Assembly (NCBI GenBank): GCA_965649765.1 | Contig: OZ287748.1 | Span: forward strand, 105,090,001 to 105,154,000 | Origin: Bispira polyomma | Lineage: Eukaryota | Length of the DNA: 64,000 nt | Direction: 5' to 3' | Part shown: positions 1 to 64,000 of the stretch, one piece after another | How positions within the stretch are numbered: position 1 is the stretch's first letter | How the letters are laid out: the number at the start of each line of letters is the position of its first letter | Program-made: the position numbers and the translations under genes | The notes under the pieces: generated by a model | Databases searched by the model: none | What the model saw: the letters and a program-made list of their open reading frames with translations, nothing else | Told to the model about the DNA's origin: nothing

Positions 1-697
1 GCTGGAAGAAACAACCAACCAAACTGTAGAAATCCCAGCAGCATGGAATATTTCACCAATGAGGGAGCAGTGCCGTAGAAAAATGACCTAGTTTAAGTTT
101 ACACCTGAGGCTGAGCGAAGCAATCTGTCTTGAGATCCGCTCAGTGTCCACTAACACACAATGCCTGTATCCTGTTATTCGTTCTGTGTCCACCAATACA
201 AAATGTATATATCCAGAGAGTCTGCACAACTAAGCTATCCAGTCTAGGATGCAAACAATATCCAATATGCAGCAAATCAAATCTCCACAACTTTATATCC
301 AGTTCACTCCAATGAGTTCACCACAAAATGTAAAGAATAAATCAGTTTATATCCACAGAAAAAGAAATAAAGTGTTTCAGAGTATAGCAGTTCATATAGA
401 ACACCAACTCAATAAACTCTAGTCTGTGGCCAGGCTTTCAACCCTCATATATACCACTGCTAGGGAAGGCTCTAGAATACGTAAACAATTGCTAGAGCGT
501 TCCAGAATGAAATATAAACAGATTAACACAACTCTAATAAAAAAAAACAAAATACAACCAGCTTCTAAAAGCTCAGGGGTTTCTCCAAATCTATAAATAG
601 ATCACTCTAGCAAAGTGTAAGAAACATTAGTACTAACTAGACCGGTTCTGCTTTAACATAGCACAATGTCCTTATATGTAACATTGGGGACATGACA
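1..697 (-). mobile_element. Possible LTR of a Gypsy-like element, running off the window edge
   Basis: Minus strand starts TGTCATG at about 697, near where the neighbouring RNase H remnant breaks off; non-coding, with a TATA-like GGTATATATGAGGG. The second end and PBS are not visible. Confidence 0.3.
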
Positions 698-719
698 CCA
701 CATATAATTTGTAAGTTTT

Positions 720-2260
720 GCATTATTAATATAATGTCTTTTCCTATAATATGAGCAAAAGTGAAGGTGATATCTCATTTAGCAGAAAGAAGCCAAATGG
801 TACGACCACAAGCCATTAAAAAGTCGTCGTGCATTTTACCTGATGTTAGTGCAGCGACTACCGCCCCATTGTTGCACCAAATTTTTACTTTGGATTTCGA
901 CCATTGATACGCCCTTATACTAACAGCTATGAGGACATTCAACATTTCAAGGTGTACTATAGACAGATATGTGACACTGTTGGCGGATGTAGCTGCATAC
1001 ACTTGTTGACCAAAAATACCCCTAACCCCAGAGAGGAATGCATGCTTTATGCTGGTGTTTAAAACTGCCTCTAACGAGCTTACCATTGTTAAACCTGGAA
1101 GAATTCTACATTAAGATGGAGTTTATGAGCGTTTTTTGCAAGATAAAGCAACTTTACTATTATGTTGACGAAAAGTCTGGCAGGCTGGACACACTTATGG
1201 ATATAAATGAGCCTGCCCAAAAGACTTGGCAACCCCCTTTTAGACGCCCAGGTTCTATTCTTCCAAATGCTACAGACTACTTTAAATCTCATTAAATTTC
1301 TTTATTGGTATTTTAATGATGTCCGTTTGCAAGTCAACTTTAATACACATACAAACCAGTACTTGTGTGGGAGGTTCCAACTTGTCAGGGTTTAGAGGCA
1401 GACTAACATATATGAACAATGCCTTTAAAGTGATAAATTTTGCGTTGATATAATTGACGATGGCAACGTTTTTGACATGCTGGCATGAGGCGCTTCTGGT
1501 TTTTAGGCCGAAAGGAATACTAAGATCGACGTACGTATGTTCTTTAAATTTAATACCCATGACCTCATAATCACTGGGATCTAATTACAAATTTCAAAAT
1601 GCTCTTGGGAAGTCCGCCTTAAAAAGCTTAGCATTAGGTCCAATTTGTTCCACAAGTCGAATTATATTATCCAAAGCGGGACATTAAAGTACATACTGTT
1701 GACCATCTATGCTCTTGTCAGGTATGATGTCATTAATCCACTGGGAAGCTGAATTGCAGATATACTACTAAAATATTATCTGTGTGATTTTTCATGAATG
1801 TGTACCAATTATCTATTTCGAGATCAGAGTCCAATGGTATTCTGGCCTCCATGCAGTTATCAATTGGAGTTTTTGATACTTCTTGGTGAGCTTGTATCAC
1901 CCAATCCACCAGTGTTTTGCAATTGATATGATTTGAATTCAATAATTGAATTTGTTCAGGCAGATAATCAGCCATGAACCCCACCGCCTTTGTAATTATT
2001 ATCATAATAACTGATTTCATGAAAACGATCAGTTTCATTATGTCCTCCAGCAGTGTTATCCTTACATGAGGACATTGTATATGACATGTTATGCAAGTCA
2101 TAATGTAGACTGGAAGTCCAGTCGTTTTGCTCATTATAGGCTACATTTTCATTGTATGTAATAAGAGTATCACACACACACTGTCATCAAGATGACTTGT
2201 ATTATAAGAGTATCAACACACTGTCACTAAGATGACTTGTATTATTAGTTTTACACACAC
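720..2260 (-). pseudogene. Degenerate Ngaro-type pol (RT/RNase H) remnant
   Basis: ORF fragments 1733-2134 (ARIPLDSDL..W, YLQFSFPVD), 1282-1560 (YVDLSIPFGL), 1089-1292 (SLLGRLIYIHKCVQPARLF) and 775-1086 (IVHLEMLNVLIA..W..KVKIWCNNGAVV) are colinear with the pol ORFs at 5571-7107 and 31242-32454. Confidence 0.85.
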
Positions 2261-3251
2261 TGTTGATTGCTGAATTGATTAACTCTGACATCGGTGCACT
2301 TTCTGCATCCCCTGTGCTATATCTCTACCAAATATGATTGTGCATATACGATAATATGATAATTAATGATTCTCAAGATTTTTCTCGGAATGTTCAATTA
2401 TAATTTTCCGGCTAAAAACAACATTGGTTATTATAGACAGACAGTTTATTGGAGTTGAAGTGTAAAATTTGACTTGCCTTAAATATAAGACTATGTTCTA
2501 TGAACAGTTCAACTTCATCTAACTGGGATTTGTGATCAGTTAATTGGACATTCTGTATCTGCACTAGTCAAGGTGGATTCTCACCTATAGCCTTAGGTTT
2601 GTGTATTGGATTGCATTTGATTTTAATCAAAAGGAAGAACGATTTGAAATAAGTACATAGCTTGTTTTAAAGCAAAACATAGTTTACCATTTTATTCATT
2701 GCCTTTTTGTGACAGACGTTTATACACACACGTGAATAAGATCAACGTAACATTATTAAAATAAATAAAATGAAAAAACAATGCTCTAAAGTTAATTACA
2801 ATCACTTGAAAAAGTTAATTCCAATGAAAGAATTATTATCACCAATTTTATCACCATAATTAAACAAGGGGAATATTGTAGTCACTGCTCGCAAGCATTG
2901 CAAGTCAGTTATTAAGTTTAAATACCTTACTGTAATGTTTACCTCCTTAAAATTGTTTACCTAGCCACACCAATCATAGTGTAGAACACTTATGGTTCAC
3001 AACCTATCAGATTCCTTATTTGTAAGTCAATTCCCGCTTTTTCTCTCTATATTGGCATTATTTAGTTGCAAGTCATTAAGGCAACACTGAAAACTTTGGC
3101 TGAAGAACCGCATATTGGATTTTAAAGAAATTTCAAATGTTTACAAGTTTCTTTTAGAGTTTTTAACAGTTTCACATATACATAGGCGTTTTTTGTGATT
3201 GTGTAACTGTGTGCTTGATATAGTCGGTCTTACGTGGATATATCTTACACT

Positions 3252-4352
3252 ATGGGTCGAGGAAAAAAGAGGCAGGTTTCATCACAGATTGCCTTATGTA
3301 GTCCCTGTAATGTATCTCACTCTAAACCCGTTGGAAACAGGTGTCGCCGTCCAACAGAGACAGAGTTCACAGAGGTAGAAACTGAGAGCAGCACATCCAA
3401 CTTCGATGACGTCCTCAGTCAGACTTCCGAGGCAGAGAATGTAAGTTCTGAACAATTTTACAAAGATATATACACTAAGCAACAGACCATGATGGAAACT
3501 TTCGTTACAATCGTGTCTAAACTTCAGGAAGATGTATCTGATTTGAAATCAACTTGTTCACCTCTCACCAATGAAATACCAGTAACTGGGGGAGCCATAC
3601 CAAAGGTCTCGGCAGCACGACCTATTCCTGCACCGCGTTCACCAGGCCTTTAGACTTCTTTCGGCAGCTTCTCCACAGGGACGTCACAGTTCCCGAGTGC
3701 GCCACATTCTCATCACACGTCTCTCCCTGGGTTTCAACATGAAGTTCCACATAACGTGTACCAACCCTGTCTTACTGAGCATTACCCTACAGTTAATCCT
3801 CAGTTACCTACACTGCCTCAGCAGGACAGCTATAACTAAGAGTTTACACAAAGGGCGATGCAGGATGCCATTCTGCCCACTCCAGATGTTCTGAGACAGT
3901 CAGCAGTAATCCAGAACGAAGTATCACAGTGTCTGGCCCGTTATGAAGCCTGGGCAGCTGACGAGTCATTACAAGGAAAGCTGATCACGAAACGAAAATC
4001 TGTTAAGTTGGTGAGATGAAACGAAGTGGATGATGAATAGGTTGTCCTATTCCCAGGCTCTTATCTCAAGTGGCATGTCCTCGGGTTCACCTTCCACTAG
4101 TCAGAATTCTGCTTCGTCGGGTGGCAAGAACGAAATGCCTTGCCGCCATTATATAAGAAAAACCAGTGTACTCATCAGAAGGACCATGAAGGAACCAATA
4201 CTATCTTCAAGCACGTCTGTGCAAACTGTTACCGTTTAAATAAGAAACTTAACCCTCACCCGGAAGCCAAGTGCTACAATGATTTACGGCCGTCCAAGTA
4301 CACCAGCAAACGCACCACAATAGGACCACAGACTGTCAACGGACACCACTAG
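3252..4352 (+). pseudogene. gag-like ORF1 of copy B (stops and frameshifts)
   Basis: N-terminal CSPCNVSHSKPVGNRC zinc-finger-like motif; C-terminal C..Y..NQC..H..HVCANC..HPEAKC finger, parallel to ORF1 at 29150-30133. Confidence 0.75.
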
Positions 4353-5479
4353 CAGTAACTTTAGCAGAAGTAATGTTTATATCAGTAGGAAATCAGATGT
4401 CGTCATTGAGGAAAATGTTTATTATGAGAACAATTGTAATTAGACTTTTATCGCGCTTAATCTCCCCTTAACTAAGGGGACTCTAAGGCGCACCAGCACA
4501 AAAGACAGTAATCCAATTTCCAAAATCAAGGGACAGAAAAGGGTCAGCACCACAGAGCGCGCTGGGGGGATGATAGAGACTAAGGTGAATATGCTTTAGT
4601 GTACAAGTGGATTTTAAGCTGCTTTCTAAAACAGGCTAGTGAAGGGGAAGCAAAAATCACATCAGGAAGAGCATTCCAAACAATGGGAGCATCAAAAGCA
4701 AAGCTGTGACCAAAGTGTTTAACTGACTAACAATAATTTAAGCTATAAGAATATTAGGCAAAATTATGTTATGGATGGTGTAGAAACAATTTTAAGTAAT
4801 AACTTGAGCTTTAGGGATGGACAATGTTTGGTTTTCGATTCTCATGATACCCCCTCCAGTGCTGAACATGTGTGTGGTTATAATGTGCCTTATACTGTAA
4901 AGAACTGTATTAATACTCCTAGTAGTATGAACTGTAGTCATGTAATGTCTCATCCTATTTTAGTGGATGTGTATCAAAGTGACAGTTACTTTAATTCATA
5001 TGTTTCAGCTTGTTATATTGTCTGTCATGATAATCTATGTTTTTCAGGAGTTTATCATTGGATCCATCTGTGTGGCCATTGGTCATTACAGAAAAGTGAT
5101 CTAAATCTAGACCAGATTTGGCCTATCTCTTGTGTGGACACAAGGTCACTACCTGTTATTATATCCAATACATCACCATACAATAAGAAACCATCACATA
5201 CCACAAAACCACGGATACAGAGAACCACACATACACACACAAACATTGGCAGTGCTTTTTACTATACTGACATAATTGACAAATTTCAAAAAATAACAGT
5301 AAATAATCACAATGTCAACAAATAGAGCTTTCAGCTGACAAATACCTAGATAAATCACTCTGACAGTCTCACTAAGAGACTGTACACACTACTTGTAAGG
5401 AGGACGTTGTATTAGACAACACAGTAATACAGGACACAGTCATATCAAGAGGACATGAGGGCATAGTGACTTCTAATAG

Positions 5480-7233
5480 TAGGACTTATGGTTTCATACC
5501 TCATACTAAAGACACTTTTTAGTTTACAGGCCCTGATAGGCAACAGGTTGACATAGACTCTTATGAAACTTTGATTCAGTGGCAAATGTCATCAGAAACT
5601 ACAAAAGTTTCTCATTATAGGCAGGCCCGTATTCCTCTGAGAAGTAACCTTAACGTACATAAGTGGAAAGAATACCTCAAAGGTTATCCTTACCCAATTA
5701 TACTACAATATGTAGAGTTTGGATATCCCATATCCCTTTATGACAGAGATAGATTGAAAGTAACAAAAATTAAGAACCATTTTTCAGCAAAAGCTTTCCC
5801 AGATGCCATTGACAAATATTTTGTCAAAGAATTAGCTAAGGGTAGCATAGTTGGTCCCATTTGTGGTGATATTCATCCATTTGTGGTGATATTCATTCAT
5901 TGTTCACCCTTGTTAACTGTCCCTAAAGATACTGACCAACGTCGACTAGTACTCAATTTTTCCCACCCCTCTGGATATTCTGTAAATGACTGTACTGTTA
6001 AGAATAAATATCATGACATTGACTTTAGTTTGAGGTTACCAACCATAGATCAGATAACCTCACGTATACTTGAAATAGGCATTAAGGCAACCTTAGCAAT
6101 GGTGGACATGGCCCATGCTTTTAGGAATTTAAGGATGGACCCTTAAGAGACTGTCTTAAGTTAGGTTTTTTTGGAAAAATGACTATTACTTAGATTTATC
6201 TCTAACTTTTGGCCTCACCCATGGCACGGCGGTCTTTATGATGACCTCATATTGTATAACATATATTATGAAGCAGAAAGGTTTTACTGTCTACAACTAT
6301 ATAGACGAATTTATCCTTTTAGAAACTGAAGATAAGGCTGACTTAGCTTATACTACTCTACAAGGAATTTTGACTGATTTAGGTCTACCCATAAATGACA
6401 AAAAACTGGTTTCACCACGAAAATGTGTTACTTGCATGGGCATTACCATTGATATAACTCGGGAAACCCTCAGTATTGACCAAGATGAATTAAATTCCAT
6501 ATTTATCACTTGCTTTAAATTTGAATACTTGACCAAAGTACATAAACAGAAGTACCAGTCATTATTGAGAAAACTTTTATACATTCAACGATGTATAAAA
6601 CATTCTGGGATATTTATGAACAGGATGTTGACTTTATTAAGACAATCTACCAGTAGTAAGACAGTGACCTTGACTAGCGAATTTCACAAAGATTTACAGT
6701 GGTTTTTGCGTTTTCTTAAAAAGTTTAATGGAACCACAAAATATACTTATGTGAATAATGAACATGACTCTTTGCTACAAGTTAACGCTTGCTTATCTGG
6801 CATTGGAGGCATTTCGGATAATTACGTCTTTAAGAGTCCTTTACCTCATTTTCTCACCATAAATTTGTCTATAGTGCACTTTGAGATGGTGAGCATTCTT
6901 ATCGCACTTAAATTATGGGGTCAAAAGTGGGTAATTAAGAAAATTAAGATACAATCCGACAACATGGCTGTGGTTTCCGTTGTACAGTCATCAAAGACAA
7001 GGGATGACTACTTAGGACTATGCCTTAGGAACATATGGCACATCTGTGCTCTCAACAACATTGACTTAATTATTAGACACATATACCTGGTAAAGAAAAC
7101 GTTATAGCTGATGCTCTCTCCAGATGGTTTGAACTGATTGTATGATGGAAATCACATTCGACAAGAAATCACAAATAACTTCAACATGTATGACATTCCT
7201 ACTGACTTTTTTACTCTGGACTCTTATATTTAA
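5480..7233 (+). pseudogene. RT/RNase H of copy B
   Basis: HCSPLLTVPK..RRLVLNFSHP..SVND, VDMAHAFRNL, NYIDEF (decayed YIDD), IVHFEM..DNMAVV, ADALSRW; ends FFTLDSYI-TAA at 7231-7233. Confidence 0.9.
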
Positions 7234-7243
7234 TTAATTTCAG

Positions 7244-8316
7244 ACTCCTCAGATCCAGCTTCATCTCTGATCAGAGGAGCCATAGACAGAATAGGACACA
7301 GCCAGAAACCTAGAGCCAGAAAGCAATATGACAGTCAGCTGAGACTATTCTTAAATTTCAAAATTTACTATGACCTCAAACAAACATTTACCTTCAACAG
7401 CATTATTGCCTTCTTGGAATTTCTGACTCAGTCAGGAGTTTCTCACAAATTTATATGTAACTACCTATCAGCTTTAAGATACCATACAAAGGTATTAAAC
7501 ATTCAACATACAGGGTTATACGACCCCAGATTACCACTTTACCTCAAATCCTTAGAGCTTAATTCCAAGTACACTCCAAAGGTCAAAGGGGTTTTTGACT
7601 TGCTCAACTGTTACAGTTTTCACAAGCTTGTGACCAACTTCAATTCCCTGAATTATACAAAACTGCTTTTCTCTTTGCTTTTTTTGATTTTTAAGAATAT
7701 CTAACTAAACCACCACCTCAGGTGTCCCTTTTGACCCCACCAGACACCTGACAAGGTCAGACATACTTTTTGCACCTCCAGGAATTCACCTCATTTGAAA
7801 GTGGTCAAAAACCAATCAGCTCAGAGCTAATCCTGACATTATTCAGTTACCTGAACTTTCTAACCCATGGTTATGCCCAGTTAGGGCTGTTAGAAATCTG
7901 CTGAACAGATACCCTTTAGGACGCATGGATCCTCTTTTAGCAAACCCCTTAGACAAAGGAAACTGTCTTTCAGACTCAAAGTTGGGACTTACTTTAAAAA
8001 ACATACTTATCCAACTGAATATACCCACAGAAGGTCACTCCTTCCATTCAGACGCTCTGGAGCATCCTTAGCATTTAACTCCAATGTTAAACTTCAACAC
8101 ATACAGAAGCATGGTTGTATACCTACAGAAGGTTACTCCTTCCATTCAGACGCTCTGGAGCATCCTTAGCATCTAACTCCAATGTTAAACTTCAACACAT
8201 ACAGAAGCATGGTTGTTGGAAGTCAGATGCTGTTTGGTCTTACCTTCAATCTGCCTCCCACGCCTCTTCAATTATTCCAATCTACTTTCGCCTCTCTTGT
8301 CTCTTCTACTTTCTAA
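7244..8316 (+). pseudogene. Tyrosine recombinase of copy B
   Basis: NYLSALR, decayed FLRISN, KWSKT, LCPV, FHS(F)RRSGA, HGCWKSDAVWSY catalytic motifs; several frameshifts. Confidence 0.9.
8021..8216 (+). repeat. 98-bp tandem duplication inside the YR
   Basis: ATACCCACAGAAGG...ATGGTTGT at 8021-8118 is repeated at 8119-8216. Confidence 0.95.
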
Positions 8317-8454
8317 TTTGGCTTTGGCATTTTAAAATTTTATATTTAAAATTTTATTGTACAGTTGTAAATAAGAGACAAGTAGATAGAAAATAAATAT
8401 CCCAAACTGCATCTGACTTCTTCACTCATATATACTTATTTATAAATTCCTGGG

Positions 8455-8857
8455 GAATTTAGCCGTATATAAATTGCTAAATTGCCTGAGCGATTTGTAA
8501 GTTGCCCGGGCGGTTTTTAAATTGCCCGGCAATTTAGCAGTATATAATTGCTACATTGTCCAGGTGATTTACACAAATTGCTAAATTGCCCAGGCGGTTT
8601 ATAAATTGCCCGGGTAATTTACAAATTGACCAGGCAATTTAGCAGTATATAAATTGTTTGTACGTCCTAAACAATTTGTAAATTGCCCATGCAGTTTACA
8701 AATTTCCGGGGCAGTTTAGAAATATATAAATTGTTTAATTGCCTTGGTGATTTATAAATTGCCCGGCGGGTTTATAAATTGCCTGGGTAAAAAACTTTGT
8801 GTTTACAAATAAATATAATCATTGTTTTCCTGCCATGTCCTAACTGGGCTTCCATAT
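8455..8857. repeat. Tandem array of palindromic AAATTGCCCGGGCAATTT-type units, probably the inside of a non-autonomous element
   Basis: About 15 degenerate AAATTGCC(C/T)GG cores at 8455-8790, followed by a short tail ending GGGCTTCCATA. Confidence 0.7.
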
Positions 8858-8864
8858 GAACATG

Positions 8865-9600
8865 ACATCTTAAGAATGTATGTTCCTAATTTAGTAAGTA
8901 TAAAAAGTTATTAAACCCTGCATGAATAAAACCAACTTTCTAGCAGATTTGTTAGTGACTTTAGAGCTAATGGTGTTGGCCTGCATGGCCAATGTGCGCT
9001 GTGTACACCGGGTCTGGATTTTGTCAAATCTTACCGAATTTTTGGAAATCTTACCCCCTCACAGTTGGCCCCTTTTCATATTTTCCAACCCCATGTATTC
9101 GAACATGAACTGAAACAGTGACAGCTCCTCATCAGTTGGATTTTTTTCTGGAAGCGCCAATATAATATAATTTGTGTTGCCAGAATATCTCAACTTTCTT
9201 TTTAAATATACCTAAATGTTAGTGGTACTGATCTGTGATGCTTCACATCCACCAATCAATTCTAATTATATCAAAGAATTGATTTTTGTATTGATTGCAT
9301 TGTTAGAAGATGCTTCTGGTAACTGATGCTTAACACCCTAGTATGTTGAGATTTTTAAATAAGAATATGGTACCATGCCCCTTGCTTTATCTGAAACTAT
9401 TTCTCTATCCAAAAGAGTTTTTAAAAAGAACGTAAAATTTATTTGAAGATACTAGATATGGGTCTTAAAAATTTTTAAAGTTATGTTTTGTTTTTTATGT
9501 TTTTAAACTTAAATTATAAAGAGGTGATAATATAATGTAACAGACTATTCAAAAGTAATAATAACATAATTTTAAATATTATACTATCACAGATTAGGCT
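8865..9600. repeat. Dispersed repeat, copy 1; copy 2 is split at 38175-39080 and 44993-45362
   Basis: GGTGTTGGCCTGC..GGCCAATGTGCGCTGTGTACACC at about 8972 and 38761; CATCCACC..ATCAAAGAATTGATTTTTGTATT at about 9247 and 45036. Confidence 0.85.
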
Positions 9601-9939
9601 TTTGGTAAATTTTGTATACTCAAATGATATCAATGATGTTAAATTAACCACTGATTTATGAAACATCTACCAGTTACACTTTTCAGGTAGATTATCTAAA
9701 TAATCTTACACACACAGAAGATCAGGGTGTTCTGTTTGGGTTTTAAGATACCGTTTGTATATATTTTTGGCACAGATTTCATGATTGTATCATGTTCCAG
9801 GTTGTATTAACTGAGTCTTTTTTGACTGTTGCTGTTATGCCTAGATTTGCGAAGTTATATATCTGTTTTATTTTGATGATGAAATACACTGGAAGTCTTG
9901 TTTTTTCAGCAAAGTTATATGACAAAAATAGGAAATAAT

Positions 9940-10230
9940 ATTAAGGTGGCATATGCAAACTGTCAAGGTTTAGAAGCACTGAAAAATGGTCAGACGTGAT
10001 ATCACTTTTAAAAAAATCAAATGAAACATATTTAAATGGCAGCAGGACAAATTCTCGTGGAGTAGCAGTTCTCCTAAATAATAACTTTGAGTATGAGCTA
10101 CTCTCCTGCAGTAAGGACAAAGATAGAAACCTTTTAAATCTCTCATGGAAATCAAGCTCTATGGCTATAAATCTGATCATTTTATGGTCCTAATAATGAT
10201 AACCCCGATTTCTTTGACAAAATACATCCA
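9940..10230 (+). pseudogene. L1/Tx1-type LINE apurinic endonuclease fragment
   Basis: NSRGVAVLLNNNFEY..KDKD.N...INL...YGPNNDNPDFF is typical of the L1-clade APE domain. Confidence 0.75.
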
Positions 10231-10610
10231 GATTTTTGTATAGGGTCACCGAGTATTTTAGATATAACAAACAATCATAGAAGTGAACTCATGCTTAATA
10301 GGTTTATATTAGGTAAGGGAATCTAGAAATTCGAGGGAGATTCTGACAAAAATTTAGTTCTTACCGTTTGACTTGGGGAGTAAATCTCTCTTGACGCAAG
10401 TCTATGACTGCTGCAGCGGGAGGACGCCATTTTCTGTATTGTTCTAGTACTCCACAGACTGACCCGGCGGATGGAAACGACATCTTCGATGGGTATTATT
10501 CTGACAGCTGTCCACCACCAAGGCAGTGTACTCCTCCCAGAGATAGGAGGGCGCCATCGACGTCTGAGGCTGGTGATGAAGTAACCGTGGTGAATAAACT
10601 TATTTTAATG

Positions 10611-10908
10611 AAAATTAGTTCATTAGAACAGAACAACAAACATTTGCAGCGACAGATTGATCTTCTGTGAGAATTCTCAAATCTCACATAGTTATCTGAC
10701 GTATTCCCTTAAGTGTACTAAAGACTGTCTCCATAGCACGCTCTAAAAGGTGCAGGTAAAAATTAGTTCATTAGAACAGAACAACAAACATTTGCAGCGA
10801 CAGATTAATCTGCTGTAAGAATTCTCAAATCTCACATAATTCTCCAATGCATTCCCTTAAGTGTACTAAAGACTGTCTCTATAACGCGCTCTGAAAAGTG
10901 CAGGTAAC
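10611..10908 (+). repeat. 148-bp tandem duplication
   Basis: AAAATTAGTTCATTAGAACAG...TGCAGGTAA starts at 10611 and again at 10759. Confidence 0.9.
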
Positions 10909-11788
10909 ACACAGAATTTACAGGCCCCGTTTTCTAGCTCCAGTGACGTGGATGGTTAAGAGGTTTGTGAGAAATGTTGTGAAAGTGCACGTTTGGATGG
11001 TCAATGACTGGTTTGTAACACAAATAGTTTGCTGTATCTACAACTCCTGAAGGAAGACGAAAGAATCCAGAGAGACAGGCAACAGCTTGTAAAACTGCAG
11101 GGACAACCGAGTGACTCATGTATTATTGTTGCTTAACTATTAAAGAAATGCACCAATATATATTGGCTCAGTTGGTTATATGACAAAATTGGTTTTGACA
11201 ATATAATCAAAACAAATACATTTAAATAAAATAATCAAAAAAAAAAAATTTCAAATGCAACATTATAAAATTAGATATGTTTCTTTTTCTGTTACGTATA
11301 TTTATGTTCTGATACATATGTGAACGCTTTCCACAACAAAAGGTTAAACTCTCTTAAATTTCAGGTTTGTATTGAAGACACAAAAAGTTGTATTGCAAAA
11401 CAGAGCTGAGGCTATAAATTACAAAGACAAGAAACTGGAAAAAGTTATCTTTAGAATTTTACAGAAACAATGATCTTTTGTTAAACTTGGTCGAACTGCA
11501 GCCATATGTTGATAATTGATCAGCTAAATATGTAGTTGGTCTTTGCAATTGTATATAAAGTTCTACATTAACACAATGAACAGGACATATACACAATTGT
11601 ACAGACAAAAAATTCTGTGGTCATATATTCTCCGAAAAAAGTCTCAGCTCAAGATTTACATATCTCTTGATATTGAGCGTGGATACGTCTGATAAGTCTG
11701 ACTGCATATTTGTGAATTCAGCACTGAACGTTCTATTAAAATGAATGTTCATGAGTATAGGTTATGTCTATGCACAGCAGTGACACAT

Positions 11789-12290
11789 AACTCAAAACTT
11801 TAGAGTAAGCCTACGCTTCCTTTCAGCATGTTTTTATTGGACGACGTCGGCTGACGTCGGTCAAATTTTTCTATCATTTTTTGGGCCAACAGATTTTATC
11901 TCTCAGGGAGCGAAAAAATCGAGACGTCTGTCCGATTTTGAAACAAAAATGGCTACAAAAACATATGTATGGTTTTCATTTGATATAGCTCAGGCTCAAG
12001 CCATTTCCAACATCAACGAATTTTTAGTATATATCTGATAAAAGGAAGCACAACATCAACATTGTAAATATCTTAGCTGTTTCTCAACGGATTTTGATGC
12101 AATAAAAGGCACAGTAATCACGATACAATAGACTTTCTGTTTCCCTTTTCCAATTAACCATCCGACGAATTTTGAGTGTATGTCCGATGAAAGGAAGCAC
12201 AATGTCGGCCGACGTCCGATCGGATCGGACACCTTCAATTCGGTCGAGGTCGGAATGTGCTAAAGAGGGAGCCTAGGCTAAGTTTGAGCT
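11789..12290. mobile_element. MITE-like element with imperfect TIRs
   Basis: Left CTCAAAACTT..AGCCTACGCTTCCTTTCAGCA versus right TGCTAAAGAGGGAGCCTAGGCTAAGTTTGAG; internal GACGTCGG / CCGACGTC inverted motifs. Confidence 0.65.
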
Positions 12291-12784
12291 TCAATGTTTC
12301 TCAAAATAAGGGCCGTAAAATTCTTCTACACATTTTTTTATTTATACAAAAGAGGAAACAGTTGCACTGTCTTTTGTGTAACGGCTCAGTCGAAGTAGTT
12401 TATCAAACTTAAAGTAAAAAGCGTGTTAAATTAATTGCAATTTTATAATGATTTTGCAAGTGTTTTTAAAGAATTTATCATTCCATTAAAAGTCACACGA
12501 GGTTGTAAAAAGTAAGTAAATCACTTGACAGAGTGGTCTTTATCTGGCCTAAAAGTGTGTATTATCTCAATTATACCCTATTTTAAAAACAAGGTACATT
12601 TTGGCTGTCATTACACAATAGTGGATTCTAAGCCACCACAATCTAATCATATAGCATTAAAAAATTACACTCTATAATCTGCACTTTTATCTACCTATTT
12701 ATCTAGTATTCAAAGTATTAACAAACTTTCTTTTCTGCCCAATTGCAGTCAACCATCACCAGTACCCATCCTTCTACCTACACG

Positions 12785-12850
12785 CTCAAGGCTAGGAATA
12801 AACCCGGGTCCTTGGCATTCCTAAGCAAGTGTGTCACCAACTACATTACA
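12785..12850 (-). mobile_element. tRNA-derived SINE-like head (degenerate)
   Basis: Minus strand TGTAATGTAGTTGG (A-box-like) ... GGGTTTATTCC (B-box-like) at tRNA-like spacing. Confidence 0.35.
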
Positions 12851-13914
12851 GTGTTTGATGCACCAGTCACATATTAAGCACAATTACTATACCTATTCAG
12901 CGATGTAAATTAAACACTAACAAATGTGATTACTAGTTTTCGGTGTCAATAGGCCAAATCCCCCCCCCCCCCTCCACACACACACACACATTCATATGAC
13001 TTTGCCACGAATGACGATATCAGTTGATTTGTAGATTTGTTCACTATAATTTTGCTTTCATCAAATTGTATATTTAAGGTGGTGTTTCATCTTCTACTAA
13101 GTTACTGTATCTACTTTAACCTTTAGAAAAGATCAGCAAATATTCAAATTCAATATCCCTCTGGAAACTAATGAGGTTTCTTAAATCTAGCTTCAGAATA
13201 AACTAAGAAGAAGAACTTACACACACTTGCAAATAAAAAGAATCACCAAAACAAAAAAATTGTGATGACTTATGGAAATGAGGGAGTAATTAAAATTGTC
13301 ACTAAAAAGTCTTCTTATGAAAAAAGCTCCCATTAACTCATTTAAATTGCTTCTTTTTAATCGAAGTTCATAATTCAGTGACAGTTTGCATTTCAGTACA
13401 AATCTACAGATGTTTCAGTTGCAAATTTACAAAAGAAGTAAAACCTTTCATTAAAACAGATAATTCATATGCAAAACAAAATTGTTAAGCTGTGCCGCTG
13501 TAAACGAGTTACAAATCATTACAACAAACGGCTATAACATGGGAAACAGTTGTACATTAGCTAAGTAATATACAATATCTAAACAACACCACTTGTGGTA
13601 AGTACTTAAAACAATTTTACACAGGTCAGCTGAAACTGTTCTTTCCACATCTGCATCCAAAAAATCCCAGGTGGACAAGTTTGCGTCCTTTTTAATGACA
13701 AAATTATGAAAATTAGTAATATGTTCTCTGCCGTGGCTTCCCCCAGTTCATCTCCTGCTAAACCCCCCCCCCCCCCCCCATCCCACCCCCGTCTCTTTTG
13801 GCATTAAAAAAATGACTGGTGAAAAAGTTCTAAAATTATAAAACATTAACCCACTAAATCTTGTCTACTAGATCTTTGGCCTACGTTGACATCATTCTTT
13901 TTTTTAGTCACTAA

Positions 13915-14200
13915 GCTTGTCAACCTATAATTTGTTAACGTTGCCTTCCCTGTTGTATTAAAAAAGATGGTAGTGATACCTCTCATTAAGAAGCCATCAT
14001 TGTAAAGGAAGAACTCCAAAACTATAGGAGTTGATTGAAAGAGCTGTCGCTAAACAAATAGCGGAAAACCTAGCCAATGGACTAGGAAATTTGCACCAGT
14101 CGATCTACAAGCTTTTTTGTCAATAAAGAATGATATACAAATTTCTTCATTAAAAGGTGAACCTATGGCTTTAGAGCTGCTTGATCTGTCGACTACCTTT
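13915..14200 (+). pseudogene. L2/CR1-group LINE RT remnant
   Basis: Decayed V.PLIKKPSL..LQNYR, LIERAVAKQI, HQS.Y and LLDLS motifs, homologous to 25278-25607. Confidence 0.65.
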
Positions 14201-14822
14201 CTGTCAGGACATTGGTTTGAATCCCACTGCTTCCTTCACATGGAAACCAGATAATTGTTGTACAAATATATAGATATTTTTATATAGTACTATAGTATAG
14301 TATTTATAAAAGGTCTTTGTCTTCAGAACAAGAGTTTGGTCTTTGAATTTAGCAGCAAAGGTTAAGATTTCCACACTTAACGCTGAGACTAACACTAGGC
14401 AGTCTTAAATATTTTAGACATAAATAAACTGAGATATAATAAGTAATTTTAAAGCTTCATCAAATTCTCATCAGCAAACATTTATTCTTCCATTTATTCT
14501 TCCCTCAAACATACTAATATGGTATGCTCAACCAAAGAATATGCTGCCAATTAAGAACACAGATACACACACTAAGACGCCTCGCAAAGGCTATATAATA
14601 TTTAATGATACTTAAGAGGCTCTAGATGCTCTAGTTTATGCATCACATTAGCTCTAGTAGAGTGGCTGTATTTCACAGGGAAGTTTCCCAGTAGTAAAAA
14701 AAAGGTCACAAGTGTTGTCTGACCATACGTCATAGGCTTGTGAAAGATAGTTAGGAAAAACTCTAGACTCTAGGCAAATCAATACATGTTAAAAGGTTAA
14801 GGTTAAAAGAATTTTCGGTCTC

Positions 14823-14828
14823 TATAAG
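14823..14828 (+). promoter_or_regulatory. Candidate TATA box of the tyrosinase gene
   Basis: CTATAAG lies 80 bp upstream of the signal-peptide ATG. Confidence 0.4.
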
Positions 14829-14902
14829 CAAGGGGGAGCAGGCACTGACTTGGCAAACCACCCAAGTATAGGCATTTTGCGGTCGATCACTGTGAAGCTA
14901 AG

Positions 14903-17900
14903 ATGTCTCTCGCTACAACATTGGGCGTTTTGATACTTGCATCCCTGGTGATTATTCAGAGCAGTGTTTATGTAAGTCTGATGATTTTATATTGTATTAT
15001 GCACCTATAACGTGCCATATTGATACAAAGCTTTTTCTAAAGTGCAACAAATTAAATCAAATTTTAAAGTTTTTAAGTTTTATCCTAACCCCAAAAGTGT
15101 TTCTGATTATTTAAAGTAAAAAAACATTAGAAAGTAATCTACTAGTATTTGTGTATTTACCTTATTTACTTATTTATTATTTACCTATTACATTTATTTA
15201 TTTAATTATTTGAATGTATTCACATATTTCCTACTTTCATTGATTTATTGTATTAAGAACAAACAAGTAGCCAAATAAGCAAAAAAATTTAACAGCTTTA
15301 ATAAAGATTTTGGAATTTAGTTGGGTTTTACGTCACTTTCAACAGTTGAGGTAATATCACGCCAGCCAAATTTAATTGTGGGAGAAATCAGTGTTGGAGA
15401 ATTTAAACCGCCAATTTATGACAAATACCTGACAAACTTTCCACTTAAAGGAAGAAACTGAAAGTTTGTCAGGTACTTGCCATAAGTAAGTGGTTTATAG
15501 TTCTTCACCACTAATCCTGGGTGTGGCATTATGATCAAAGCTGCGGCATTATAACCAAAGCAGTTGAAAGCTATGTAAACAAATTTTTAATGTAATTTAA
15601 GCATTGCTAGGGTGGTATAGAGAAAGAGTTCTGAAGTTTGAGATTAAAAGCTGACAAATATATGCAAATAGTTTGAATATTTGAAAAAATATATACTTAT
15701 CTTTGTATCCTTTTTATGAACAAATTGTAATATTCATAATCTGATTAAATTATATTGTAAAACCCTAAATTGCTATAAGATGTGTCGCTAGTGTGTCCAA
15801 ACAAGAGTAATTTCATGATGGATCAGTCTGGATAAATTAATGAAGTTCATATGTATTAATTCCCATTTCAAATACTCAATATTTAGTAATACATGTCCTT
15901 ATATTATGTATAATAAGAGTTTTCTTGAAACTTTCTACAATCTTTCACATTTAGTGGAATTTGTAATTCGGCCAACAGCAACTCCAATTAGACTATCTAC
16001 CACAAGTAAAACTTGGTTAAAAAGCCACTTGGAGTTTCTGTCTATATTTTGGACAAATAGCCATAACATTATGGAAACCTGTGTTCTCAAGTTTATCAAA
16101 AATTACAGTATAGCCCGAGCTATACCTGTCTCATTTAAAGCGCCAAATAAATATCATTATTAAGGTATGATGTTGGCCCATTTTTTTGGAATTTTTGCTC
16201 CTATATAAGACTGAGTGCAGATTGTTGACGTAGTATCAAGCCGATAATTACCGCTATTTTTAGTACTCTGTAAGGTTGACTGGAAATCACTATTAAAATA
16301 TTGATGTGAAATTTTGCATGTTTTCAAGCTTCAGAAGGCTAACTTGGTAGCTCTATGGAAGAGCCACAGCAATACATTTTAATGAAAATGTCTGAACTCA
16401 AAATCTCTCCTATGGATACACCCTACAGACAATTTTCTTTTGCACTCTGGCAACGATTTTTTAGTTTGTCTCATCGAGTACCCAGAAATTGCCCAAAATG
16501 ACAAATTGCTCTTTGAAAATGTGTGTTAATTTGTATAACTAGAGTGAGGCTGTTGTGAGTTTGAGCGTATCAATGTATAGTATGGATGAATCCTACGTCT
16601 GATGTCAGGCTTGAGAATAATATTTCATATTTTAGCTGTGTAAACTAATGGAAATAAGAAACCATAGTAAAATCACAAGCTTATTAGTGAATTAATCTGC
16701 ATAGTACATGTTTAAGTAACAACATTGTCAATAAATGAAAGTAAAGCCAAGCATTGTTAAAGTCTTTGCACAGATATGTGAACCCAAAACATTTGCCTTC
16801 TGATAACAGAACTAGTTTACTGTCTTAAAAAAATCGCTATTTAGTGCCATCTATAGTTGAAATAAACATTGAGAAATTTCCATCAAATGTTGAAATTGTC
16901 AGGCTTTTGTGCCAAACCAGCTTGTATAAACAATGTTGAATGATGAAAATACCTTTGTGAAACATCTTTTCTCCATTATTTTATTTAGTTGTCCACTTTC
17001 AAATTGACTACACTTTGGGTTGGTTGATGCCCGCACAGACAGTCAATCTATTTAGAGTCCTTTGATTTAAATTAGTACTTAATCAGACAAAGATTATTTG
17101 AACCAAAATTCTATTAAGTGTTATCCGGGAGCATTATTTAAAAATTATATTAATCCACCATTGAGGACAAGATTTACACACTAGATTTCACAGAAAATGT
17201 CTGCCAAATGGGTCAAATTGACGACAGTATGTAAATCAATCGTAGTACATTACAGTATGGTGAGGATAACAAAGTTAATGATACATAAAAAAATGCTTTC
17301 TAGATTCCACCCACAGTACAAACAACGTCATGTAAGAAACTAACAATTCCAGAGAAGCGACAAGAACTTTCTGATAGAGAAGCAAGGTAATCGAGACTAG
17401 AAGTCAAGCCCAAATTTATCTGTTAAATTGTGGGTAACACACTCATTTAGGTAGGCAGAGAAACTACGTACAATCTTAGACTAGGATTCCCAGGTTCAGG
17501 ATTGTAGTTGTTTTAGTAACCATTTATTCTTTGTAACTAGGTCCTATCACCAGTGCAAGGTTCAATAACCATGTAGACCTAGAAGATTGGTCACAACGAA
17601 GCCTCCATCTTTTTAAATTTTATATTCAGTCTTTGAAAAATTATGAAAGATACTAAAGCTTTTCTTAAATGTTAATTAATTTTTTTATTAATTAAACAAC
17701 AATTTTTTTTAATTGGTAAATCAATTTTTCTTTAATTTTTTTAAACTAAATTAAGCAAACAAATAAATCCAATCATTCTCTCTCTCAAACAGGGAGCTGG
17801 TTAAGGTCCTAAGTCAACTCAACTTAACATGGGAGACACATAAATCAAATCCCAGAATTCCAAAAATCAAATTTGCTCCCCATAAAAAATGCCCATATTG

Positions 17901-20900
17901 TCGGAGTAAGAGGGAAATTCTTCACAAGGATGTAGAAGTGAAGGGTAGAGCAAAGAGGTCAGTCGAACCATTCAGAAAGGATTACCGCCAGCTGAAAAAG
18001 GGAGAAATGAACAAATTCCATAAGGTATGCACAAGTTTAATGATCACTTTCAATGACACCCCCAACTTCATCCTTAAATATACCATCTATGCCACCCCAA
18101 CATCAACTACAAATATGAATTTCCATTATTTAGGTTTACTTCACTTTCAACATCAGTGGTCATATTGTGACAGCCAGACTTTAGAATTAGAGAAACCCCA
18201 GTACTATTTTTACTTGAAGGAGGCCATGGCATTTGATTTTGCTGTCCTCACTGTTGAGAATCTATAGTGATATTAAATCAGATGCTTATGAACTGCAAAT
18301 TGAAAAGACACATGGTAAAACCAGACTCATTTGAATGGACTTACCAAAAGGTTAAAGTGGGTAAATAAAAGGGCATTTACCTTATTTTTGATGATATTTA
18401 AACTAATGATTGATTGGAGTTCCAGAAAATTAGATAGAACATCTTCAAAATGAAAATCTGTGTTATGAGATAATGTGCTCTAGATTTCTTTATTGCAACC
18501 ATGGAGGGCAACAACATGTGGCTGTATATTGCCATCCATTTTAAAATTTATAATTTCTCAAAAGCTTTGCATTTGTCTGTTGAAAGACATTACTTGTTTA
18601 TCATGTACTGTGTATTGTTTTCATCACCAGGCTTTAAAACAATTAAAGGCAGACGGAACCTACGATGATCTTGTGCTTCTTCACAGGCAAAGTGAGGCGC
18701 CTGCTGCACACTTTGGTATGGCTTTTCTACCTTGGCATAGGGAGTACCTATTTCAGTAAGTATATAAGGCTGAAAAACTAACTGCTTGTTTGGCTTCTTA
18801 TTCAAGTACACTGGAAATAAATTCGACGCTTGAGTAGATAACATATTCCAAGTGGACCAGTGAGAACATAAATAAGGAAATGAACGTAGGTAAAATAATA
18901 TGCCATGAATTTATTAAAAAATAATAAATATAGATATAATTTACCAATCAAAAGATTTAGCTGTCACTTGAAATTCGAGTGCACCTACAAGGCACAGCTA
19001 AACTTCATGTTCTGAAGAACACATCTGAGTCGTTAAACCCCAAATCCTTGTGTGTCATGTACAAAGTCTAAGATACTCTAAAGTGCTAGTTCCATAAACC
19101 TTTTCATGATTCCAATGTTAGGCTCATGTAATCCGTTGTAGAAAAAGTATTAGTATTTAGCAGTATTTTTAAGTCGGTGCAGTTTTGTAATATTAGTTGA
19201 TAAATTGACACAGTGGTTGAATATATGTCATTTCAAATAAGTGTATTGCTGCAGGATGTACACCAAGATTCTGGGATTCTCGTTTACATTTTGATAATTA
19301 TCGACAAATTTGGCCATTTTTTCTCCCACCGTGCAATTTAGGTATGAGGAGTGCGATCCCACAAAACACCCTTGAAGAAGTGTATGTAAAATATTATGTA
19401 TGTATATTGCTTAATATTTTTAAATCTACACACTGAAGGGTATTTAATTCCCATGTTTTATAAAAGCCAAATCTTATTGTTGAATTAATAAATTATACTT
19501 TTTCAGGTGTGAATTACAGAAATCTATTTTTTACACATTTGAAGAACAACACATAAAAATCTATTCAAACAAATATTTGGGTATACATTCAATGTATCAT
19601 TAATATCATAAAAAAAATTGAAAGTAAATGTTGGAAATTTGTATATGAGGTATATAGGTATTTTACTTTTTTTTGAGGTTGATTTCAGGCTTTCTAGCTT
19701 CACTGATTCCCCACTGTATCTCTACTTTCTAAACATCGTCTCTACTTTTGATTTCGGCCGATTTTTTTCATCCAAATATTTACAATGTAGGCACTTCCAT
19801 ATCTCAGATTAAATAAGAACTTCATAATGTAAAGGAAATCAAAAACAGGTTCCNNNNNNNNNNNNNNNNNNNNNNNNNNNNNNNNNNNNNNNNNNNNNNN
19901 NNNNNNNNNNNNNNNNNNNNNNNNNNNNNNNNNNNNNNNNNNNNNNNNNNNNNNNNNNNNNNNNNNNNNNNNNNNNNNNNNNNNNNNNNNNNNNNNCTGA
20001 AATAAGCATAACTGTAGTCATTGTGCACATGTGGTCACACTAGAAAACTTATAGATAAGTTATCTCATAAAACTGGTCAGTTTACTGGGATAAGACTTGT
20101 TAATACAGATTCTATTATATTTTCCGTGTTATATAGACTAGAGCAGGCAGCCAGGAAATTAGGAAACAAATTCTCAAAGTTGACTATACCATTTTGGGAC
20201 AGTTGTATGGACGAAAGTCTGCCAGAACCCAAAGACTGTATAGTGTGGACCAATTCTGGGGAACAGGGGATGGGCAAGTGGACAATGGGAAAGTCGCCAA
20301 GAACTGGGATGTGACATCAGATACTGCCTGCCAAAATATTGACCCAAAGGTAACACGACATGTCAGCGGAGCAAAGGGGCGTCTGCTGACCAGGGAGAAA
20401 ATCACCAACAATCTTCTCCCTTCGGCAACCTTTTTGGAGTTTGGCCGAGAATCACCATTGGAAGGTTACCACGGCAATATGCATGTTTACGTAGGTGGCC
20501 ATGCAGCTAATTTGGTGTGTTCCCCAAATGACCCAGTCTTTTTCTTCCTGCATTCTATGTTCGACTGCCTGTGGGATGAGTGGGCAAATCTGCCCGGTAA
20601 GGACAACACCTACCCCTTCCCTTGGAATCCATCACAAGGAGGGCCTGAGCATGGCCGCAACCAACCCATGTCACCTTTCGAACCATTGATCAACTGGGAT
20701 GGAATGTGGACCGGCTACACAGGTTGTCACGAACGTCCCTCAAAGATTCTGTGTTCAGATGACGATGACTGCAAGAGTCCCCAAGGTCTGCTCTTCTGTC
20801 ACAACTGCCGCTGCCACTGTAAAATCAGGAAGAAGGGAAACTGTAATGGTATGCCCGACAATGCTTGTTACTGCAAGGACGGCACTCCCGAGTGTGACTC

Positions 20901-20925
20901 AGGGAAATGCAAATGTGTTAGCTAA
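14903..20925 (+). CDS. Secreted tyrosinase / type-3 copper protein; exons 14903-14971, 17304-17386, 17793-18024, 18631-18755, 20137-20925; frameshift at about 20252
   Basis: GT-AG introns with compatible phases (0,2,0,2). Signal peptide MSLATTLGVLILASLVIIQSSVY; RKDYRQL; CuA H..AH.G.AFLPWHR; IPFWDS; CuB EGYHGNMH..VGG..SPNDPVFFFLH; Cys-rich tail. Exons 1-2 are less certain than 3-5. Confidence 0.88.
15318..15590. repeat. Fold-back pair of SINE-like fragments in tyrosinase intron 1
   Basis: TACCTGACAAACTTTC (15426-15441) and GAAAGTTTGTCAGGTA (15460-15475) with imperfect outward extension; the left arm resembles 21195-21330 and 23895-24102. Confidence 0.65.
19854..19996. other. Assembly gap (143 N) in tyrosinase intron 4
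   Basis: Run of N. Confidence 1.
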
Positions 20926-21077
20926 AAGAACTTTTGTCAATGCTTTATTCTTTTCTGAGACTAATACGTTTTTTCTTCATTTTTTTCTGTCTTTTCTGAG
21001 ACTCATCCTTATTTTCTTTTCTTTTTTTTCCTGTTGAATAATTATAATACAGTCTGTTTCTGATCCAATAGTGGTCT

Positions 21078-21078
<1 letters not shown>

Positions 21079-21109
<31 letters not shown>
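21079..21109. repeat. Poly-C tract of about 31 nt
   Basis: Homopolymer; G-quadruplex potential on the minus strand. A poly-G tract also occurs at 38516-38543. Confidence 0.95.
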
Positions 21110-22582
21110 AGCTACAGTTGTATATAAATAATATCCCTACGTGGATTGGCTCCAGAATGAAAACAAATTTCAAAGAATCTCAATTTTAAAAGTTGAATTC
21201 ATGTGGGTTTTACATCGCTTTAAATAGCTCTGGTCATATTGCGATGGGCAGGTTTTGTGGTGGAAGAAACAATCGCTGAAACACTGTAAACCACCGACCT
21301 ACAGCAAGTGCCTGACCATGTGTAAATTCTGTAGTTCCTCTGATTGAGAGGTAAAAAGAGAACTCAGACAGTAATATGAAGTTCCTGTAAGACTGGAAAA
21401 GATTAGTACAGTCAAAGTCTACTGTCACATCACTAGTAAAAATAAGACAAGTATAATAATATGTTCAGATAATGTGATCTTTCTTTTGAGAACTAGTCCT
21501 GAAGAAGGCCATTACTTTAGGGTTAAAATATGATCATAAGGCCCATGTATATGCCATAACAGATATGTTTACAAAAGTAAGTAGTCCAGACAAAATTTTA
21601 AGGATAGGGTCATAACTCTAAGGCAGATATCTTTCTTCACCGTTCGTTTTCTGAAAAAGGGCCAAAAAAAGGGGTTCATGGTCAATTTGTAAAGGTTAAA
21701 ATAAAAAATATCCCCCACAAATTTGTGGAATTCGACAATCGAATGGACACCCACCCATCTGGGTGACCTGGAGGAAAACAATATTGCATAGCCTACATAG
21801 GCTGTAGGATAATCAAAGTGATTCCTAGGGTTTATATAGTACAACACTATATTTACCATCAAACTGAAAACTGCAAGTGGAATCAAACTGCAATTAGGTA
21901 CAACTCCAACCATTCAAAGCCCCTATCTACAGAATATGGAAAACTAGTAACTGCAAACTGTTTCTCAGTAATGAAAACATTGAAACGTCAAGGCCAGACA
22001 AACATCACAATACAATGAGACACATCTACACATATACAAGACTTAAGATATTCAGTTGAATTTCATCTGAAGTCACAACTCAAGAAAGTCACGGTTATGT
22101 GAAAGTATTTGTACATGGAAAAAGTAAATACTTTTTTTACACAATTTATTTTTATGGAGATTTCAGTGCTGAATTCAAATATCCAGACAGATTTAACTTT
22201 AAACAGACATTTTGACTTCAGATTGAGACTGAAATTTTTTTTAAAAGTATGGCCACTGAAGAAATGATTTTATTTAAGCAGAGGTCATACGTTTACATGT
22301 ATATTATATCACGGGTGAGACAAATTACATTTGGAGGGAACACAATATAAAGGAAAACAATCGGGGTCATAACTCCAAGGTCTACTTGAAATCAGATATC
22401 TTCCTTCACGTCATGGTTTTGTCATGCCCAAACATGAAAAAACCAGATACACATATATGTATACACAAACGTCAAATAATCCAAACCAACACTACATATC
22501 ATTTTTTGAATACAAAGTTTATCTGTAAAATGAATGCAAAAATTAAAAAGGAAATACAAAATATGCAAACTAATTTGGCATA

Positions 22583-23054
22583 ACAATACAAATGAATATT
22601 CTGAACAGTCTTTACTTTAAAAGCATTTTGTTTACACTTTAGTGTTTTCCACCGTTCGTTAATCTGCTCATTCTCTCGAATAGTCGTAGATCGTTTTACG
22701 GTCGGCATGTTTCACTAATGTGTGGAGCTGTTTACAGCAAAGCCAAGACCCGATCACATGATCAGACAAGGCCAGGATATTTTTGTATTGTATTGTATTG
22801 TACATTCTTAACGCGCCTTATTGATGCTAGGCATCTTCTAAGGCTCAACAGTGAGGCTGTTGAGAGACAACAGTTTTAAAATGGTTATGTGCATTTTAAA
22901 CAGGATTAGATAGTGAATAGGAAGCCAGTGAGGTTTCTTGAGGTATGGAGTGACATCAGTCCAGATTCCCAAACGTGCGTCATGCAGTGCTGCTTCTGGG
23001 CTTATAACTGTACTACAAACCTAAAACAACAAGGCACCAAGTTTGAAGCGATTC
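22583..23054 (-). pseudogene. PAICS: Decayed duplicate of the PAICS last exon with 3' UTR and upstream intron end
   Basis: Colinear with about 47713-48008 (GCTCATTCTCTCGA, ACATGATCAGACA.GGCCAGGAT, ATAACTGTACTACA, AACAAGGCAC..TGAAGCGATTC); contains deletions and a LINE insertion. Confidence 0.85.
22781..22975 (-). mobile_element. Short, internally deleted 3' piece of the L2-type LINE inserted in the PAICS pseudo-exon
   Basis: (CAATA)n tail and 3' end match 24103-24172, then the sequence jumps to match 24471-24596. Confidence 0.85.
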
Positions 23055-23894
23055 TAGCAGGGTTAAAACGTGTAGAAATTTTAGTATTCTAGTAAACTTC
23101 TACCATTATTCCACTATTTAAAGAATACTCCCTTCAGTGTGGACACCAAACACCTAAAGGTACTCTTCATCGGTTAGTAAAATTGCCTGTCCATTATTAT
23201 ATAGCAAAACTACAAAGTATGACCTAGAAAATAGTAATTTTTGCTGATTTTGATCTATGATAAATAGATTATATTATTTAACAGGTGGCTGAATAATCCT
23301 AAATAAATTTTTGATGAGAAGGGTGCTTAATGTAGCATATATCTATGCAAAAGCAATTAGTGTTTAAGCTAACGATGGGATGAGTTGACAGAAGCTTGAA
23401 CCAAAGATTCTTTAGCCTACTACTGGGGTACGACACAGGAACGGATAACCATCATTGTATTTGTGGTCATCTAAAACATCATGCATCTGATGATTTTACA
23501 AACTCTGACATTATTTTTGTTCCTACACAAAACTGTCAGACCCTGCAAGACCTACATCAGACATAATTCATCAACATCCAGACACAGGTTTTATCAACAA
23601 GGAAATTCTGACTGCCTGACACTTGGCGTTCAGATATGTGTAGCATAAATCAGGGCAGGCACCGCACTGCAGTAATTCGCCATAATTTTTTCTTGAATTA
23701 TCCAAAGGTTGCTATTACACTAACATTGTTAATGATAACTAAGGCATTACAAAGATCATGTGGAACTCAATAAAAACAATAATTTTAAAAGAAACAATTA
23801 TTACAAAATTACATTGTGCAGTTAACAAAAATGTTTTGTATCACCAAGCACTAAAGTTCCACGTTCAGGGAACAAATTGACACAGTTCTCAAAA

Positions 23895-24102
23895 TTTAGT
23901 TGGAGTTTACATCACTTTTAATAGCTTAGGTCAAATCATGATGGCCAGATTTATTGGTGAAGGAAAAGCTAGTGTTGAAGCACTGTAAACCACATAAACC
24001 TATGGCCAGTACTTTCCAAACTTTTCCAGCTAAAGAAACAAACAAAATTCCAACCCACATTGGGGCGAGGCCGGTGATTATGAAGCTAGAGCTTCTGACC
24101 AC
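23895..24102 (-). mobile_element. tRNA-derived SINE-like element; related fragments at 21195-21330 and 15318-15445
   Basis: Minus strand AGTGGTCAGAAGCTCTAG..GTGGGTTGGAATT head and GATGTAAACTCCAAC tail; multi-copy in the window. Confidence 0.55.
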
Positions 24103-26060
24103 TATTGTATTGTATTGTATTGTACATTTTTAACGCGCCTTATTAATGCAAGGCATCTTCAAAGGTGCAACATCAGAATCAATCAGCCAATAGAAAAATG
24201 AAAAAAAACATAGCCAGGTCGTAAGGATGGATGCGTCAGTGCCCAGGAGAAGGACTACGACAGATAGGAGAGCCTGAACAGATAGGTTTTAAGCCTTTTC
24301 TAAAACCAGAAAGTGTATCGAGCAGTATGAGTTCAACTAGAAGACTATTCCATTACATCAGGGCGGCGACCGAGAAGGCTCTAAATCCAACCCTCTTGGT
24401 AGGTTTTTTAGAGGAAACAGAGTCTTTTTCCCCTTTTAAGGCTGCTGAAGGAGAGCTTAGTAGCAAGGTAGTGAGACTGTTGAGAGACAACAGCTTTAAA
24501 AATGGTTATGTGCATTTTAAACGGGATTCAATAGTAAATAGGAAGCCAGTGAACTTTCTTAAGGTATGGAGTGACACCAGTACGGATTCCCAAACGAAAG
24601 ATGACTCTACATATAAAGTTTTGAATGGACTGCAACTTGTTTATGTGGGACTTATTGGCTCCATACAGAAGAGAATTACAGTAGTCAAGGCGGCTACTTA
24701 CAAGAGCATTGGCCACAGTAATAGCAGTATCAAGTGACAGATAATTTCTGATTCTTCTGAGGTCCTGAGTGTGATAGTAACAGAAGCGGGAGATGTTGTT
24801 AATTTGAGGAAGAAATGAAAAAGCAGGGTCGATAGTGACACCTAGGTGTTTGACATGGTCTAAAGGTTGAATCTCATTGCCCAGCAGTGTGATTGGGAAA
24901 AGTGATCTTAAGTATTCGCTGTGTTTCTTATTTCCAATTAGGATGAATTCAGTTTTGTCAGGGTTTAGTTTCAGTTTGGAGTAGTTCATACACGCCTGAA
25001 CTGAGGAGAGACAGTCGGCAAGTAAATCCAGGTTGTATCCAGCATTATGAGTGTTGAGGGAGAGACAGATTTGAGTGTCATCAGCATACATGTGATGTTT
25101 AACATTGTGATTATTGATGACTGCACTGAGAGGTTGGGTGTAGAGGGTAAACAGTAAAGGGCTGAGAACAGGGGTACTCCAAATGGTAGGTTGAAAGAGG
25201 ATGAAAAGTGGTCGCCCAATTTGATTTTTTGGGTTCTAAGAGCAAGGTCCGATTTGATCCAATCAAGGCCAGTACCATTAAGGCAAAACCCACTGTTTTA
25301 GGGTGTCAAATAGTAAGCCATGGTCGATGGTATCAAAAGCTTCGGAGAGATCGAGGAGGGTGAGGGCTACAGTTTCATCACGATCCAAGGCAAGGTTAAT
25401 GTCATCACTGATTGAAAGGAGGGCACTCTCCGTGGAGTGAAATTTTCTGTAGGCAGATTGGTGGCAGTTAGCTAGATTTTGTTTATTAAGGTGCTTATGA
25501 ATTTCTTTAGCAACAGCTTTCTCAATAAGTTTCGATACAAAGCTGAGGTTAGAGACTGGTCTATAGTTTTTTAGCCCATTTTTGTCAAGGCCAGTTTTTT
25601 TCAGCAAGGGGGCGACATATGCAGTTTTGAAACAAGAGGGAAATATACCATATCTGATCGAAAAATTTATAATGTAGGTGATAGGAGTTATGAGAATGTC
25701 TAGACATTCTATGAGAACAGCGGCAGGGATAGGATCTAGTTCAAAGGATTTGATGGAGTTGGATTTTATGAGTTTGAGAACATGGTTCTTGGAAAGTGGG
25801 TTAAAATGTAGCAGATTTGAGACTTTTTAGCCAGGCGATGGTGGAAAGATTGTTGAAAAATTTTTCTGCAAGAAATGTCAGGCAATGATTATCAGGCAAA
25901 ACTTTTTCAGTTGTGTGGTGGAGAATTTTATTTATGGAGCTCCATAACCTTTTTGGTGAGTTTGAATTTTCATTATTGATCGAATCATAGTGCTCTTTTT
26001 GGCTCTGGTCATTAGTGCATTAAAGTGGTTTGTGGCGGTTCTGTAGCGCTTGCCAAGTTG
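24103..26060 (-). mobile_element. 5'-truncated L2/Crack-type (CR1 group) LINE
   Basis: KNYRPVSNLSFVSKLIEK, LDLSEAFDTIDH, YADDTQ, KLNPDKTE, ALVSSRLDYCNSLL, HWLPI; (CAATA)n tail at 24103-24123. Confidence 0.92.
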
Positions 26061-26599
26061 ACAGCCTTACAGCTCACTTATCGAGCTGTGTCCATACATT
26101 CTGAACAACTCTCAGCAATATAGAGAGATTGTGCTCATTGGACAATTGGATTCTCTCCTCTTCATTTTTGACCTCACCAGGAAACTAACTTATGGTGATG
26201 TGTCACCAACTAAACATCTTATCATTGTTGTCAAATGGATCAAGACACTCATTTTTAAAGCCCAGCTTTTCTGATTTTTCTCCATTGTTTGATTGCTTTC
26301 CATTACACTCAGTCTCTGTACTTAGGTATAACCCCCTAAGAAGTGGAACTTCTCTTTGTTTCAGATTGACATACATTTTGTTAGATTCTTGATACCATTG
26401 TTTATTATCTAATCACCTGACATAATTGAATCTAGATCCTCAAATCTACACTTTCCACAACAGTATTAGTGCCGTATGGGCTTTTAAGAAATGCAACATC
26501 AAGCTTAAAGATATCAAGTTGCAGAAAACCGGGATGGAGTGTGGTCCTACCTTCTACACTTAACACACAGCCTATTATAAAGCTTTATACTGCCTTTAA

Positions 26600-27638
26600 G
26601 TGTATCCACCAGAAAACTCTGGTAGATACAATGGATTACGCCGCCGAAGCTACCACCGCCGCGTTAGTGTGTGTAGAGATTTTACCGTTACCGCTCTCCT
26701 GGGAAAACTTTTACACCTGCTCCTGAAATTTACAGGAAATGTTCTTTGTTACAAAAGCTTGCATTGGAGTAATTTTGGCCTCATTTTGAATAACAAGATG
26801 GCCGCCACTGGCGTTTTTTTGAAAATAATCAGGCTTTTTGTAGACAAACTGTGTCTGTTTCTCTGCTGTGGAAGGTTGAATCTCTTTATGGGTGATATGT
26901 TTGACGCATGCATATGTCCTGAATAAGCATGCAGACATTTGACCTTGAATCTCTTCATTCAAGGTCACTGACAGAGTGCCAAAGTACCTTAAGTGACTAA
27001 TTTTGGTCAAATTAATAAGTGCCTATATCTTGCTTAATATTGGTCTTAGAGGTTTGGGATCTGGAAACAACCCTCAGAAAAACATGAGCAGTGAATCTTT
27101 TTATGTGCTTAATTTTAAACTTAGCCCTCTCCCTCCAGGTCAAACAGGGATGCCCAAAGTTAAAAGTGCCTATATATTGCTTGTTATTGGTCAAACAAGT
27201 TTAGGGTGTAAAAGCAAGCTAAAGGAAATCATGGAGTCCGAACCTTTTGTTGTGTTCAAATTTGACCTCGGGCCTCTCCTTCATGGTCAAACAGGAATGG
27301 CTAAACTTTAAAGTGCCTATATCTCGCTCATTTTTGGTCAAACAAGTTTTGCATGTGAATCAAACCTATGTGAAATCATGGACTGGGAATATTTGATGTG
27401 GCAGGGAATCATTTGATGTGCTTACATTTGACCTTAGCCCTCCTTCATGAAGGTCAAACAGTGATGGCCGAACTTAAAAGTGCCTATCTCACACTGTAAC
27501 ACTTCAGCAAAAAATACCCTATAGCATATCATAGACTGCTAACTTGGGTGCTAGCTACAGTGCTTCCTACCTGGTATGTTTTATGTTCGTGGTTGATATA
27601 CAAATATGCATTGGTTGTCTGATGCACTAGGTCTAGTT
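26600..27638 (-). mobile_element. HINE-like (Helentron-associated) non-autonomous element with internal repeats of about 105-110 bp; same family as 46178 and 48546
   Basis: Reverse complement of the 46178 element: AACTAGACCTAG start, AAAGTGCCTATAT-type repeats, terminal GTATCCACC..GGTAGATAC hairpin. Confidence 0.75.
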
Positions 27639-28640
27639 TGTTTTGGTTAAACTTGGTCTACATGGATGTTTGGGTAGCTATTATCAATATATATGTATGT
27701 ATAACTCTTTTAAAGTAACCACACTTTCGTGTGTACTAGTGCTTTATCCATAGTGTACCCACACATGTCAGTTTGTCAGTACGATTTTGTCATTATGGCC
27801 ACATACATACTTTCATGCATAATCCACTCATGTCGATATTTGACATTTCAGACAAGTCAACACAATTTCCTATGATGAGATCTTGAATAAACAGATTAAA
27901 ATATAATTGTTGGATAGAAGAAACATTGTACCTCCCTGCATTATCACTGAAATTATTACATTGTACAAGTCAATACAATTGCTCACCTTTCATCCTCAAG
28001 TGTATGTCTTCAGTTTTTCTGTTACTGGAGCTAGTTTACTGCAGTGTTAGTGGTTTTGAAAACTTAACAAAACCAGATGGCAATGAGCTCTGCATAAACT
28101 TCAATACCAAAATGCATTGCCAGTGGCATTTCTTTAGTACTTTAGTAGCTTCACTGTAACTTATAGTATTATAAAATTTTAAATTGCATTTTTATTATTA
28201 GAGATTCCACGTTTGTAAATCAAATCATTCATTATGCCGATAGACACGTTAATTGTCAGGTAATTGTGTTCATAAGATCCCAAACATGAACGACAAATCA
28301 GACCCTTTTATTAGTTAGCAGTTAGGTAAGTCACTGAAAGAAATATTAAAAAGCAATATAATAGTAAATATGCAATACACTTTCTATATGTTAAATATGG
28401 TTGTAAAAATCAATATTAATTACTTCTTTAATTCCCAATGCGCTCCTACATATTGTCATGATATAGTTCATATTATGACATGTGTTCCTACCAGATTAAC
28501 CATGAGGATGGGGTATGTACAACAGGGAATTTTGATGATGGGGAGTGTAGAGATAATAAAATATTGGCGAAGTATCTAGCAATGAACCAAATTCGGAGAA
28601 ACTTAGATTCAAACTAATTCAGCGAGCTTGCAGTGTGGTA

Positions 28641-28846
28641 TGCGGGGTAGACCCGCAGGGGATAGCTAGTTCAGTGCTACCAGAATTTTCCTTAACTTAC
28701 CTCCCTGGGGTCATAACCTTTAACCTCCCTTATAATTCGCCAGTTTGTACCTAGTGACCCCAGCTTTCCCGCCTTTTTTGCAGATCTATCACTTTTTACA
28801 TTGAAGTCAATCCGGCAACAACGCCATCTTAAATATTTTACTTTTT
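28641..28846 (+). repeat. Split direct repeat A1 (A2 at 34313-34518)
   Basis: About 206 bp near-identical copies starting with the hairpin TGCGGG-GTAGA-CCCGCA. Confidence 0.95.
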
Positions 28847-29149
28847 AATTTTAAGCTGTGATATTTTTATACGATTTCTTTTATTTTGTGTGTGGTGAAA
28901 TGGAAGGATACTTTAACTGACTCACCTCACTGTTGTGCATAATAACCAAGGATTCACGGACTGCTTGTTGCTGTGTTTAAGTTTTAACTCACACTCTTGA
29001 GTCGTGCGAATATACTGCTCGTGGAGCGCTTTTAAAGGAACGTATCAAATCATTCTAATCACAAGTTTTACCATTTGAATCAAATTGCAGTTATTCCTAG
29101 CATATACGCAGGTATCAAGACACCGAGTTACTATATTTGTTTAGAGGCT

Positions 29150-30133
29150 ATGGCCCCAAGAAAACTGTATGAGTGCCAGAAATGTGGTACTAGTCATGTC
29201 AAACCAATAAATGAAGACTGTTCTCGCATTGCCGAGGAGGAGACTGAGGATGCTGATACTGATACTGAAACGCAGAACTCTATTCAGTGACGGTGTGGCT
29301 TCTGCCGATATTAATGTGGAAATTTTAAAAGAACTGAGAGCCCTTAGTGGACGCATAACGTTAGTCGAGCAGAAAGTCGATCACGGCGAACATAGAGTCC
29401 AGTTTTCGAGGGCAACCTCAAGTCTGGAGGTTCCTGTCCAGACGCCCCAGACGCAGTTAGATGAACTACTGGTACCTACACTCCAGACTCTAAGAACTTC
29501 CCAGTCCCTCCAGACAGCAGTGGACTCCAGATTGAAGGAACTCGTCGCAATAAATGAGTCAGGTACATGTAAATCCCAGCGTTGGGGAACAGAAACAGTA
29601 TGGGTCAAAAACAAAATTTCTTGGCCACAAAGCTACATCCTGGGGGGACAAAACAAATCATGTGTTTCCTATGACTCTCTCTTAATGGCGCAATGGGTGG
29701 CTGGTTTTGCCAGCATAGCCAGGGAAAAAACAAACATTGATACTAAAAACCATATGCTTGAATACCTGGCACATCTAATGGAAGACTCACATGACTTTTC
29801 TTGGGCTGCTACTAAGGGCAGCCATGCTGTTTTGTTATGCAAAATGGAGGAGGGAAAAGTGTCTTGGGGGGACTCCCATAAGTTACATCGCATTCGAAGG
29901 GCCCATGCCCAAAAAGTTATCACTCAAAATTACAATAATAGTAGCAATCCCAAGAAAAGTCATGACAAAGCCGTTTCATGCAGGTATTACCAGAAAGGCA
30001 CTTGCCCCCAGAAAGGGGAACATGAAACAAGGGGGGTCACATATAGCCATGTATATAGTGAATGTTTTAAGACAGGCGCTCCTACCCACATCCCAGCAAG
30101 GACTGCCGAAAGAATCCCACAAAAAACGAGTGA
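29150..30133 (+). pseudogene. gag-like ORF1 of copy A (two frameshifts)
   Basis: MAPRKLYECQKCGTSHVKPINEDC start; WPQSYI, QWVAGF, SHAVLLCKMEEG core; CRYYQKGTC..H..SH..SEC finger, completed by YPHPSKDC..KNE-TGA after a 1-nt shift near 30076. Confidence 0.85.
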
Positions 30134-30155
30134 GGCACTGCAGTAATGCAGTGCC
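30121..30155 (+). promoter_or_regulatory. -1 programmed ribosomal frameshift signal (gag to pol)
   Basis: A AAA AAC slippery heptamer at 30121-30127, 6-nt spacer, perfect 9-bp stem GGCACTGCA-GTAA-TGCAGTGCC; the -1 frame is the long ORF 29791-30912. Confidence 0.8.
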
Positions 30156-32499
30156 AACTCGCAGATCTTCTAAAGCACAACTAAGTGGTAATAAGGGTGT
30201 AAATAATGTACAGGGTTTTGATTCTAGAATTGTATATAACAGTAGTCATGTTCTGCATGGCAGTGCTTGCTGGAGGATGGATTGGGCTAAATGTCAAAAC
30301 AAGTCATATGCTGATGTACTTAAAAGCTTGTGTCTCTCCAGTTGTGCTATCAAGAATAAAAATCCATGTAATGTCAAAGTTGTAAAAATGTACAGTGATA
30401 GTCAGTTGCCCCAGGTGGGGTCATATGTGTATAAAAACAAAGTTTCAGGTATTGCATGTCATGACCTCCGTGCAAGGTTGCACACAAAAGCCAACAGCTG
30501 TGTCAACAAACCTAGATTTAAAAACCCTAGCCTCATGGACAAACCACTAGTGTCACCAAAACCTAAAAACAACACTCGCTATGTCAACAACCCACAATGG
30601 GTTCTTCCCACTTCTAAAAAATTCACACCTCTAGAGGACAATGGTCCAACTGTTAGTAGCTGGGCCAGTGATATCACTGACAAAACTCAATGTACTGACA
30701 CACACGTAGTCTCACAAAGTATCCAAGCTAAAAGTAGTGTAAATAGTCAGAGACAGGTAAACGCAGACAAATATGACTTGGAATTACAAGTGAAATCCAA
30801 GAGTAGGGATCTCATTAAGCAAGCACGTGAGGTACCTCAGTTCCAGCAGTGGGACGCCCAGAACACAGATAAGTATGGTTTCATTTCGTTAAGCAAACTT
30901 CGTCTTCCTTAAACAGATAAGCGAATTCGTTCAGAGGAAACATTGTTGAAATTATATAGTGTGATCAAAGACCATACTTAGTGGATTATTGGGACAAGCA
31001 GTTACCACTGTTAATACGCTATGGTTTTCCGCTTGATTTCCAATGTGACAGTAAACTCTCCCACAAGGAGCAAAATCATCAATCCGCAGTTCAGTATCCG
31101 GATGACGTCAAGGCGTACTTGGCCGAAGAAACACAACTAGGTGCTATGCTATGCCCTTTTGAACATATTCCAATTGACAACCTTCACATTTTTTATGACT
31201 AGGGAGAAACCTGAGGGGCTCATAGACGAGTCATAATCGACTTGAGTTTTCCTCACGGGGAGTCAGTAAACTCAGCAGTGGCCAAAGACAAATATTTAGA
31301 CACCTCTTTTGCTCTCACTCTTCCCACTATTGATACCATTACCAATAAAATCTCACGCCTAGGTTGTGGTACCTTACTATATAAAATTGACGTCAGTCGA
31401 GCGTTCCATCACGTAAAGATGGACCCGCCTGACTACAACCTGTTAGGACTTAAACTTGAGCACTATTATGTAGATTCCTGCCTGCCGTTCGGTTTTCGGC
31501 ACGGAAGTGCCATATTTCAATGCCTCAGCGATGCCGTTAGATATATTATGAAAAATCACGGCCATGACATCACAAATTACATCGACGACGTAATCAGGTA
31601 CGGTGATGTCATAGAAAGTGAGTGTTCATTCAAAATTTTGTATAACCTTCTACACGAGTTTGGCTTTGCCCTGAGTGAGAAAAAAACTTGTACAGCCTAG
31701 CACAGCAGTTATTTGCCTCGGGGTGTTAGTTGATACAGTTGAGTTAACAGTCTCTTTACCTGAGGAAAAACTTACCAAAAGTAATGTTCTAGTTAAAGAA
31801 TGGCATCACAAAAATACCTGCACAAAGCGAGAACTCCAATCCTTTCTAGGCAAACTGCTATACATTTCCAAATGTGTGAGGGTTTCCTGGGTATTTCTCA
31901 ATCACATGCTTGACGTGCTGAGGTCTGCAGGGGCAAATCAAAAAGTTGAGCTTATCCCCGAGTTCCACCAGGATGTAAACTGGTTTAAGCAATTTTTACC
32001 TAAATTCAATGGTAAGGCCTTCTTTGAACATGATCCAAACACCGATTGCATACAATTGGATGCCTGCTTACAAGGGATGGGGGGTCGTTGCAACAACGAC
32101 ATGTATGAATTTCAGATTCCCTTGGGTTACCTTAATATGACAATAGTACATTTAGAAATGCTTAACATTTTGGTGGCCATCAGACTCTGGAAATCAACCT
32201 GGCGGGGCAAACGTTTAATACTGCAATGTGATAATGCAGCAGTGGTCACCATTTTAAATTCAGGAAAGACCAAAGACTTGACCCTGGCAGCAATTGCCCG
32301 TAATATTTTTATGAAAGTGGCCTCGGTTGATATTAGTCTCAAAACTATGCACATTTTGGGCAGACTGAATACAGTGGCTGACCTCTTGTCGAGATGGCAC
32401 CTTACAGTAGATAGTGACAAAAAATTATCAGAAATACTACCTAATTCAAAGTAGGCAAAAATTAAGCCACACATGCTAGAAATAGACTGGTCTATTTAA
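30121..32499 (+). pseudogene. pol (long N-terminal extension, RT, RNase H) of copy A
   Basis: YGFPLDF, DLSFPHGESVN, KIDVSRAF, CLPFGFRHGS, NYIDD, LDACLQGMGG, IVHLEMLN, CDN, ADLLSRW; ends EIDWSI-TAA at 32497-32499. Confidence 0.93.
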
Positions 32500-32506
32500 T
32501 TTACAG

Positions 32507-33495
32507 ATGTACCCTCTCAGTTAAGAAAGATAACCACTCAAGTTGCAAACAGAACTCACCAGGCTTTCAGACCAGCCACTGAGAGGGCTTATACAAACAT
32601 GTTTAGGATTTTCCTAGCCTTCTGCAGTTTTGCTCAGGTCAGACCTCAGCTTATTACCCCCTCAATTATTCTTTCATTTCTAGAAGTTCTAGCAGTCAAC
32701 CAAGTTTTCACTCCTTCCATAGCAAATTATCTCTCTGCAGTTAAAGCCAAAATGGCCTTATATGGCCTTGATGTCACTTTTTTTAGATCCCAAAATTAAG
32801 TACTACCAGAAGGCCTTAGTCCTTAATAGCCCCTTCAGGGCAAAAATTAAAACAGTCATTGATATACCACTTCTTCAGCAAATGATTCAAATATGTGACA
32901 GCATGTACATGGGACTAAATTTTAAAGCCCTGTATCTCATAGCTTTTTTCTCATTTCTCAGAATATCAAACCTAGTACCCCATTCTGCTGCACAGTTCTC
33001 CCCTCTAGTTCAGCTGGCCAGGGGGACGTGCTATTTGCTCCTCCTGGCCTTCACATTACCATTAAATGGTCTAAAACCCTTCAGTCAAAAAATGTTATCA
33101 AAGTATTAAAAATTCCTACCCTGAATGGGTCCCCTTTGTGTCCGGTGGCAGCCACTAGGATCTTACTAGCAGTTACACCGGGGCATAAAAACTCCCCTCT
33201 CTTTCAAATCAAAAAAAATCAGAAATAGTATCCCATGATTGATACCCAGGTCAGAAAAAACCTTACCTCAATACTCCCCCAATTGGGTCTCCAACAATCT
33301 GCTATATCCTTCCACACCTTCCGTCGTTCAGGTGTCACCCTGGCTTTTAATAGTAATGTACCAATTCAAGACATACAGAGTCATGGCACCTGGACGTCGG
33401 ACTGTGTGTGGAAGTATATCGTTCAGGACCACAATGCCTCTGAGCAGGTGGCCCTCTCCTTCAAGGCCCTACTTTCTAAACCCACTACCTCCTAA
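32507..33495 (+). pseudogene. Tyrosine recombinase of copy A
   Basis: AFRPAT..AY, NYLSAVK, AFFSFLRISNL, KWSKT, LCPV, FHTFRRSG, HGTWTSDCVWKY (catalytic R-H-R-Y). Confidence 0.93.
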
Positions 33496-33499
33496 TTGG

Positions 33500-34287
33500 G
33501 CTTTAGGGCTTTATATACATACTTTTACATTATTAATATATACTTAAATGTTAAATATAAATATTTTGGGCCACCTTAACACCTTATTTAATCTTAAATC
33601 TTTTATATACAGTTATTATATTTCCTTTGGCAACCTTAAAGAAAACCTAAGGTTACCTCATAATTAAAATTCAAATCTAACCCCAACTTTATGTTAGGGC
33701 TAACCTTAAATTCATTAACTTAAACTCAATTTTAGGTAACCCTAACTTCAAGCTAGGATTACCCTAAACTCAAAATTCTTCTTCACCTTAACCTGGAAAC
33801 TTTCAGGCTAAGGTCACCTTAACTCAAATTTTAAAAACCTTCCTCGTGCTTAGGTGGCCCTAAACTCAGTGTGTAAATAAATATTAGATATAACATAGAA
33901 GCATTATAAAGAAGTGCGCATACAACACAAAAGCCGTCAGTGCGCAATTCGTAACCGTACTTTATCTGGGAGAATAGATCACGGATAAATAGTTCCGTCA
34001 GTAGCTACAAAAATAGTTCACAGTAAGTTGGAAATTATCTTAGTATTTGCTCAAAAATATACTGTTGCCAGTTTTATAATAGAAATAAAGTACACGGGCT
34101 TGTACTTTATTGGCGAATCAAGGACAGCCTTTCGGCATAATGGACGAGGGCCGGTAGGCCCTTGTCCATTATTCCGCCGTAAGTCAGTCCTTGATTCACC
34201 AATAAAGTACTGGCCCTTAAACTTTATTTCTACATTAAGCTAATATCCCGAACTCTGCCTTTTTTACTTACCTGTGTTACATCATAG
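33500..34287 (+). repeat. Split direct repeat B1 (B2 at about 35925-36301), interrupted by an insertion
   Basis: CATACTTTTACATTATT...CTTACCTGTGTTACATCATAG present twice; B2 has small deletions. Confidence 0.93.
33907..34237. mobile_element. Insertion of about 330 bp in B1 ending in a hairpin of about 155 nt
   Basis: Absent from B2; CATTA on both sides; palindrome at about 34080-34232 centred on GGGCC-GGTA-GGCCC. Confidence 0.8.
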
Positions 34288-35417
34288 TTCAACTTCTCTT
34301 GGTAGGGCACTGTGCGGGGTAGACCCGCAGGGGATAGCTAGTTCAGTGCTACCAGTATTTTCCTTAATTTACCTCCCTGGAGTCATAACCTTTAAACTCT
34401 CTTATAATTCGCCAGTTTGTACCTAGTGACCCCAGCTTTCCCGCCTTTTCTGCAGATTTATCACTTTTTACATTGAAGTCAAACCGGCAACAACGCCATC
34501 TTAAATATTTTACTTTTTCCCACCCTCTTCCCCTACTACTTCCTCTGCAGTTTTTAGCTATTCGTACATCCGTTAAAGCGCTTGCTGCTGTCCCTGGAGT
34601 CCCTTAAGTCTCCCTTTACACCTTGGCACAGGGGTGGGGGCTGGAAGTTATGGGCCCTGAGTTATGCATTACTGCTGGCTTTCATGGTTCCTGGCCCTTG
34701 GGCGTTTTCTGGGACCCCAGGTGACCTGTCTCCCTTCTAATCTGGGTAACACCAGGGCCCCTATGGGGCCACACTTTCTTTTAGGTAGCTGATTGCTGCT
34801 GAGATTGCGACCCCTCAGTTTTCAACAATTGTACTTTACTTTATTTTTAGGGTAAAATCCCCTTATGTGTGTATTACATTAAATGTACTTTAATAATGTT
34901 GTTTTCTTGTCACGTAAGGGCGTGACGTGTTATAGTAATAGTATGTGAATTTTTGTATGTGGATAGCAGGCATTTGGAGGCTTGACGCGCTATCACCAGA
35001 TGTTGGTGTGTTTAAATAGTACAAGTATAAAGTAATATAAATCAACTTTGTGATTTCATGTATAATGTGTGTAATGCGCAACCTTAGTGTTGTAGCTAGT
35101 GTAGTGTCAAGTATATATTATAGATATCATGCAATTGCATGTCATGTAACCATAAACAAGTGTTTAACGTTGAATATGTAGTTTCAGGAGCATGGGACAC
35201 ATGATTCAGCCGTCGTGGTCAAGCAACTCTCTTCTCTGCACAGCACGGACTCACTCCTGAAAAGCAACAGCAACTCGATTTGCATTTTATGTCTGTATGC
35301 ATGTTTTCCTCAGATCATGGTTATTGTATGTGCTAGGGGTGTAAGGTGTAATTTGTTAGCGACTCTTGGACTTTATTGTGAATGCTTTTAGTATTTTAGC
35401 TAGTCACCATGGTCTTA

Positions 35418-35901
35418 TGCCCTGGTCCCACCGGATATACGTTAGGTTAGGTTAGTCACGCAAGGGCTGAGTAAATATTTGCTGCAAAAGTTGATGCAAA
35501 ACCCAAATATATTGCTTTTGTTCACGTGAAAGGCGTCAACAGATGTTAAAATTCATGTATTAGTACATCAAAAGCTGTCAAGTCTCGCATGGGATGCATA
35601 AGTTCACATCAAAGTACGTATTTCAATCCCTGTATGACATGTATGAGTACGCAAATACACGTAAAATGACGTCATAATGACGCACATGTACACACTGTGA
35701 CGCATATCCACGTTTTAGTACGTCATACTTTTGCATCTCTTGCCTGTCCAAATTTCAAACAGTTTGAAATCATAAATTTCTTGTGTGTCATCTCTCACGT
35801 CAGGTTATGTATGTTTATGTATATTACGTCAGCTCCCACAAATCCTACGCAAATTGATTTTTGTAACGACTGGTTGTGTGATGGCCGGTGGGACCAGGGT
35901 A
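35418..35901. mobile_element. MITE with 15-bp perfect TIRs
   Basis: CCCTGGTCCCACCGG (35420-35434) and CCGGTGGGACCAGGG (35885-35899). Confidence 0.75.
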
Positions 35902-37149
35902 TTAAATTCAATTTTACCCTTTTTTGGGACTTTATTTACATACTTTTACATTATTATTATATACTTAAATGTTAAATATAAATAGTTTGGGCCACCCTAA
36001 CACCTTATTTAATCTTAAATCTTTTATATACAGTTAATATATTTCCTTTGGCAACCTTAAAGAAAACCTAAGGTTACCTCATAATCAAAATTCAAATCTA
36101 ACCCTAACTTTATGTTAGGGCTAACCTAAAATTCATTAACTTAAGCTAGGGTTACCCTAAACTCAAAGGTCACCTGAACTCTCAAATTTTAAAAACTTTC
36201 CTCGTGCTAAGGTGGCCCTAAAAAAATATTAGATATAACATAGAAGCATTAAACTAATATCCCCAACTCTGCTTTTTTTACTTACCTGTGTTACATCATA
36301 GGTATTTCTGAAAACCTCCGACATATGCATTGGATCTGAACTGTAGAATTACAAGTATTGTCCTCTATTTAAACCTTAATAGACAAGACATAATTAAATT
36401 CCGTGTTTGGTAAAACAAATGTTTATCTTTCAACATTGCAAATTCCTTTACGCTCTATGTGGCTACAAATAAATCATAATTAAAATATAGGAACTTGGTT
36501 AAGGTTCAAATTACCCGGTTTCACCTGCAGAAAGTTCAAATAGATAATTTTGTGTTATAATAAATTAGTTACATTCTATACTATATCTATGTATATATGT
36601 GTGATTCTTATAAAAGAACGATGATCTTGCTGTGAACAATATATTACATGTAAATATATTTAATGTCATTTTATAATTTTCAAGTTAGAGACTATGAAAT
36701 CTATGTTTTTGATATCTTATTAACAGTCATATCAATATTGTATCCAATTGATCACTTCACTACTATTTCAAGCATGCCTAGAGGTTACAACCCACGGGTC
36801 TTAATGAGTAGTTGGTTTTTGAACTATCGAATAAATTTAATAATAAAATTTGGTTTACTAGGAAGGTATAGGTACGAGGTGCATCATGCATCAGATGAAA
36901 TTGGGAATTGACCACTTTATGATTTGCAACTTAAAGTTGAATTAGATAATTAGATAACACCATAATGCCCACAATACTATGGTATCTGAGTGCATCATGA
37001 TGTTAAGTAATTAAAATAGAACTATCACTACATGTGTTATTAGACTATCAGGTTGAACTTTAAATTGTAATTTACAAATTCTCCCAAAGGCCATTCTCAG
37101 TGATTACTTTATAAGTGGAACTATGATTACTGGAAAAGTTATGGCTACG

Positions 37150-38180
37150 TTGCTAGCTAAAGTGGATGAAGGTAGTGCCAGATACTGTCACTCCTCCAGC
37201 CAACATGCTTGTAACATGGACGATAATATTGTGATTGAATACGAATATCGTGGCCGATTGATGAAAGGCATGAAAGCGAAAGGATCTAGTATCTAGTCCC
37301 ATTTTTTTTTTAGAAAATAGCAGATAAAGTTTGCGGAACTCAAAAGGAGGGGAGACATATCTTGTTTCCATGCAATCCAAAAAGGGGTATCTCAGCAGAT
37401 AATTTTTGGTGTGGAATAAGAACTTTCAAAGCAGTTACTGGGCACAATTTATTGCCCGGTAGCCAATGAATTTTAACGATGTGATGTTGGCCAGAGCATT
37501 GCATAGCTTTGTGGCACTTTTGAATCAGATGAGCCCTAGGGATTGGCCACAGGACATCCGAGACAGTAAAGTGACAAGTGATGTGGAATTGGCTCTGAGA
37601 ATGGGGAACTAAGTTTGAAAGGCGAAAGAAGCCAAAATATGCAGTGAGGAATAGTGCTGTATAATCATACCCATCAGGAAAATTATCTCATTGCTGTAAA
37701 ATCCTTATATGAGGACATTGTATGTGACATGTTATGCAAGTCATAATGTAGACTGAAAGTCCAGTTGTTTTGCTCAGGCCACATTTTCATTGTATGCAAT
37801 ATAACAGTATCCCATACACTGTCACTAAGATGACTGTATTCTAAGAGAATCCCACACACTGTCATTAAGATGACTTGTATTATATGCAGATGCATCATGA
37901 ATAAAAACTTGACCGAGGGGTCAACCCACTGTTGTCGCAGCTGTTATAGTTTACGTGTCACTGTAAAATTTTATTCTGGGATTTTGTTCATCAAGAATGT
38001 TAAAAGTAAGTTTAAAATTACTTTGTGCAAAAGTTTTGAGGCTGCGTGTGCTGTTGCTGTGCGGTTCGTGTAAATGTGCATTAAAGTCTGAACATTGTTT
38101 TGAATTCACATAAATTTGACATAAGTTAACCATAAATACATCCAACACCATTTTCAGCTGTAAAGCTGAAAATGCCATTT
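37150..38180 (-). pseudogene. Ngaro-type remnant: YR fragment joined to upstream pol-leader sequence
   Basis: Minus strand AYFGFFRLSNLVPHS and FRFHAFHQSA..FVFNHNI; 37703-37883 matches 2060-2245. Confidence 0.75.
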
Positions 38181-39339
38181 TGAGGACGTATGTCCCTAAT
38201 TTGGTAAGTATGAAACTTTATTAAATTAGAACACTGCGAGTGTTTATAGCAGTACCTCTAGGCAGAGTACCGTTATATTTTCTAATATAAAATCGATCTT
38301 CTGACTTTGTAGGTTTTATTTATGTACGTGACTTGTCCCTATTTTTGACCCACAGTAGCACTCAGATGGGTAAAATCTATCTTGGTAGCCACAGGTTAAT
38401 TTTGATATGTGTTGATATGTGTAGGCAGGGGAGAAGCCAGTATTTTTTATCTGGTACTCCCAAATTAAACCAATATATTAGGTTCTTTTTTTGTCCTGCC
38501 AAAAATTAAATTCGTGGGGGGGGGGGGGGGGGGGGGGGGGGGGTCAGTAATATAATATTGTGGTTTAATTGGGGAATACCAAATAAACTGTTACTTAACA
38601 ACAAGAATCTATGTTACTAATAACTGGCGTTAATGGTAGCTACGGCCCTGTTAGGAATTTCATTGTTTTTAGTGTGATTTGAACCAAAGGAACATGTGTT
38701 ATTGTTAAACTCTGCACAATTAACCTGCTTCCTAGATTTGTTAGTGGATTTGGGGCCATTGGTGTTGGCCTGCGTGGCCAATGTGCGCTGTGTACACCAG
38801 GTCTGGATTTTGTCAACCGCTTGGGAATATTTTCACTCACATTTGCACCTTTCCATATTTTGTAGCAGTACACTGTGAGCCTGTTTGACCAGGTAGTTTC
38901 GAGCATCCTTCATTAATAATTGCATGTACTCAATCATGTTTTTCTTTATTGAGCATTAGATTCCTCTTGAACTGACCCCAAGTATCCGAACATGAAAAGC
39001 AACTGTTCCACAAGTCAGACTTTTTTCAGAAGCGCCGAATAACTTAAATTGTGTGGCCATAATATCTCAACTTTTTTTTTACTTTCACCCCCTTATCAAG
39101 CCTGACTCGCAGGTTTTACCTGAGATTTCTCTCTCCAGTCTTCTCAGACGTTTCAGTTGACGCCGCACTTGTTGCTGTATAAGAATTGTCTTTTAATTGC
39201 TGTTCGTCACACCATTGATAAATCACTCGACGTATCCCCTAACACTAAAACTATCTTTTGAGAACCATTAAATTGTCGAGAACAGTGGTGAGATTTCTTT
39301 GGTGAACTGTGGGAAATCCTATTTAACATAGAATGATAA

Positions 39340-39720
39340 ATTAAAAATTTTAATCAGTAAATTAAATTTTTATTAACTAATACACTTACTTGGCAGACGT
39401 TAGCTATACGTAGGCAAATGCCGGTCCACGCTAAACACAGAAAAAGTGTCCCGGGCCAAACCCCGGTCGGACCAGCACTGGTTCCTAAATCACCCGCCAG
39501 CAGGGGGTGGCGCATGGGCACGCTTGTCCTATATTCCTCATCTTATCGCTTTGGTCCACCTACTTAATATAATAATTTCCCCTTGTATATTGAATAAGCG
39601 GGGTAGGTAGGGTGGGACTCCCCTGTCTGCCAGGTAAGTATATTAGTTAATAAAAATTTAATTTACTAATTAAAATTTCTATTTTATTACCAAATATGTA
39701 CTTACCCAGCAGACATTAGT
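39340..39720 (-). repeat. DIRS right ITR end and internal complementary region
   Basis: 39345-39398 is the inverted copy of 39625-39678; 39682-39714 is a second related half, as expected for the bipartite ICR. Confidence 0.8.
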
Positions 39721-42700
39721 TAGATTTACTACCCAATGGCTGGAGGGTGTTATACTAGTCAGGTGGAAAGGTCTTATAATAGCACAGATTTTGGTGCTCG
39801 TGTTGTTACTATAGGTTTTTGTCCAGGTTACCAGTACACGGTCAGACCGACACGCCCCCCCCCCTTTTGTTTTCTCTCTCCACTGTGGGAGGAGTAGGAG
39901 ACGACCATAATCAACACATGCCTAACCACAGGGAGAAAGCCTGATCGGAATTGACTGATTGAGGAGAAAAAAAACTTATAGTGAATAGACAAAAATAAAA
40001 GGCAGCCTAATTACTGAGGGCTAACTTTTTAATTGGTTATAAGGGGAGAGACTAATTACATTGGTCAACTCCTTTCCTTCTTAATTAATAAGAGCAGTGC
40101 CTAATTGTATATTTGGTACTCTTATAATAGAGAATTACTGGAACTGGGGATTAATTACTTCATCCATTGTTCCACTTAATCAACTAATAATTCCCTTGAA
40201 TACGGTAAAGAAAATTTACAACCAATCTAGGGGTCGATTTGCTGGGCAGCTACCACCAGAAGTAGATGGAAACGCTCCTTGTCCTCCCACACAATGTCCT
40301 GCAAGTAGAACTGTGTGAAGGTATTGAGTGATTTTCAATGACAGGCAGAGGGGATTTGTTCTAGAGACATTCGACTTCGGAAGGCTTTGGAGGCAACAAA
40401 GGCTCTAACATCATGGGCTTTAACTTGATGCAAGTTGCATGACACTTCATAGATTGTAACACATAACCATGGTTTTCTTAATCCAGGATGAAATGGTAGC
40501 AGCAAAAATATCCTTCTAAAAACTCTTTTTGAAAGAGACGAAGACTAATTTCTTATCTGTTCTTATATCACTTGTTGTGTCCAAGTAATAACGTAAAGGC
40601 TCTGATCGTGCATAGGGAACGATCCTCTGGGTGAAATCTGTCTACGGACAGGGCTAGGGCCGGTATCTCCACAGGGGCTACACTACCCGGTCCGTCGTGG
40701 CCAGAAAGGAAGGGGAAGAATACACGGAAACTTTTGACCAATCCTGCTCGTGTCTAATGTTCTCATTTACCCAAGCATGTATTTTACTTCTCCGTTTTCC
40801 CGAAGCTAAAGCCATAAGAAAAAAGTGTTTTTTTTTAAGATTAGCCTTCCCTAAAGGTATAAAGGGGGCTTTCGGGAGTTGCTAGAGAAAGGAGAGGTTT
40901 CAAGCTGGAACTCCCGGTCTGTCTTTGGGTTTATCCCTATGGAAACTATCCAGTAGTCCGTTGAGGTTCTCTTCCTTACTGATATTGATCACAAACCGCT
41001 TTTAGCTCTAGGAAAGTTTACGTGCAGTTTCTTTTCCGGGACAGTCCATACGCCTTTTGCAGTCTGCCCATCTATGTATGCGCCCCAGCCTTCGTTTGAG
41101 GAGTCTGTAAAAATCTGCACAGCACAACGAATGGGGTGGAGAGGTTGACCCGGAAAAAAGTTTTTGGGGTCTAACCACCAACTTAGGTGGGTGTGGAGTG
41201 CTAGGGGGATACTCTTCTCCAATGACTCTGGTAACCGCCAGTTGCTTTTGAGGTGCCACTGGAGAGGTCTCATGTGGAGCCTGCCTGATGGCACTAACTT
41301 CTCTATTGATGTTAGGCCTATCAGTGACATGAATTGCCGGACTGAGCAATGGCCTTGGGAAATCAATCTTGTCAGTTACTGCTTTCCCTCTTTCTTGTGT
41401 CGGGCGAACTCGGCCCGATTGGAGGTCGTATTGATAACCCACAAAGTCAAAGACCTGATTGGTTATCAATTCCGACTTCTCCATGTTTAGCAACCAACCT
41501 AGTGTTTGTACTAAAGAGACCAGTTTCTAAGTTTGTTGGTAACAGATTTTCCTGAATGGGGCTCTGATTAACCAGTTGTCTAGGTACTAGTGTAATCGGA
41601 TTTCTGACCTTTGTGCCACGACCTTGACCAGGAAGGTAAACTCTAGGGGGGCAGTGGATAGGCGGAAGGGTAGGGCCTTGAATTGGTAAGTGATTCTGTT
41701 CAAAGAGAATCTTGTGTATTTCCGTGACCTTTTGTTTATGGTGATGTGGAAATACGCATCGCTAAAGTCGATTGAGGTTACCTATTCGTTTGTTTAAAGT
41801 GACAGTCTGATTGATTCTGGGGTTTCCATTTTTACCTTTTTGACCTTGAGATAGAGGTTTAAGGTACGGAGATCTAGAATGGGGCGCCACTTTCCATTTG
41901 GTTTGGGGACCAGGAGGAGGTTGTAAAAACCCAGAGAGCTTAGAGTGGAGACTTTCTCCACAGCTTGTTTGTCTACTATGTTTTGAATGCTTTCTCTTAG
42001 AGCTGCATTTCTCGGAGGATTTTAGTACCCCCTTGTTATCGAGGGAGATCTTGTAAGCGGGGCTTCTTTTGAGAAGAAAGTTAGTACCCGCTTGTATTAA
42101 AGATACAGCACGGGGAATGGCTTCTAGTGACCTTCATTGTTCCCAGTAGGACTGGAAGTGACCTTTCACAGGGGGGTGATTGGCAACATTTCTGACATTT
42201 GAGACAATTGGGGCAAGGCTTAAGTAAGGAGCAAAAGAAAAAACTTTTTAATTGGTCTTTTGTTACAGAAGGTACATGAAAGGCAACAATGTCTCAGAAT
42301 ACATTTGTCTTGGGAGACAGCCGGTGAACACCGGGAACATCTTTTACAATATGTAGAGGTTCTTTTCTACAATATTTACACAATCCATACCATGAAAATT
42401 GTCTGCAATACAAGCACCATTTAAGCTGTTGAGGCCGGGAACCTGTTTTGTAGGGGTGATACTGTGATTGAGAACCACAACATCCCCAGTAGGTGCTCCC
42501 ACGACCGTTTCCACGTCCACGCGGGGCTGAATGGTATGATCCCCATGACGGGGTAGTATCCGGAGCCTGACTAGTAGAGGTAGCCTGCGTAATGGATTGG
42601 TTGGTCATTTGGTACGGGCTGTACCGGCAACTTTAATTCTGGGAGCCAGACTTACTCTGGACCTGAGCGGCAGTAGCTCAGTCTGGCAGATTTCCTCTTC

Positions 42701-44724
42701 CACCGACCGGATGGTAGTGTCTTCGAAAAGACCAGGGATATCAAAGGGCCCATTTTTCAATTTATTTAAGGTATCCGTGCAGATGCCACTCTTGAACAGT
42801 GGTAAATATGTGTCTCTCCTCATTAAAATAACATTGGCAGTGGGAGAGAACATAATGTAGGCCTCGTCTTGGACCAACTTTCCAAAAATGTAGCTCACAT
42901 TCTTGCAGAACTCTTGTCTCTTTAAATGTTCATCAATGTAGGCCGACGACAAGCCCATATAACCCCGGTAGGGTCTCGGCTTGTGAACTGGATTCCTTAA
43001 TCCTAGCTCCAGCGACATACCAGTTCTCATTAAGGTTAGTAGCACACTTGGTGTTGGCCGCACTGTGGTTACAAATTAAGGTTCCTTCCCTGAGGGAACG
43101 TTCCATCTTCCTAATGCCTTCCTGTGGAAGGCGTCTGAGGGGTGGAGCAGTGGAGGACAGCTTGTGCTTGAAAATTCTCTGGCACAAGGAATTGAGAACA
43201 GCTAGAGATGAGGACCACGTCCTGGCAGCCGGGAGGTGGTCGAGTAGGAAAAATTTAGTGACATTTTCCTTTGTGAGTGTATTTGGCGGGTACCATCTCA
43301 GCTGTGATTTCGGGGTCTGATAAACTGATCAGGGTGCAGGGTACCACCCTCTGCCCCTTTGGTGGTGTACCTGTGTGTGGCAACACAATAAAAGTCATTC
43401 CATTTCCTGAGAAGCCACGGGTCGGCAGGAAGTTCAGCTGAAACTTTTCCTACCTGTTGTGATCTAAGACCCTGAAAGGGATTTTCTGTATTTGCAGGGA
43501 GGTGCTCAACATCAGTGATGTGGGTCCATCCCATAAAGTGTCTGATAGACCTCATTAGCATTCTTTCGACACAGTGGTGAGTTCCGGTGATACGTTATTA
43601 GCCTCAGAGGCTAGGTCCTCGTCTTGACCTGGTTGTTGAAATCCAAAAATTTCCCCTTCTTCTTGAGTAGAAAGTTCTATTTCCACTTTTAGGTCAGTGC
43701 CGCTAGATATAACTATAGGGGGGTCTTGAGAGACACAGTAGCTGACACCAAGGCACTTGAGGGTACATATCCGGCAGGAAAGTGGGTATGACCACATTAA
43801 CACTGTCCGCAAAAACTGGGTTGGGTTTTGCTACCAGAGGTCTGGGTACAGTACGAGTAGTCGGAGGGGAGCGCATCTGACCTTTGAAAGACCTTTCTAA
43901 TTAATACAGGCTAACGCTAGTAGCGGTAGTCGCCTGTGTAGTCAGTGGTTTAAAAACCTGTTGTTGAACTGGTGGTTAAACTGGTTTTGGTTGAGTCAAC
44001 ATGAGAATATTCTCCGAAAGCGGTAGGAAGGTCGGTACCATCTTTTGCTCCATGGTGGTCATTCTTTCAGACCACCCTGCAAAGAGAGATTTAATCTCTG
44101 TCATAAGGATAACTGGAGAGATCTGGGGTTCATCAAAACCTGGAGGAGGTCTAACTTCCCTCTTAAATGGAGGAGTGCTGGGAGCCAAATACGAGAGTTC
44201 TTTGAACCCCAGAGGGTGAGACATACAAGTATCTAGTCTAGCGGGAGACTCGCCAGTAGATCCAACAGAGGTGCCAAGAACTGCTTCTAAATCCTTTTCA
44301 ATAATGATTTGTCCTTCAGCAAAAGCTGAACCCACTAAGAGTAAATCCGACTCTGTTTTCTTGACTTTCCCAATTTTGTAGGCAGGTTTAGATATCAGTT
44401 GACGCTGAGATGGGGTGAATTTAAGGCACACCTTTTGTGTTTGGTGTGGACCGGCATATGCCTACGTATACTAGTGTAATAAAATTTACTGTCTAACCTA
44501 CTCTCCAGCTGTTGATTGTTCTTTTCTAGATGGTCCAACTTAGCCATGATCATCTCTAGTGGGTTAGCAATCAAAGTCGACGTAGTGGCGCATACTGTGG
44601 AGGATTCTGGAGCATGTTGCTGATATTCTGTGGTAATCTCGGAAGTTGTTCTGTTCATCAAGCACTTGTTCCCTCGGGCCATGTGTGCCGTAGATTCTTC
44701 TCTTTCAAGTTGCATGTGTGACAA
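39340..44724 (-). mobile_element. DIRS1-type YR retrotransposon, 5' ITR missing, internally deleted
   Basis: gag-like fragments 42605-44724; RT (GKWRPILDL, SIDFSDAYFHI, YLDNWLI); RNH (IFTDSSNEGWGA); YR (ALASGKRRS, HDVRA, CHWKSLNTFTQFY); right ITR and ICR at 39340-39720. Confidence 0.9.
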
Positions 44725-46177
44725 AAAGCAGTTGTCATACTACAAGTAACTACAGGTCTCTCCTACAGCAAAACCTGACCTGTTGCAGAATATCGAGGAA
44801 AGGGCACATCTTGCTGTGGGAAGATGTTCAGTTTAGCTTCAACCTCAAAACCGATACATTTTTAGTATAAAGTGCATGCTGTGATTTAAATTCCATGGAC
44901 TATAATGATATTAGCAATATGGGCCGATAGTTCACCACAGTTTTCCTTTCAAGGGTTGCACTCTCAGCTAGGCAAAACCTAAATACCAAGCTATATGTAC
45001 CTAAATGTTGGTGAGACTGAACTGTGGTGCTTTACATCCACCATCAACTCTAATTTTATCAAAGAATTGATTTTTGTATTCAGTGCATAATTAGAAGACG
45101 TGTCTGGTATCTGATACTTAACTTTCTAGTACTTTTTTAATAAGCACAAGGTACCATGCTACTTGCTTTATCTAAAACTAATTCTCTATCCAAGGGAATT
45201 TTAAAAAGTACCTGAAATTTATTTGAAGAGACTCGATATAGGAGTTTAAAATAAAATTATCTGCCTTTAAACTTGAAGTATAAAGAGTTGATAATATAAT
45301 GTAACAAACTATCACAAACATAATAATAACATGTCAAATATTATACTATCACAGATTAAGCTGTATCTGTCATAATATTCTGCGTTGTTATTTTCAGTAC
45401 ACAAATTGTCTATACAAATAACTATTTATAGAATTAAAATAAACTTATTATTAAACCTATGAAATGGAATGGTCCTATCAATACCACCTTCTGTCAGGTA
45501 GAACTTATATAGATATAAGGGGCCTCGGTGGGGCAGTGCTGATTTGCAGCCCTCGTGAATTGAGCCCGCAAATATGCGAGAGGCATGGGGGCTAAATTTT
45601 TTTACTTAATGTTCATAGAAGACTGAGAAACGAACCTTCGCAGTCACGGAAGGTCTCAAAATTACCCAATTTTTTAAATCCTGTAAACATTGTTAAATAC
45701 TGTCCTAGTTTCTGATGGGATGTGATACAGCTATTGATCCATATATATAGATATTATGTGTTATTATTATGTTCCCACTTTAGAACAAGAAATCAGAATG
45801 CAGCCGTTCTGGGTCGCATAACCTAGTTTTGCGATGGAGTTCTCGCCCAAAAGTACCTTAATTAAACAGGAATTTTACAAATGCCATTTTTGTGTATTTC
45901 CTAATATAAACTTTTGTGTACATATACTACTGCACATTATGATGTGAACTTCAAAAAATAAGCAATTGTTTCAAAATCCAATTTTAATATTTTTGTTTTC
46001 TTGTTGGCTTTTATAGCTCTATAAACGACCTTCACTTATAAACTTACGTCCACCTAGTGAGTTCTATAAAATGAAATTGCTGGTTTCTTATAGAGTACAT
46101 GTAAATTAATTCAAAATTAATTGTATTATAGCCCACGTCATATATTTTTTCGCTGATAAAAGCCAAAAACTTCATAA

Positions 46178-47212
46178 AACTAGACCTAGCGCATCAGAGA
46201 ACAGATGCATATTTGCATCCACCAGAAAGAAAAAGCACCCCAGGTAGCAAGCACCCTAGCTGGCACCCAAGTTAGAAGCCTTGGATTTCTTAAAGGGCAT
46301 TTATGCTAAAGCCTTAAATGGCACAAATGGATTTACATTGCAAAACTGTGGGACCAATAATAAGTGTGAGATAGGCACTTTAAAATTTAGCCTACCCGTT
46401 TGACCTTGTACAAGGGGTCCAAGGTCAAACCTGACCACAGCAAAAGATTACCAGCCTATGATTTTCTATAGATTGGTTTCACATCCCAAACCTCTACAAC
46501 CAATAATAAGCAAGATATAGGCACTTTTAAGTTTGACCAAGACTGGTCTTGAACGAGGGGCCCCAAGGTCAAATCTGAGCACATCAAAAGATTCCCAGTC
46601 CATGATTTTCTATAGGTTGCTTTGGTACTCCAAACCTCTTGGACCAATAATAAGTGAGATATAGGCACTTTTAGGTTTGGCCATTACTGTTTGACCTTGA
46701 AAAAGAGGCCAAAGGTCAAATCTGAGCACATCAAAAAGATTCCCTGCTCATGATTTCCTATAGGTTGGTTTAAGATCCCAAACCTCTAGGACCAATATTA
46801 ATCGAGATATAGGCACTTTTAAGTTTGGCCAAAATCGGTCACTTGGGGTACTTTGGCACTCTGTCGATGACCTTGAATAAGGAGATTCAAGGTCAAATGT
46901 CTGCATGCTTATATACAGGACATAAATATCTGTCAAACCTATCACCCGTGAAGAGAGTCAGCCTTTTACAGCTGAGAAACAGACACAGTTAAAAGTCTGA
47001 TTATTTTCAAGAAACGCCTGTGGCGGCCATCTTGCTTTTTTAAAATCAGGCCAAAATCTAGGCAAGTTTTTGTAATAAAGAACATTTTCTGTGAATTTAA
47101 GGAGGTGTAAAAATTTTCCCAGCAGAGAGGTAACGGTAAAATCTCTACACACACTGGTGCGGCGGCTTAACATAATCCATAGTATCCACCAGAGTTATCC
47201 GGTGGATACAAT
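46178..47212 (+). mobile_element. HINE-like element with internal tandem repeats of about 105-110 bp
   Basis: AACTAGACCTAG start; repeats GATATAGGCACTTTTAAGTTTG..TTGACCTTG..CAAGGTCAAA; 3' hairpin GTATCCACCAGAGTTATCCGGTGGATAC. Confidence 0.8.
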
Positions 47213-47801
47213 AATACCTTACAGAGATGAAAACTAAGGCATCTAATCGTATTTTAATTTAATTTTAGGGCAGAATAGGTCGTACTTGACAATTTTATTA
47301 GAATCCATTAGAGACCATGATGTGGATCTCAAAGCTACTTTCACCCGAAACTGATGTAATACTTTAACACAAAGCTGTGTAAACAAGGAAGAAATGGTCC
47401 ATTTTTAGAAGATTTGCCATAATTATACACACATTGATATATGGATTGTATGGCACATAATACGTATTAAGATGACAGTTAAAATGTACCAATCACCAAA
47501 TAACTAAAACATATGTCACTTAGTATAATTTGTACCAATCAGAATGCAAATACGCTACCGATAAACTGAATTAAAAGTCACACAAAAGTTAAGCAGTGTA
47601 GGTCCGACAAAACTCTTTCACACGCAATGTTAATATCAGTAGTGCATTTGTGTGTTTCTATTATTAACCCCTAAAAAAAATACAAAATATATAAACTCAT
47701 TATTCGACATGACAATACAAATGAATATGTTTTGAATGATTTTTACTTTAAATGCACTTTGTTTACATGACACAGTGTCTTCCATTGTTCGTTAAAGCCG
47801 C

Positions 47802-50800
47802 TCATTCTCTCGAGTGGTTGCACCTTGTCTTGCGGTCGGCCTGTTTCAAGTTCACTGACGTATTAAGCTGCTTGGCTCGGAGCCGAGACCAGACAACATG
47901 ATCAGACAGGGCCAGGATCTGCGCGGCCTGCAGTGCTGCCGCCTCTGGGCTGATAACTGTACTACAGCCCAAACCTGAAATAACAAGGCACTGAGTGTGA
48001 AGCGATTCATCAATTCATAAACAACGTCCAATAAATGTAAAACAGATAGAATACACCCAGCCCACCAGAGAGCTTATAAGTCACTTTAAGGCTTTAGTAA
48101 CTCAAACCCAAAAATGATAGCCACTTAACCACGTTTTACATGTTACGACAGAAAAACCTTCAACCTACACTACTTTTGTTATTAAGTCCTCAAAGTCAAT
48201 TTGTAAATACAAGCTTTCAATGTATGATGAGTCAAAATGATAAATGAGGAATTAAATAACAATTCAAGTTCAATTTTATAATTTTTAAGATATGTTTTAA
48301 CAATTTATCAGCAAAGAAAATTACATATAACAAGGAGTAAAATTGTCAGAAAAGTATCAATATTTGTCCAAGTACACCCTTCATAAACGTGACACAAAGC
48401 ACATACATATAAGGCATCAATACTACAATACTGCACACCACCAGATAAACAAAGATTTCAGCATTATTTTGTGTGATTTACTTTTTCTATAAAATTCACT
48501 AATCTCAGAAGTACTCAAAGTTATTATATTGCAAATTCAACATTGAACTAGACCTAGCCCATCAGAGAACCGATGCTATATGTATCCACCATAAATACAA
48601 AGCACCCTAGGTAGCAAGTACCCTAGCTAGCACCCAAGCTAGAAGCCTATGATTTCCAATAAGGCATTTATGCTAAAGCCTTAAATGGCACAAGTGGGTT
48701 TCACATTGCAAACCTGTGGGATCAATAATAAGTGTGACCTATGCACTTTAAAGTTTGGCCTATCCATTTGACCTTGCACGAGAGGTCCAAGGTCAAATCT
48801 GACCACAGCAAAAGATTACCAGACCACGATTCCCTATAGGTTGGTTTCACATCCCAAACCTCTACAACCAATAATAAGCGAGATATAGGCACTTTGAAGT
48901 TTGACCAAGACTGACCTTGAACGAGGGGCCCAAGGTCAAATGAGACTACATGAAAAAATTCCCGGGCTTTGATTTTCTACTGGTTGGTTTCATATTCCAA
49001 ACCTCTAAGACCAGTAATAAGCGAGATATAGGTCAAATCTGAGCACATCAAAAGATTACCAGCCCATGATTTTCTATAGGTTGGTTTGGCACTCTAAACC
49101 TCTGGAACCAATAATAAGTTATCTAGGCACTTTTAAGTTGTGGCCATCCACATTTGACCTTGAACGAAGGGCCCAAGGTCAAAACGGACCATATCAAAAG
49201 ATTCCCAGGCCATGATTTCCTTTAGGTTGGTTCGTATCCAAAACCTGTTTGACCAAAAATAAGAGATATAGGCACTTTTCAGTTTGGCCATCCCTGTTTG
49301 ACCTTGAAGATGAGGCCCAAAGTCAAATCTTAGCATATCAAAAGATTCCCTACTCATGATTTCCTATAGGTTGGTTAGATCCCAAACCTCCAGGAAAAAT
49401 ATTAAGCGAGATATAGGCAGTTTTAAGTTTGGCCAAAATCGGTTACTTGGGGTACTTTGTCACTGTGTCAATGACCTTGAATGAAGAAATTCAAGGTCAA
49501 ATGTCCGCATGCTTATACAGGAGATATATATCTGTTAAACAGATCACCCCTAAAGAGATACGACCTTCTACAGCTGAGAGACAGACACTAATTATCTTCA
49601 AAGAAAAGCCCATGATGGACATCTTGTTTTTCAAAATAAGGCCAACATTACTCGCAGGCAAGCTTTTGTAATAATGAACATTTCCTGTAAATATCAGGAG
49701 ACTAGATGCAAAAGATTTCCTAGGAGAGTGGTAACGGTAAAATCACTACATACAATGACGCGGCGGCGGTGTAACAAAGCGTAATCCAATGTATCCACCG
49801 GAGTTTTAAATTTTGCACAACATACACCAAAACATCAGATATTTTTAACTCCATTTTTTGTCAAGAAGCTATATGGGTGAAAATAAGGATAATTTCATTA
49901 AAATTATAGCTAGCTATTGTTTTACTTTGTATAAACACCCAAATTACCTATTTTAATAATTTGTTTTTCACATAACTTTGCTTTAAACCTGATTTAAACC
50001 ATATAAACTAGCTTATCATCAAGGACTGATCAGAAACTAACCAAAGCTATGTTATAAAATCAGTCATCATGCATTTCCTCTGAACATAAGGTGTAACTTA
50101 TGTAAAAACTATCTACTTTAAGGCCGATAATATAATATTTTGACGAATATCCCCAATTTCCGAAGATATGCATTTGACCAAATCGGCTCTGAAACTTGTT
50201 TTTAAAAGCTAACCCAAGTGAACCATCGATCTTTGGCAAAGATCGTTGCAGCACTACCAAAGATCACCATGGTAGCCACTCACCAGAAGGTAGCCTCAGT
50301 GATGACCACACATCTTGGGCCCCCCAGTCTGGTTTGGTGGGTGGGCAGTTGATGACGGGCCAGGTAGCGTTACCCGCCAGTACGGGACCCAGTCCATTAC
50401 TTCTTCCAGCTACGGCAATAAACACAGTAGGCATGGCCGCACCTGGTAAAGGCATTGTATATAAACCAATGGTTAGACAATTACAGGTGATGTTACCCAC
50501 CAGTACAGGACCAAATCCATTACTTCTCCCAGCTACAGCAATAAACACCACTTAGGAACACCTCCACCTGGTGAAGGTATTGTATAAACTAATGGTTGGA
50601 CATTTACAGGTGTCCCAACACCAAATCTCAAGAATTTTCTTAACCTCAGACAATCTAATTCTTTAACACAATATTTTCAGCTAATTGTCGAGAGACAAAA
50701 TATCTTTGTAAAATACCTTTAGGCGGACTAAACTACTGTTTAAATACACTCTCCAATACACAAGTGTTTGATGTCACAGAATTTGAGGAAAAAAAATATG

Positions 50801-53800
50801 GAATTCCCCTCCAATTTCGCCATTTTGAAAAGAAGTAGTCTGTCATATATACAAATATTATTATATATATTACATTGTTTTAGACAGGCCTGTCGACCTG
50901 TCTACCCTTCGGACTGTCGAATTGTCTACCCTTCAACCTGTCCACCTGTCTACCCTTCGGCCTGTCTACCCTTCGGCCTGTCTACCTGTCTACCCTTCGG
51001 CCTGTCTACCTGTCTACCCTTCGGCCTGTCTACCCTTCGGCCTGTCGACCTGTCTACCCTTCAGCCTGTCTACCCTTCGGCCTATCGACCTGTCTACCCT
51101 TTGGCCTGTCTACCCTTCAGCCTGTCGACCTGTCCACCCTTTGACCTGTCCACCCTTCGGCCTATCGACCTGTCTACACTTCGGCCTGTCTACCTGTCTA
51201 CCCTTCGGCCTGTTGACCTGTCTACCTTTCGGCCTGTCGACCCTTTGGCCTGACTACCTGTCCACCTAGCTAAAAATACAATATTAAACATTTCACCCAC
51301 AAAAATTTGATGTGAAGATATTTTTTTATGTTTTCATGACATGCCAATCTGTCGACATGACAATTTATATATACATATATATATATCACCTATATATGAG
51401 ATGTATATATATATAGAGAAACTATATTTTATCAAATATCTTTTACACATGAATTCCTACACAGAAGTATATGTATTCATACACAGGGAGGGTTATAACA
51501 GCAAAGACAGATCTCCATATGCCTTTACCTTCATACTCGGCCAGTATCTGGAGTGTGTCCTGTGTGGTTTTATGAGCGGACGACACGCGCAGCTCACACG
51601 GCACTCCCAGAGAGGAGCAGACAGCCCGGATCTTCTCACAGTGGTCCATATCCGAGGGAGATCCCATCACCACGGCAACACGACCACGCGGATCACACCT
51701 TAGACTCTATTATATACAGTAGAACCTCTATTATCCAAACTTCTATTATATCCAAATATACGACACTCTCCTAAATTTGTTTACCTATTGTTTTGTACAC
51801 AAATGTGAGCAATCATCGATTAATAGTAGGGGTGAGACGGGCCCTAAAAAAGCACCCCGATTAATCAGTAGCGTCTAACCGGTTCGAAACCGGGTACCCG
51901 TAAATTTAGTATGCACCAATCTCAGAAACCCGTCTAACAAAATGGCGGCTGATGTAAACAAAATCTTACGAAAAATAAAGGCAAATATCTGGGGGAATAT
52001 TGGAAATTAGAAGAAAAACGCATGTTGGGTGCTCTAATTTAACCAAAGTTATTGTTTTGGTGAAGATATTTATAACTAGAAAACGGTTTTTGATAACAAA
52101 AACGAAGCGTCCCTAAAGTTGAAATAATAATGAAATTGTTTAGTGTACAAGGTTTGATATTGTTTAAAAGTTGACATATAAGCAGAATCAGCACTTTTGG
52201 TCAATGTCAGCTCGAAAAGGATCACCATTTCCGAGATGACAGACGTTTTCTAAAAAGACGCAGAAATTGAAGATGGTTGCCCAAATCAAAAATTACTATA
52301 AAAATTTACATAAAAGAAAAATCAGCCCTATGAGTCGAAAAGGAGCTTGAAATCGCTCTATCTAGCACCGTTTCTGAGATAAAGGACATTTTCGAAAAAG
52401 ACGCAGAAATTCAAGATGGCCGCCAAAATGTAACATTTTTTTAAAAGTTTACATTTAAGTAAAATCAACCCTGTGGGTTGAAAATTAGCTCGAAATCGCT
52501 CTATCTAACAACGTTTCTGAGATAACGGACATTTTCGAAAAAGACGCAGAAATTCAAGATGGCCGCCAAAATTTAAATTTTTTCAAAAGTTTACATATAA
52601 GCAAAATCAACCCTGTGGGTCGAAAATGAGCTCGAAATCGCTCTTTCTAGCACCGTTTCCGAGATAACTGACATTTTCAAAAAAGACGCAGAAATTCAAG
52701 ATGGCCGCCAAAAATTGAAAAAATGTTTTAAAAGTTTATGTATAAGAAAAATCAACCCTGTGGGTCGAAAATTAGCTCCAAATTGCTCTATCTAGCACCG
52801 TTTCAGAGATAATGGACATTTAAAAAAAAAACCTTAATTTTTAAAATTTTTGAAATTTAAATCATTTTATATCAGTAACGATCGCATATTTTTGGATGGG
52901 GTAAAAAATAAATAAAAATTCAGGCTATTCTATAAAAGTTACGCGCTGCATGTACTGGTCTAAAATTAAAAATAAAAAAAATCCTCACACGCTCAAAAAA
53001 GCACAAATCAACAAATTTTTTTCCCCATTTTGCATGATTGATCGACCCTGTCAATCAGTCAATTATCACCAGATTGATCTAAAAATTTACGAACATCTAT
53101 GCTTTGGTATTTGCAATGTGCATCCCAAATTTCATTGAACTATGACAAGTACTTCAAAAGAAAAGTTCATAAAAGTGCAAGATGGAGCAAAATAGAGCAA
53201 AATACTCATTTGAAGTACTCAGTACTCATTGAGTACTGGACTTAGAACTGTGAATTTTTTACATCATACATAAAATCAAAAAGTAGATGAATAACTTATA
53301 CCAAGAAAAAGCCGAAATCCCAATAGTTTCCGAGATAGCAAAAAGTACCGATTTTTCGAATTTCAATAAAAATCAATCGGTTGGCAATCAGTCAATTATC
53401 ATCCGATTAATCTCATCAGCGTCTCCCGTCCTGTAAATTGCCTTACTAAGGTACATACCAAATTTCATTAAGCTATAATGAATACTTTTTGAGAAAACCT
53501 AGTAACAAGCACTTTTACACCCCCAGGGTCACTTGACATTTAAGTAGGCCAAAGTTTAAAGCCAAGAATATGAAAAAAATTTCCCACTCCTGGTTAAGAG
53601 AACTGCCAAAAATAATTTTGATGCAGATAATATTGAAGGAGATATTCAAGGAAGACCATGCGGCGGCGGCACAAGCGGCGGTGAGGAAACCAGGGGTGAA
53701 ATCAAATAAGCGCCCTTTTCAAGGGACCCTTAATTACAAGCGATAATATAAGAGTTTTAACTTAAAACATACACGTTTTCGGGTCCTCGAATCGCAAATT

Positions 53801-56800
53801 TCACTCGGGTTTTCCCCAAAATCGGCCCGTAATCGGGTAACCGGTCCCCCGTCTCACCCCTAATTAATAGCAGATCAAAGGTCCATTTCAATCATGGTTT
53901 TTTATCCGCTGCACGCAAGTTATGGAACAACCTACAACAAAATATTAGATGCTCACCTTTTCTTTCAACCCTTAGAAGCAAACTCAAGACCTCTCTCTAC
54001 CAAAAACTTTATTCCACCTAACACCGTCTTGCCATCACCGACTCCATCACTGGTAACGACCCTATTTACAACACGACTACAGAACAATGATTTTAATGGT
54101 TGTGCCTTAGAATGCCCTAGTATGAAAAGTAAGCACCATTACGAAATTGATTAGATTAGAATAACGACTTGACCAAAGATGAAGCAACATAATCAAAAAA
54201 GACAAATCCATCACTTTTAAAAGGGCCTATTAAAAACAAACTTGAAATAACACAATACACTTCATTCCATGCGTTCCTTGGTCAATATTTTACCTTGACC
54301 TTGTCTGCCACCCATTGGAAATTACGTTTGACCTTGTTCAAGTCGTCAGAGGTCACGGTGTCAAGGTCACGGTACACCTGCTTGTCCTTCATGAGTCGCT
54401 TGTCACCAGACGGCCACAGTCGCCAGGAGTCAGAGTCGATGACATCAGCGAGGATGATCTCACCTACCAGAAAGTAACACAAGAACAGAATGGAGTGGAT
54501 GATCTCACCAAACGGAAAGTAACACGAGGACTGAATGGAGTGGATGATCTCACCTATCAGAAAGTAACAAGGACAGAATGGAGTGGATGATCTCACCTAT
54601 CAGAAAGTAACACAAGGACAGAATCGAGTGGATGATCTCACCTACCAGAAAGTAACAAGGACTGAATGGAGTGGATGATCTCACCTACCGGAAAGTAACA
54701 CAAGGACAGAATGAAGTGGATGATCTCACCTACCAGAAAGTAACAAGGACTGAATGGAGTGGATGATCTTACCTAACGGAATGTAACAGAAGGACAGAAT
54801 GGAGTGGATGATCTCACCTAACGGAAAGTAACACAAGGACAGAATGGAGTGGATGATCTCACCTAACGGAAAGTAGCACGAGGACAGAATGGAGTGGATG
54901 ATCTCACATACCAGAAAGTAACGAAAAGACAGAATGGAGTGGATGATCTCACATACCAGAAAGTAACGCAAGGACAGAATGGAGTGGCCCATGTGGCTTT
55001 TCTTGGGGCTTCCGCAAGTGCTAGACAATGAAAATAATTACTGGGCAGCTACAATACTCCTCTATACTCCTTAAGTTTTGCTAATACACATTCTGTTTGT
55101 TTCAGATACCGAAAATTATTTGTTTCTATTATCTACCTAATTGAATGCAGTTTATTATCAGAAGTGAGTTTCGCTAAATAAAACAAGCACATTTCCAATG
55201 ACATTGCAAATAGAAGTTATAAATCTGCAAAAATGTAGCATGACTGGTTATATTTTCTAAATATATTGTACCTGTTTATGTAAGTTAAGGTTTTTCAGCC
55301 ATTTCATGTCCATTGTACCGATACAGCAATATTTACTTTCGGTCAGCAAGAATTTTCGTCTCAATACCGACACCACCGTCCCAACCCTACTTGGAATAAG
55401 CTAGCCAAATAAGTATGTCATACATACTGGTTTTCTTTTATTGTTTCATCATTTTTACAGTTTCTTAAATTTTTACAGCAAAAATCATCTCGCCTTGCAA
55501 AAAATAAATCATAAACAATATCACAAATCTATTTTTGCTGTACAATAGTACATAGAACCTCCACTACCCAATCTGCAGTAAATCTTAGAATGGATTTGAT
55601 GGACATTCTTTCAGTCTCCAAAATTTACTACTACTTGGTATTTTATACTAAACTGCCTCTTATTTTGTCCAAACAACAGTTTCCTTTCCAGTGTTGTTTG
55701 GACAAATGTGATTTTGCTGTGCTATCTTTTAGAGGTGTGACGGGCATGGCCCCAGTAATCGTACAGGTCTAACCATCTCAAATTTGGGTACCCGCAAATT
55801 TAGTATGAACCAATCTAAGAAACCAGCCTGGCAATATGGTGGCTGATGTAAATTTAGATTAAAAATAGCAAATATCAGGAAAACGTATATTGCTTGCAAG
55901 AATTAGAGCAAAATTTTTGTTCTGCTGAAGTGATTTATGACTACAGGCAATCGTGCAAGATATTACAATTCTCAAACATTGCTGAGTTCATAAATTGCTA
56001 GTTTCACTTTGGTTTCCAAACAAATTGGGCGCATTTGGTTTAAATGCTAAAACGATCTATTGGAAGTCAAAAGCAAGAACCGGTTTGACCAAAAAATATA
56101 TAATTAAGAAGAATTATTGCACAAAATTGTGTAGAAACCTTGCAATATCACCATATCTACATCATAACCATCTTATTATGGGCTAATTTAATATATTTTT
56201 GAATTAAAAGTTTTGTGAAAATCAATATCCTGTTTAGAGTTACATTTTTGTTTGTTTTATGTATCATTGGACATTTTCAGGTGGGAACCAAAATTTAAGA
56301 TTTTCGCCCAAACTTTTCTTTTGGAAACCAGTTATAAATAAAATATTCGAATGAAACACTACTTAATATGATGCAGTGCTGTACATCAACCTCAGTGCTT
56401 ACCCGAGCTGGTGTCTACACCAAACTCAATCTTCATGTCAATCAGTGCACAGTCCAGAGACGCCCAGGCCCGCTCTAACACCTCAAACACAGTCACCGTA
56501 GTGCGAGCCATCACATCGTACTCTTCTTGGCCAATCACAGTGTCACCAAACTTAAACTCAGAAGCCAAAATCTGCTCCATAGACCACTGGGGGTCACCAG
56601 CTGCATCATCCTACAACATAACCACAGAGTATGACTCACACTGGGATATAACGACAGAGTGTGACTCACATTGTGATATAACCAGAGTACAGCCACAATC
56701 TGCTCCATGGACCACTGGGATCCACCAGCTGCATCATCCTGGAACATAACCACAGAGGGTGACTCGCACTGACATAAAACCACATAGTATGACTCGCCCT

Positions 56801-59800
56801 GGAGCATAACCAACGAGCGTGACTCACACTAGAAAATAACCACAAAGTATGACTCACACTGGAAAATAACCACAAAATATTGCTCACACTAGAAAATAAC
56901 CACAAAGTATGACTCATCCTGGTGCAAAAAACAAGAGTACAACTCACCCTGTGATATAACCACAGAGTAGAACTTACACTGGAATATAACCATAGGCAAC
57001 CTACATCATATCCACATGTCATCAACCTTTGAGCAGTTGAGCATTACAAATATTAAATAACCGCAAAACGTAAAGCTACTAGTGAGGGTAATTGGTCTGT
57101 CTTTTGCAGGTTAACTAATTGCTTAATTGTCCAACCGATGATCGACCTGTAATCGATTATTCACATAAGTACATATGTTTTTATTGTTAAGTTACCCATC
57201 CTGCCATCCCGGGGGAATATATTGTCCTGGAATCTAGAAGCCTGCCCTACTAATAGGTGCTAGCTATTAATAGTTTTTTTTGCAAAAGATTCTAAAATTC
57301 CTGAAGAGCAAATTTGTGTTTTTCCATTTTTGGCAAAAATTTGAAAATTCGAAATGGCCGCCATTTTTGGGAAGAGACAAATTTTGGGAAAATTGCCAAT
57401 ATCACATTTTTTATATACCCTGTGGGTCGAAAATTTCGACGAAATCGCTCTATCTCGCACGGTTAAGGAGATAGAAGCAATTTGTGTTTTTCCATTTTTG
57501 CCAAAAATTCGAAAATTCAAAATGGCCGCCATTTTTGGTGAGAGCAAAATTGTTTGAAGATTGCCAAGAGTACAATTCTTAGATACCCTGTGGGTCGAAA
57601 ATTTCGACAAAATCATTCTATCTCATACGGTTAAGGCGATAGAAGCAAATTTGTGTTTTTCCATTTTTGGCAAAAATTCGAAAATTCAAAATGGCCGCCA
57701 TTTTTGGGGAGAGGAAAATTTTTTGAAAATTGCCAAAACTACATTTTTTTAGATACCCTGTGGGTCGAAAATTTCGCCAAAATCTCTCTATCTCTCACGG
57801 TTAAAGAGATAGACTGAAATTTGTGTTTTTCCATTTTTGGCAGAAATTCGAAAATTCAAAATGGTCGCCATTTTTGGGGAGAGCAATAAACACCCATACC
57901 AAATTTGGTAAAAATAGGATAAATGACCGGAAACCAAGCGTGACAGACGGCAGACGCTGGAAAAAGCAAATATAATATGTCCACCCCCCACTGGGGTGGA
58001 CATAATAACTATAAGATGAATAGCAATTATTCTGACACACATTTTCTTCAAGTCACAAGACCTCAATTATTCACCCAAGTGAAACACATAATAAATAAAA
58101 CCTTTTTATCAAATTCCAACTGATACATTCTTAACTGAGAAAATGTACTTGCTATAATTCCAGTTTCTAGTAGACAGATAAAATAAAGTAAGTTACATAC
58201 CTTAAAGAAGGTTTCCAGCTTTGGGGGACAGAATCGGTAGCCCTCTTTAACCCCAGGGTTTCTCTTTAGAAATGACCCAGTGGCTACACGTCGTGTCACC
58301 CACTCAATTGGGACCATGTGACAATTGTTGGCCAGGAAGGAGGTGTCATCCGACTGTTGTACAAAGTGGCTTTTGATGCCTACAGAAAACAGAAAGAATT
58401 GCTCATCAGTTTGGAACAATCCATGATAACTTGGCTTACCCACACAGGAACTCTCACTAAATTGCAGTCCTTTAGCAATAAACTAAGGACTTGTACTTTT
58501 ATTTTTAATGATGCTTCTTCTACCATAGTTTAGCTTTCGTATTGGTCGTTTGCAATATTACTTCACCACTTTCGGGCACTGGCTTATAATTGATGCCCCT
58601 TCAATAAGTCCATTTTACGAATCTTCTATTATCTAAATAAAACTTTGCTCTCCAAACATTAGTGGTGTCATCACGAGCGACGATTGCGCACATTCACCGG
58701 TGATGATATGCCTGGGCGATAATCAGGAGTTTACAAATATGTGCAATGCATCTCACACAAATAAAATAAAGAAATGTATATATACATTTAAAGCCCATGG
58801 ATTAGAAAGTAAAATATTTTGCAATATATATTCTATCATATATCAACGAAACGTCCCGAAAACGGTTTTGATCTATTCTAGCATGTATATATCACGTGTA
58901 TCATCGTTAGGAGTACCCCAAAGCACCAACTTCTATATAAGGATATTTAACTTTGACTCGGCAGTAATCGCTCACATATATTACCTTATATCTGTTTTTC
59001 GATGCTGTGGTTATATACAGTACACAGCAAACACGAGTTACAGGTGTAAGTTATTTTAATTTATGTGACTGTAACTTATAAAAACTGTAGTCATGGATAT
59101 GATTATTTAGAAACTGAACAAAATATTTTACTTTAAAAATCCATGTGCTTCAATGACGATAAATACCGCGATATCGCTTACGGTCCACTCCACAGCCTCG
59201 ATTCGCAATATACACTGGCGATGACACCACTACCCAACATGTTCCGATAACAGAGGTTGCACTGTACAAATTTGGAAGAATAGAAATAAAATCACAAACA
59301 ATCGAATATATCCAGTAAACAGAAATTCAGAAAACGTAAGTTCTACAGTTTTTAAGCCAATAGCTATATATATAGATGAAATTGGATTTATAAGCAAAAA
59401 AGAATTGTCAATAAACATTATTAATAAAACTTGCACCATTTTATTAAAGAAACATAATTAAGTGGTTAAAGAATTGGAGAAATATATAAATGTGAACAAA
59501 ATAGGTTGATGTTTTCTCTGCCCTATTGGACACTTGGCTCACCTGCTTCAGCTAGAAACTCAAAGATACGACAGGTGGTGTCCGTGGAGATAGCCGCCTT
59601 TCCCTCCAGATCGTTGCTCCGTGTTGCGTTGTGGGCGGTGATTCTGTCCTTTGACTGTAGCACCACCTGATGGTCATTCCCCACAACACTGTACACCTGC
59701 TTGGTTTTACCTTCTGCCAACAGCTTACCTTTCTCTGCACCTGAAATTTGGTCAAACAGGAAGTAAGAATTAAGCATTCAAAATATGAAGAATACAGAAA

Positions 59801-61734
59801 AACCGGCTCAAGAGACCACCTCTTTATTAGTGAGACCGTCTCTATAGTAGGACCACCTCTATATTAGTGAGACAACCTGAATCTAATGACCACACTTTCA
59901 TTTCCCTGTAGGCTTATATTTAAATATTATCCAATCTCTATATAAACTATAAAGATCACCACCATGTAAATACCACTTTCAGGGTTCCCCTTGGGTGACA
60001 AGTAGGCAGGTTGCTGCTCATGGACTGTCTTAAAAATGAGGACATTTACCTTGAATTTAATACGCATCTTTAGGTAGAGTGCAACCTAGATTGTTGGACC
60101 ATAACATATGAACAAGATACTGCCCACAAAGGAGTCCCTTAAACTCCCTTTCCACCAAGCTAGGCATTTTAATGGGTGCGTGGCTGCTAATGGGAGTTGA
60201 TGGAATGATTTATTGATATTAAAATATCGATCCAACACAGTATTTAAATAGTTTTAGAACAACAACTAAATTAATTATACTGAATGTGACAATAGCCAGC
60301 CTGCACTGGCAGGTAACCCAGCCCAGGTAACCAAGCCAGGTAACCCAGCCCAGGGGTGCTTCCAATTATGTGGATGGGTGTCCCATGAGACTTGTATTTG
60401 AATTGTGTGAAGGTGTGATTATATGGAAATGCCAGGGGAACAAGTAATCCAGACAGGAATACATTGCATAGCCATACAAGAAGTTAGATCACTAACAGAT
60501 GTGAAGCAGAATGCTCATGTTACCATTTGAGGAAGAGGTAGGAAACAAGGATAACTTAGAAGAGTCAGCTATTCAATGAAATAGCAAAGCTATGTACCTT
60601 CCACCAACACAAATTTTTTAATAGTGCCATTACAGTTGGGCTTAGATTTTATTAGCTACATGTAATTTATACAATACACCAAATACCAGAAATCCAGTGA
60701 ACATTTTGGTATGCAGTGCGTCCTCAAGGTATAATTAAATGCCTCAAAAAATCAGTAAATGTGTTAGCAAATTTCACTCCTAAAAATTTGTGAAGGTATA
60801 ATTGCTGGAAGTTAGTCATCATATATGGGTGGCGCTGGCTTCGGCCTACCCTTGGCCTCGGCCACCCAGTAAAATCAATACAAAGTAAGTGTAAACATCA
60901 AAATGGCCGAAGCCAAGGGTAGGCCGAAACCAGCGCCACCTGCGTACAAGATCCAGTCTATAGTACACACAAACACTGTGAATGGCATCTCCTTCTAACA
61001 TGATTACTTGACATGTGGTAAAACTCTGCGTATAAAGAATTTACCAGGCTTTGTCGGGTACCATTCCTATAGTATCAATTGCTGTAGTGATCTGTATTTT
61101 ACTTTGACTGATAAATTAATTATATTGATCCCTAGCTAGAACAGGCAAAAAGCCACAATGGTAGTCTGTGAATTTAAGGCTCTGAGTAGAAGATGGATAT
61201 CTTCAGCAATATAAATAGTTTATTTGTGGAGTTATTATAACTGTCATACACTACTTTTAGTGTGAAGAACATATATATTGTTAGTATATTTAAAATCTTC
61301 ATTATTTATTTTATTTATTTCTGAGAACTTGTCAAAAATTAGTATCATTTAAAATATAAATTGGTAATTAAAAGCAGTGCATGTGTATACCATAAACTAG
61401 TATATGCCCTATAGATATTCCCAGACTGATCACAACATAGTCAATAAAATTAAATACTGCAGTGGTACTGACACATTAATACACACAGGAAATCACACAA
61501 TATAGAACAGATGAAAGAAGTGTACTGAACCCATTGACCCCCTCCCCCACACCCTCCTATACACACACAAAACACAGATTTGTAAAGTGCACTTTCATAC
61601 CACTAAACTGACGAACATGTAACTTATGTAGTCATTGTAGACATGCATCAAGCTTTTAAAAACAACCTCTTCAAATAGTCGTCTTTTGAAGCTGCTCAAA
61701 ACGATAAATAATCACTTCTTTACTTACCACTCAT
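47802..61734 (-). CDS. PAICS: Bifunctional SAICAR synthetase / AIR carboxylase; exons 61734-61728, 59740-59543, 58379-58201, 56610-56403, 54463-54294, 51706-51529, 50442-50284, 47974-47802; 423 aa
   Basis: All introns GT-AG; exon lengths sum to 1272 nt in frame. [91 protein letters not shown]. Confidence 0.97.
48546..49807 (+). mobile_element. HINE-like element (same family as 46178) in PAICS intron 7
   Basis: AACTAGACCTAG start, more repeat units, 3' hairpin truncated after GTATCCACCGGAG. Confidence 0.8.
50443..50612 (-). repeat. 125-bp tandem duplication of the PAICS exon 7 acceptor and 5' half
   Basis: Second CCAG|GT at 50568/50567 followed by [19 protein letters not shown]-encoding sequence with a 2-nt insertion. 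Confidence 0.9.
50888..51268. repeat. Minisatellite of CCTGTCTA / CCCTTCGG 8-mer modules in PAICS intron 6
   Basis: Direct tandem repeats of 16-24 bp; they explain the two low-complexity ORFs here. Confidence 0.95.
51827..53862. mobile_element. Non-autonomous hAT element (15-bp TIR, 8-bp TSD)
   Basis: TAGGGGTGAGACGGG ... CCCGTCTCACCCCTA, flanked by ATTAATAG at 51819-51826 and 53863-53870. Confidence 0.9.
52074..53733 (+). mobile_element. HINE-like element with repeats of about 132 bp nested in the hAT element
   Basis: AACTAGAAA start; about 5 units containing AAAAGACGCAGAAATTCAAGATGGCCGCC; 3' hairpin CCCTTTTCAAGGG. Confidence 0.6.
53895..54160 (+). mobile_element. 3' end of an L2-type LINE
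   Basis: A.KLWNNL..NIR...KLKT C-terminal motif and (ATTAG)n tail. Confidence 0.65.
54452..54987 (-). repeat. Minisatellite of 12 x 43-45 bp containing the PAICS exon 5 splice acceptor
   Basis: Units start at 54452, 54497, 54542, 54585, 54630, 54673, 54718, 54761, 54806, 54851, 54896, 54941; sense consensus ..TGTTACTTTCTGGTAG|GTGAGATCATCC. Confidence 0.95.
55730..55852 (+). mobile_element. Decayed left end of the same hAT family
   Basis: TAGAGGTGTGACGGG..GGGTACCCG.AAATTTAGTATG..GGCTGATGTAAA matches 51827-51958. Confidence 0.7.
56611..56995 (-). repeat. 30-bp minisatellite (about 12 units) at the PAICS exon 4 acceptor, with an embedded partial exon copy
   Basis: Sense unit TGTGAGTCATACTCTGTGGTTATGTTCCAG; copy of the first 47-48 nt of exon 4 at 56738-56691. 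Confidence 0.9.
57232..58008 (+). mobile_element. HINE/pearl-like element with about 3.5 repeats of about 169 bp
   Basis: Repeats with CAAAATGGCCGCC and CCCTGTGGGTCGAAAA; short CAGACGG microsatellite; terminal hairpin TATGTCCACCCC-CCACT-GGGGTGGACATA. Confidence 0.8.
60828..60940 (-). repeat. 37-bp GC-rich inverted repeat with a 39-nt spacer in PAICS intron 1
   Basis: 60828-60864 versus 60904-60940, two mismatches. Confidence 0.9.
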
Positions 61735-62432
61735 GTTGTTTTCCTTCTGTTTCTCCACACAAATCAAAACACGTGCCAAGTGCAGTACCGGTTCACACGG
61801 AGGTAAACTCCATCTTCTTACAGTAAAAAATTAGTTCCATAAAATAAAATCCAAATAAATCATATTGGGGAATATTTGACATTTCACTATGAAGTCAAAT
61901 TTGAGATAATAAAGCAAACTTATGAAAATACATTAATATTTCAATATATAGGCATCGATAGGTTTAATTTAATGTATGAATCTTGATGTACCTTTTTAAG
62001 GGATAAATACTCCCTGAAACACGTGTGGGTCACTTGTGGTTTTTCTGAAAAGGGGTGTGAACTTTTATTTAAGATAAAATATCTCTCCAAAAAACCCAAT
62101 GGCTGTTCAAATAACAGGAAACATCTGATTTGTAGCTTACATCACTTCAAAAATTACCAAACGTTGATGTAACTAATTATTAAATGGCATAAATTCATTT
62201 TTCCTTGGACAAAAACGAAAGTACATTAAGGCTTCCCTACCTCCCTCAAATGGAAAAAAGTTTTAAAAACACGTGTTGGACGAAAGTTTTGTTAAACAAC
62301 AAAAACTTTTTCCCACTTTGTCAGTGAATGTGAAAAGAGAAAAAAAAAGCAAGTACTTGTCGAATGATATACTGAACACAAAGAATATATCTATCTATTA
62401 AATTTTGTTCAGGGAGGCTTTTTAGTTAACGA
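61735..62432. promoter_or_regulatory. PAICS-PPAT bidirectional promoter and 5' UTRs, with three E-boxes
   Basis: 698 bp between divergent ATGs; CACGTG at 61770, 62020 and 62270; DRE-like ATCGATA at 61954. Confidence 0.8.
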
Positions 62433-62569
62433 ATGGCGGCGGCAGTAAATGCAGACAGTGGGATGCAGGAGGCGTGTGGAGTGTTTGGATGTGTTGGTGC
62501 CGGTAGCTGGCCCACTCAGCTGGAGATAGGCAGTATCATCAGTATGGGACTCACTGGATTGCAGCACAG
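62433..62569 (+). CDS. PPAT: Amidophosphoribosyltransferase exon 1 (gene continues beyond the window)
   Basis: MAAAVNADSGMQEA-CGVFGCVGAGSWPTQLEIGSIISMGLTGLQHR: propeptide, Ntn Cys and LQHR motif; phase-2 donor AG|GTTTGT. Confidence 0.95.
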
Positions 62570-64000
62570 GTTTGTGGGAATAGCTTGCATGTCATAATGT
62601 GTGTGTGTGTGTAGGGGGGTGGGGGATAGTACCATGGGTCAATGTCGGAGAAAGATGGGTGTGGGTTTTAATCAAATAATATTCAAATGTAATAAAAGAG
62701 TTTTAATACAGAAAATATATATTAAAATGATATGTCAGAACTGTAATTAGTGTTTTGAAAGTCTGAAATTAACAGCTAATAAATAATTAATAGGTATTGA
62801 CTTGCATTAAAAAATGGCATTAAAGGTTATACATGTATAAAACCGTATCTAAATATCATTATCGTATTTGATGTAATTATCGCACAGTGCCCTTAGAAAA
62901 ACAATCGCCACTATTAATGAGGTTTCAAGTGACTTCCTAGTAACCGCCCAGACTTGCAATCTGTCTCTTTACAGATGAAATGTCTGGAGACCCCATGTAG
63001 AAATATATCAGTGCCTGTATTGAGGTGATCTTACTCCTCTACATACTGTATCTGTATAATACTGCAAAACCTCCTAATGGAGTAACTCTTCCATACAAGT
63101 CTACAAATGTCGAGTTAATGTCACCTTATTTAACTAATGCAAAAGAAAATGTGTAAATAATATGTCACTACAGGATAGAAATATTATATAATTATTACCA
63201 AGCCAAAAATTAACTGGTTTGATTGAACACTTATGAATTAAAAATGTGAGGTTAGCAATTTTTATTTAGTTTAAGGCTGATTCTTAGTTTTTAAAATAGA
63301 TAGCATATCTTTTGCAAGTGTGTTCCTGCTGGTAAATTTTACAATCTATCTGATAACAGAAAGCTCCACAATGAAGTACATGTATTACTATTACATTTTG
63401 CTGTAAAACTGAAAGTTATTGAAAAATTTATTTGGTAACTTTACTAACTTATGTATACTCTCTTTTTGTCAGTATAATAAATTATCTCATGTTTTAAAGG
63501 CATTACTTTTACAGCATACAACAAGACATAAAATGTGTTCTTGGCAAATTGAACTTGAAGCAAAATTTTGATCATTTACTATAACTTTTTACTAGATTTT
63601 AATGGCCATTTGCCCCATCCACTTGATGGCTGGACAGAAAAAGTAACCTTGCTTGGGCTTGTATTTTACATAATTGATCTAAACAGTATATTTATTTATT
63701 TATTAATTTCCTTTATTACAGACTGAACTAGTCCATGTGATATTAGATACATGTATAAAAAACAAAAATAAAAAAAATTAGCTATGTAAAACCCGTGGTA
63801 CAATAATTATGTTGTAGTAATATTATACACACAATTGATTTATTTAGTCATAAATGAACTCACATAATAATCAATACAGTTAGACACACAGTTAACTATA
63901 ACTCTATTTTAATTTAACATTATTGTTTTAACAATATATTATAGATTTTATTCCATGTACATTAATCATGTTACACTCATTGGAAGTCATTATTATGTCA

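Follow-up and report, generated by a model that had tools for sequence, protein, structure and literature searches.

Conserved splice-like signals suggest a spliced Gag-N-terminus/tyrosine recombinase fusion in Ngaro-type retrotransposons of Bispira polyomma

Background

Spliced subgenomic RNAs are known for retroviral env, for foamy-virus pol and for the gag RNAs of Drosophila copia and plant Ty1/copia elements. In retroviruses and LTR retrotransposons a single transcription unit gives an unspliced RNA, which is both genome and Gag-Pol message, and a spliced RNA for another protein. The elements described here would follow the same plan, but their spliced RNA is predicted to encode the enzyme of integration, a tyrosine recombinase (YR), joined to a long in-frame piece of Gag.

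Ngaro elements are defined, in the excerpted text of PMC4157794, PMC3266345 and PMC6681497, by split direct repeats and by having no methyltransferase (MT), the domain that separates DIRS1-like and PAT elements from them; a PAT element whose MT was lost is described in the excerpt of PMC4157794. As for the recombinase, the excerpted text of PMC3783388 has YR either in frame with RT-RH or frameshifted against it in all groups of fungal Ngaro elements, and contains neither "splic" nor "intron", and Poulter and Butler (2015), as quoted in an excerpt of PMC13003380, considered that YR is probably translated by programmed frameshift. Translation of the YR ORF, which often has no ATG, has so far rested on this guess. 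DIRS-order sequence can also be used via alternative splicing in a host, as in the DIRS-derived LAP2alpha exons of TMPO and ZNF451 (PMC4495291, in excerpt), but there the host has co-opted gag as an exon, which is not an element's own route to its recombinase. The element family treated here is thus a known one, and its proposed expression route is one that we have not found in print: excerpts of PMC9210276, PMC8547959, PMC12477816, PMC7192593, PMC9341512, PMC4495291 and PMC3212892 hold no gag-YR splice, and full-text searches of the literature found none; Goodwin and Poulter 2004, Poulter and Butler 2015 and Repbase could hold a mention.

Two decayed elements in the window

The window, by which we mean the whole stretch of 64,000 nucleotides of B. 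polyomma DNA that was analysed, contains two decayed Ngaro-type retrotransposons, element A at about 28641-36301 and element B at 2876-8435, both with frames for gag, RT/RNase H and YR. Their parts are listed below.

28641..28846, + strand: element A, split direct repeat A1, 96% identical to A2 at 34313-34518
29150..29562, + strand: element A, gag 5' part and predicted coding exon 1, frameshifted in the window copy
29563..29568, + strand: element A, predicted splice donor GTACAT (family form GTACGT)
29563..32506, + strand: element A, predicted intron of 2944 nt, comprising the remaining gag and the whole of pol (RT, RNase H)
30121..30155, + strand: element A, gag/pol junction, the slippery heptamer AAAAAAC with a 9-bp hairpin behind it
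32497..32506, + strand: element A, pol TAA (32497-32499) and predicted splice acceptor TTTACAG
32507..33495, + strand: element A, tyrosine recombinase and predicted exon 2, with frameshifts and stops in the window copy
33502..34312, + strand: element A, repeat B1 region
34313..34518, + strand: element A, split direct repeat A2
about 35923-36301: element A, repeat B2, a deleted copy
2876..3097, + strand: element B, repeat A1
3252..3975, + strand: element B, gag 5' part and predicted exon 1, with stops in the window copy
3976..3981, + strand: element B, donor, mutated to GAAAGC (family form GTAAGC)
7231..7243, + strand: element B, pol TAA (7231-7233) and predicted acceptor TTAATTTCAG
7244..8320 (end approximate), + strand: element B, tyrosine recombinase and predicted exon 2, broken

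Predicted exon 1 of element A encodes a CxxCxxxHxKPxxxxC finger and two helical stretches. The pol domains were recognised by Pfam as RVT_1 on an intact copy and as RVT_3 on the window piece, and the YR of element A matches PF13495 with an E-value of 5.8e-05, below the curated cut-off. Element B ends abruptly at about 8435, within B1.

A sequence-only reading of the window had suggested that splicing removes the whole of pol together with the remainder of gag, and its four sites are where it placed them (the slash marks the predicted splice point): TAAATGAGTCAG/GTACAT at 29562/29563 and TTTACAG/AT at 32506/32507 in element A, and CAAG/GAAAG at 3975/3976 and TTAATTTCAG/AC at 7243/7244 in element B. 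Both acceptors are indeed in phase 1 relative to the YR frame, and neither YR has an in-frame ATG before its N-terminal helix, the first Met of element A being codon 31 after the split codon and element B having zero Met in 152 open codons. Since gag carries frameshifts or stops upstream of the donor in both A and B, neither window copy could itself make the fusion, and because the window copies are broken the splice test was done on their relatives.

Relatives and classification

The organism's own genome assembly (1.04 Gb) was searched and 79 loci were fetched from it, 39 of the 40 matches of a DNA search with the pol/YR junction of A (leaving out the window itself and a split match) and 40 of the 150 matches of a protein search with the YR start of B, picked for long open frames and spread. 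Another 60 loci came from queries consisting of peptides that end just before the donor or begin just after the acceptor. The loci group into an A-like and a B-like clade, both deep (100/100 support), which comprise about 15 subfamilies. Since members of one family share descent, the counts given below are not independent; the independent units are the roughly 15 subfamilies in the two clades. Intact copies with three ORFs are L023 and L035 in clade A and L054, L055 and L071 in clade B.

By structure, A and B and their relatives are classed as Ngaro-type elements of the order DIRS. In the intact copies L023 and L054 the three ORFs (gag, RT/RNase H and YR) lie on one strand, RVT_1 scores above the Pfam cut-off, and there is no DDE integrase, neither copy having a Pfam match to an integrase family. 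The YR of L023 matches Phage_integrase (E 5e-05) and Phage_int_SAM_4 (E 4e-04), both below the curated cut-offs; that of L054 has no Pfam match. Split direct repeats in the order A1...B1 A2 B2, with the inner repeats downstream of YR, occur in L081, L084, L085, L150 and element A, and element B and L083 are truncated at B1. Pol ends about 35 residues past ADLLSRW, and the Pfam search found no MT family behind RNase H; with no MT, these elements differ from the DIRS1-like and PAT-like groups, and their direct terminal repeats also set them apart from DIRS1-like elements, in which these repeats are inverted and an internal complementary region is present. They share with described Ngaro-like elements the order gag, RT/RNase H, YR, the A1...B1 A2 B2 repeats and the lack of an MT domain, but whereas the literature suggests a frameshift for YR, the evidence here is for an intron that removes pol and for a fusion of the Gag N-terminus to YR.

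Conservation of the predicted splice sites

The acceptor was sought in 141 loci, of which 135 were placed, one is the intron-less copy described below and five were unplaced (L046, L048, L130, L131 and L145; CAG proved to be present in L130 and L131 on refetching). In 129 of the 135 placed copies CAG stands at a fixed phase-1 position, 20 codons before an F/H-R-P motif, and AG is found there in 130. Of the six copies lacking CAG, three differ by point changes and three by deletions or rearrangements. CAG is also present in 56 of the 57 loci that were recovered by queries not containing the acceptor. Over 131 tallied copies, positions -6 and -5 are T (128 and 130) and positions -3 to -1 are C, A and G (127, 128 and 129), while position -4 is unconstrained (A 42, T 44, G 44, C 1). 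A free -4 amid nearly fixed neighbours matches the shape of a spliceosomal 3' site. TTnCAG by itself occurs 7-8 times per 5.5-kb element, so the weight rests on position and phase and not on the motif.

At the other end, the donor region of gag is contained in 61 of 81 loci (the 79 and the two window elements). The donor GT is kept by 29 of the 30 clade-A copies, as CAG/GTACGT (GTACAT in element A; G at +5 in 24 of the 30), and in 29 of 31 clade-B copies, as CAAG/GTAAGC, element B being one of the two exceptions. The sequence-only reading had described GAAAG in element B as one change away from GTAAG; GTAAG is what 29 of the 31 clade-B regions have, and GAAAG is a private mutation. It had also located both donors at an equivalent G-x-x-K-S; this describes clade A only, the distance from donor Gly to K-S differing between the clades, and the clade-B donor Gly precedes K-S by seven residues. 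CAG/GTACGT was found in all eight additional clade-A gag copies.

As a control for constraint on the protein, codons were aligned with one natural copy per family. Among nine clade-A families the third base is invariant in only 2 of 39 fourfold columns, one of them the donor GGT, which is the sole invariant among 11 Gly columns. The codon that follows is kept as ACG in eight of the nine families, and the residue after it varies between C, S and F, always with a codon beginning in T. The six clade-B families share CAA, (G/A)GT, AAG and CTN; the clade-B donor codon was unscored as an invariant column because the copy chosen for one family, L044, carries AGT.

The consensus is a GT donor and a YAG acceptor, both conserved and of matching phase, as in a spliceosomal GT-AG intron. 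Conservation was one of the checks proposed with the original reading, and intact copies do retain in-phase GT and AG and lack a conserved ATG in YR ahead of the helix. Fixed position, constraint at synonymous sites and the existence of an intron-less copy together place the signals beyond what chance would be expected to give.

An intron-less genomic copy

One genomic copy (L076/L080; G000:C1:95308297-95310504) begins with the first base of repeat A, passes from the gag 5' part directly into YR and stops at the last base of repeat B, without a poly(A) tail. The reference for its join is L150, a full copy that is 97-98% identical to it. The join, at 95309325/95309326, reads ...AGTATTCAAG/ACACTTCC (...ATTCAAG/ACACTTCC), and at the same points L150 has ...AGTATTCAAG/GTAAGC (...ATTCAAG/GTAAGC) and ...ATAATTTCAG/ACACTTCC (...TTTCAG/ACACTTCC), so that exactly the 3323 nt from GT to AG are absent. 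The join keeps Gag and YR in one frame, and there is one stop within the gag part. The simplest reading is that this copy arose by reverse transcription of a spliced RNA, and a natural genomic copy has, to the base, the junction that the splicing interpretation had predicted. Ending at B without A2 is not peculiar to it, since the unspliced L083 does likewise.

The join is spanned by one of the 150 scored protein matches and by one of the 40 DNA matches, i.e. by this single copy. No further intron-less copy was found in clade A among 150 YR matches: 88 could be paired with a gag match at a distance of at least 1840 nt, and of the 62 unpaired ones 52 were fetched, all with pol upstream, and 10 had been fetched before. 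Among the joints listed for contigs of three genomic-DNA-like runs, compared with L023 and L150, there was no donor-acceptor joint; such contigs show presence only, and thus neither confirm nor deny the join of L080 outside the assembly.

One may also consider that YR is made from an internal promoter, or from an internal or non-AUG start, and that the intron-less copy is a chance deletion at a microhomology of 2 nt. AG does flank the join on both sides, and in clade A codon 31 is an in-frame Met. However, a chance deletion would have to strike both conserved sites of a 3.3-kb interval exactly, and among the 31 internal deletions of at least 60 nt that we compared with family references a GT..AG reading is possible for this one and for none of the other 30. 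The clade-A Met, moreover, falls inside the Pfam SAM-like match (residues 16-79), and the first Mets in clade B are at codons 53-228. We therefore regard this explanation as very improbable. Of 15 copies checked over both clades, 13 have their first in-frame YR Met at codon 31-228, the others being L004 (codon 7) and element B (none). Another candidate, reinitiation at the ATG with which exon 2 begins in many clade-A copies, was discarded: this ATG is out of frame, its frame closes within a few codons, and clade B lacks it.

The frame of YR relative to pol

The stretch from the pol stop to the start of the exon was readable in 118 of the 135 copies. The spacing from stop to acceptor is 5 nt in one copy, 6 nt in 77, 7 nt in 18, 8 nt in 16, 9 nt in four and 10 nt in two, and YR is in frame with pol in 20 copies, in the -1 frame in 81 and in the +1 frame in 17. 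A pol-removing intron explains why the YR frame varies relative to pol among Ngaro elements.

The suggestion of Poulter and Butler (2015), as quoted in the excerpt of PMC13003380, was a programmed ribosomal frameshift into the -1 frame where pol ends, which would give a Gag-Pol-YR polyprotein. The 81 copies with YR in the -1 frame and a short overlap are what it would lead one to expect, and some copies have a T run within an overlap of 25-37 nt, where a non-canonical slip could coexist with splicing. Yet only three of these 81 have a canonical X XXY YYZ heptamer within the overlap, in three clade-B families the overlap is as short as 7-10 nt, and 37 of the 118 copies are in other frames. In two metagenomic copies, L148 and L149 (see below), YR begins about 770 nt past the pol stop and the gap contains stops, which excludes both frameshift and readthrough there. 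A frameshift also leaves the donor constraint and the intron-less copy unexplained, and we give it little credence as the route to YR.

Least probable of all is readthrough of the pol stop, which the sequence-only reading had kept as its alternative on seeing that a single TAA separates pol from an in-frame YR in both window copies: that observation stands, but only 20 of 118 copies share the arrangement and 98 are out of frame, the 10-nt spacing of B (6 nt in most clade-B copies) recurs in one other examined member of its family as against 6 nt in five, close relatives differ (9 nt in L141, 7 nt in L142), and a frame that varies in this way among copies and subfamilies refutes readthrough as a general mechanism.

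Proposed mechanism

In view of the conserved signals, of a pol/YR frame that varies and of the DNA copy without the intron, we consider it highly probable that the Ngaro-type elements of this genome express YR from a spliced Gag-N-terminus/YR RNA. The 5'-most 134 to about 245 gag codons would be spliced in phase 1 to the acceptor just past the pol stop, with the remaining gag sequence and the entire pol as the intron. Unspliced full-length RNA would serve for Gag and Gag-Pol and also as genome or template, and the spliced RNA would encode a fusion of about 460 aa in clade A and 520-570 aa in clade B, in which Gag contributes a CxxCxxxHxxPxxxxC motif and two helical regions ahead of the whole YR. 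We infer from these sequences that splicing occurs in living cells and that the fusion is the working recombinase; the Gag piece, with its zinc-finger-like motif and helices, may bring YR into the particle. The spliced RNA would retain both terminal repeats and so could, in rare cases, be copied into genomic DNA again, an event that would account for the intron-less copy. Splicing would also set the ratio of Gag, Pol and YR, a point open to regulation by the host, and the conserved intron defines the protein to be used in biochemical work on these recombinases.

Other organisms

Scanning of metagenomes yielded three loci (L147-L149, 38-40% identity) out of 48 candidate stretches. All have a T-rich tract and a YAG in phase 1 at the start of YR (TAG/AT, TAG/GT and CAG/GT, respectively); L148 and L149 are nearly identical and count as one family, and the likeness concerns the acceptor only, as the contigs do not contain the gag donors.

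Of 120 YR homologues listed, 33 reach far enough upstream, and in 30 of these the residue at the acceptor position is one encoded by GNN (Gly in 27), preceded by T, S, L, A or V, among others. The gag homologues, judged by eye, mostly have G-K, G-N, G-M or G-T behind the same helix. Both of these are indirect signs, and the Gly residues could be kept for structural reasons. No Gag-YR fusion was found in protein databases, either with the junction region of L076 (50 candidates, none with E<=0.001) or with an exon-1 profile (32 proteins, none with a YR match); the database proteins appear to have been called without splicing. That splicing of the Gag N-terminus is the general Ngaro route to YR across eukaryotes, that the enzyme is a Gag-YR fusion whose zinc-finger-like and helical Gag part delivers it to the particle and cDNA, and that annotated YR ORFs lack their real N-terminus, is a broader proposition to which we would give an even chance.

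The gag/pol junction

Gag-Pol itself would be made by -1 frameshifting in clade A and by UAG readthrough in clade B, to judge from the signals at the junction. In contrast to the pol/YR overlap, with its heptamer in three of 81 copies, the recoding signals here are clear: AAAAAAC is present in all 27 clade-A gag ends matched by a motif search, and the 9-bp hairpin, folded in two clade-A copies, makes this a likely -1 frameshift site. In most clade-B copies the junction is CAA TAG, with pol following in frame.

Recoding between gag and pol

In the own-genome copies that resemble element A (clade A), the gag/pol junction carries a slippery site, AAAAAAC, followed by a hairpin, GGCACTGCA (window 30121-30155), with a compensatory pair change in the copies L141 and L143, and this combination likely directs a -1 frameshift. 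Copies resembling element B (clade B) have CAA TAG between gag and pol, which lie in the same frame (e.g. copy L054:2204-2209; window ~4329-4334), and here the stop is probably read through. Related elements of one genome are thereby likely to employ two different modes of recoding.

Element ends and neighbouring sequences

Element B, the intron-less gag-YR copy L080 and copy L083 have their 3' limit at or inside repeat B1, and are without A2-B2; in copy L082, B-A-spacer is duplicated in tandem. The B1 region of element A holds a 62-nt inverted repeat of 82% (window 34080-34232). The YR of element B contains a 98-nt tandem duplication (window 8020-8215), and a palindromic array of 20-nt period lies directly behind the element (window 8444-8800).

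In one of the metagenome loci with a related YR, a second gag start bearing the same CxxCxxxHxxPxxxxC finger comes after the YR (L147:1720-1991), which suggests tandem elements in that organism.

Other retroelements in the window are:

40990-44460, minus strand: a fragmented retroelement whose RT/RNase H (FTDSS..GWGA) looks DIRS1-like
24531-25826, minus strand: degraded pieces of LINE-like reverse transcriptase

Follow-up and report, generated by a model that had tools for sequence, protein, structure and literature searches.

The window, a stretch of 64,000 nucleotides of the Bispira polyomma genome, contains a retrotransposon whose gag-like and pol reading frames overlap, and the locus raises the question of how the product of pol was made. 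A sequence-only reading of the same stretch had placed a -1 ribosomal frameshift signal of retroviral type at the junction, together with a splice signal for a tyrosine recombinase (YR). Here we present the anatomy and reading phase of this junction, its conservation, two classes of junction among the relatives of the element and the interleaving of these classes, all of which the sequences show. Sequence comparison makes it very probable that programmed -1 frameshifting produces a Gag-Pol fusion in this family of Ngaro-like YR retrotransposons, and that the window preserves the signal in a dead copy.

The element and its gag/pol junction

The element lies on the forward strand between repeat A1 at its left end (28641..28846) and repeat B2 at its right end (35922..36301). 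A1 is 96% identical to repeat A2 (34313..34518), and repeat B1 (33502..34287, with a palindromic insert at 34080-34232) matches B2 in pieces, giving the split direct repeats A1...B1-A2-B2. A gag-like ORF1 (29150..30133, with frame switches near 29285 and near 30075) carries two C-terminal Cys/His fingers and ends in K-N-E-stop, the TGA standing at 30131-30133. It is followed in the -1 frame by an N-terminal extension of pol (30121..30909) with a RIVYNS...WRMDW...SYADV motif at about 30223-30327, by the rest of pol with reverse transcriptase (RT) as well as RNase H (30910..32499; stops at 30910, 31200 and 32452, frame switches near 30978 and 31690), and by a YR ORF in four pieces (32507..33495). 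Domain matches comprise RVT_1, a weak RNase H and the YR, in the order gag, RT/RH, YR; the YR matches to PF13495 (E 7e-5) and PF00589 (E 1e-3) are both under the curated cut-offs. Neither a methyltransferase (MT) nor a protease domain turned up when the window pieces and seven homologous pol proteins were searched. All ORFs of this copy are interrupted.

On repeat and gene layout, the best reading of the element is a Ngaro-like YR retrotransposon of the order DIRS, the Ngaro layout being defined as in the extracts of PMC3783388, PMC8547959 and PMC3266345. A DIRS1-like identity was rejected, the terminal repeats being direct, not inverted, and no MT domain having been found. Between A2 and B2 lie 1.4 kb of unrelated DNA (34519-35921). 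Elsewhere the window holds a third, more distant RT/RNase H remnant on the minus strand (736-1749, 29% to the pol homolog P0122), and an AT microsatellite, satellite-like repeats of 143-170 bp (inverted copies near 26650-27600) and several short-period tandem arrays (19854-19990, 46300-49800 and 50800-58000).

The slippery heptamer A AAA AAC occupies 30121..30127 of the forward strand. It is followed by a 6-nt spacer, GAGTGA (30128..30133), which is the last gag codon plus the gag stop, and by a perfect 9-bp stem-loop (30134..30155; arms GGCACTGCA/TGCAGTGCC, loop GTAA), a putative stimulator on the evidence of folding and of footprints in homologs. These parts are present just as the sequence-only reading had described them. 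Positions 30127-30131 can in addition pair with 30157-30161 to lengthen the stem. The folding energy is -16.5 kcal/mol (z -5.2), and none of 200 shuffles folds as well. From the heptamer the -1 frame, open at 29779-30909, reads KKRVRHCSNAV. An XXXYYYZ heptamer, an overlapping ORF2 in the -1 frame and a stem 5-9 nt 3' of the heptamer, three of the criteria for -1 frameshifting, occur together in the window. A simple search for H-type pseudoknots downstream of the heptamer gave no candidate in the window, and an Rfam search returned four matches only, all at chance level (E of 1 or more).

How unusual this arrangement is can be stated for the window itself. A perfect stem of at least 8 bp at 5-9 nt follows 1 of 440 XXXYYYZ heptamers on the plus strand, namely AAAAAAC at 30121-30127, and 4 of 410 on the minus strand, at two places. 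Heptamer and stem pairs are thus expected by chance about one to two times per 128 kb; the pattern alone is modestly rare, and the case therefore rests on position and conservation.

Reading phase of gag and pol at the junction

In the present DNA the heptamer is not in phase with the long gag ORF (29211-30146). Because this copy is broken, we infer the gag phase at the heptamer from homologs and from other copies of the family. Up to about 30077 four gag homologs follow the frame of this ORF, and from there to 30130 they follow the next one (P0002, for example, with 78% over 18 aa after the switch, E 2e-8). The frame matched after 30077 ends HPSKDCRKNPTKNE-stop and reads A AAA AAC GAG TGA. 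Other copies were represented by contigs from runs X1, X2 and X3, which belong to one study and at most two samples. One extra base behind 30073 is carried by 191 of 442 depth in X1 and 70 of 101 in X2 (two contigs each), and is absent from X3 (0/72). The restored gag frame with a loss of one nucleotide near 30076, on which the earlier proposal depended, is thus backed by the homologs and by the X1 and X2 copies, X3 being without the base, and the gag end identified through homologs does read the heptamer as A AAA AAC.

In most other copies (92-96% of depth) TAA replaces TGA as the gag stop (X1 5755/5975, X2 1098/1198, X3 826/874), an exchange which is silent in the -1 frame. Summed contig depth, which is not the same as copy number, is maximal over the signal (in X1, 5975 at 30132 as against 593 at 30082 and 444 at 30181). 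Of the differences between contigs and window, the 40 listed leave the stem untouched, 384 further differences existing. The stop at 30910 is not common to most of the covering depth of other copies. Three contigs span the heptamer into pol (85-90% identical, low depth); their net length difference from the window is +2, +2 and +1 bases, which puts them out of frame with it, and they are read as separately decayed copies.

Intact pol homologs have about 800-860 aa, of which 330-380 residues stand ahead of the RT core. The first 120 residues of 28 of the 55 long pol homologs match window 30130-30405, every match being in the -1 frame; used as a query by themselves, the initial 70 aa of this frame gave no match. 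Three homologs (P0157, P0162 and P0163) start MRHC..AV, the -1 reading of the stem, and in these and in P0165 the RHC..AV stem reading is continuous with the whole of pol. P0165 is a single ORF of 971 aa which changes from gag to pol at the junction (...CRRAKERVRHCNAVP...) and runs on to the end of RNase H, whereas the gag of its sister P0021 ends CRRAKND. These matches, and the natural Gag-Pol fusion ORF of P0165, support the earlier claim that a -1 slip at the heptamer enters the pol frame.

The same N-termini bear on another route, in which Pol would be a separate protein, its translation either reinitiating after termination, at an AUG that overlaps the gag stop (AUGA), or starting at a GUG in the 3' arm of the stem. 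Reinitiation of the AUGA type is known from caliciviruses. Where the N-terminal motif is preserved, in 25 pol homologs, three have the MRHC start, at the overlapping AUG, and 20 start M-P/Q/L/H, which would be compatible with a start called at the stem GTG. A victorivirus precedent for AUGA reinitiation between Gag and Pol is given in the extract of PMC3542737. The starts of these homologs were, however, called by a gene caller, the initiation site is GTG in the window copy but GTA in most copies of the family, and the -1 frame has its first AUG at residue 53, which falls within the conserved motif. Reinitiation also leaves unexplained why the distant -1 loci, described below, keep the heptamer in phase in 8/8 cases with the gag stop following 0-13 codons later. 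We regard it as quite unlikely, and -1 slippage remains the preferred reading.

Junctions in the relatives of the element

A pol-alignment scan delivered 85 loci with 30-47% identity, 5 of them from genome contigs and 80 from metagenomes (kept out of 99). Viral contigs yielded no relatives with either the gag or the pol alignment, nor did metagenome contigs with the gag alignment. L081-L085 are eukaryote-type YR retrotransposons within contigs assigned to bacterial metagenome-assembled genomes; most probably they represent misbinned host DNA. A gag finger lies upstream of RT in 43 of the 85 loci, the other 42 being truncated or too decayed and left unclassified.

In eight of the 43 loci pol is open at -1 and overlaps gag by 37-70 nt. 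Each of these eight carries an in-phase A_AAA_AAY (C in seven, T in one) of the kind found at 30121..30127 of the window; three of the eight are near-copies, which leaves six distinct families. The background is 7 such motifs per 14,073 gag codons, or a chance of 0.6-1.1% per overlap. That A_AAA_AAY keeps its phase and position across families with 30-58% RT identity contradicts a chance meeting of heptamer and hairpin in a decayed copy, an explanation which the similar pairs at two places on the minus strand of the window would favor but which we find hardly credible.

A second class has pol in the gag frame behind a single stop (27/43 loci). This stop is TGA in 27/27, as compared with only 4 of 39 pol stops, and its context is TGA-C in 23/27 and TGA-CTA in 11/27; the extract of PMC3542737 gives UGA-CUA/CGG as the type II readthrough motif. 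No in-phase A_AAA_AAY occurs in the 290 tail codons of these 27 loci. Seven broken loci each show one of the two signals (three the heptamer, four TGA-CT). The sequence-only reading is supported as to the frameshift signal but overlooked the UGA-C stop that takes its place in many relatives. One locus, L054, fits neither class, its pol being open at +1. The gag ORFs of L054 (3165-3170) and of copy B, the other copy in the window (4350-4355), both end TAG-CAG; a TAG-CAG junction with pol at +1 is possibly a third junction type, with the shift at the stop, or else the product of indels in decayed copies.

The C-termini of Gag proteins are in line with these junctions. All figures for the 142 gag homologs found (36-56% identity) come from the 120 listed, and these proteins may derive from few host assemblies. 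A complete second zinc finger is present in 85 of those listed, and 67 of the 85 end K-N-E/D-stop; the rest comprise four with K-N-x, seven with KN[ED] plus a short tail and seven others. The KN follows the last Cys at 2-10 aa, and in 71/71 of the homologs listed a terminal KN comes directly after S, T, A, P, V or L. Codons for all six residues can end in A, as would be expected if the DNA reads NNA AAA AAY. A second, unindexed search gave at least 144 new cluster representatives, 58 of them with the finger; among the matches listed, KN(x) is terminal in 25/58, lies within a longer tail in 11/58 and is missing in 22/58, some of which belong to the same-frame class. In gag bodies KN makes up 0.4% of dipeptides. 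P0114, from a second gag subfamily, has an out-of-frame tail, HGCTQVGVHP; as far as the protein can tell, back-translation gives a different palindromic stem immediately behind the KN site.

The strong conservation of terminal KN[ED] at the protein level would also suit a reading of K-N-E/D as a protein motif of the Gag C-terminus, with a role for the hairpin in packaging or in reverse transcription, and with a spliced or subgenomic RNA as the source of pol, the more so as the element appears to splice for its YR. Such a motif accounts poorly for the restriction of the preceding residue to NNA-capable codons, for internal KN followed by unrelated tails in L011, L027, L041 and L051, for the absence of the in-phase motif from 27/27 same-frame relatives in which the same finger is present, and for pol frames that open only 37-70 nt ahead of the gag stop, just far enough to include the heptamer. 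We consider it quite unlikely. Very unlikely is a fusion made by polymerases, during transcription or reverse transcription, slipping on the A run. P0165 does demonstrate that frame changes happen at the junction on the DNA level, but at 7/7 aligned sites the run comprises exactly six A, flanked by a 5' C and a 3' pyrimidine, the stem stands at ribosomal spacing, and Lys never precedes KN in the 71 homologs listed, so that longer A runs seem to be avoided.

The stem is more variable than the heptamer. Stems of -15 kcal/mol or lower starting 4-10 nt after the heptamer occur in 5 of the 12 frameshift rows (window included), as compared with 5.6% of 250 control positions and 0/27 same-frame rows; seven of the 12 lack a strong stem at this distance, L027 having one at 12 nt. 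Stems of distant families are unrelated in sequence, and when seven frameshift sites were aligned with MAFFT, nothing beyond the C-A6 core came into register. L051 and L068 have a common GAGGAGTC stem with a U-G/U-A change. Footprints of the window's stem in proteins were found in all three frames in 11 homologs, the same stem being kept with varying loops. The GTAA loop is present in the window, but a conserved GNRA loop was rejected: the footprints GTAKLQCQ and GTAVLQCQ, and also P0255, would on back-translation imply other loops, and the GNRA detail of the earlier description is to be dropped. H-type pseudoknots were likewise rejected as evidence, the only candidates (L011 and L059) having scores reached by 5-10% of control positions. 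The one in L011 (1041-1090) would pair GGCG/TGCC with GTGGTT/GACCAC, its score not being above controls.

Frameshift and readthrough modes interleave on RT/RH trees, where quick trees need three changes, and a single split between the modes is rejected (p-AU 5e-11; 37 rows, unrooted tree). The 37-row test left out L069 (long branch), L023, L037, L038 and L053 (near-copies), L079 (short), L054 (unclassified) and proteins without DNA; mode labels were set before the first tree and the split test was run after it. The nearest DNA-backed relatives of the window are of the readthrough type. These trees suggest that lineages changed at least three times between A_AAA_AAY frameshifting and UGA-C readthrough, the best reading being that the two modes are interchangeable in evolution. 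Repeated exchange suggests selection on the ratio of Gag to Gag-Pol and not on the mechanism.

Copy B, with its gag stop at 4350-4352, is too decayed to classify; it scores closest to P0221, L009 and P0218, which stand with readthrough-type rows on the tree. The weak frameshift candidate CCCTTAAC that had been named near 4465 was wrong, the heptamer being non-canonical and lying 113 nt beyond the gag stop of copy B.

The window has a putative splice donor in gag (29560..29568, cut after 29562, phase 1) and a putative acceptor, TTTACAG, directly 3' of the pol stop (32500..32506, phase 2), which would join the donor in frame with the YR. Among relatives, a donor-like motif 560-720 nt ahead of the gag stop occurs in 18/32 as against 14/96 control windows, and 18 of its 19 matches are in phase 1. 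After the pol stop, 16/34 show an acceptor-like motif as against 161/849 control windows, with 12 of 16 matches in phase 2, the phase complementary to the donor. The YR frame of 34 relatives is that of pol in 14, +1 in 9 and -1 in 11, and this use of all three frames argues against one fixed frameshift between pol and YR. Across the clade the YR is probably made from spliced RNA as GagN-YR. The layout of Gag, Gag-Pol and spliced GagN-YR proposed from the window thus survives the comparison, the relatives having phase-matched splice-like motifs.

Proposed expression and comparison with known systems

Ribosomal slippage or readthrough and their efficiency, the role of the stem, splicing and packaging into particles are here inferred from sequence features. 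In active elements most ribosomes would read Lys-Asn-Glu and then stop, giving Gag. A minority would be held up by the stem while AAA is in the P site and AAC in the A site, move back by one base and go on to translate pol; the product would be a Gag-Pol (RT/RNase H) fusion about 1,150 aa long. As no element-encoded protease was found, this fusion would itself carry RT into the Gag particle, and the YR would come from spliced RNA. In the wider clade the same fusion would be reached either by A_AAA_AAY frameshifting or by UGA-C readthrough.

In the literature searched, partly as extracts, no gag-pol slip site or readthrough in YR elements was found described; the YR-related papers searched by terms were PMC3783388, PMC6681497, PMC13003380, PMC3266345, PMC9210276 and PMC8547959. 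It is quite possible that gag/pol recoding in YR elements has been conjectured before. The junction signal is real, well supported and of a familiar type, in an element class for which none was found described. We are evenly divided on a wider claim, that this YR clade follows a protease-less retrovirus-like plan (Gag, a recoded uncleaved Gag-Pol and a spliced GagN-YR), with repeated swaps between A_AAA_AAY and UGA-C at one junction and perhaps a +1 shift at UAG-C in L054, none of them described before. If true, the clade would be a natural experiment on interchangeable recoding modes, and for the YR the proposed frameshift model would give way to splicing. The expression of RT in elements of the order DIRS is largely unstudied, the literature extracts examined only annotating three ORFs. 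A defined slip site and a leaky stop would make the Gag-Pol fusion of a protease-less retrotransposon testable with ordinary reporters. With the recoding sites, pol annotations whose start is an arbitrary Met or GTG codon would also be put right, and the junctions would supply a set of natural invertebrate-like recoding signals.

Frameshifting by -1 between gag and pol is textbook knowledge for retroviruses. The signals described here resemble those of retroviruses and Ty3/gypsy elements in the class of heptamer, the spacer of 5-9 nt, the 3' stem, the short overlap of gag and pol and the position of the slip site directly after the Gag zinc fingers. Unlike those elements, the present ones belong to the order DIRS, with a YR instead of a DDE integrase, without LTRs and with no aspartic protease found; their heptamer is almost always A_AAA_AAY, and their stimulators are unrelated between families. 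The extract of PMC5009743 lists A_AAA_AAC among the most shift-prone heptamers on mammalian ribosomes and summarizes a 2003 survey in which -1 gag-pol arrangements were common in animal LTR elements (pol at -1 in 28/51).

The 27 relatives with one frame and a single stop resemble the type II UGA-CUA/CGG readthrough of alphaviruses and the UAG readthrough of gammaretroviruses. Gammaretroviruses use UAG-G with a pseudoknot (PMC3542737, in extract), whereas the relatives use UGA, mostly as UGA-C, and 0/27 have a strong local stem at this stop (-15 kcal/mol or lower, local structure only). With Ngaro, of the same order DIRS, the element shares the arrangement A1-gag-RT/RH-YR-B1-A2-B2 with no MT domain found. 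For Ngaro, Poulter and Butler (2015), as quoted in the extract of PMC13003380, proposed a frameshift between RT/RH and YR; in contrast, the recoding site here is at the gag/pol junction, and the YR lies in all three frames with splice-like signals.

Follow-up and report, generated by a model that had tools for sequence, protein, structure and literature searches.

How did one housekeeping gene come to carry tandem copies of several of its own 3′ splice sites and of none of its donors? The gene is PAICS, located on the minus strand of a 64,000-nucleotide stretch of DNA (the window). Its eight exons (E1–E8), joined across GT-AG introns, yield an uninterrupted open reading frame (ORF) of 423 amino acids (Table 1). 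All seven exons scanned gave domain matches, E2–E5 to SAICAR_synt and E6–E8 to AIRC, with E8 under the curated cut-off. In trees whose rows included no named lancelet, the protein fell, with weak support (83/86), into a group that also holds the annelid Ridgeia, a brachiopod, and echinoderms.

Table 1. PAICS exons and junction repeats, in window coordinates.
Feature	Position	Strand	Basis
Coding exon 1 (ATG + 4 nt)	61728..61734	-	deduced from ORF and GTAAGT donor
Exon 2, junctions unduplicated	59543..59740	-	ORF, junction probe, domain scan
Exon 3, junctions unduplicated	58201..58379	-	ORF, junction probe, domain scan
E4 acceptor array, intronic part: ~11 upstream 30-bp units (10 end in AG) and higher-order 128-bp duplication	56611..57000	-	
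E4 decoy, copy of first ~48 nt of exon 4	56691..56738	-	
Candidate pseudo-exon, in frame, 69 nt from decoy acceptor to GTGAGT at 56669	56670..56738	-	predicted
Exon 4, intact copy	56403..56610	-	ORF, domain scan
E5 acceptor minisatellite, a 43-45 bp unit in 12 copies	54452..54987	-	
Exon 5, intact copy, starts with donor-like GTGAG	54294..54463	-	ORF, domain scan
Exon 6, unduplicated; weak acceptor (score -3.5)	51529..51706	-	ORF, junction probe, site scoring
E7 decoy, ~42 nt of intron end and ~83 nt of exon start, acceptor at 50567	50485..50612	-	
Exon 7, intact copy, CTAAC at -35	50284..50442	-	ORF, domain scan
Exon 8, last coding exon, unduplicated	47800..47974	-	ORF, junction probe, domain scan

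Junctions were probed with 30 nt of sequence, and a copy was counted at ≥70% identity within 1 kb. Three of the seven acceptors had such copies: E4 one (at −128), E5 eleven, and E7 one (at −125); TRF calls were concordant. Under the same settings, none of the seven PAICS donors was duplicated. The original prediction, that exons 4, 5 and 7 are preceded by copies of their own 3′ splice sites while true donors remain single, was thus confirmed, with the refinement that donor-like GT motifs occur inside the arrays. The repeat units (128 and 30 bp at E4, 43–45 bp at E5, 125 bp at E7) were also unrelated to one another, as had been claimed (shuffle p = 0.35, 0.06, and 0.90), and none of the three had a significant match elsewhere in the window; on these grounds a shared mobile-element origin was rejected. 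Microhomology at the joints amounted to 5–6 nt at E7 and 2 nt at E5, and was approximate at E4. Sequence adjoining the unduplicated E6 acceptor resembles a transposon end; a search for the partner inverted repeat found none, and this reading was set aside as unconfirmed.

The three repeats differ in anatomy. At E4, where the junction reads AG|GA, the 30-bp units correspond essentially to the final 30 bases of the intron and share at most about 5 nt with the exon. The longer E4 decoy replaces an invariant Asp-Pro with Gly-Ser, and its acceptor at 56738 scores 9.1, as compared to 7.9 for the true site; the candidate pseudo-exon would leave a mini-intron of 59 nt. Each E5 unit joins 31–33 nt of intron end to 12 nt of exon start, and the array shows turnover: 43- and 45-bp units alternate, one pair is identical, and mean pairwise identity is 0.83. 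The E7 decoy, with ACCTG microhomology at its duplication junction, carries a +2 frameshift, a Leu to Phe change at an invariant site, and an altered branch-like CTAAC; four of five CpGs are mutated in the decoy and none in the reverse direction. On inspection, no in-frame route was found that would use its first codons as a micro-exon.

At each of the three acceptors the copy next to the exon has stayed intact, and those farther upstream are decaying. The upstream units retain AG in 10/11 (E4), 8/11 (E5), and 1/1 (E7), for a total of 19 decoys, and a premature stop is predicted for 17 of the 18 tested. Some decoys score like true sites and several equal or exceed them, so local sequence fails to explain acceptor choice. 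Purging of decoy AGs was considered and set aside, the pattern being inconsistent (the nearest decoy lacks AG at E5 and has it at E4 and E7). The original prediction had offered either mutation focused on acceptors or a filter that keeps such duplications only when the last acceptor wins. The filter fits the decay pattern, with use of the last acceptor presumed from sequence; the mutational focus is unproven (p = 0.096, see below).

The introns themselves are old. Introns 3, 4, and 6 interrupt identical codons in orthologous loci, insect-like ones included, and their common presence excludes intron gain: the copies sit within old introns at shared positions. The orthologue tally covered 20 of 80 loci, after exclusion of intronless transcript-like contigs, distant or prokaryote-like matches, and five apparent duplicates (L041, L063, L065, L066, and L068). 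From 134 sites called, 14 were removed for want of an intron, and two donors may be off by a few bases. A duplication was found at one of 95 sites (1/49 acceptors, 0/46 donors); the difference between 1/49 acceptors there and 3/7 here (p = 0.005) is biased by the choice of gene and by short-read contigs breaking at repeats. The single case, in the annelid-like locus L080, is an array that arose independently at the E4 acceptor. L080 also holds a 24-nt templated copy of the E4 junction, 454 nt away, flanked by short homologies and missing from the near-identical L078. All four PAICS cases seen, here and among the orthologues, are acceptors.

The following probabilities were all calculated after the fact for one chosen gene. 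On the window background of 2.9%, the probability of at least 3/7 duplicated acceptors is 0.0008; on the PAICS-intron background of 6% it is 0.006. An array-based null gives p = 0.007 for acceptors and 0.048 for either end. Over all 14 splice sites p = 0.007–0.06, or 0.02–0.29 under a lenient null in which any nearby copy counts. The introns are themselves repetitive: tandem arrays make up 27% of PAICS intron sequence, and with the three arrays removed 16–22% of intron positions still have a nearby copy. The excess of the gene over its local background is moderate.

The account we favor, which we consider somewhat probable, is that the three are independent mirage repeats, generated by microhomology-mediated local duplication and tolerated through exon definition and nonsense-mediated decay (NMD). 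The reconstructed order would be as follows: in repeat-rich introns, microhomology-mediated slippage or repair would produce short local duplications. Where one straddled an acceptor, the complete exon would be the most downstream copy, and exon definition should keep picking it because only that copy pairs with the exon's donor. Occasional use of a decoy would introduce a premature stop and lead to removal by NMD, so that the duplication would be nearly neutral. Finally, unequal exchange would enlarge some duplications to minisatellites (E5 and the E4 30-mers) and upstream copies would decay. Acceptor-specific machinery would be unnecessary. A copy with one end in conserved exon should stay recognizable longer, so that a certain surplus at junctions is to be expected in any case. 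Several observations run against this model, however: the 3/7 exceeds an edge-aware background (p = 0.0008–0.007 for acceptors alone) as well as the orthologue rate, the cases are all acceptors, decoy scores reach or surpass true scores, and the L080 array and distant templated copy hint at a mutational focus.

Those L080 features would also suit a lineage in which breakage or template switching has its hot spots at the splice junctions of transcribed genes, whether donor or acceptor, the 3:0 split being sampling. The edge-aware excess over all 14 sites agrees with such hot spots, as do lancelet mirages, found at 5′ and 3′ exon boundaries in four loci (PMC3087553, PMC3902484). This proposal is unlikely: it draws on a single gene picked post hoc, the orthologues gave one site in 95, and the neighboring tyrosinase-like gene, with approximate boundaries and perhaps tissue-restricted, had duplications at 0/8 splice sites (0/4 acceptors). 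A bolder version, which we hold to be doubtful, has templated DNA repair or template switching in annelid-like lineages concentrate at the 3′ splice junction of transcribed genes, which would be copied in tandem and nearby (as in L080) and would seed acceptor-biased minisatellites genome-wide. An acceptor-specific process, whether mutation targeting 3′ splice sites or purging of donor duplications while acceptor ones are tolerated, seems improbable to us. It accords with the direction of the counts in this gene, in the orthologues, and in the annelid-like group; moreover, of 135 acceptor-like YAG sites in the window that are not splice sites, only 4 have a copy exclusively upstream. But 3/7 acceptors versus 0/7 donors is not significant (one-sided Fisher p = 0.096), nor is 4/15 versus 0/13 in the annelid-like loci, pooled post hoc (p = 0.067). 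Human F7 (PMC1557585) and lancelets tolerate arrays on the donor side, and the AG|GT enrichment that had been suggested did not appear (2/4 AG|GT acceptors duplicated versus 1/3 others).

Alternatively, the decoys may be used, and tolerated or selected, through recursive splicing at the E5 AG|GTRAG, where joining to a decoy would recreate a 5′ splice site, or as regulated isoforms (the E4 pseudo-exon, or an in-frame E5 site at −90). All 11 upstream E5 units begin with GTRAG, in a donor-like hexamer scoring 6.4–6.6, above five of the gene's seven true donors; GTRAG lies one base past the unit end in 7/11 E4 units, and recursively spliced RS-exons are a described class (PMC6224609). True E5 and several orthologues begin alike, however, so the motif is a coding legacy; the E7 decoy donor is weak (score 1.1), the exon parts of decoys decay, and 3/11 E5 decoys have lost AG. 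We consider such use very unlikely. An assembly artefact is scarcely credible: the E5 copy number comes from the assembly only, but copies about 77–89% alike with directional decay are unlike a mis-assembly product. Four sequencing runs matched, three with 66–78% of words (from one study, possibly the source, and so not independent) and one with a small share; no RNA run was among those listed.

On the local-duplication reading, PAICS offers a clean further example of a mirage outside lancelets, and a natural setting in which to test how 3′ splice sites are chosen, with 19 upstream AG decoys before essential exons. A true genome-wide acceptor excess would tie mutation to splicing and be of far greater importance, for which one gene is insufficient; were the hot-spot reading true, a splicing-coupled mutational process would shape intron growth and provide thousands of natural tests of last-acceptor use. 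A literature search, centered on the main text of openly available papers, found neither a genome-wide acceptor-versus-donor count nor a paper on annelid mirages.

The repeats at E4, E5, and E7 match the mirage type already known from lancelets. The original Adh3 mirage paper is reportedly that of Canestro in 2002. Amphioxus mirages involve Adh3, the globins BflGb6 and BflGb9, troponin C, and PGBD5 (PMC3087553, PMC3902484), with units reported at 10–160 bp and an origin called unclear (PMC3087553). Mirages there occur at both exon boundaries (PMC3087553), and the feature has precedents. As in amphioxus, the PAICS copies straddle the intron-exon boundary, the units (30, 43–45, 125, and 128 bp) fall within the reported range, many but not all keep the splice signal, and the E5 array shows turnover or homogenization; BflGb6 shares the acceptor-side layout of intron 3′ end plus exon start. 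Unlike lancelet mirages, these reside in a host grouping loosely with annelids and at three acceptors and no donors of one housekeeping gene. Normal splicing and length polymorphism belong to the amphioxus description; in PAICS the ORF runs intact through the last acceptors. Models of intron gain by AG|GT tandem duplication (Rogers model, cited in PMC3087553; human internal tandem repeats, PMC2812944; also PMC4974935) resemble E5 and E7, where an AG|GT-containing segment is duplicated, but PAICS has no new intron and E4 is AG|GA. In RS-exons the exon junction complex represses recursive splicing (PMC6224609); E5 and its eight AG-bearing decoys similarly place GTRAG directly after AG, a putative recursive site whose motif also comes from coding sequence in orthologues. 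The 37-bp VNTR of human F7 IVS7 is a minisatellite that spans a donor. Its additional sites could function but stay silent, and the exon-proximal site wins, as it presumably does at PAICS. The F7 array, however, is donor-side and explained by 5′-to-3′ scanning (PMC1557585). At the acceptor-side PAICS arrays simple scanning would choose the upstream, wrong copy, and thus exon definition must be invoked.

The PAICS gene comprises eight exons (E1-E8), joined by introns that are all GT-AG into an open frame of 423 aa. E2-E5 match the SAICAR_synt profile and E6-E8 the AIRC profile, with E8 scoring under the curated cut-off. The protein is 68-73% identical to the best homologues among 120 stored matches. 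Its placement near the annelid Ridgeia is weak: group support was 83/86 in a group that also includes a brachiopod and echinoderms, and FastTree returned a clade with Ridgeia and the orthologue loci L069 and L078 (support 0.74). On this basis the host is provisionally termed annelid-like. PPAT and PAICS are arranged head-to-head, some 700 bp apart, as they are in vertebrates.

Coordinates of PAICS exons and other features of the window
Feature	Position	Strand	Remark
PAICS E1	61734-61728	-	
PAICS E2	59740-59543	-	
PAICS E3	58379-58201	-	
PAICS E4	56610-56403	-	
PAICS E5	54463-54294	-	
PAICS E6	51706-51529	-	
PAICS E7	50442-50284	-	
PAICS E8	47974 to ~47800	-	
PPAT (amidophosphoribosyltransferase) first exon	62433-62569	+	E=1.4e-8
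2.0-kb element, intron 5	51827-53862		bounded by perfect terminal inverted repeats of 15 nt; contains a 143-bp x 4.2 array
Further 143-168 bp arrays	46351-46831, 48769-49435, 57307-57883		
8/16/24-bp compound minisatellite, intron 6	50887-51267		purely intronic, unrelated to splice sites
Tyrosinase-like gene, multi-exon, secreted	14900-20925	+	PF00264; Cys-rich tail
Assembly gap in tyrosinase-like gene	~19855-19997		
Degenerate retrotransposon-like ORFs	3200-8400, 29200-33500, 41000-44500		read by eye as reverse-transcriptase- and tyrosine-recombinase-like, DIRS-like

Junctions were searched with a 30-nt probe centred on each, and matches of 70% identity or more lying no further than 1 kb away were counted as copies. 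Copies were found at three of the seven PAICS acceptors (E4, E5 and E7) and at none of the seven donors, so the original prediction of duplicated acceptors with unrelated units and no duplicated donor was correct; the duplications are a real feature of this gene. At E4, a 128-bp duplication that includes about 48 nt of exon is embedded in a run of 30-bp units, essentially the final 30 intron bases, and AG ends 10 of the 11 upstream units. E5 has 12 units of 43-45 bp, in each of which the last 31-33 nt of the intron adjoin the first 12 nt of the exon, with AG retained in 8 of 11 decoys (the upstream intronic copies). E7 has a single 125-bp copy, about 42 nt intron and 83 nt exon. The units are mutually unrelated and have no significant matches elsewhere in the window. 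The E6 acceptor (51707-51760, minus strand) nearly lacks a pyrimidine tract (score -3.5); the sequence from about 10 nt upstream of it resembles a transposon end, and a search for a partner end found none.

The exon-proximal copy is intact at all three duplicated acceptors. In the E7 decoy the frame is shifted by +2, an invariant Leu is altered and four of five CpGs are mutated (no reverse-direction changes); this decoy has also lost the branch-like CTAAC found at -35 in the true site; the E4 decoy copy is without the invariant Asp-Pro. A premature stop follows 17 of the 18 decoys tested (of 19; 56948 was left out), the sole in-frame one being E5 -90. A scoring matrix derived from 52 orthologous acceptors rated the E4 decoy at 9.1 and its true counterpart at 7.9; two decoys of E5 scored 6.1, the true E5 site 5.1. 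Local strength is therefore not what picks the winning acceptor. We infer that the exon-proximal acceptors are used. One observation runs counter to simple decay of decoys: the E7 decoy (50552-50567, minus strand) begins Gly-Gly-Val-Pro, like the homologues' Gly-x-Gly-Val-Pro and with the near-invariant Gly kept, whereas working E7 (50427-50442, minus strand) reads Ala-Ala-Met-Pro; over the first 9 nt of the exon the two differ at six positions.

Upstream-side-only copies occur at 2.9% of window positions, 6% of PAICS intron positions and 4 of 135 acceptor-like non-splice sites in the window. For this one gene, chosen because it looked odd, the probability of at least three of seven acceptors was 0.0008 (window background) or 0.006 (PAICS intron background), 0.007-0.06 with all 14 sites counted, 0.02-0.29 with any nearby copy counted, and, under an array-based null, 0.007 for acceptors and 0.048 for either end. 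Copies were found at none of four acceptors and four donors of the tyrosinase-like gene (boundaries read by eye), nor at the first PPAT donor. Preference for AG|GT was absent (two of four such acceptors duplicated, against one of three others).

A metagenome scan yielded 80 loci; the analysis covered 20 that contain introns (134 sites called, 14 dropped as lacking an intron). Duplications were found at 1/61 acceptors and 0/59 donors, or 1/49 and 0/46 after close relatives were merged into 15 groups, a lower bound because contigs assembled from short reads are interrupted at repeats. These orthologues share the codon positions of introns 3, 4 and 6; the arrays thus grew within old introns and did not give rise to them. 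The single duplicated acceptor is again that of E4, in the annelid-like PAICS orthologue L080 (1-243). It bears an independent array whose 85-bp unit joins 22 nt of intron to 63 nt of exon, is present in 2.9 copies or more and differs from the unit in the window. Intronic minisatellites also lie about 5-120 nt from PAICS splice sites, not spanning them, in loci L062 (3897-4129), L072 (1260-1453) and L073 (5080-5135 and 5347-5435). Among the 120 homologous protein models, two (P0001 and P0044, from a moth and a cockroach) contain internal duplications that either end at PAICS exon junctions or extend across them; these are possibly similar events or annotation artefacts.

With some reserve, we favour an origin by local duplication through microhomology, in introns rich in repeats. 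In PAICS, 27% of the intron sequence consists of tandem arrays, and short homologies mark the duplication joints (5-6 nt for E7, 2 nt for E5 and approximate for E4). Such homologies would seed local duplications; one across an acceptor would put the complete exon last, adjoining its donor, and exon definition should favour that exon copy. NMD would cover errors from decoy use. Unequal exchange would later expand some units, as alternating 43/45 units and one identical pair suggest at E5. The filter originally proposed, by which a duplication is kept when the last acceptor wins, fits these data.

Mutation focused on junctions at both intron ends is a rather unlikely alternative. The best hint of a mutational focus, yet a single event, is a 24-nt copy of the E4 junction in L080 (~625-655), 454 nt downstream; it replaces 9 nt seen in the near-identical L078, is flanked by short homologies and has the look of an insertion made by templated repair. 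An acceptor-specific process is doubtful, as is a mutational hot spot at acceptors that is coupled to splicing: the acceptor-specific half of the original prediction is unproven, since 3/7 against 0/7 is not significant (p=0.096, one-sided). Pooling annelid-like loci post hoc gave 4/15 acceptors against 0/13 donors (p=0.067). That decoys are functional or used recursively is improbable; every E5 unit starts with a donor-like hexamer, as in a recursive-splicing class described in PMC6224609, but true E5 and several orthologues begin likewise. Assembly artefact is hardly credible.

Our literature search, of limited coverage, found no genome-wide acceptor-versus-donor count of such repeats. Human repeats at exon-intron boundaries are treated in PMC2812944, and the human F7 VNTR (PMC1557585) is the donor-side analogue. 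The closest counterparts are mirages, minisatellites spanning intron-exon boundaries and named in amphioxus. According to PMC3087553, their units are 10-160 bp and lie at either boundary; AG/GT persists in many of the units, though not in every one, splicing proceeds undisturbed, and the origin of mirages is unclear. PGBD5 and troponin C are further mirage loci (PMC3902484). The PAICS arrays share the mirages' boundary span, unit size and partial retention of splice signals, and belong to this already known type of repeat.
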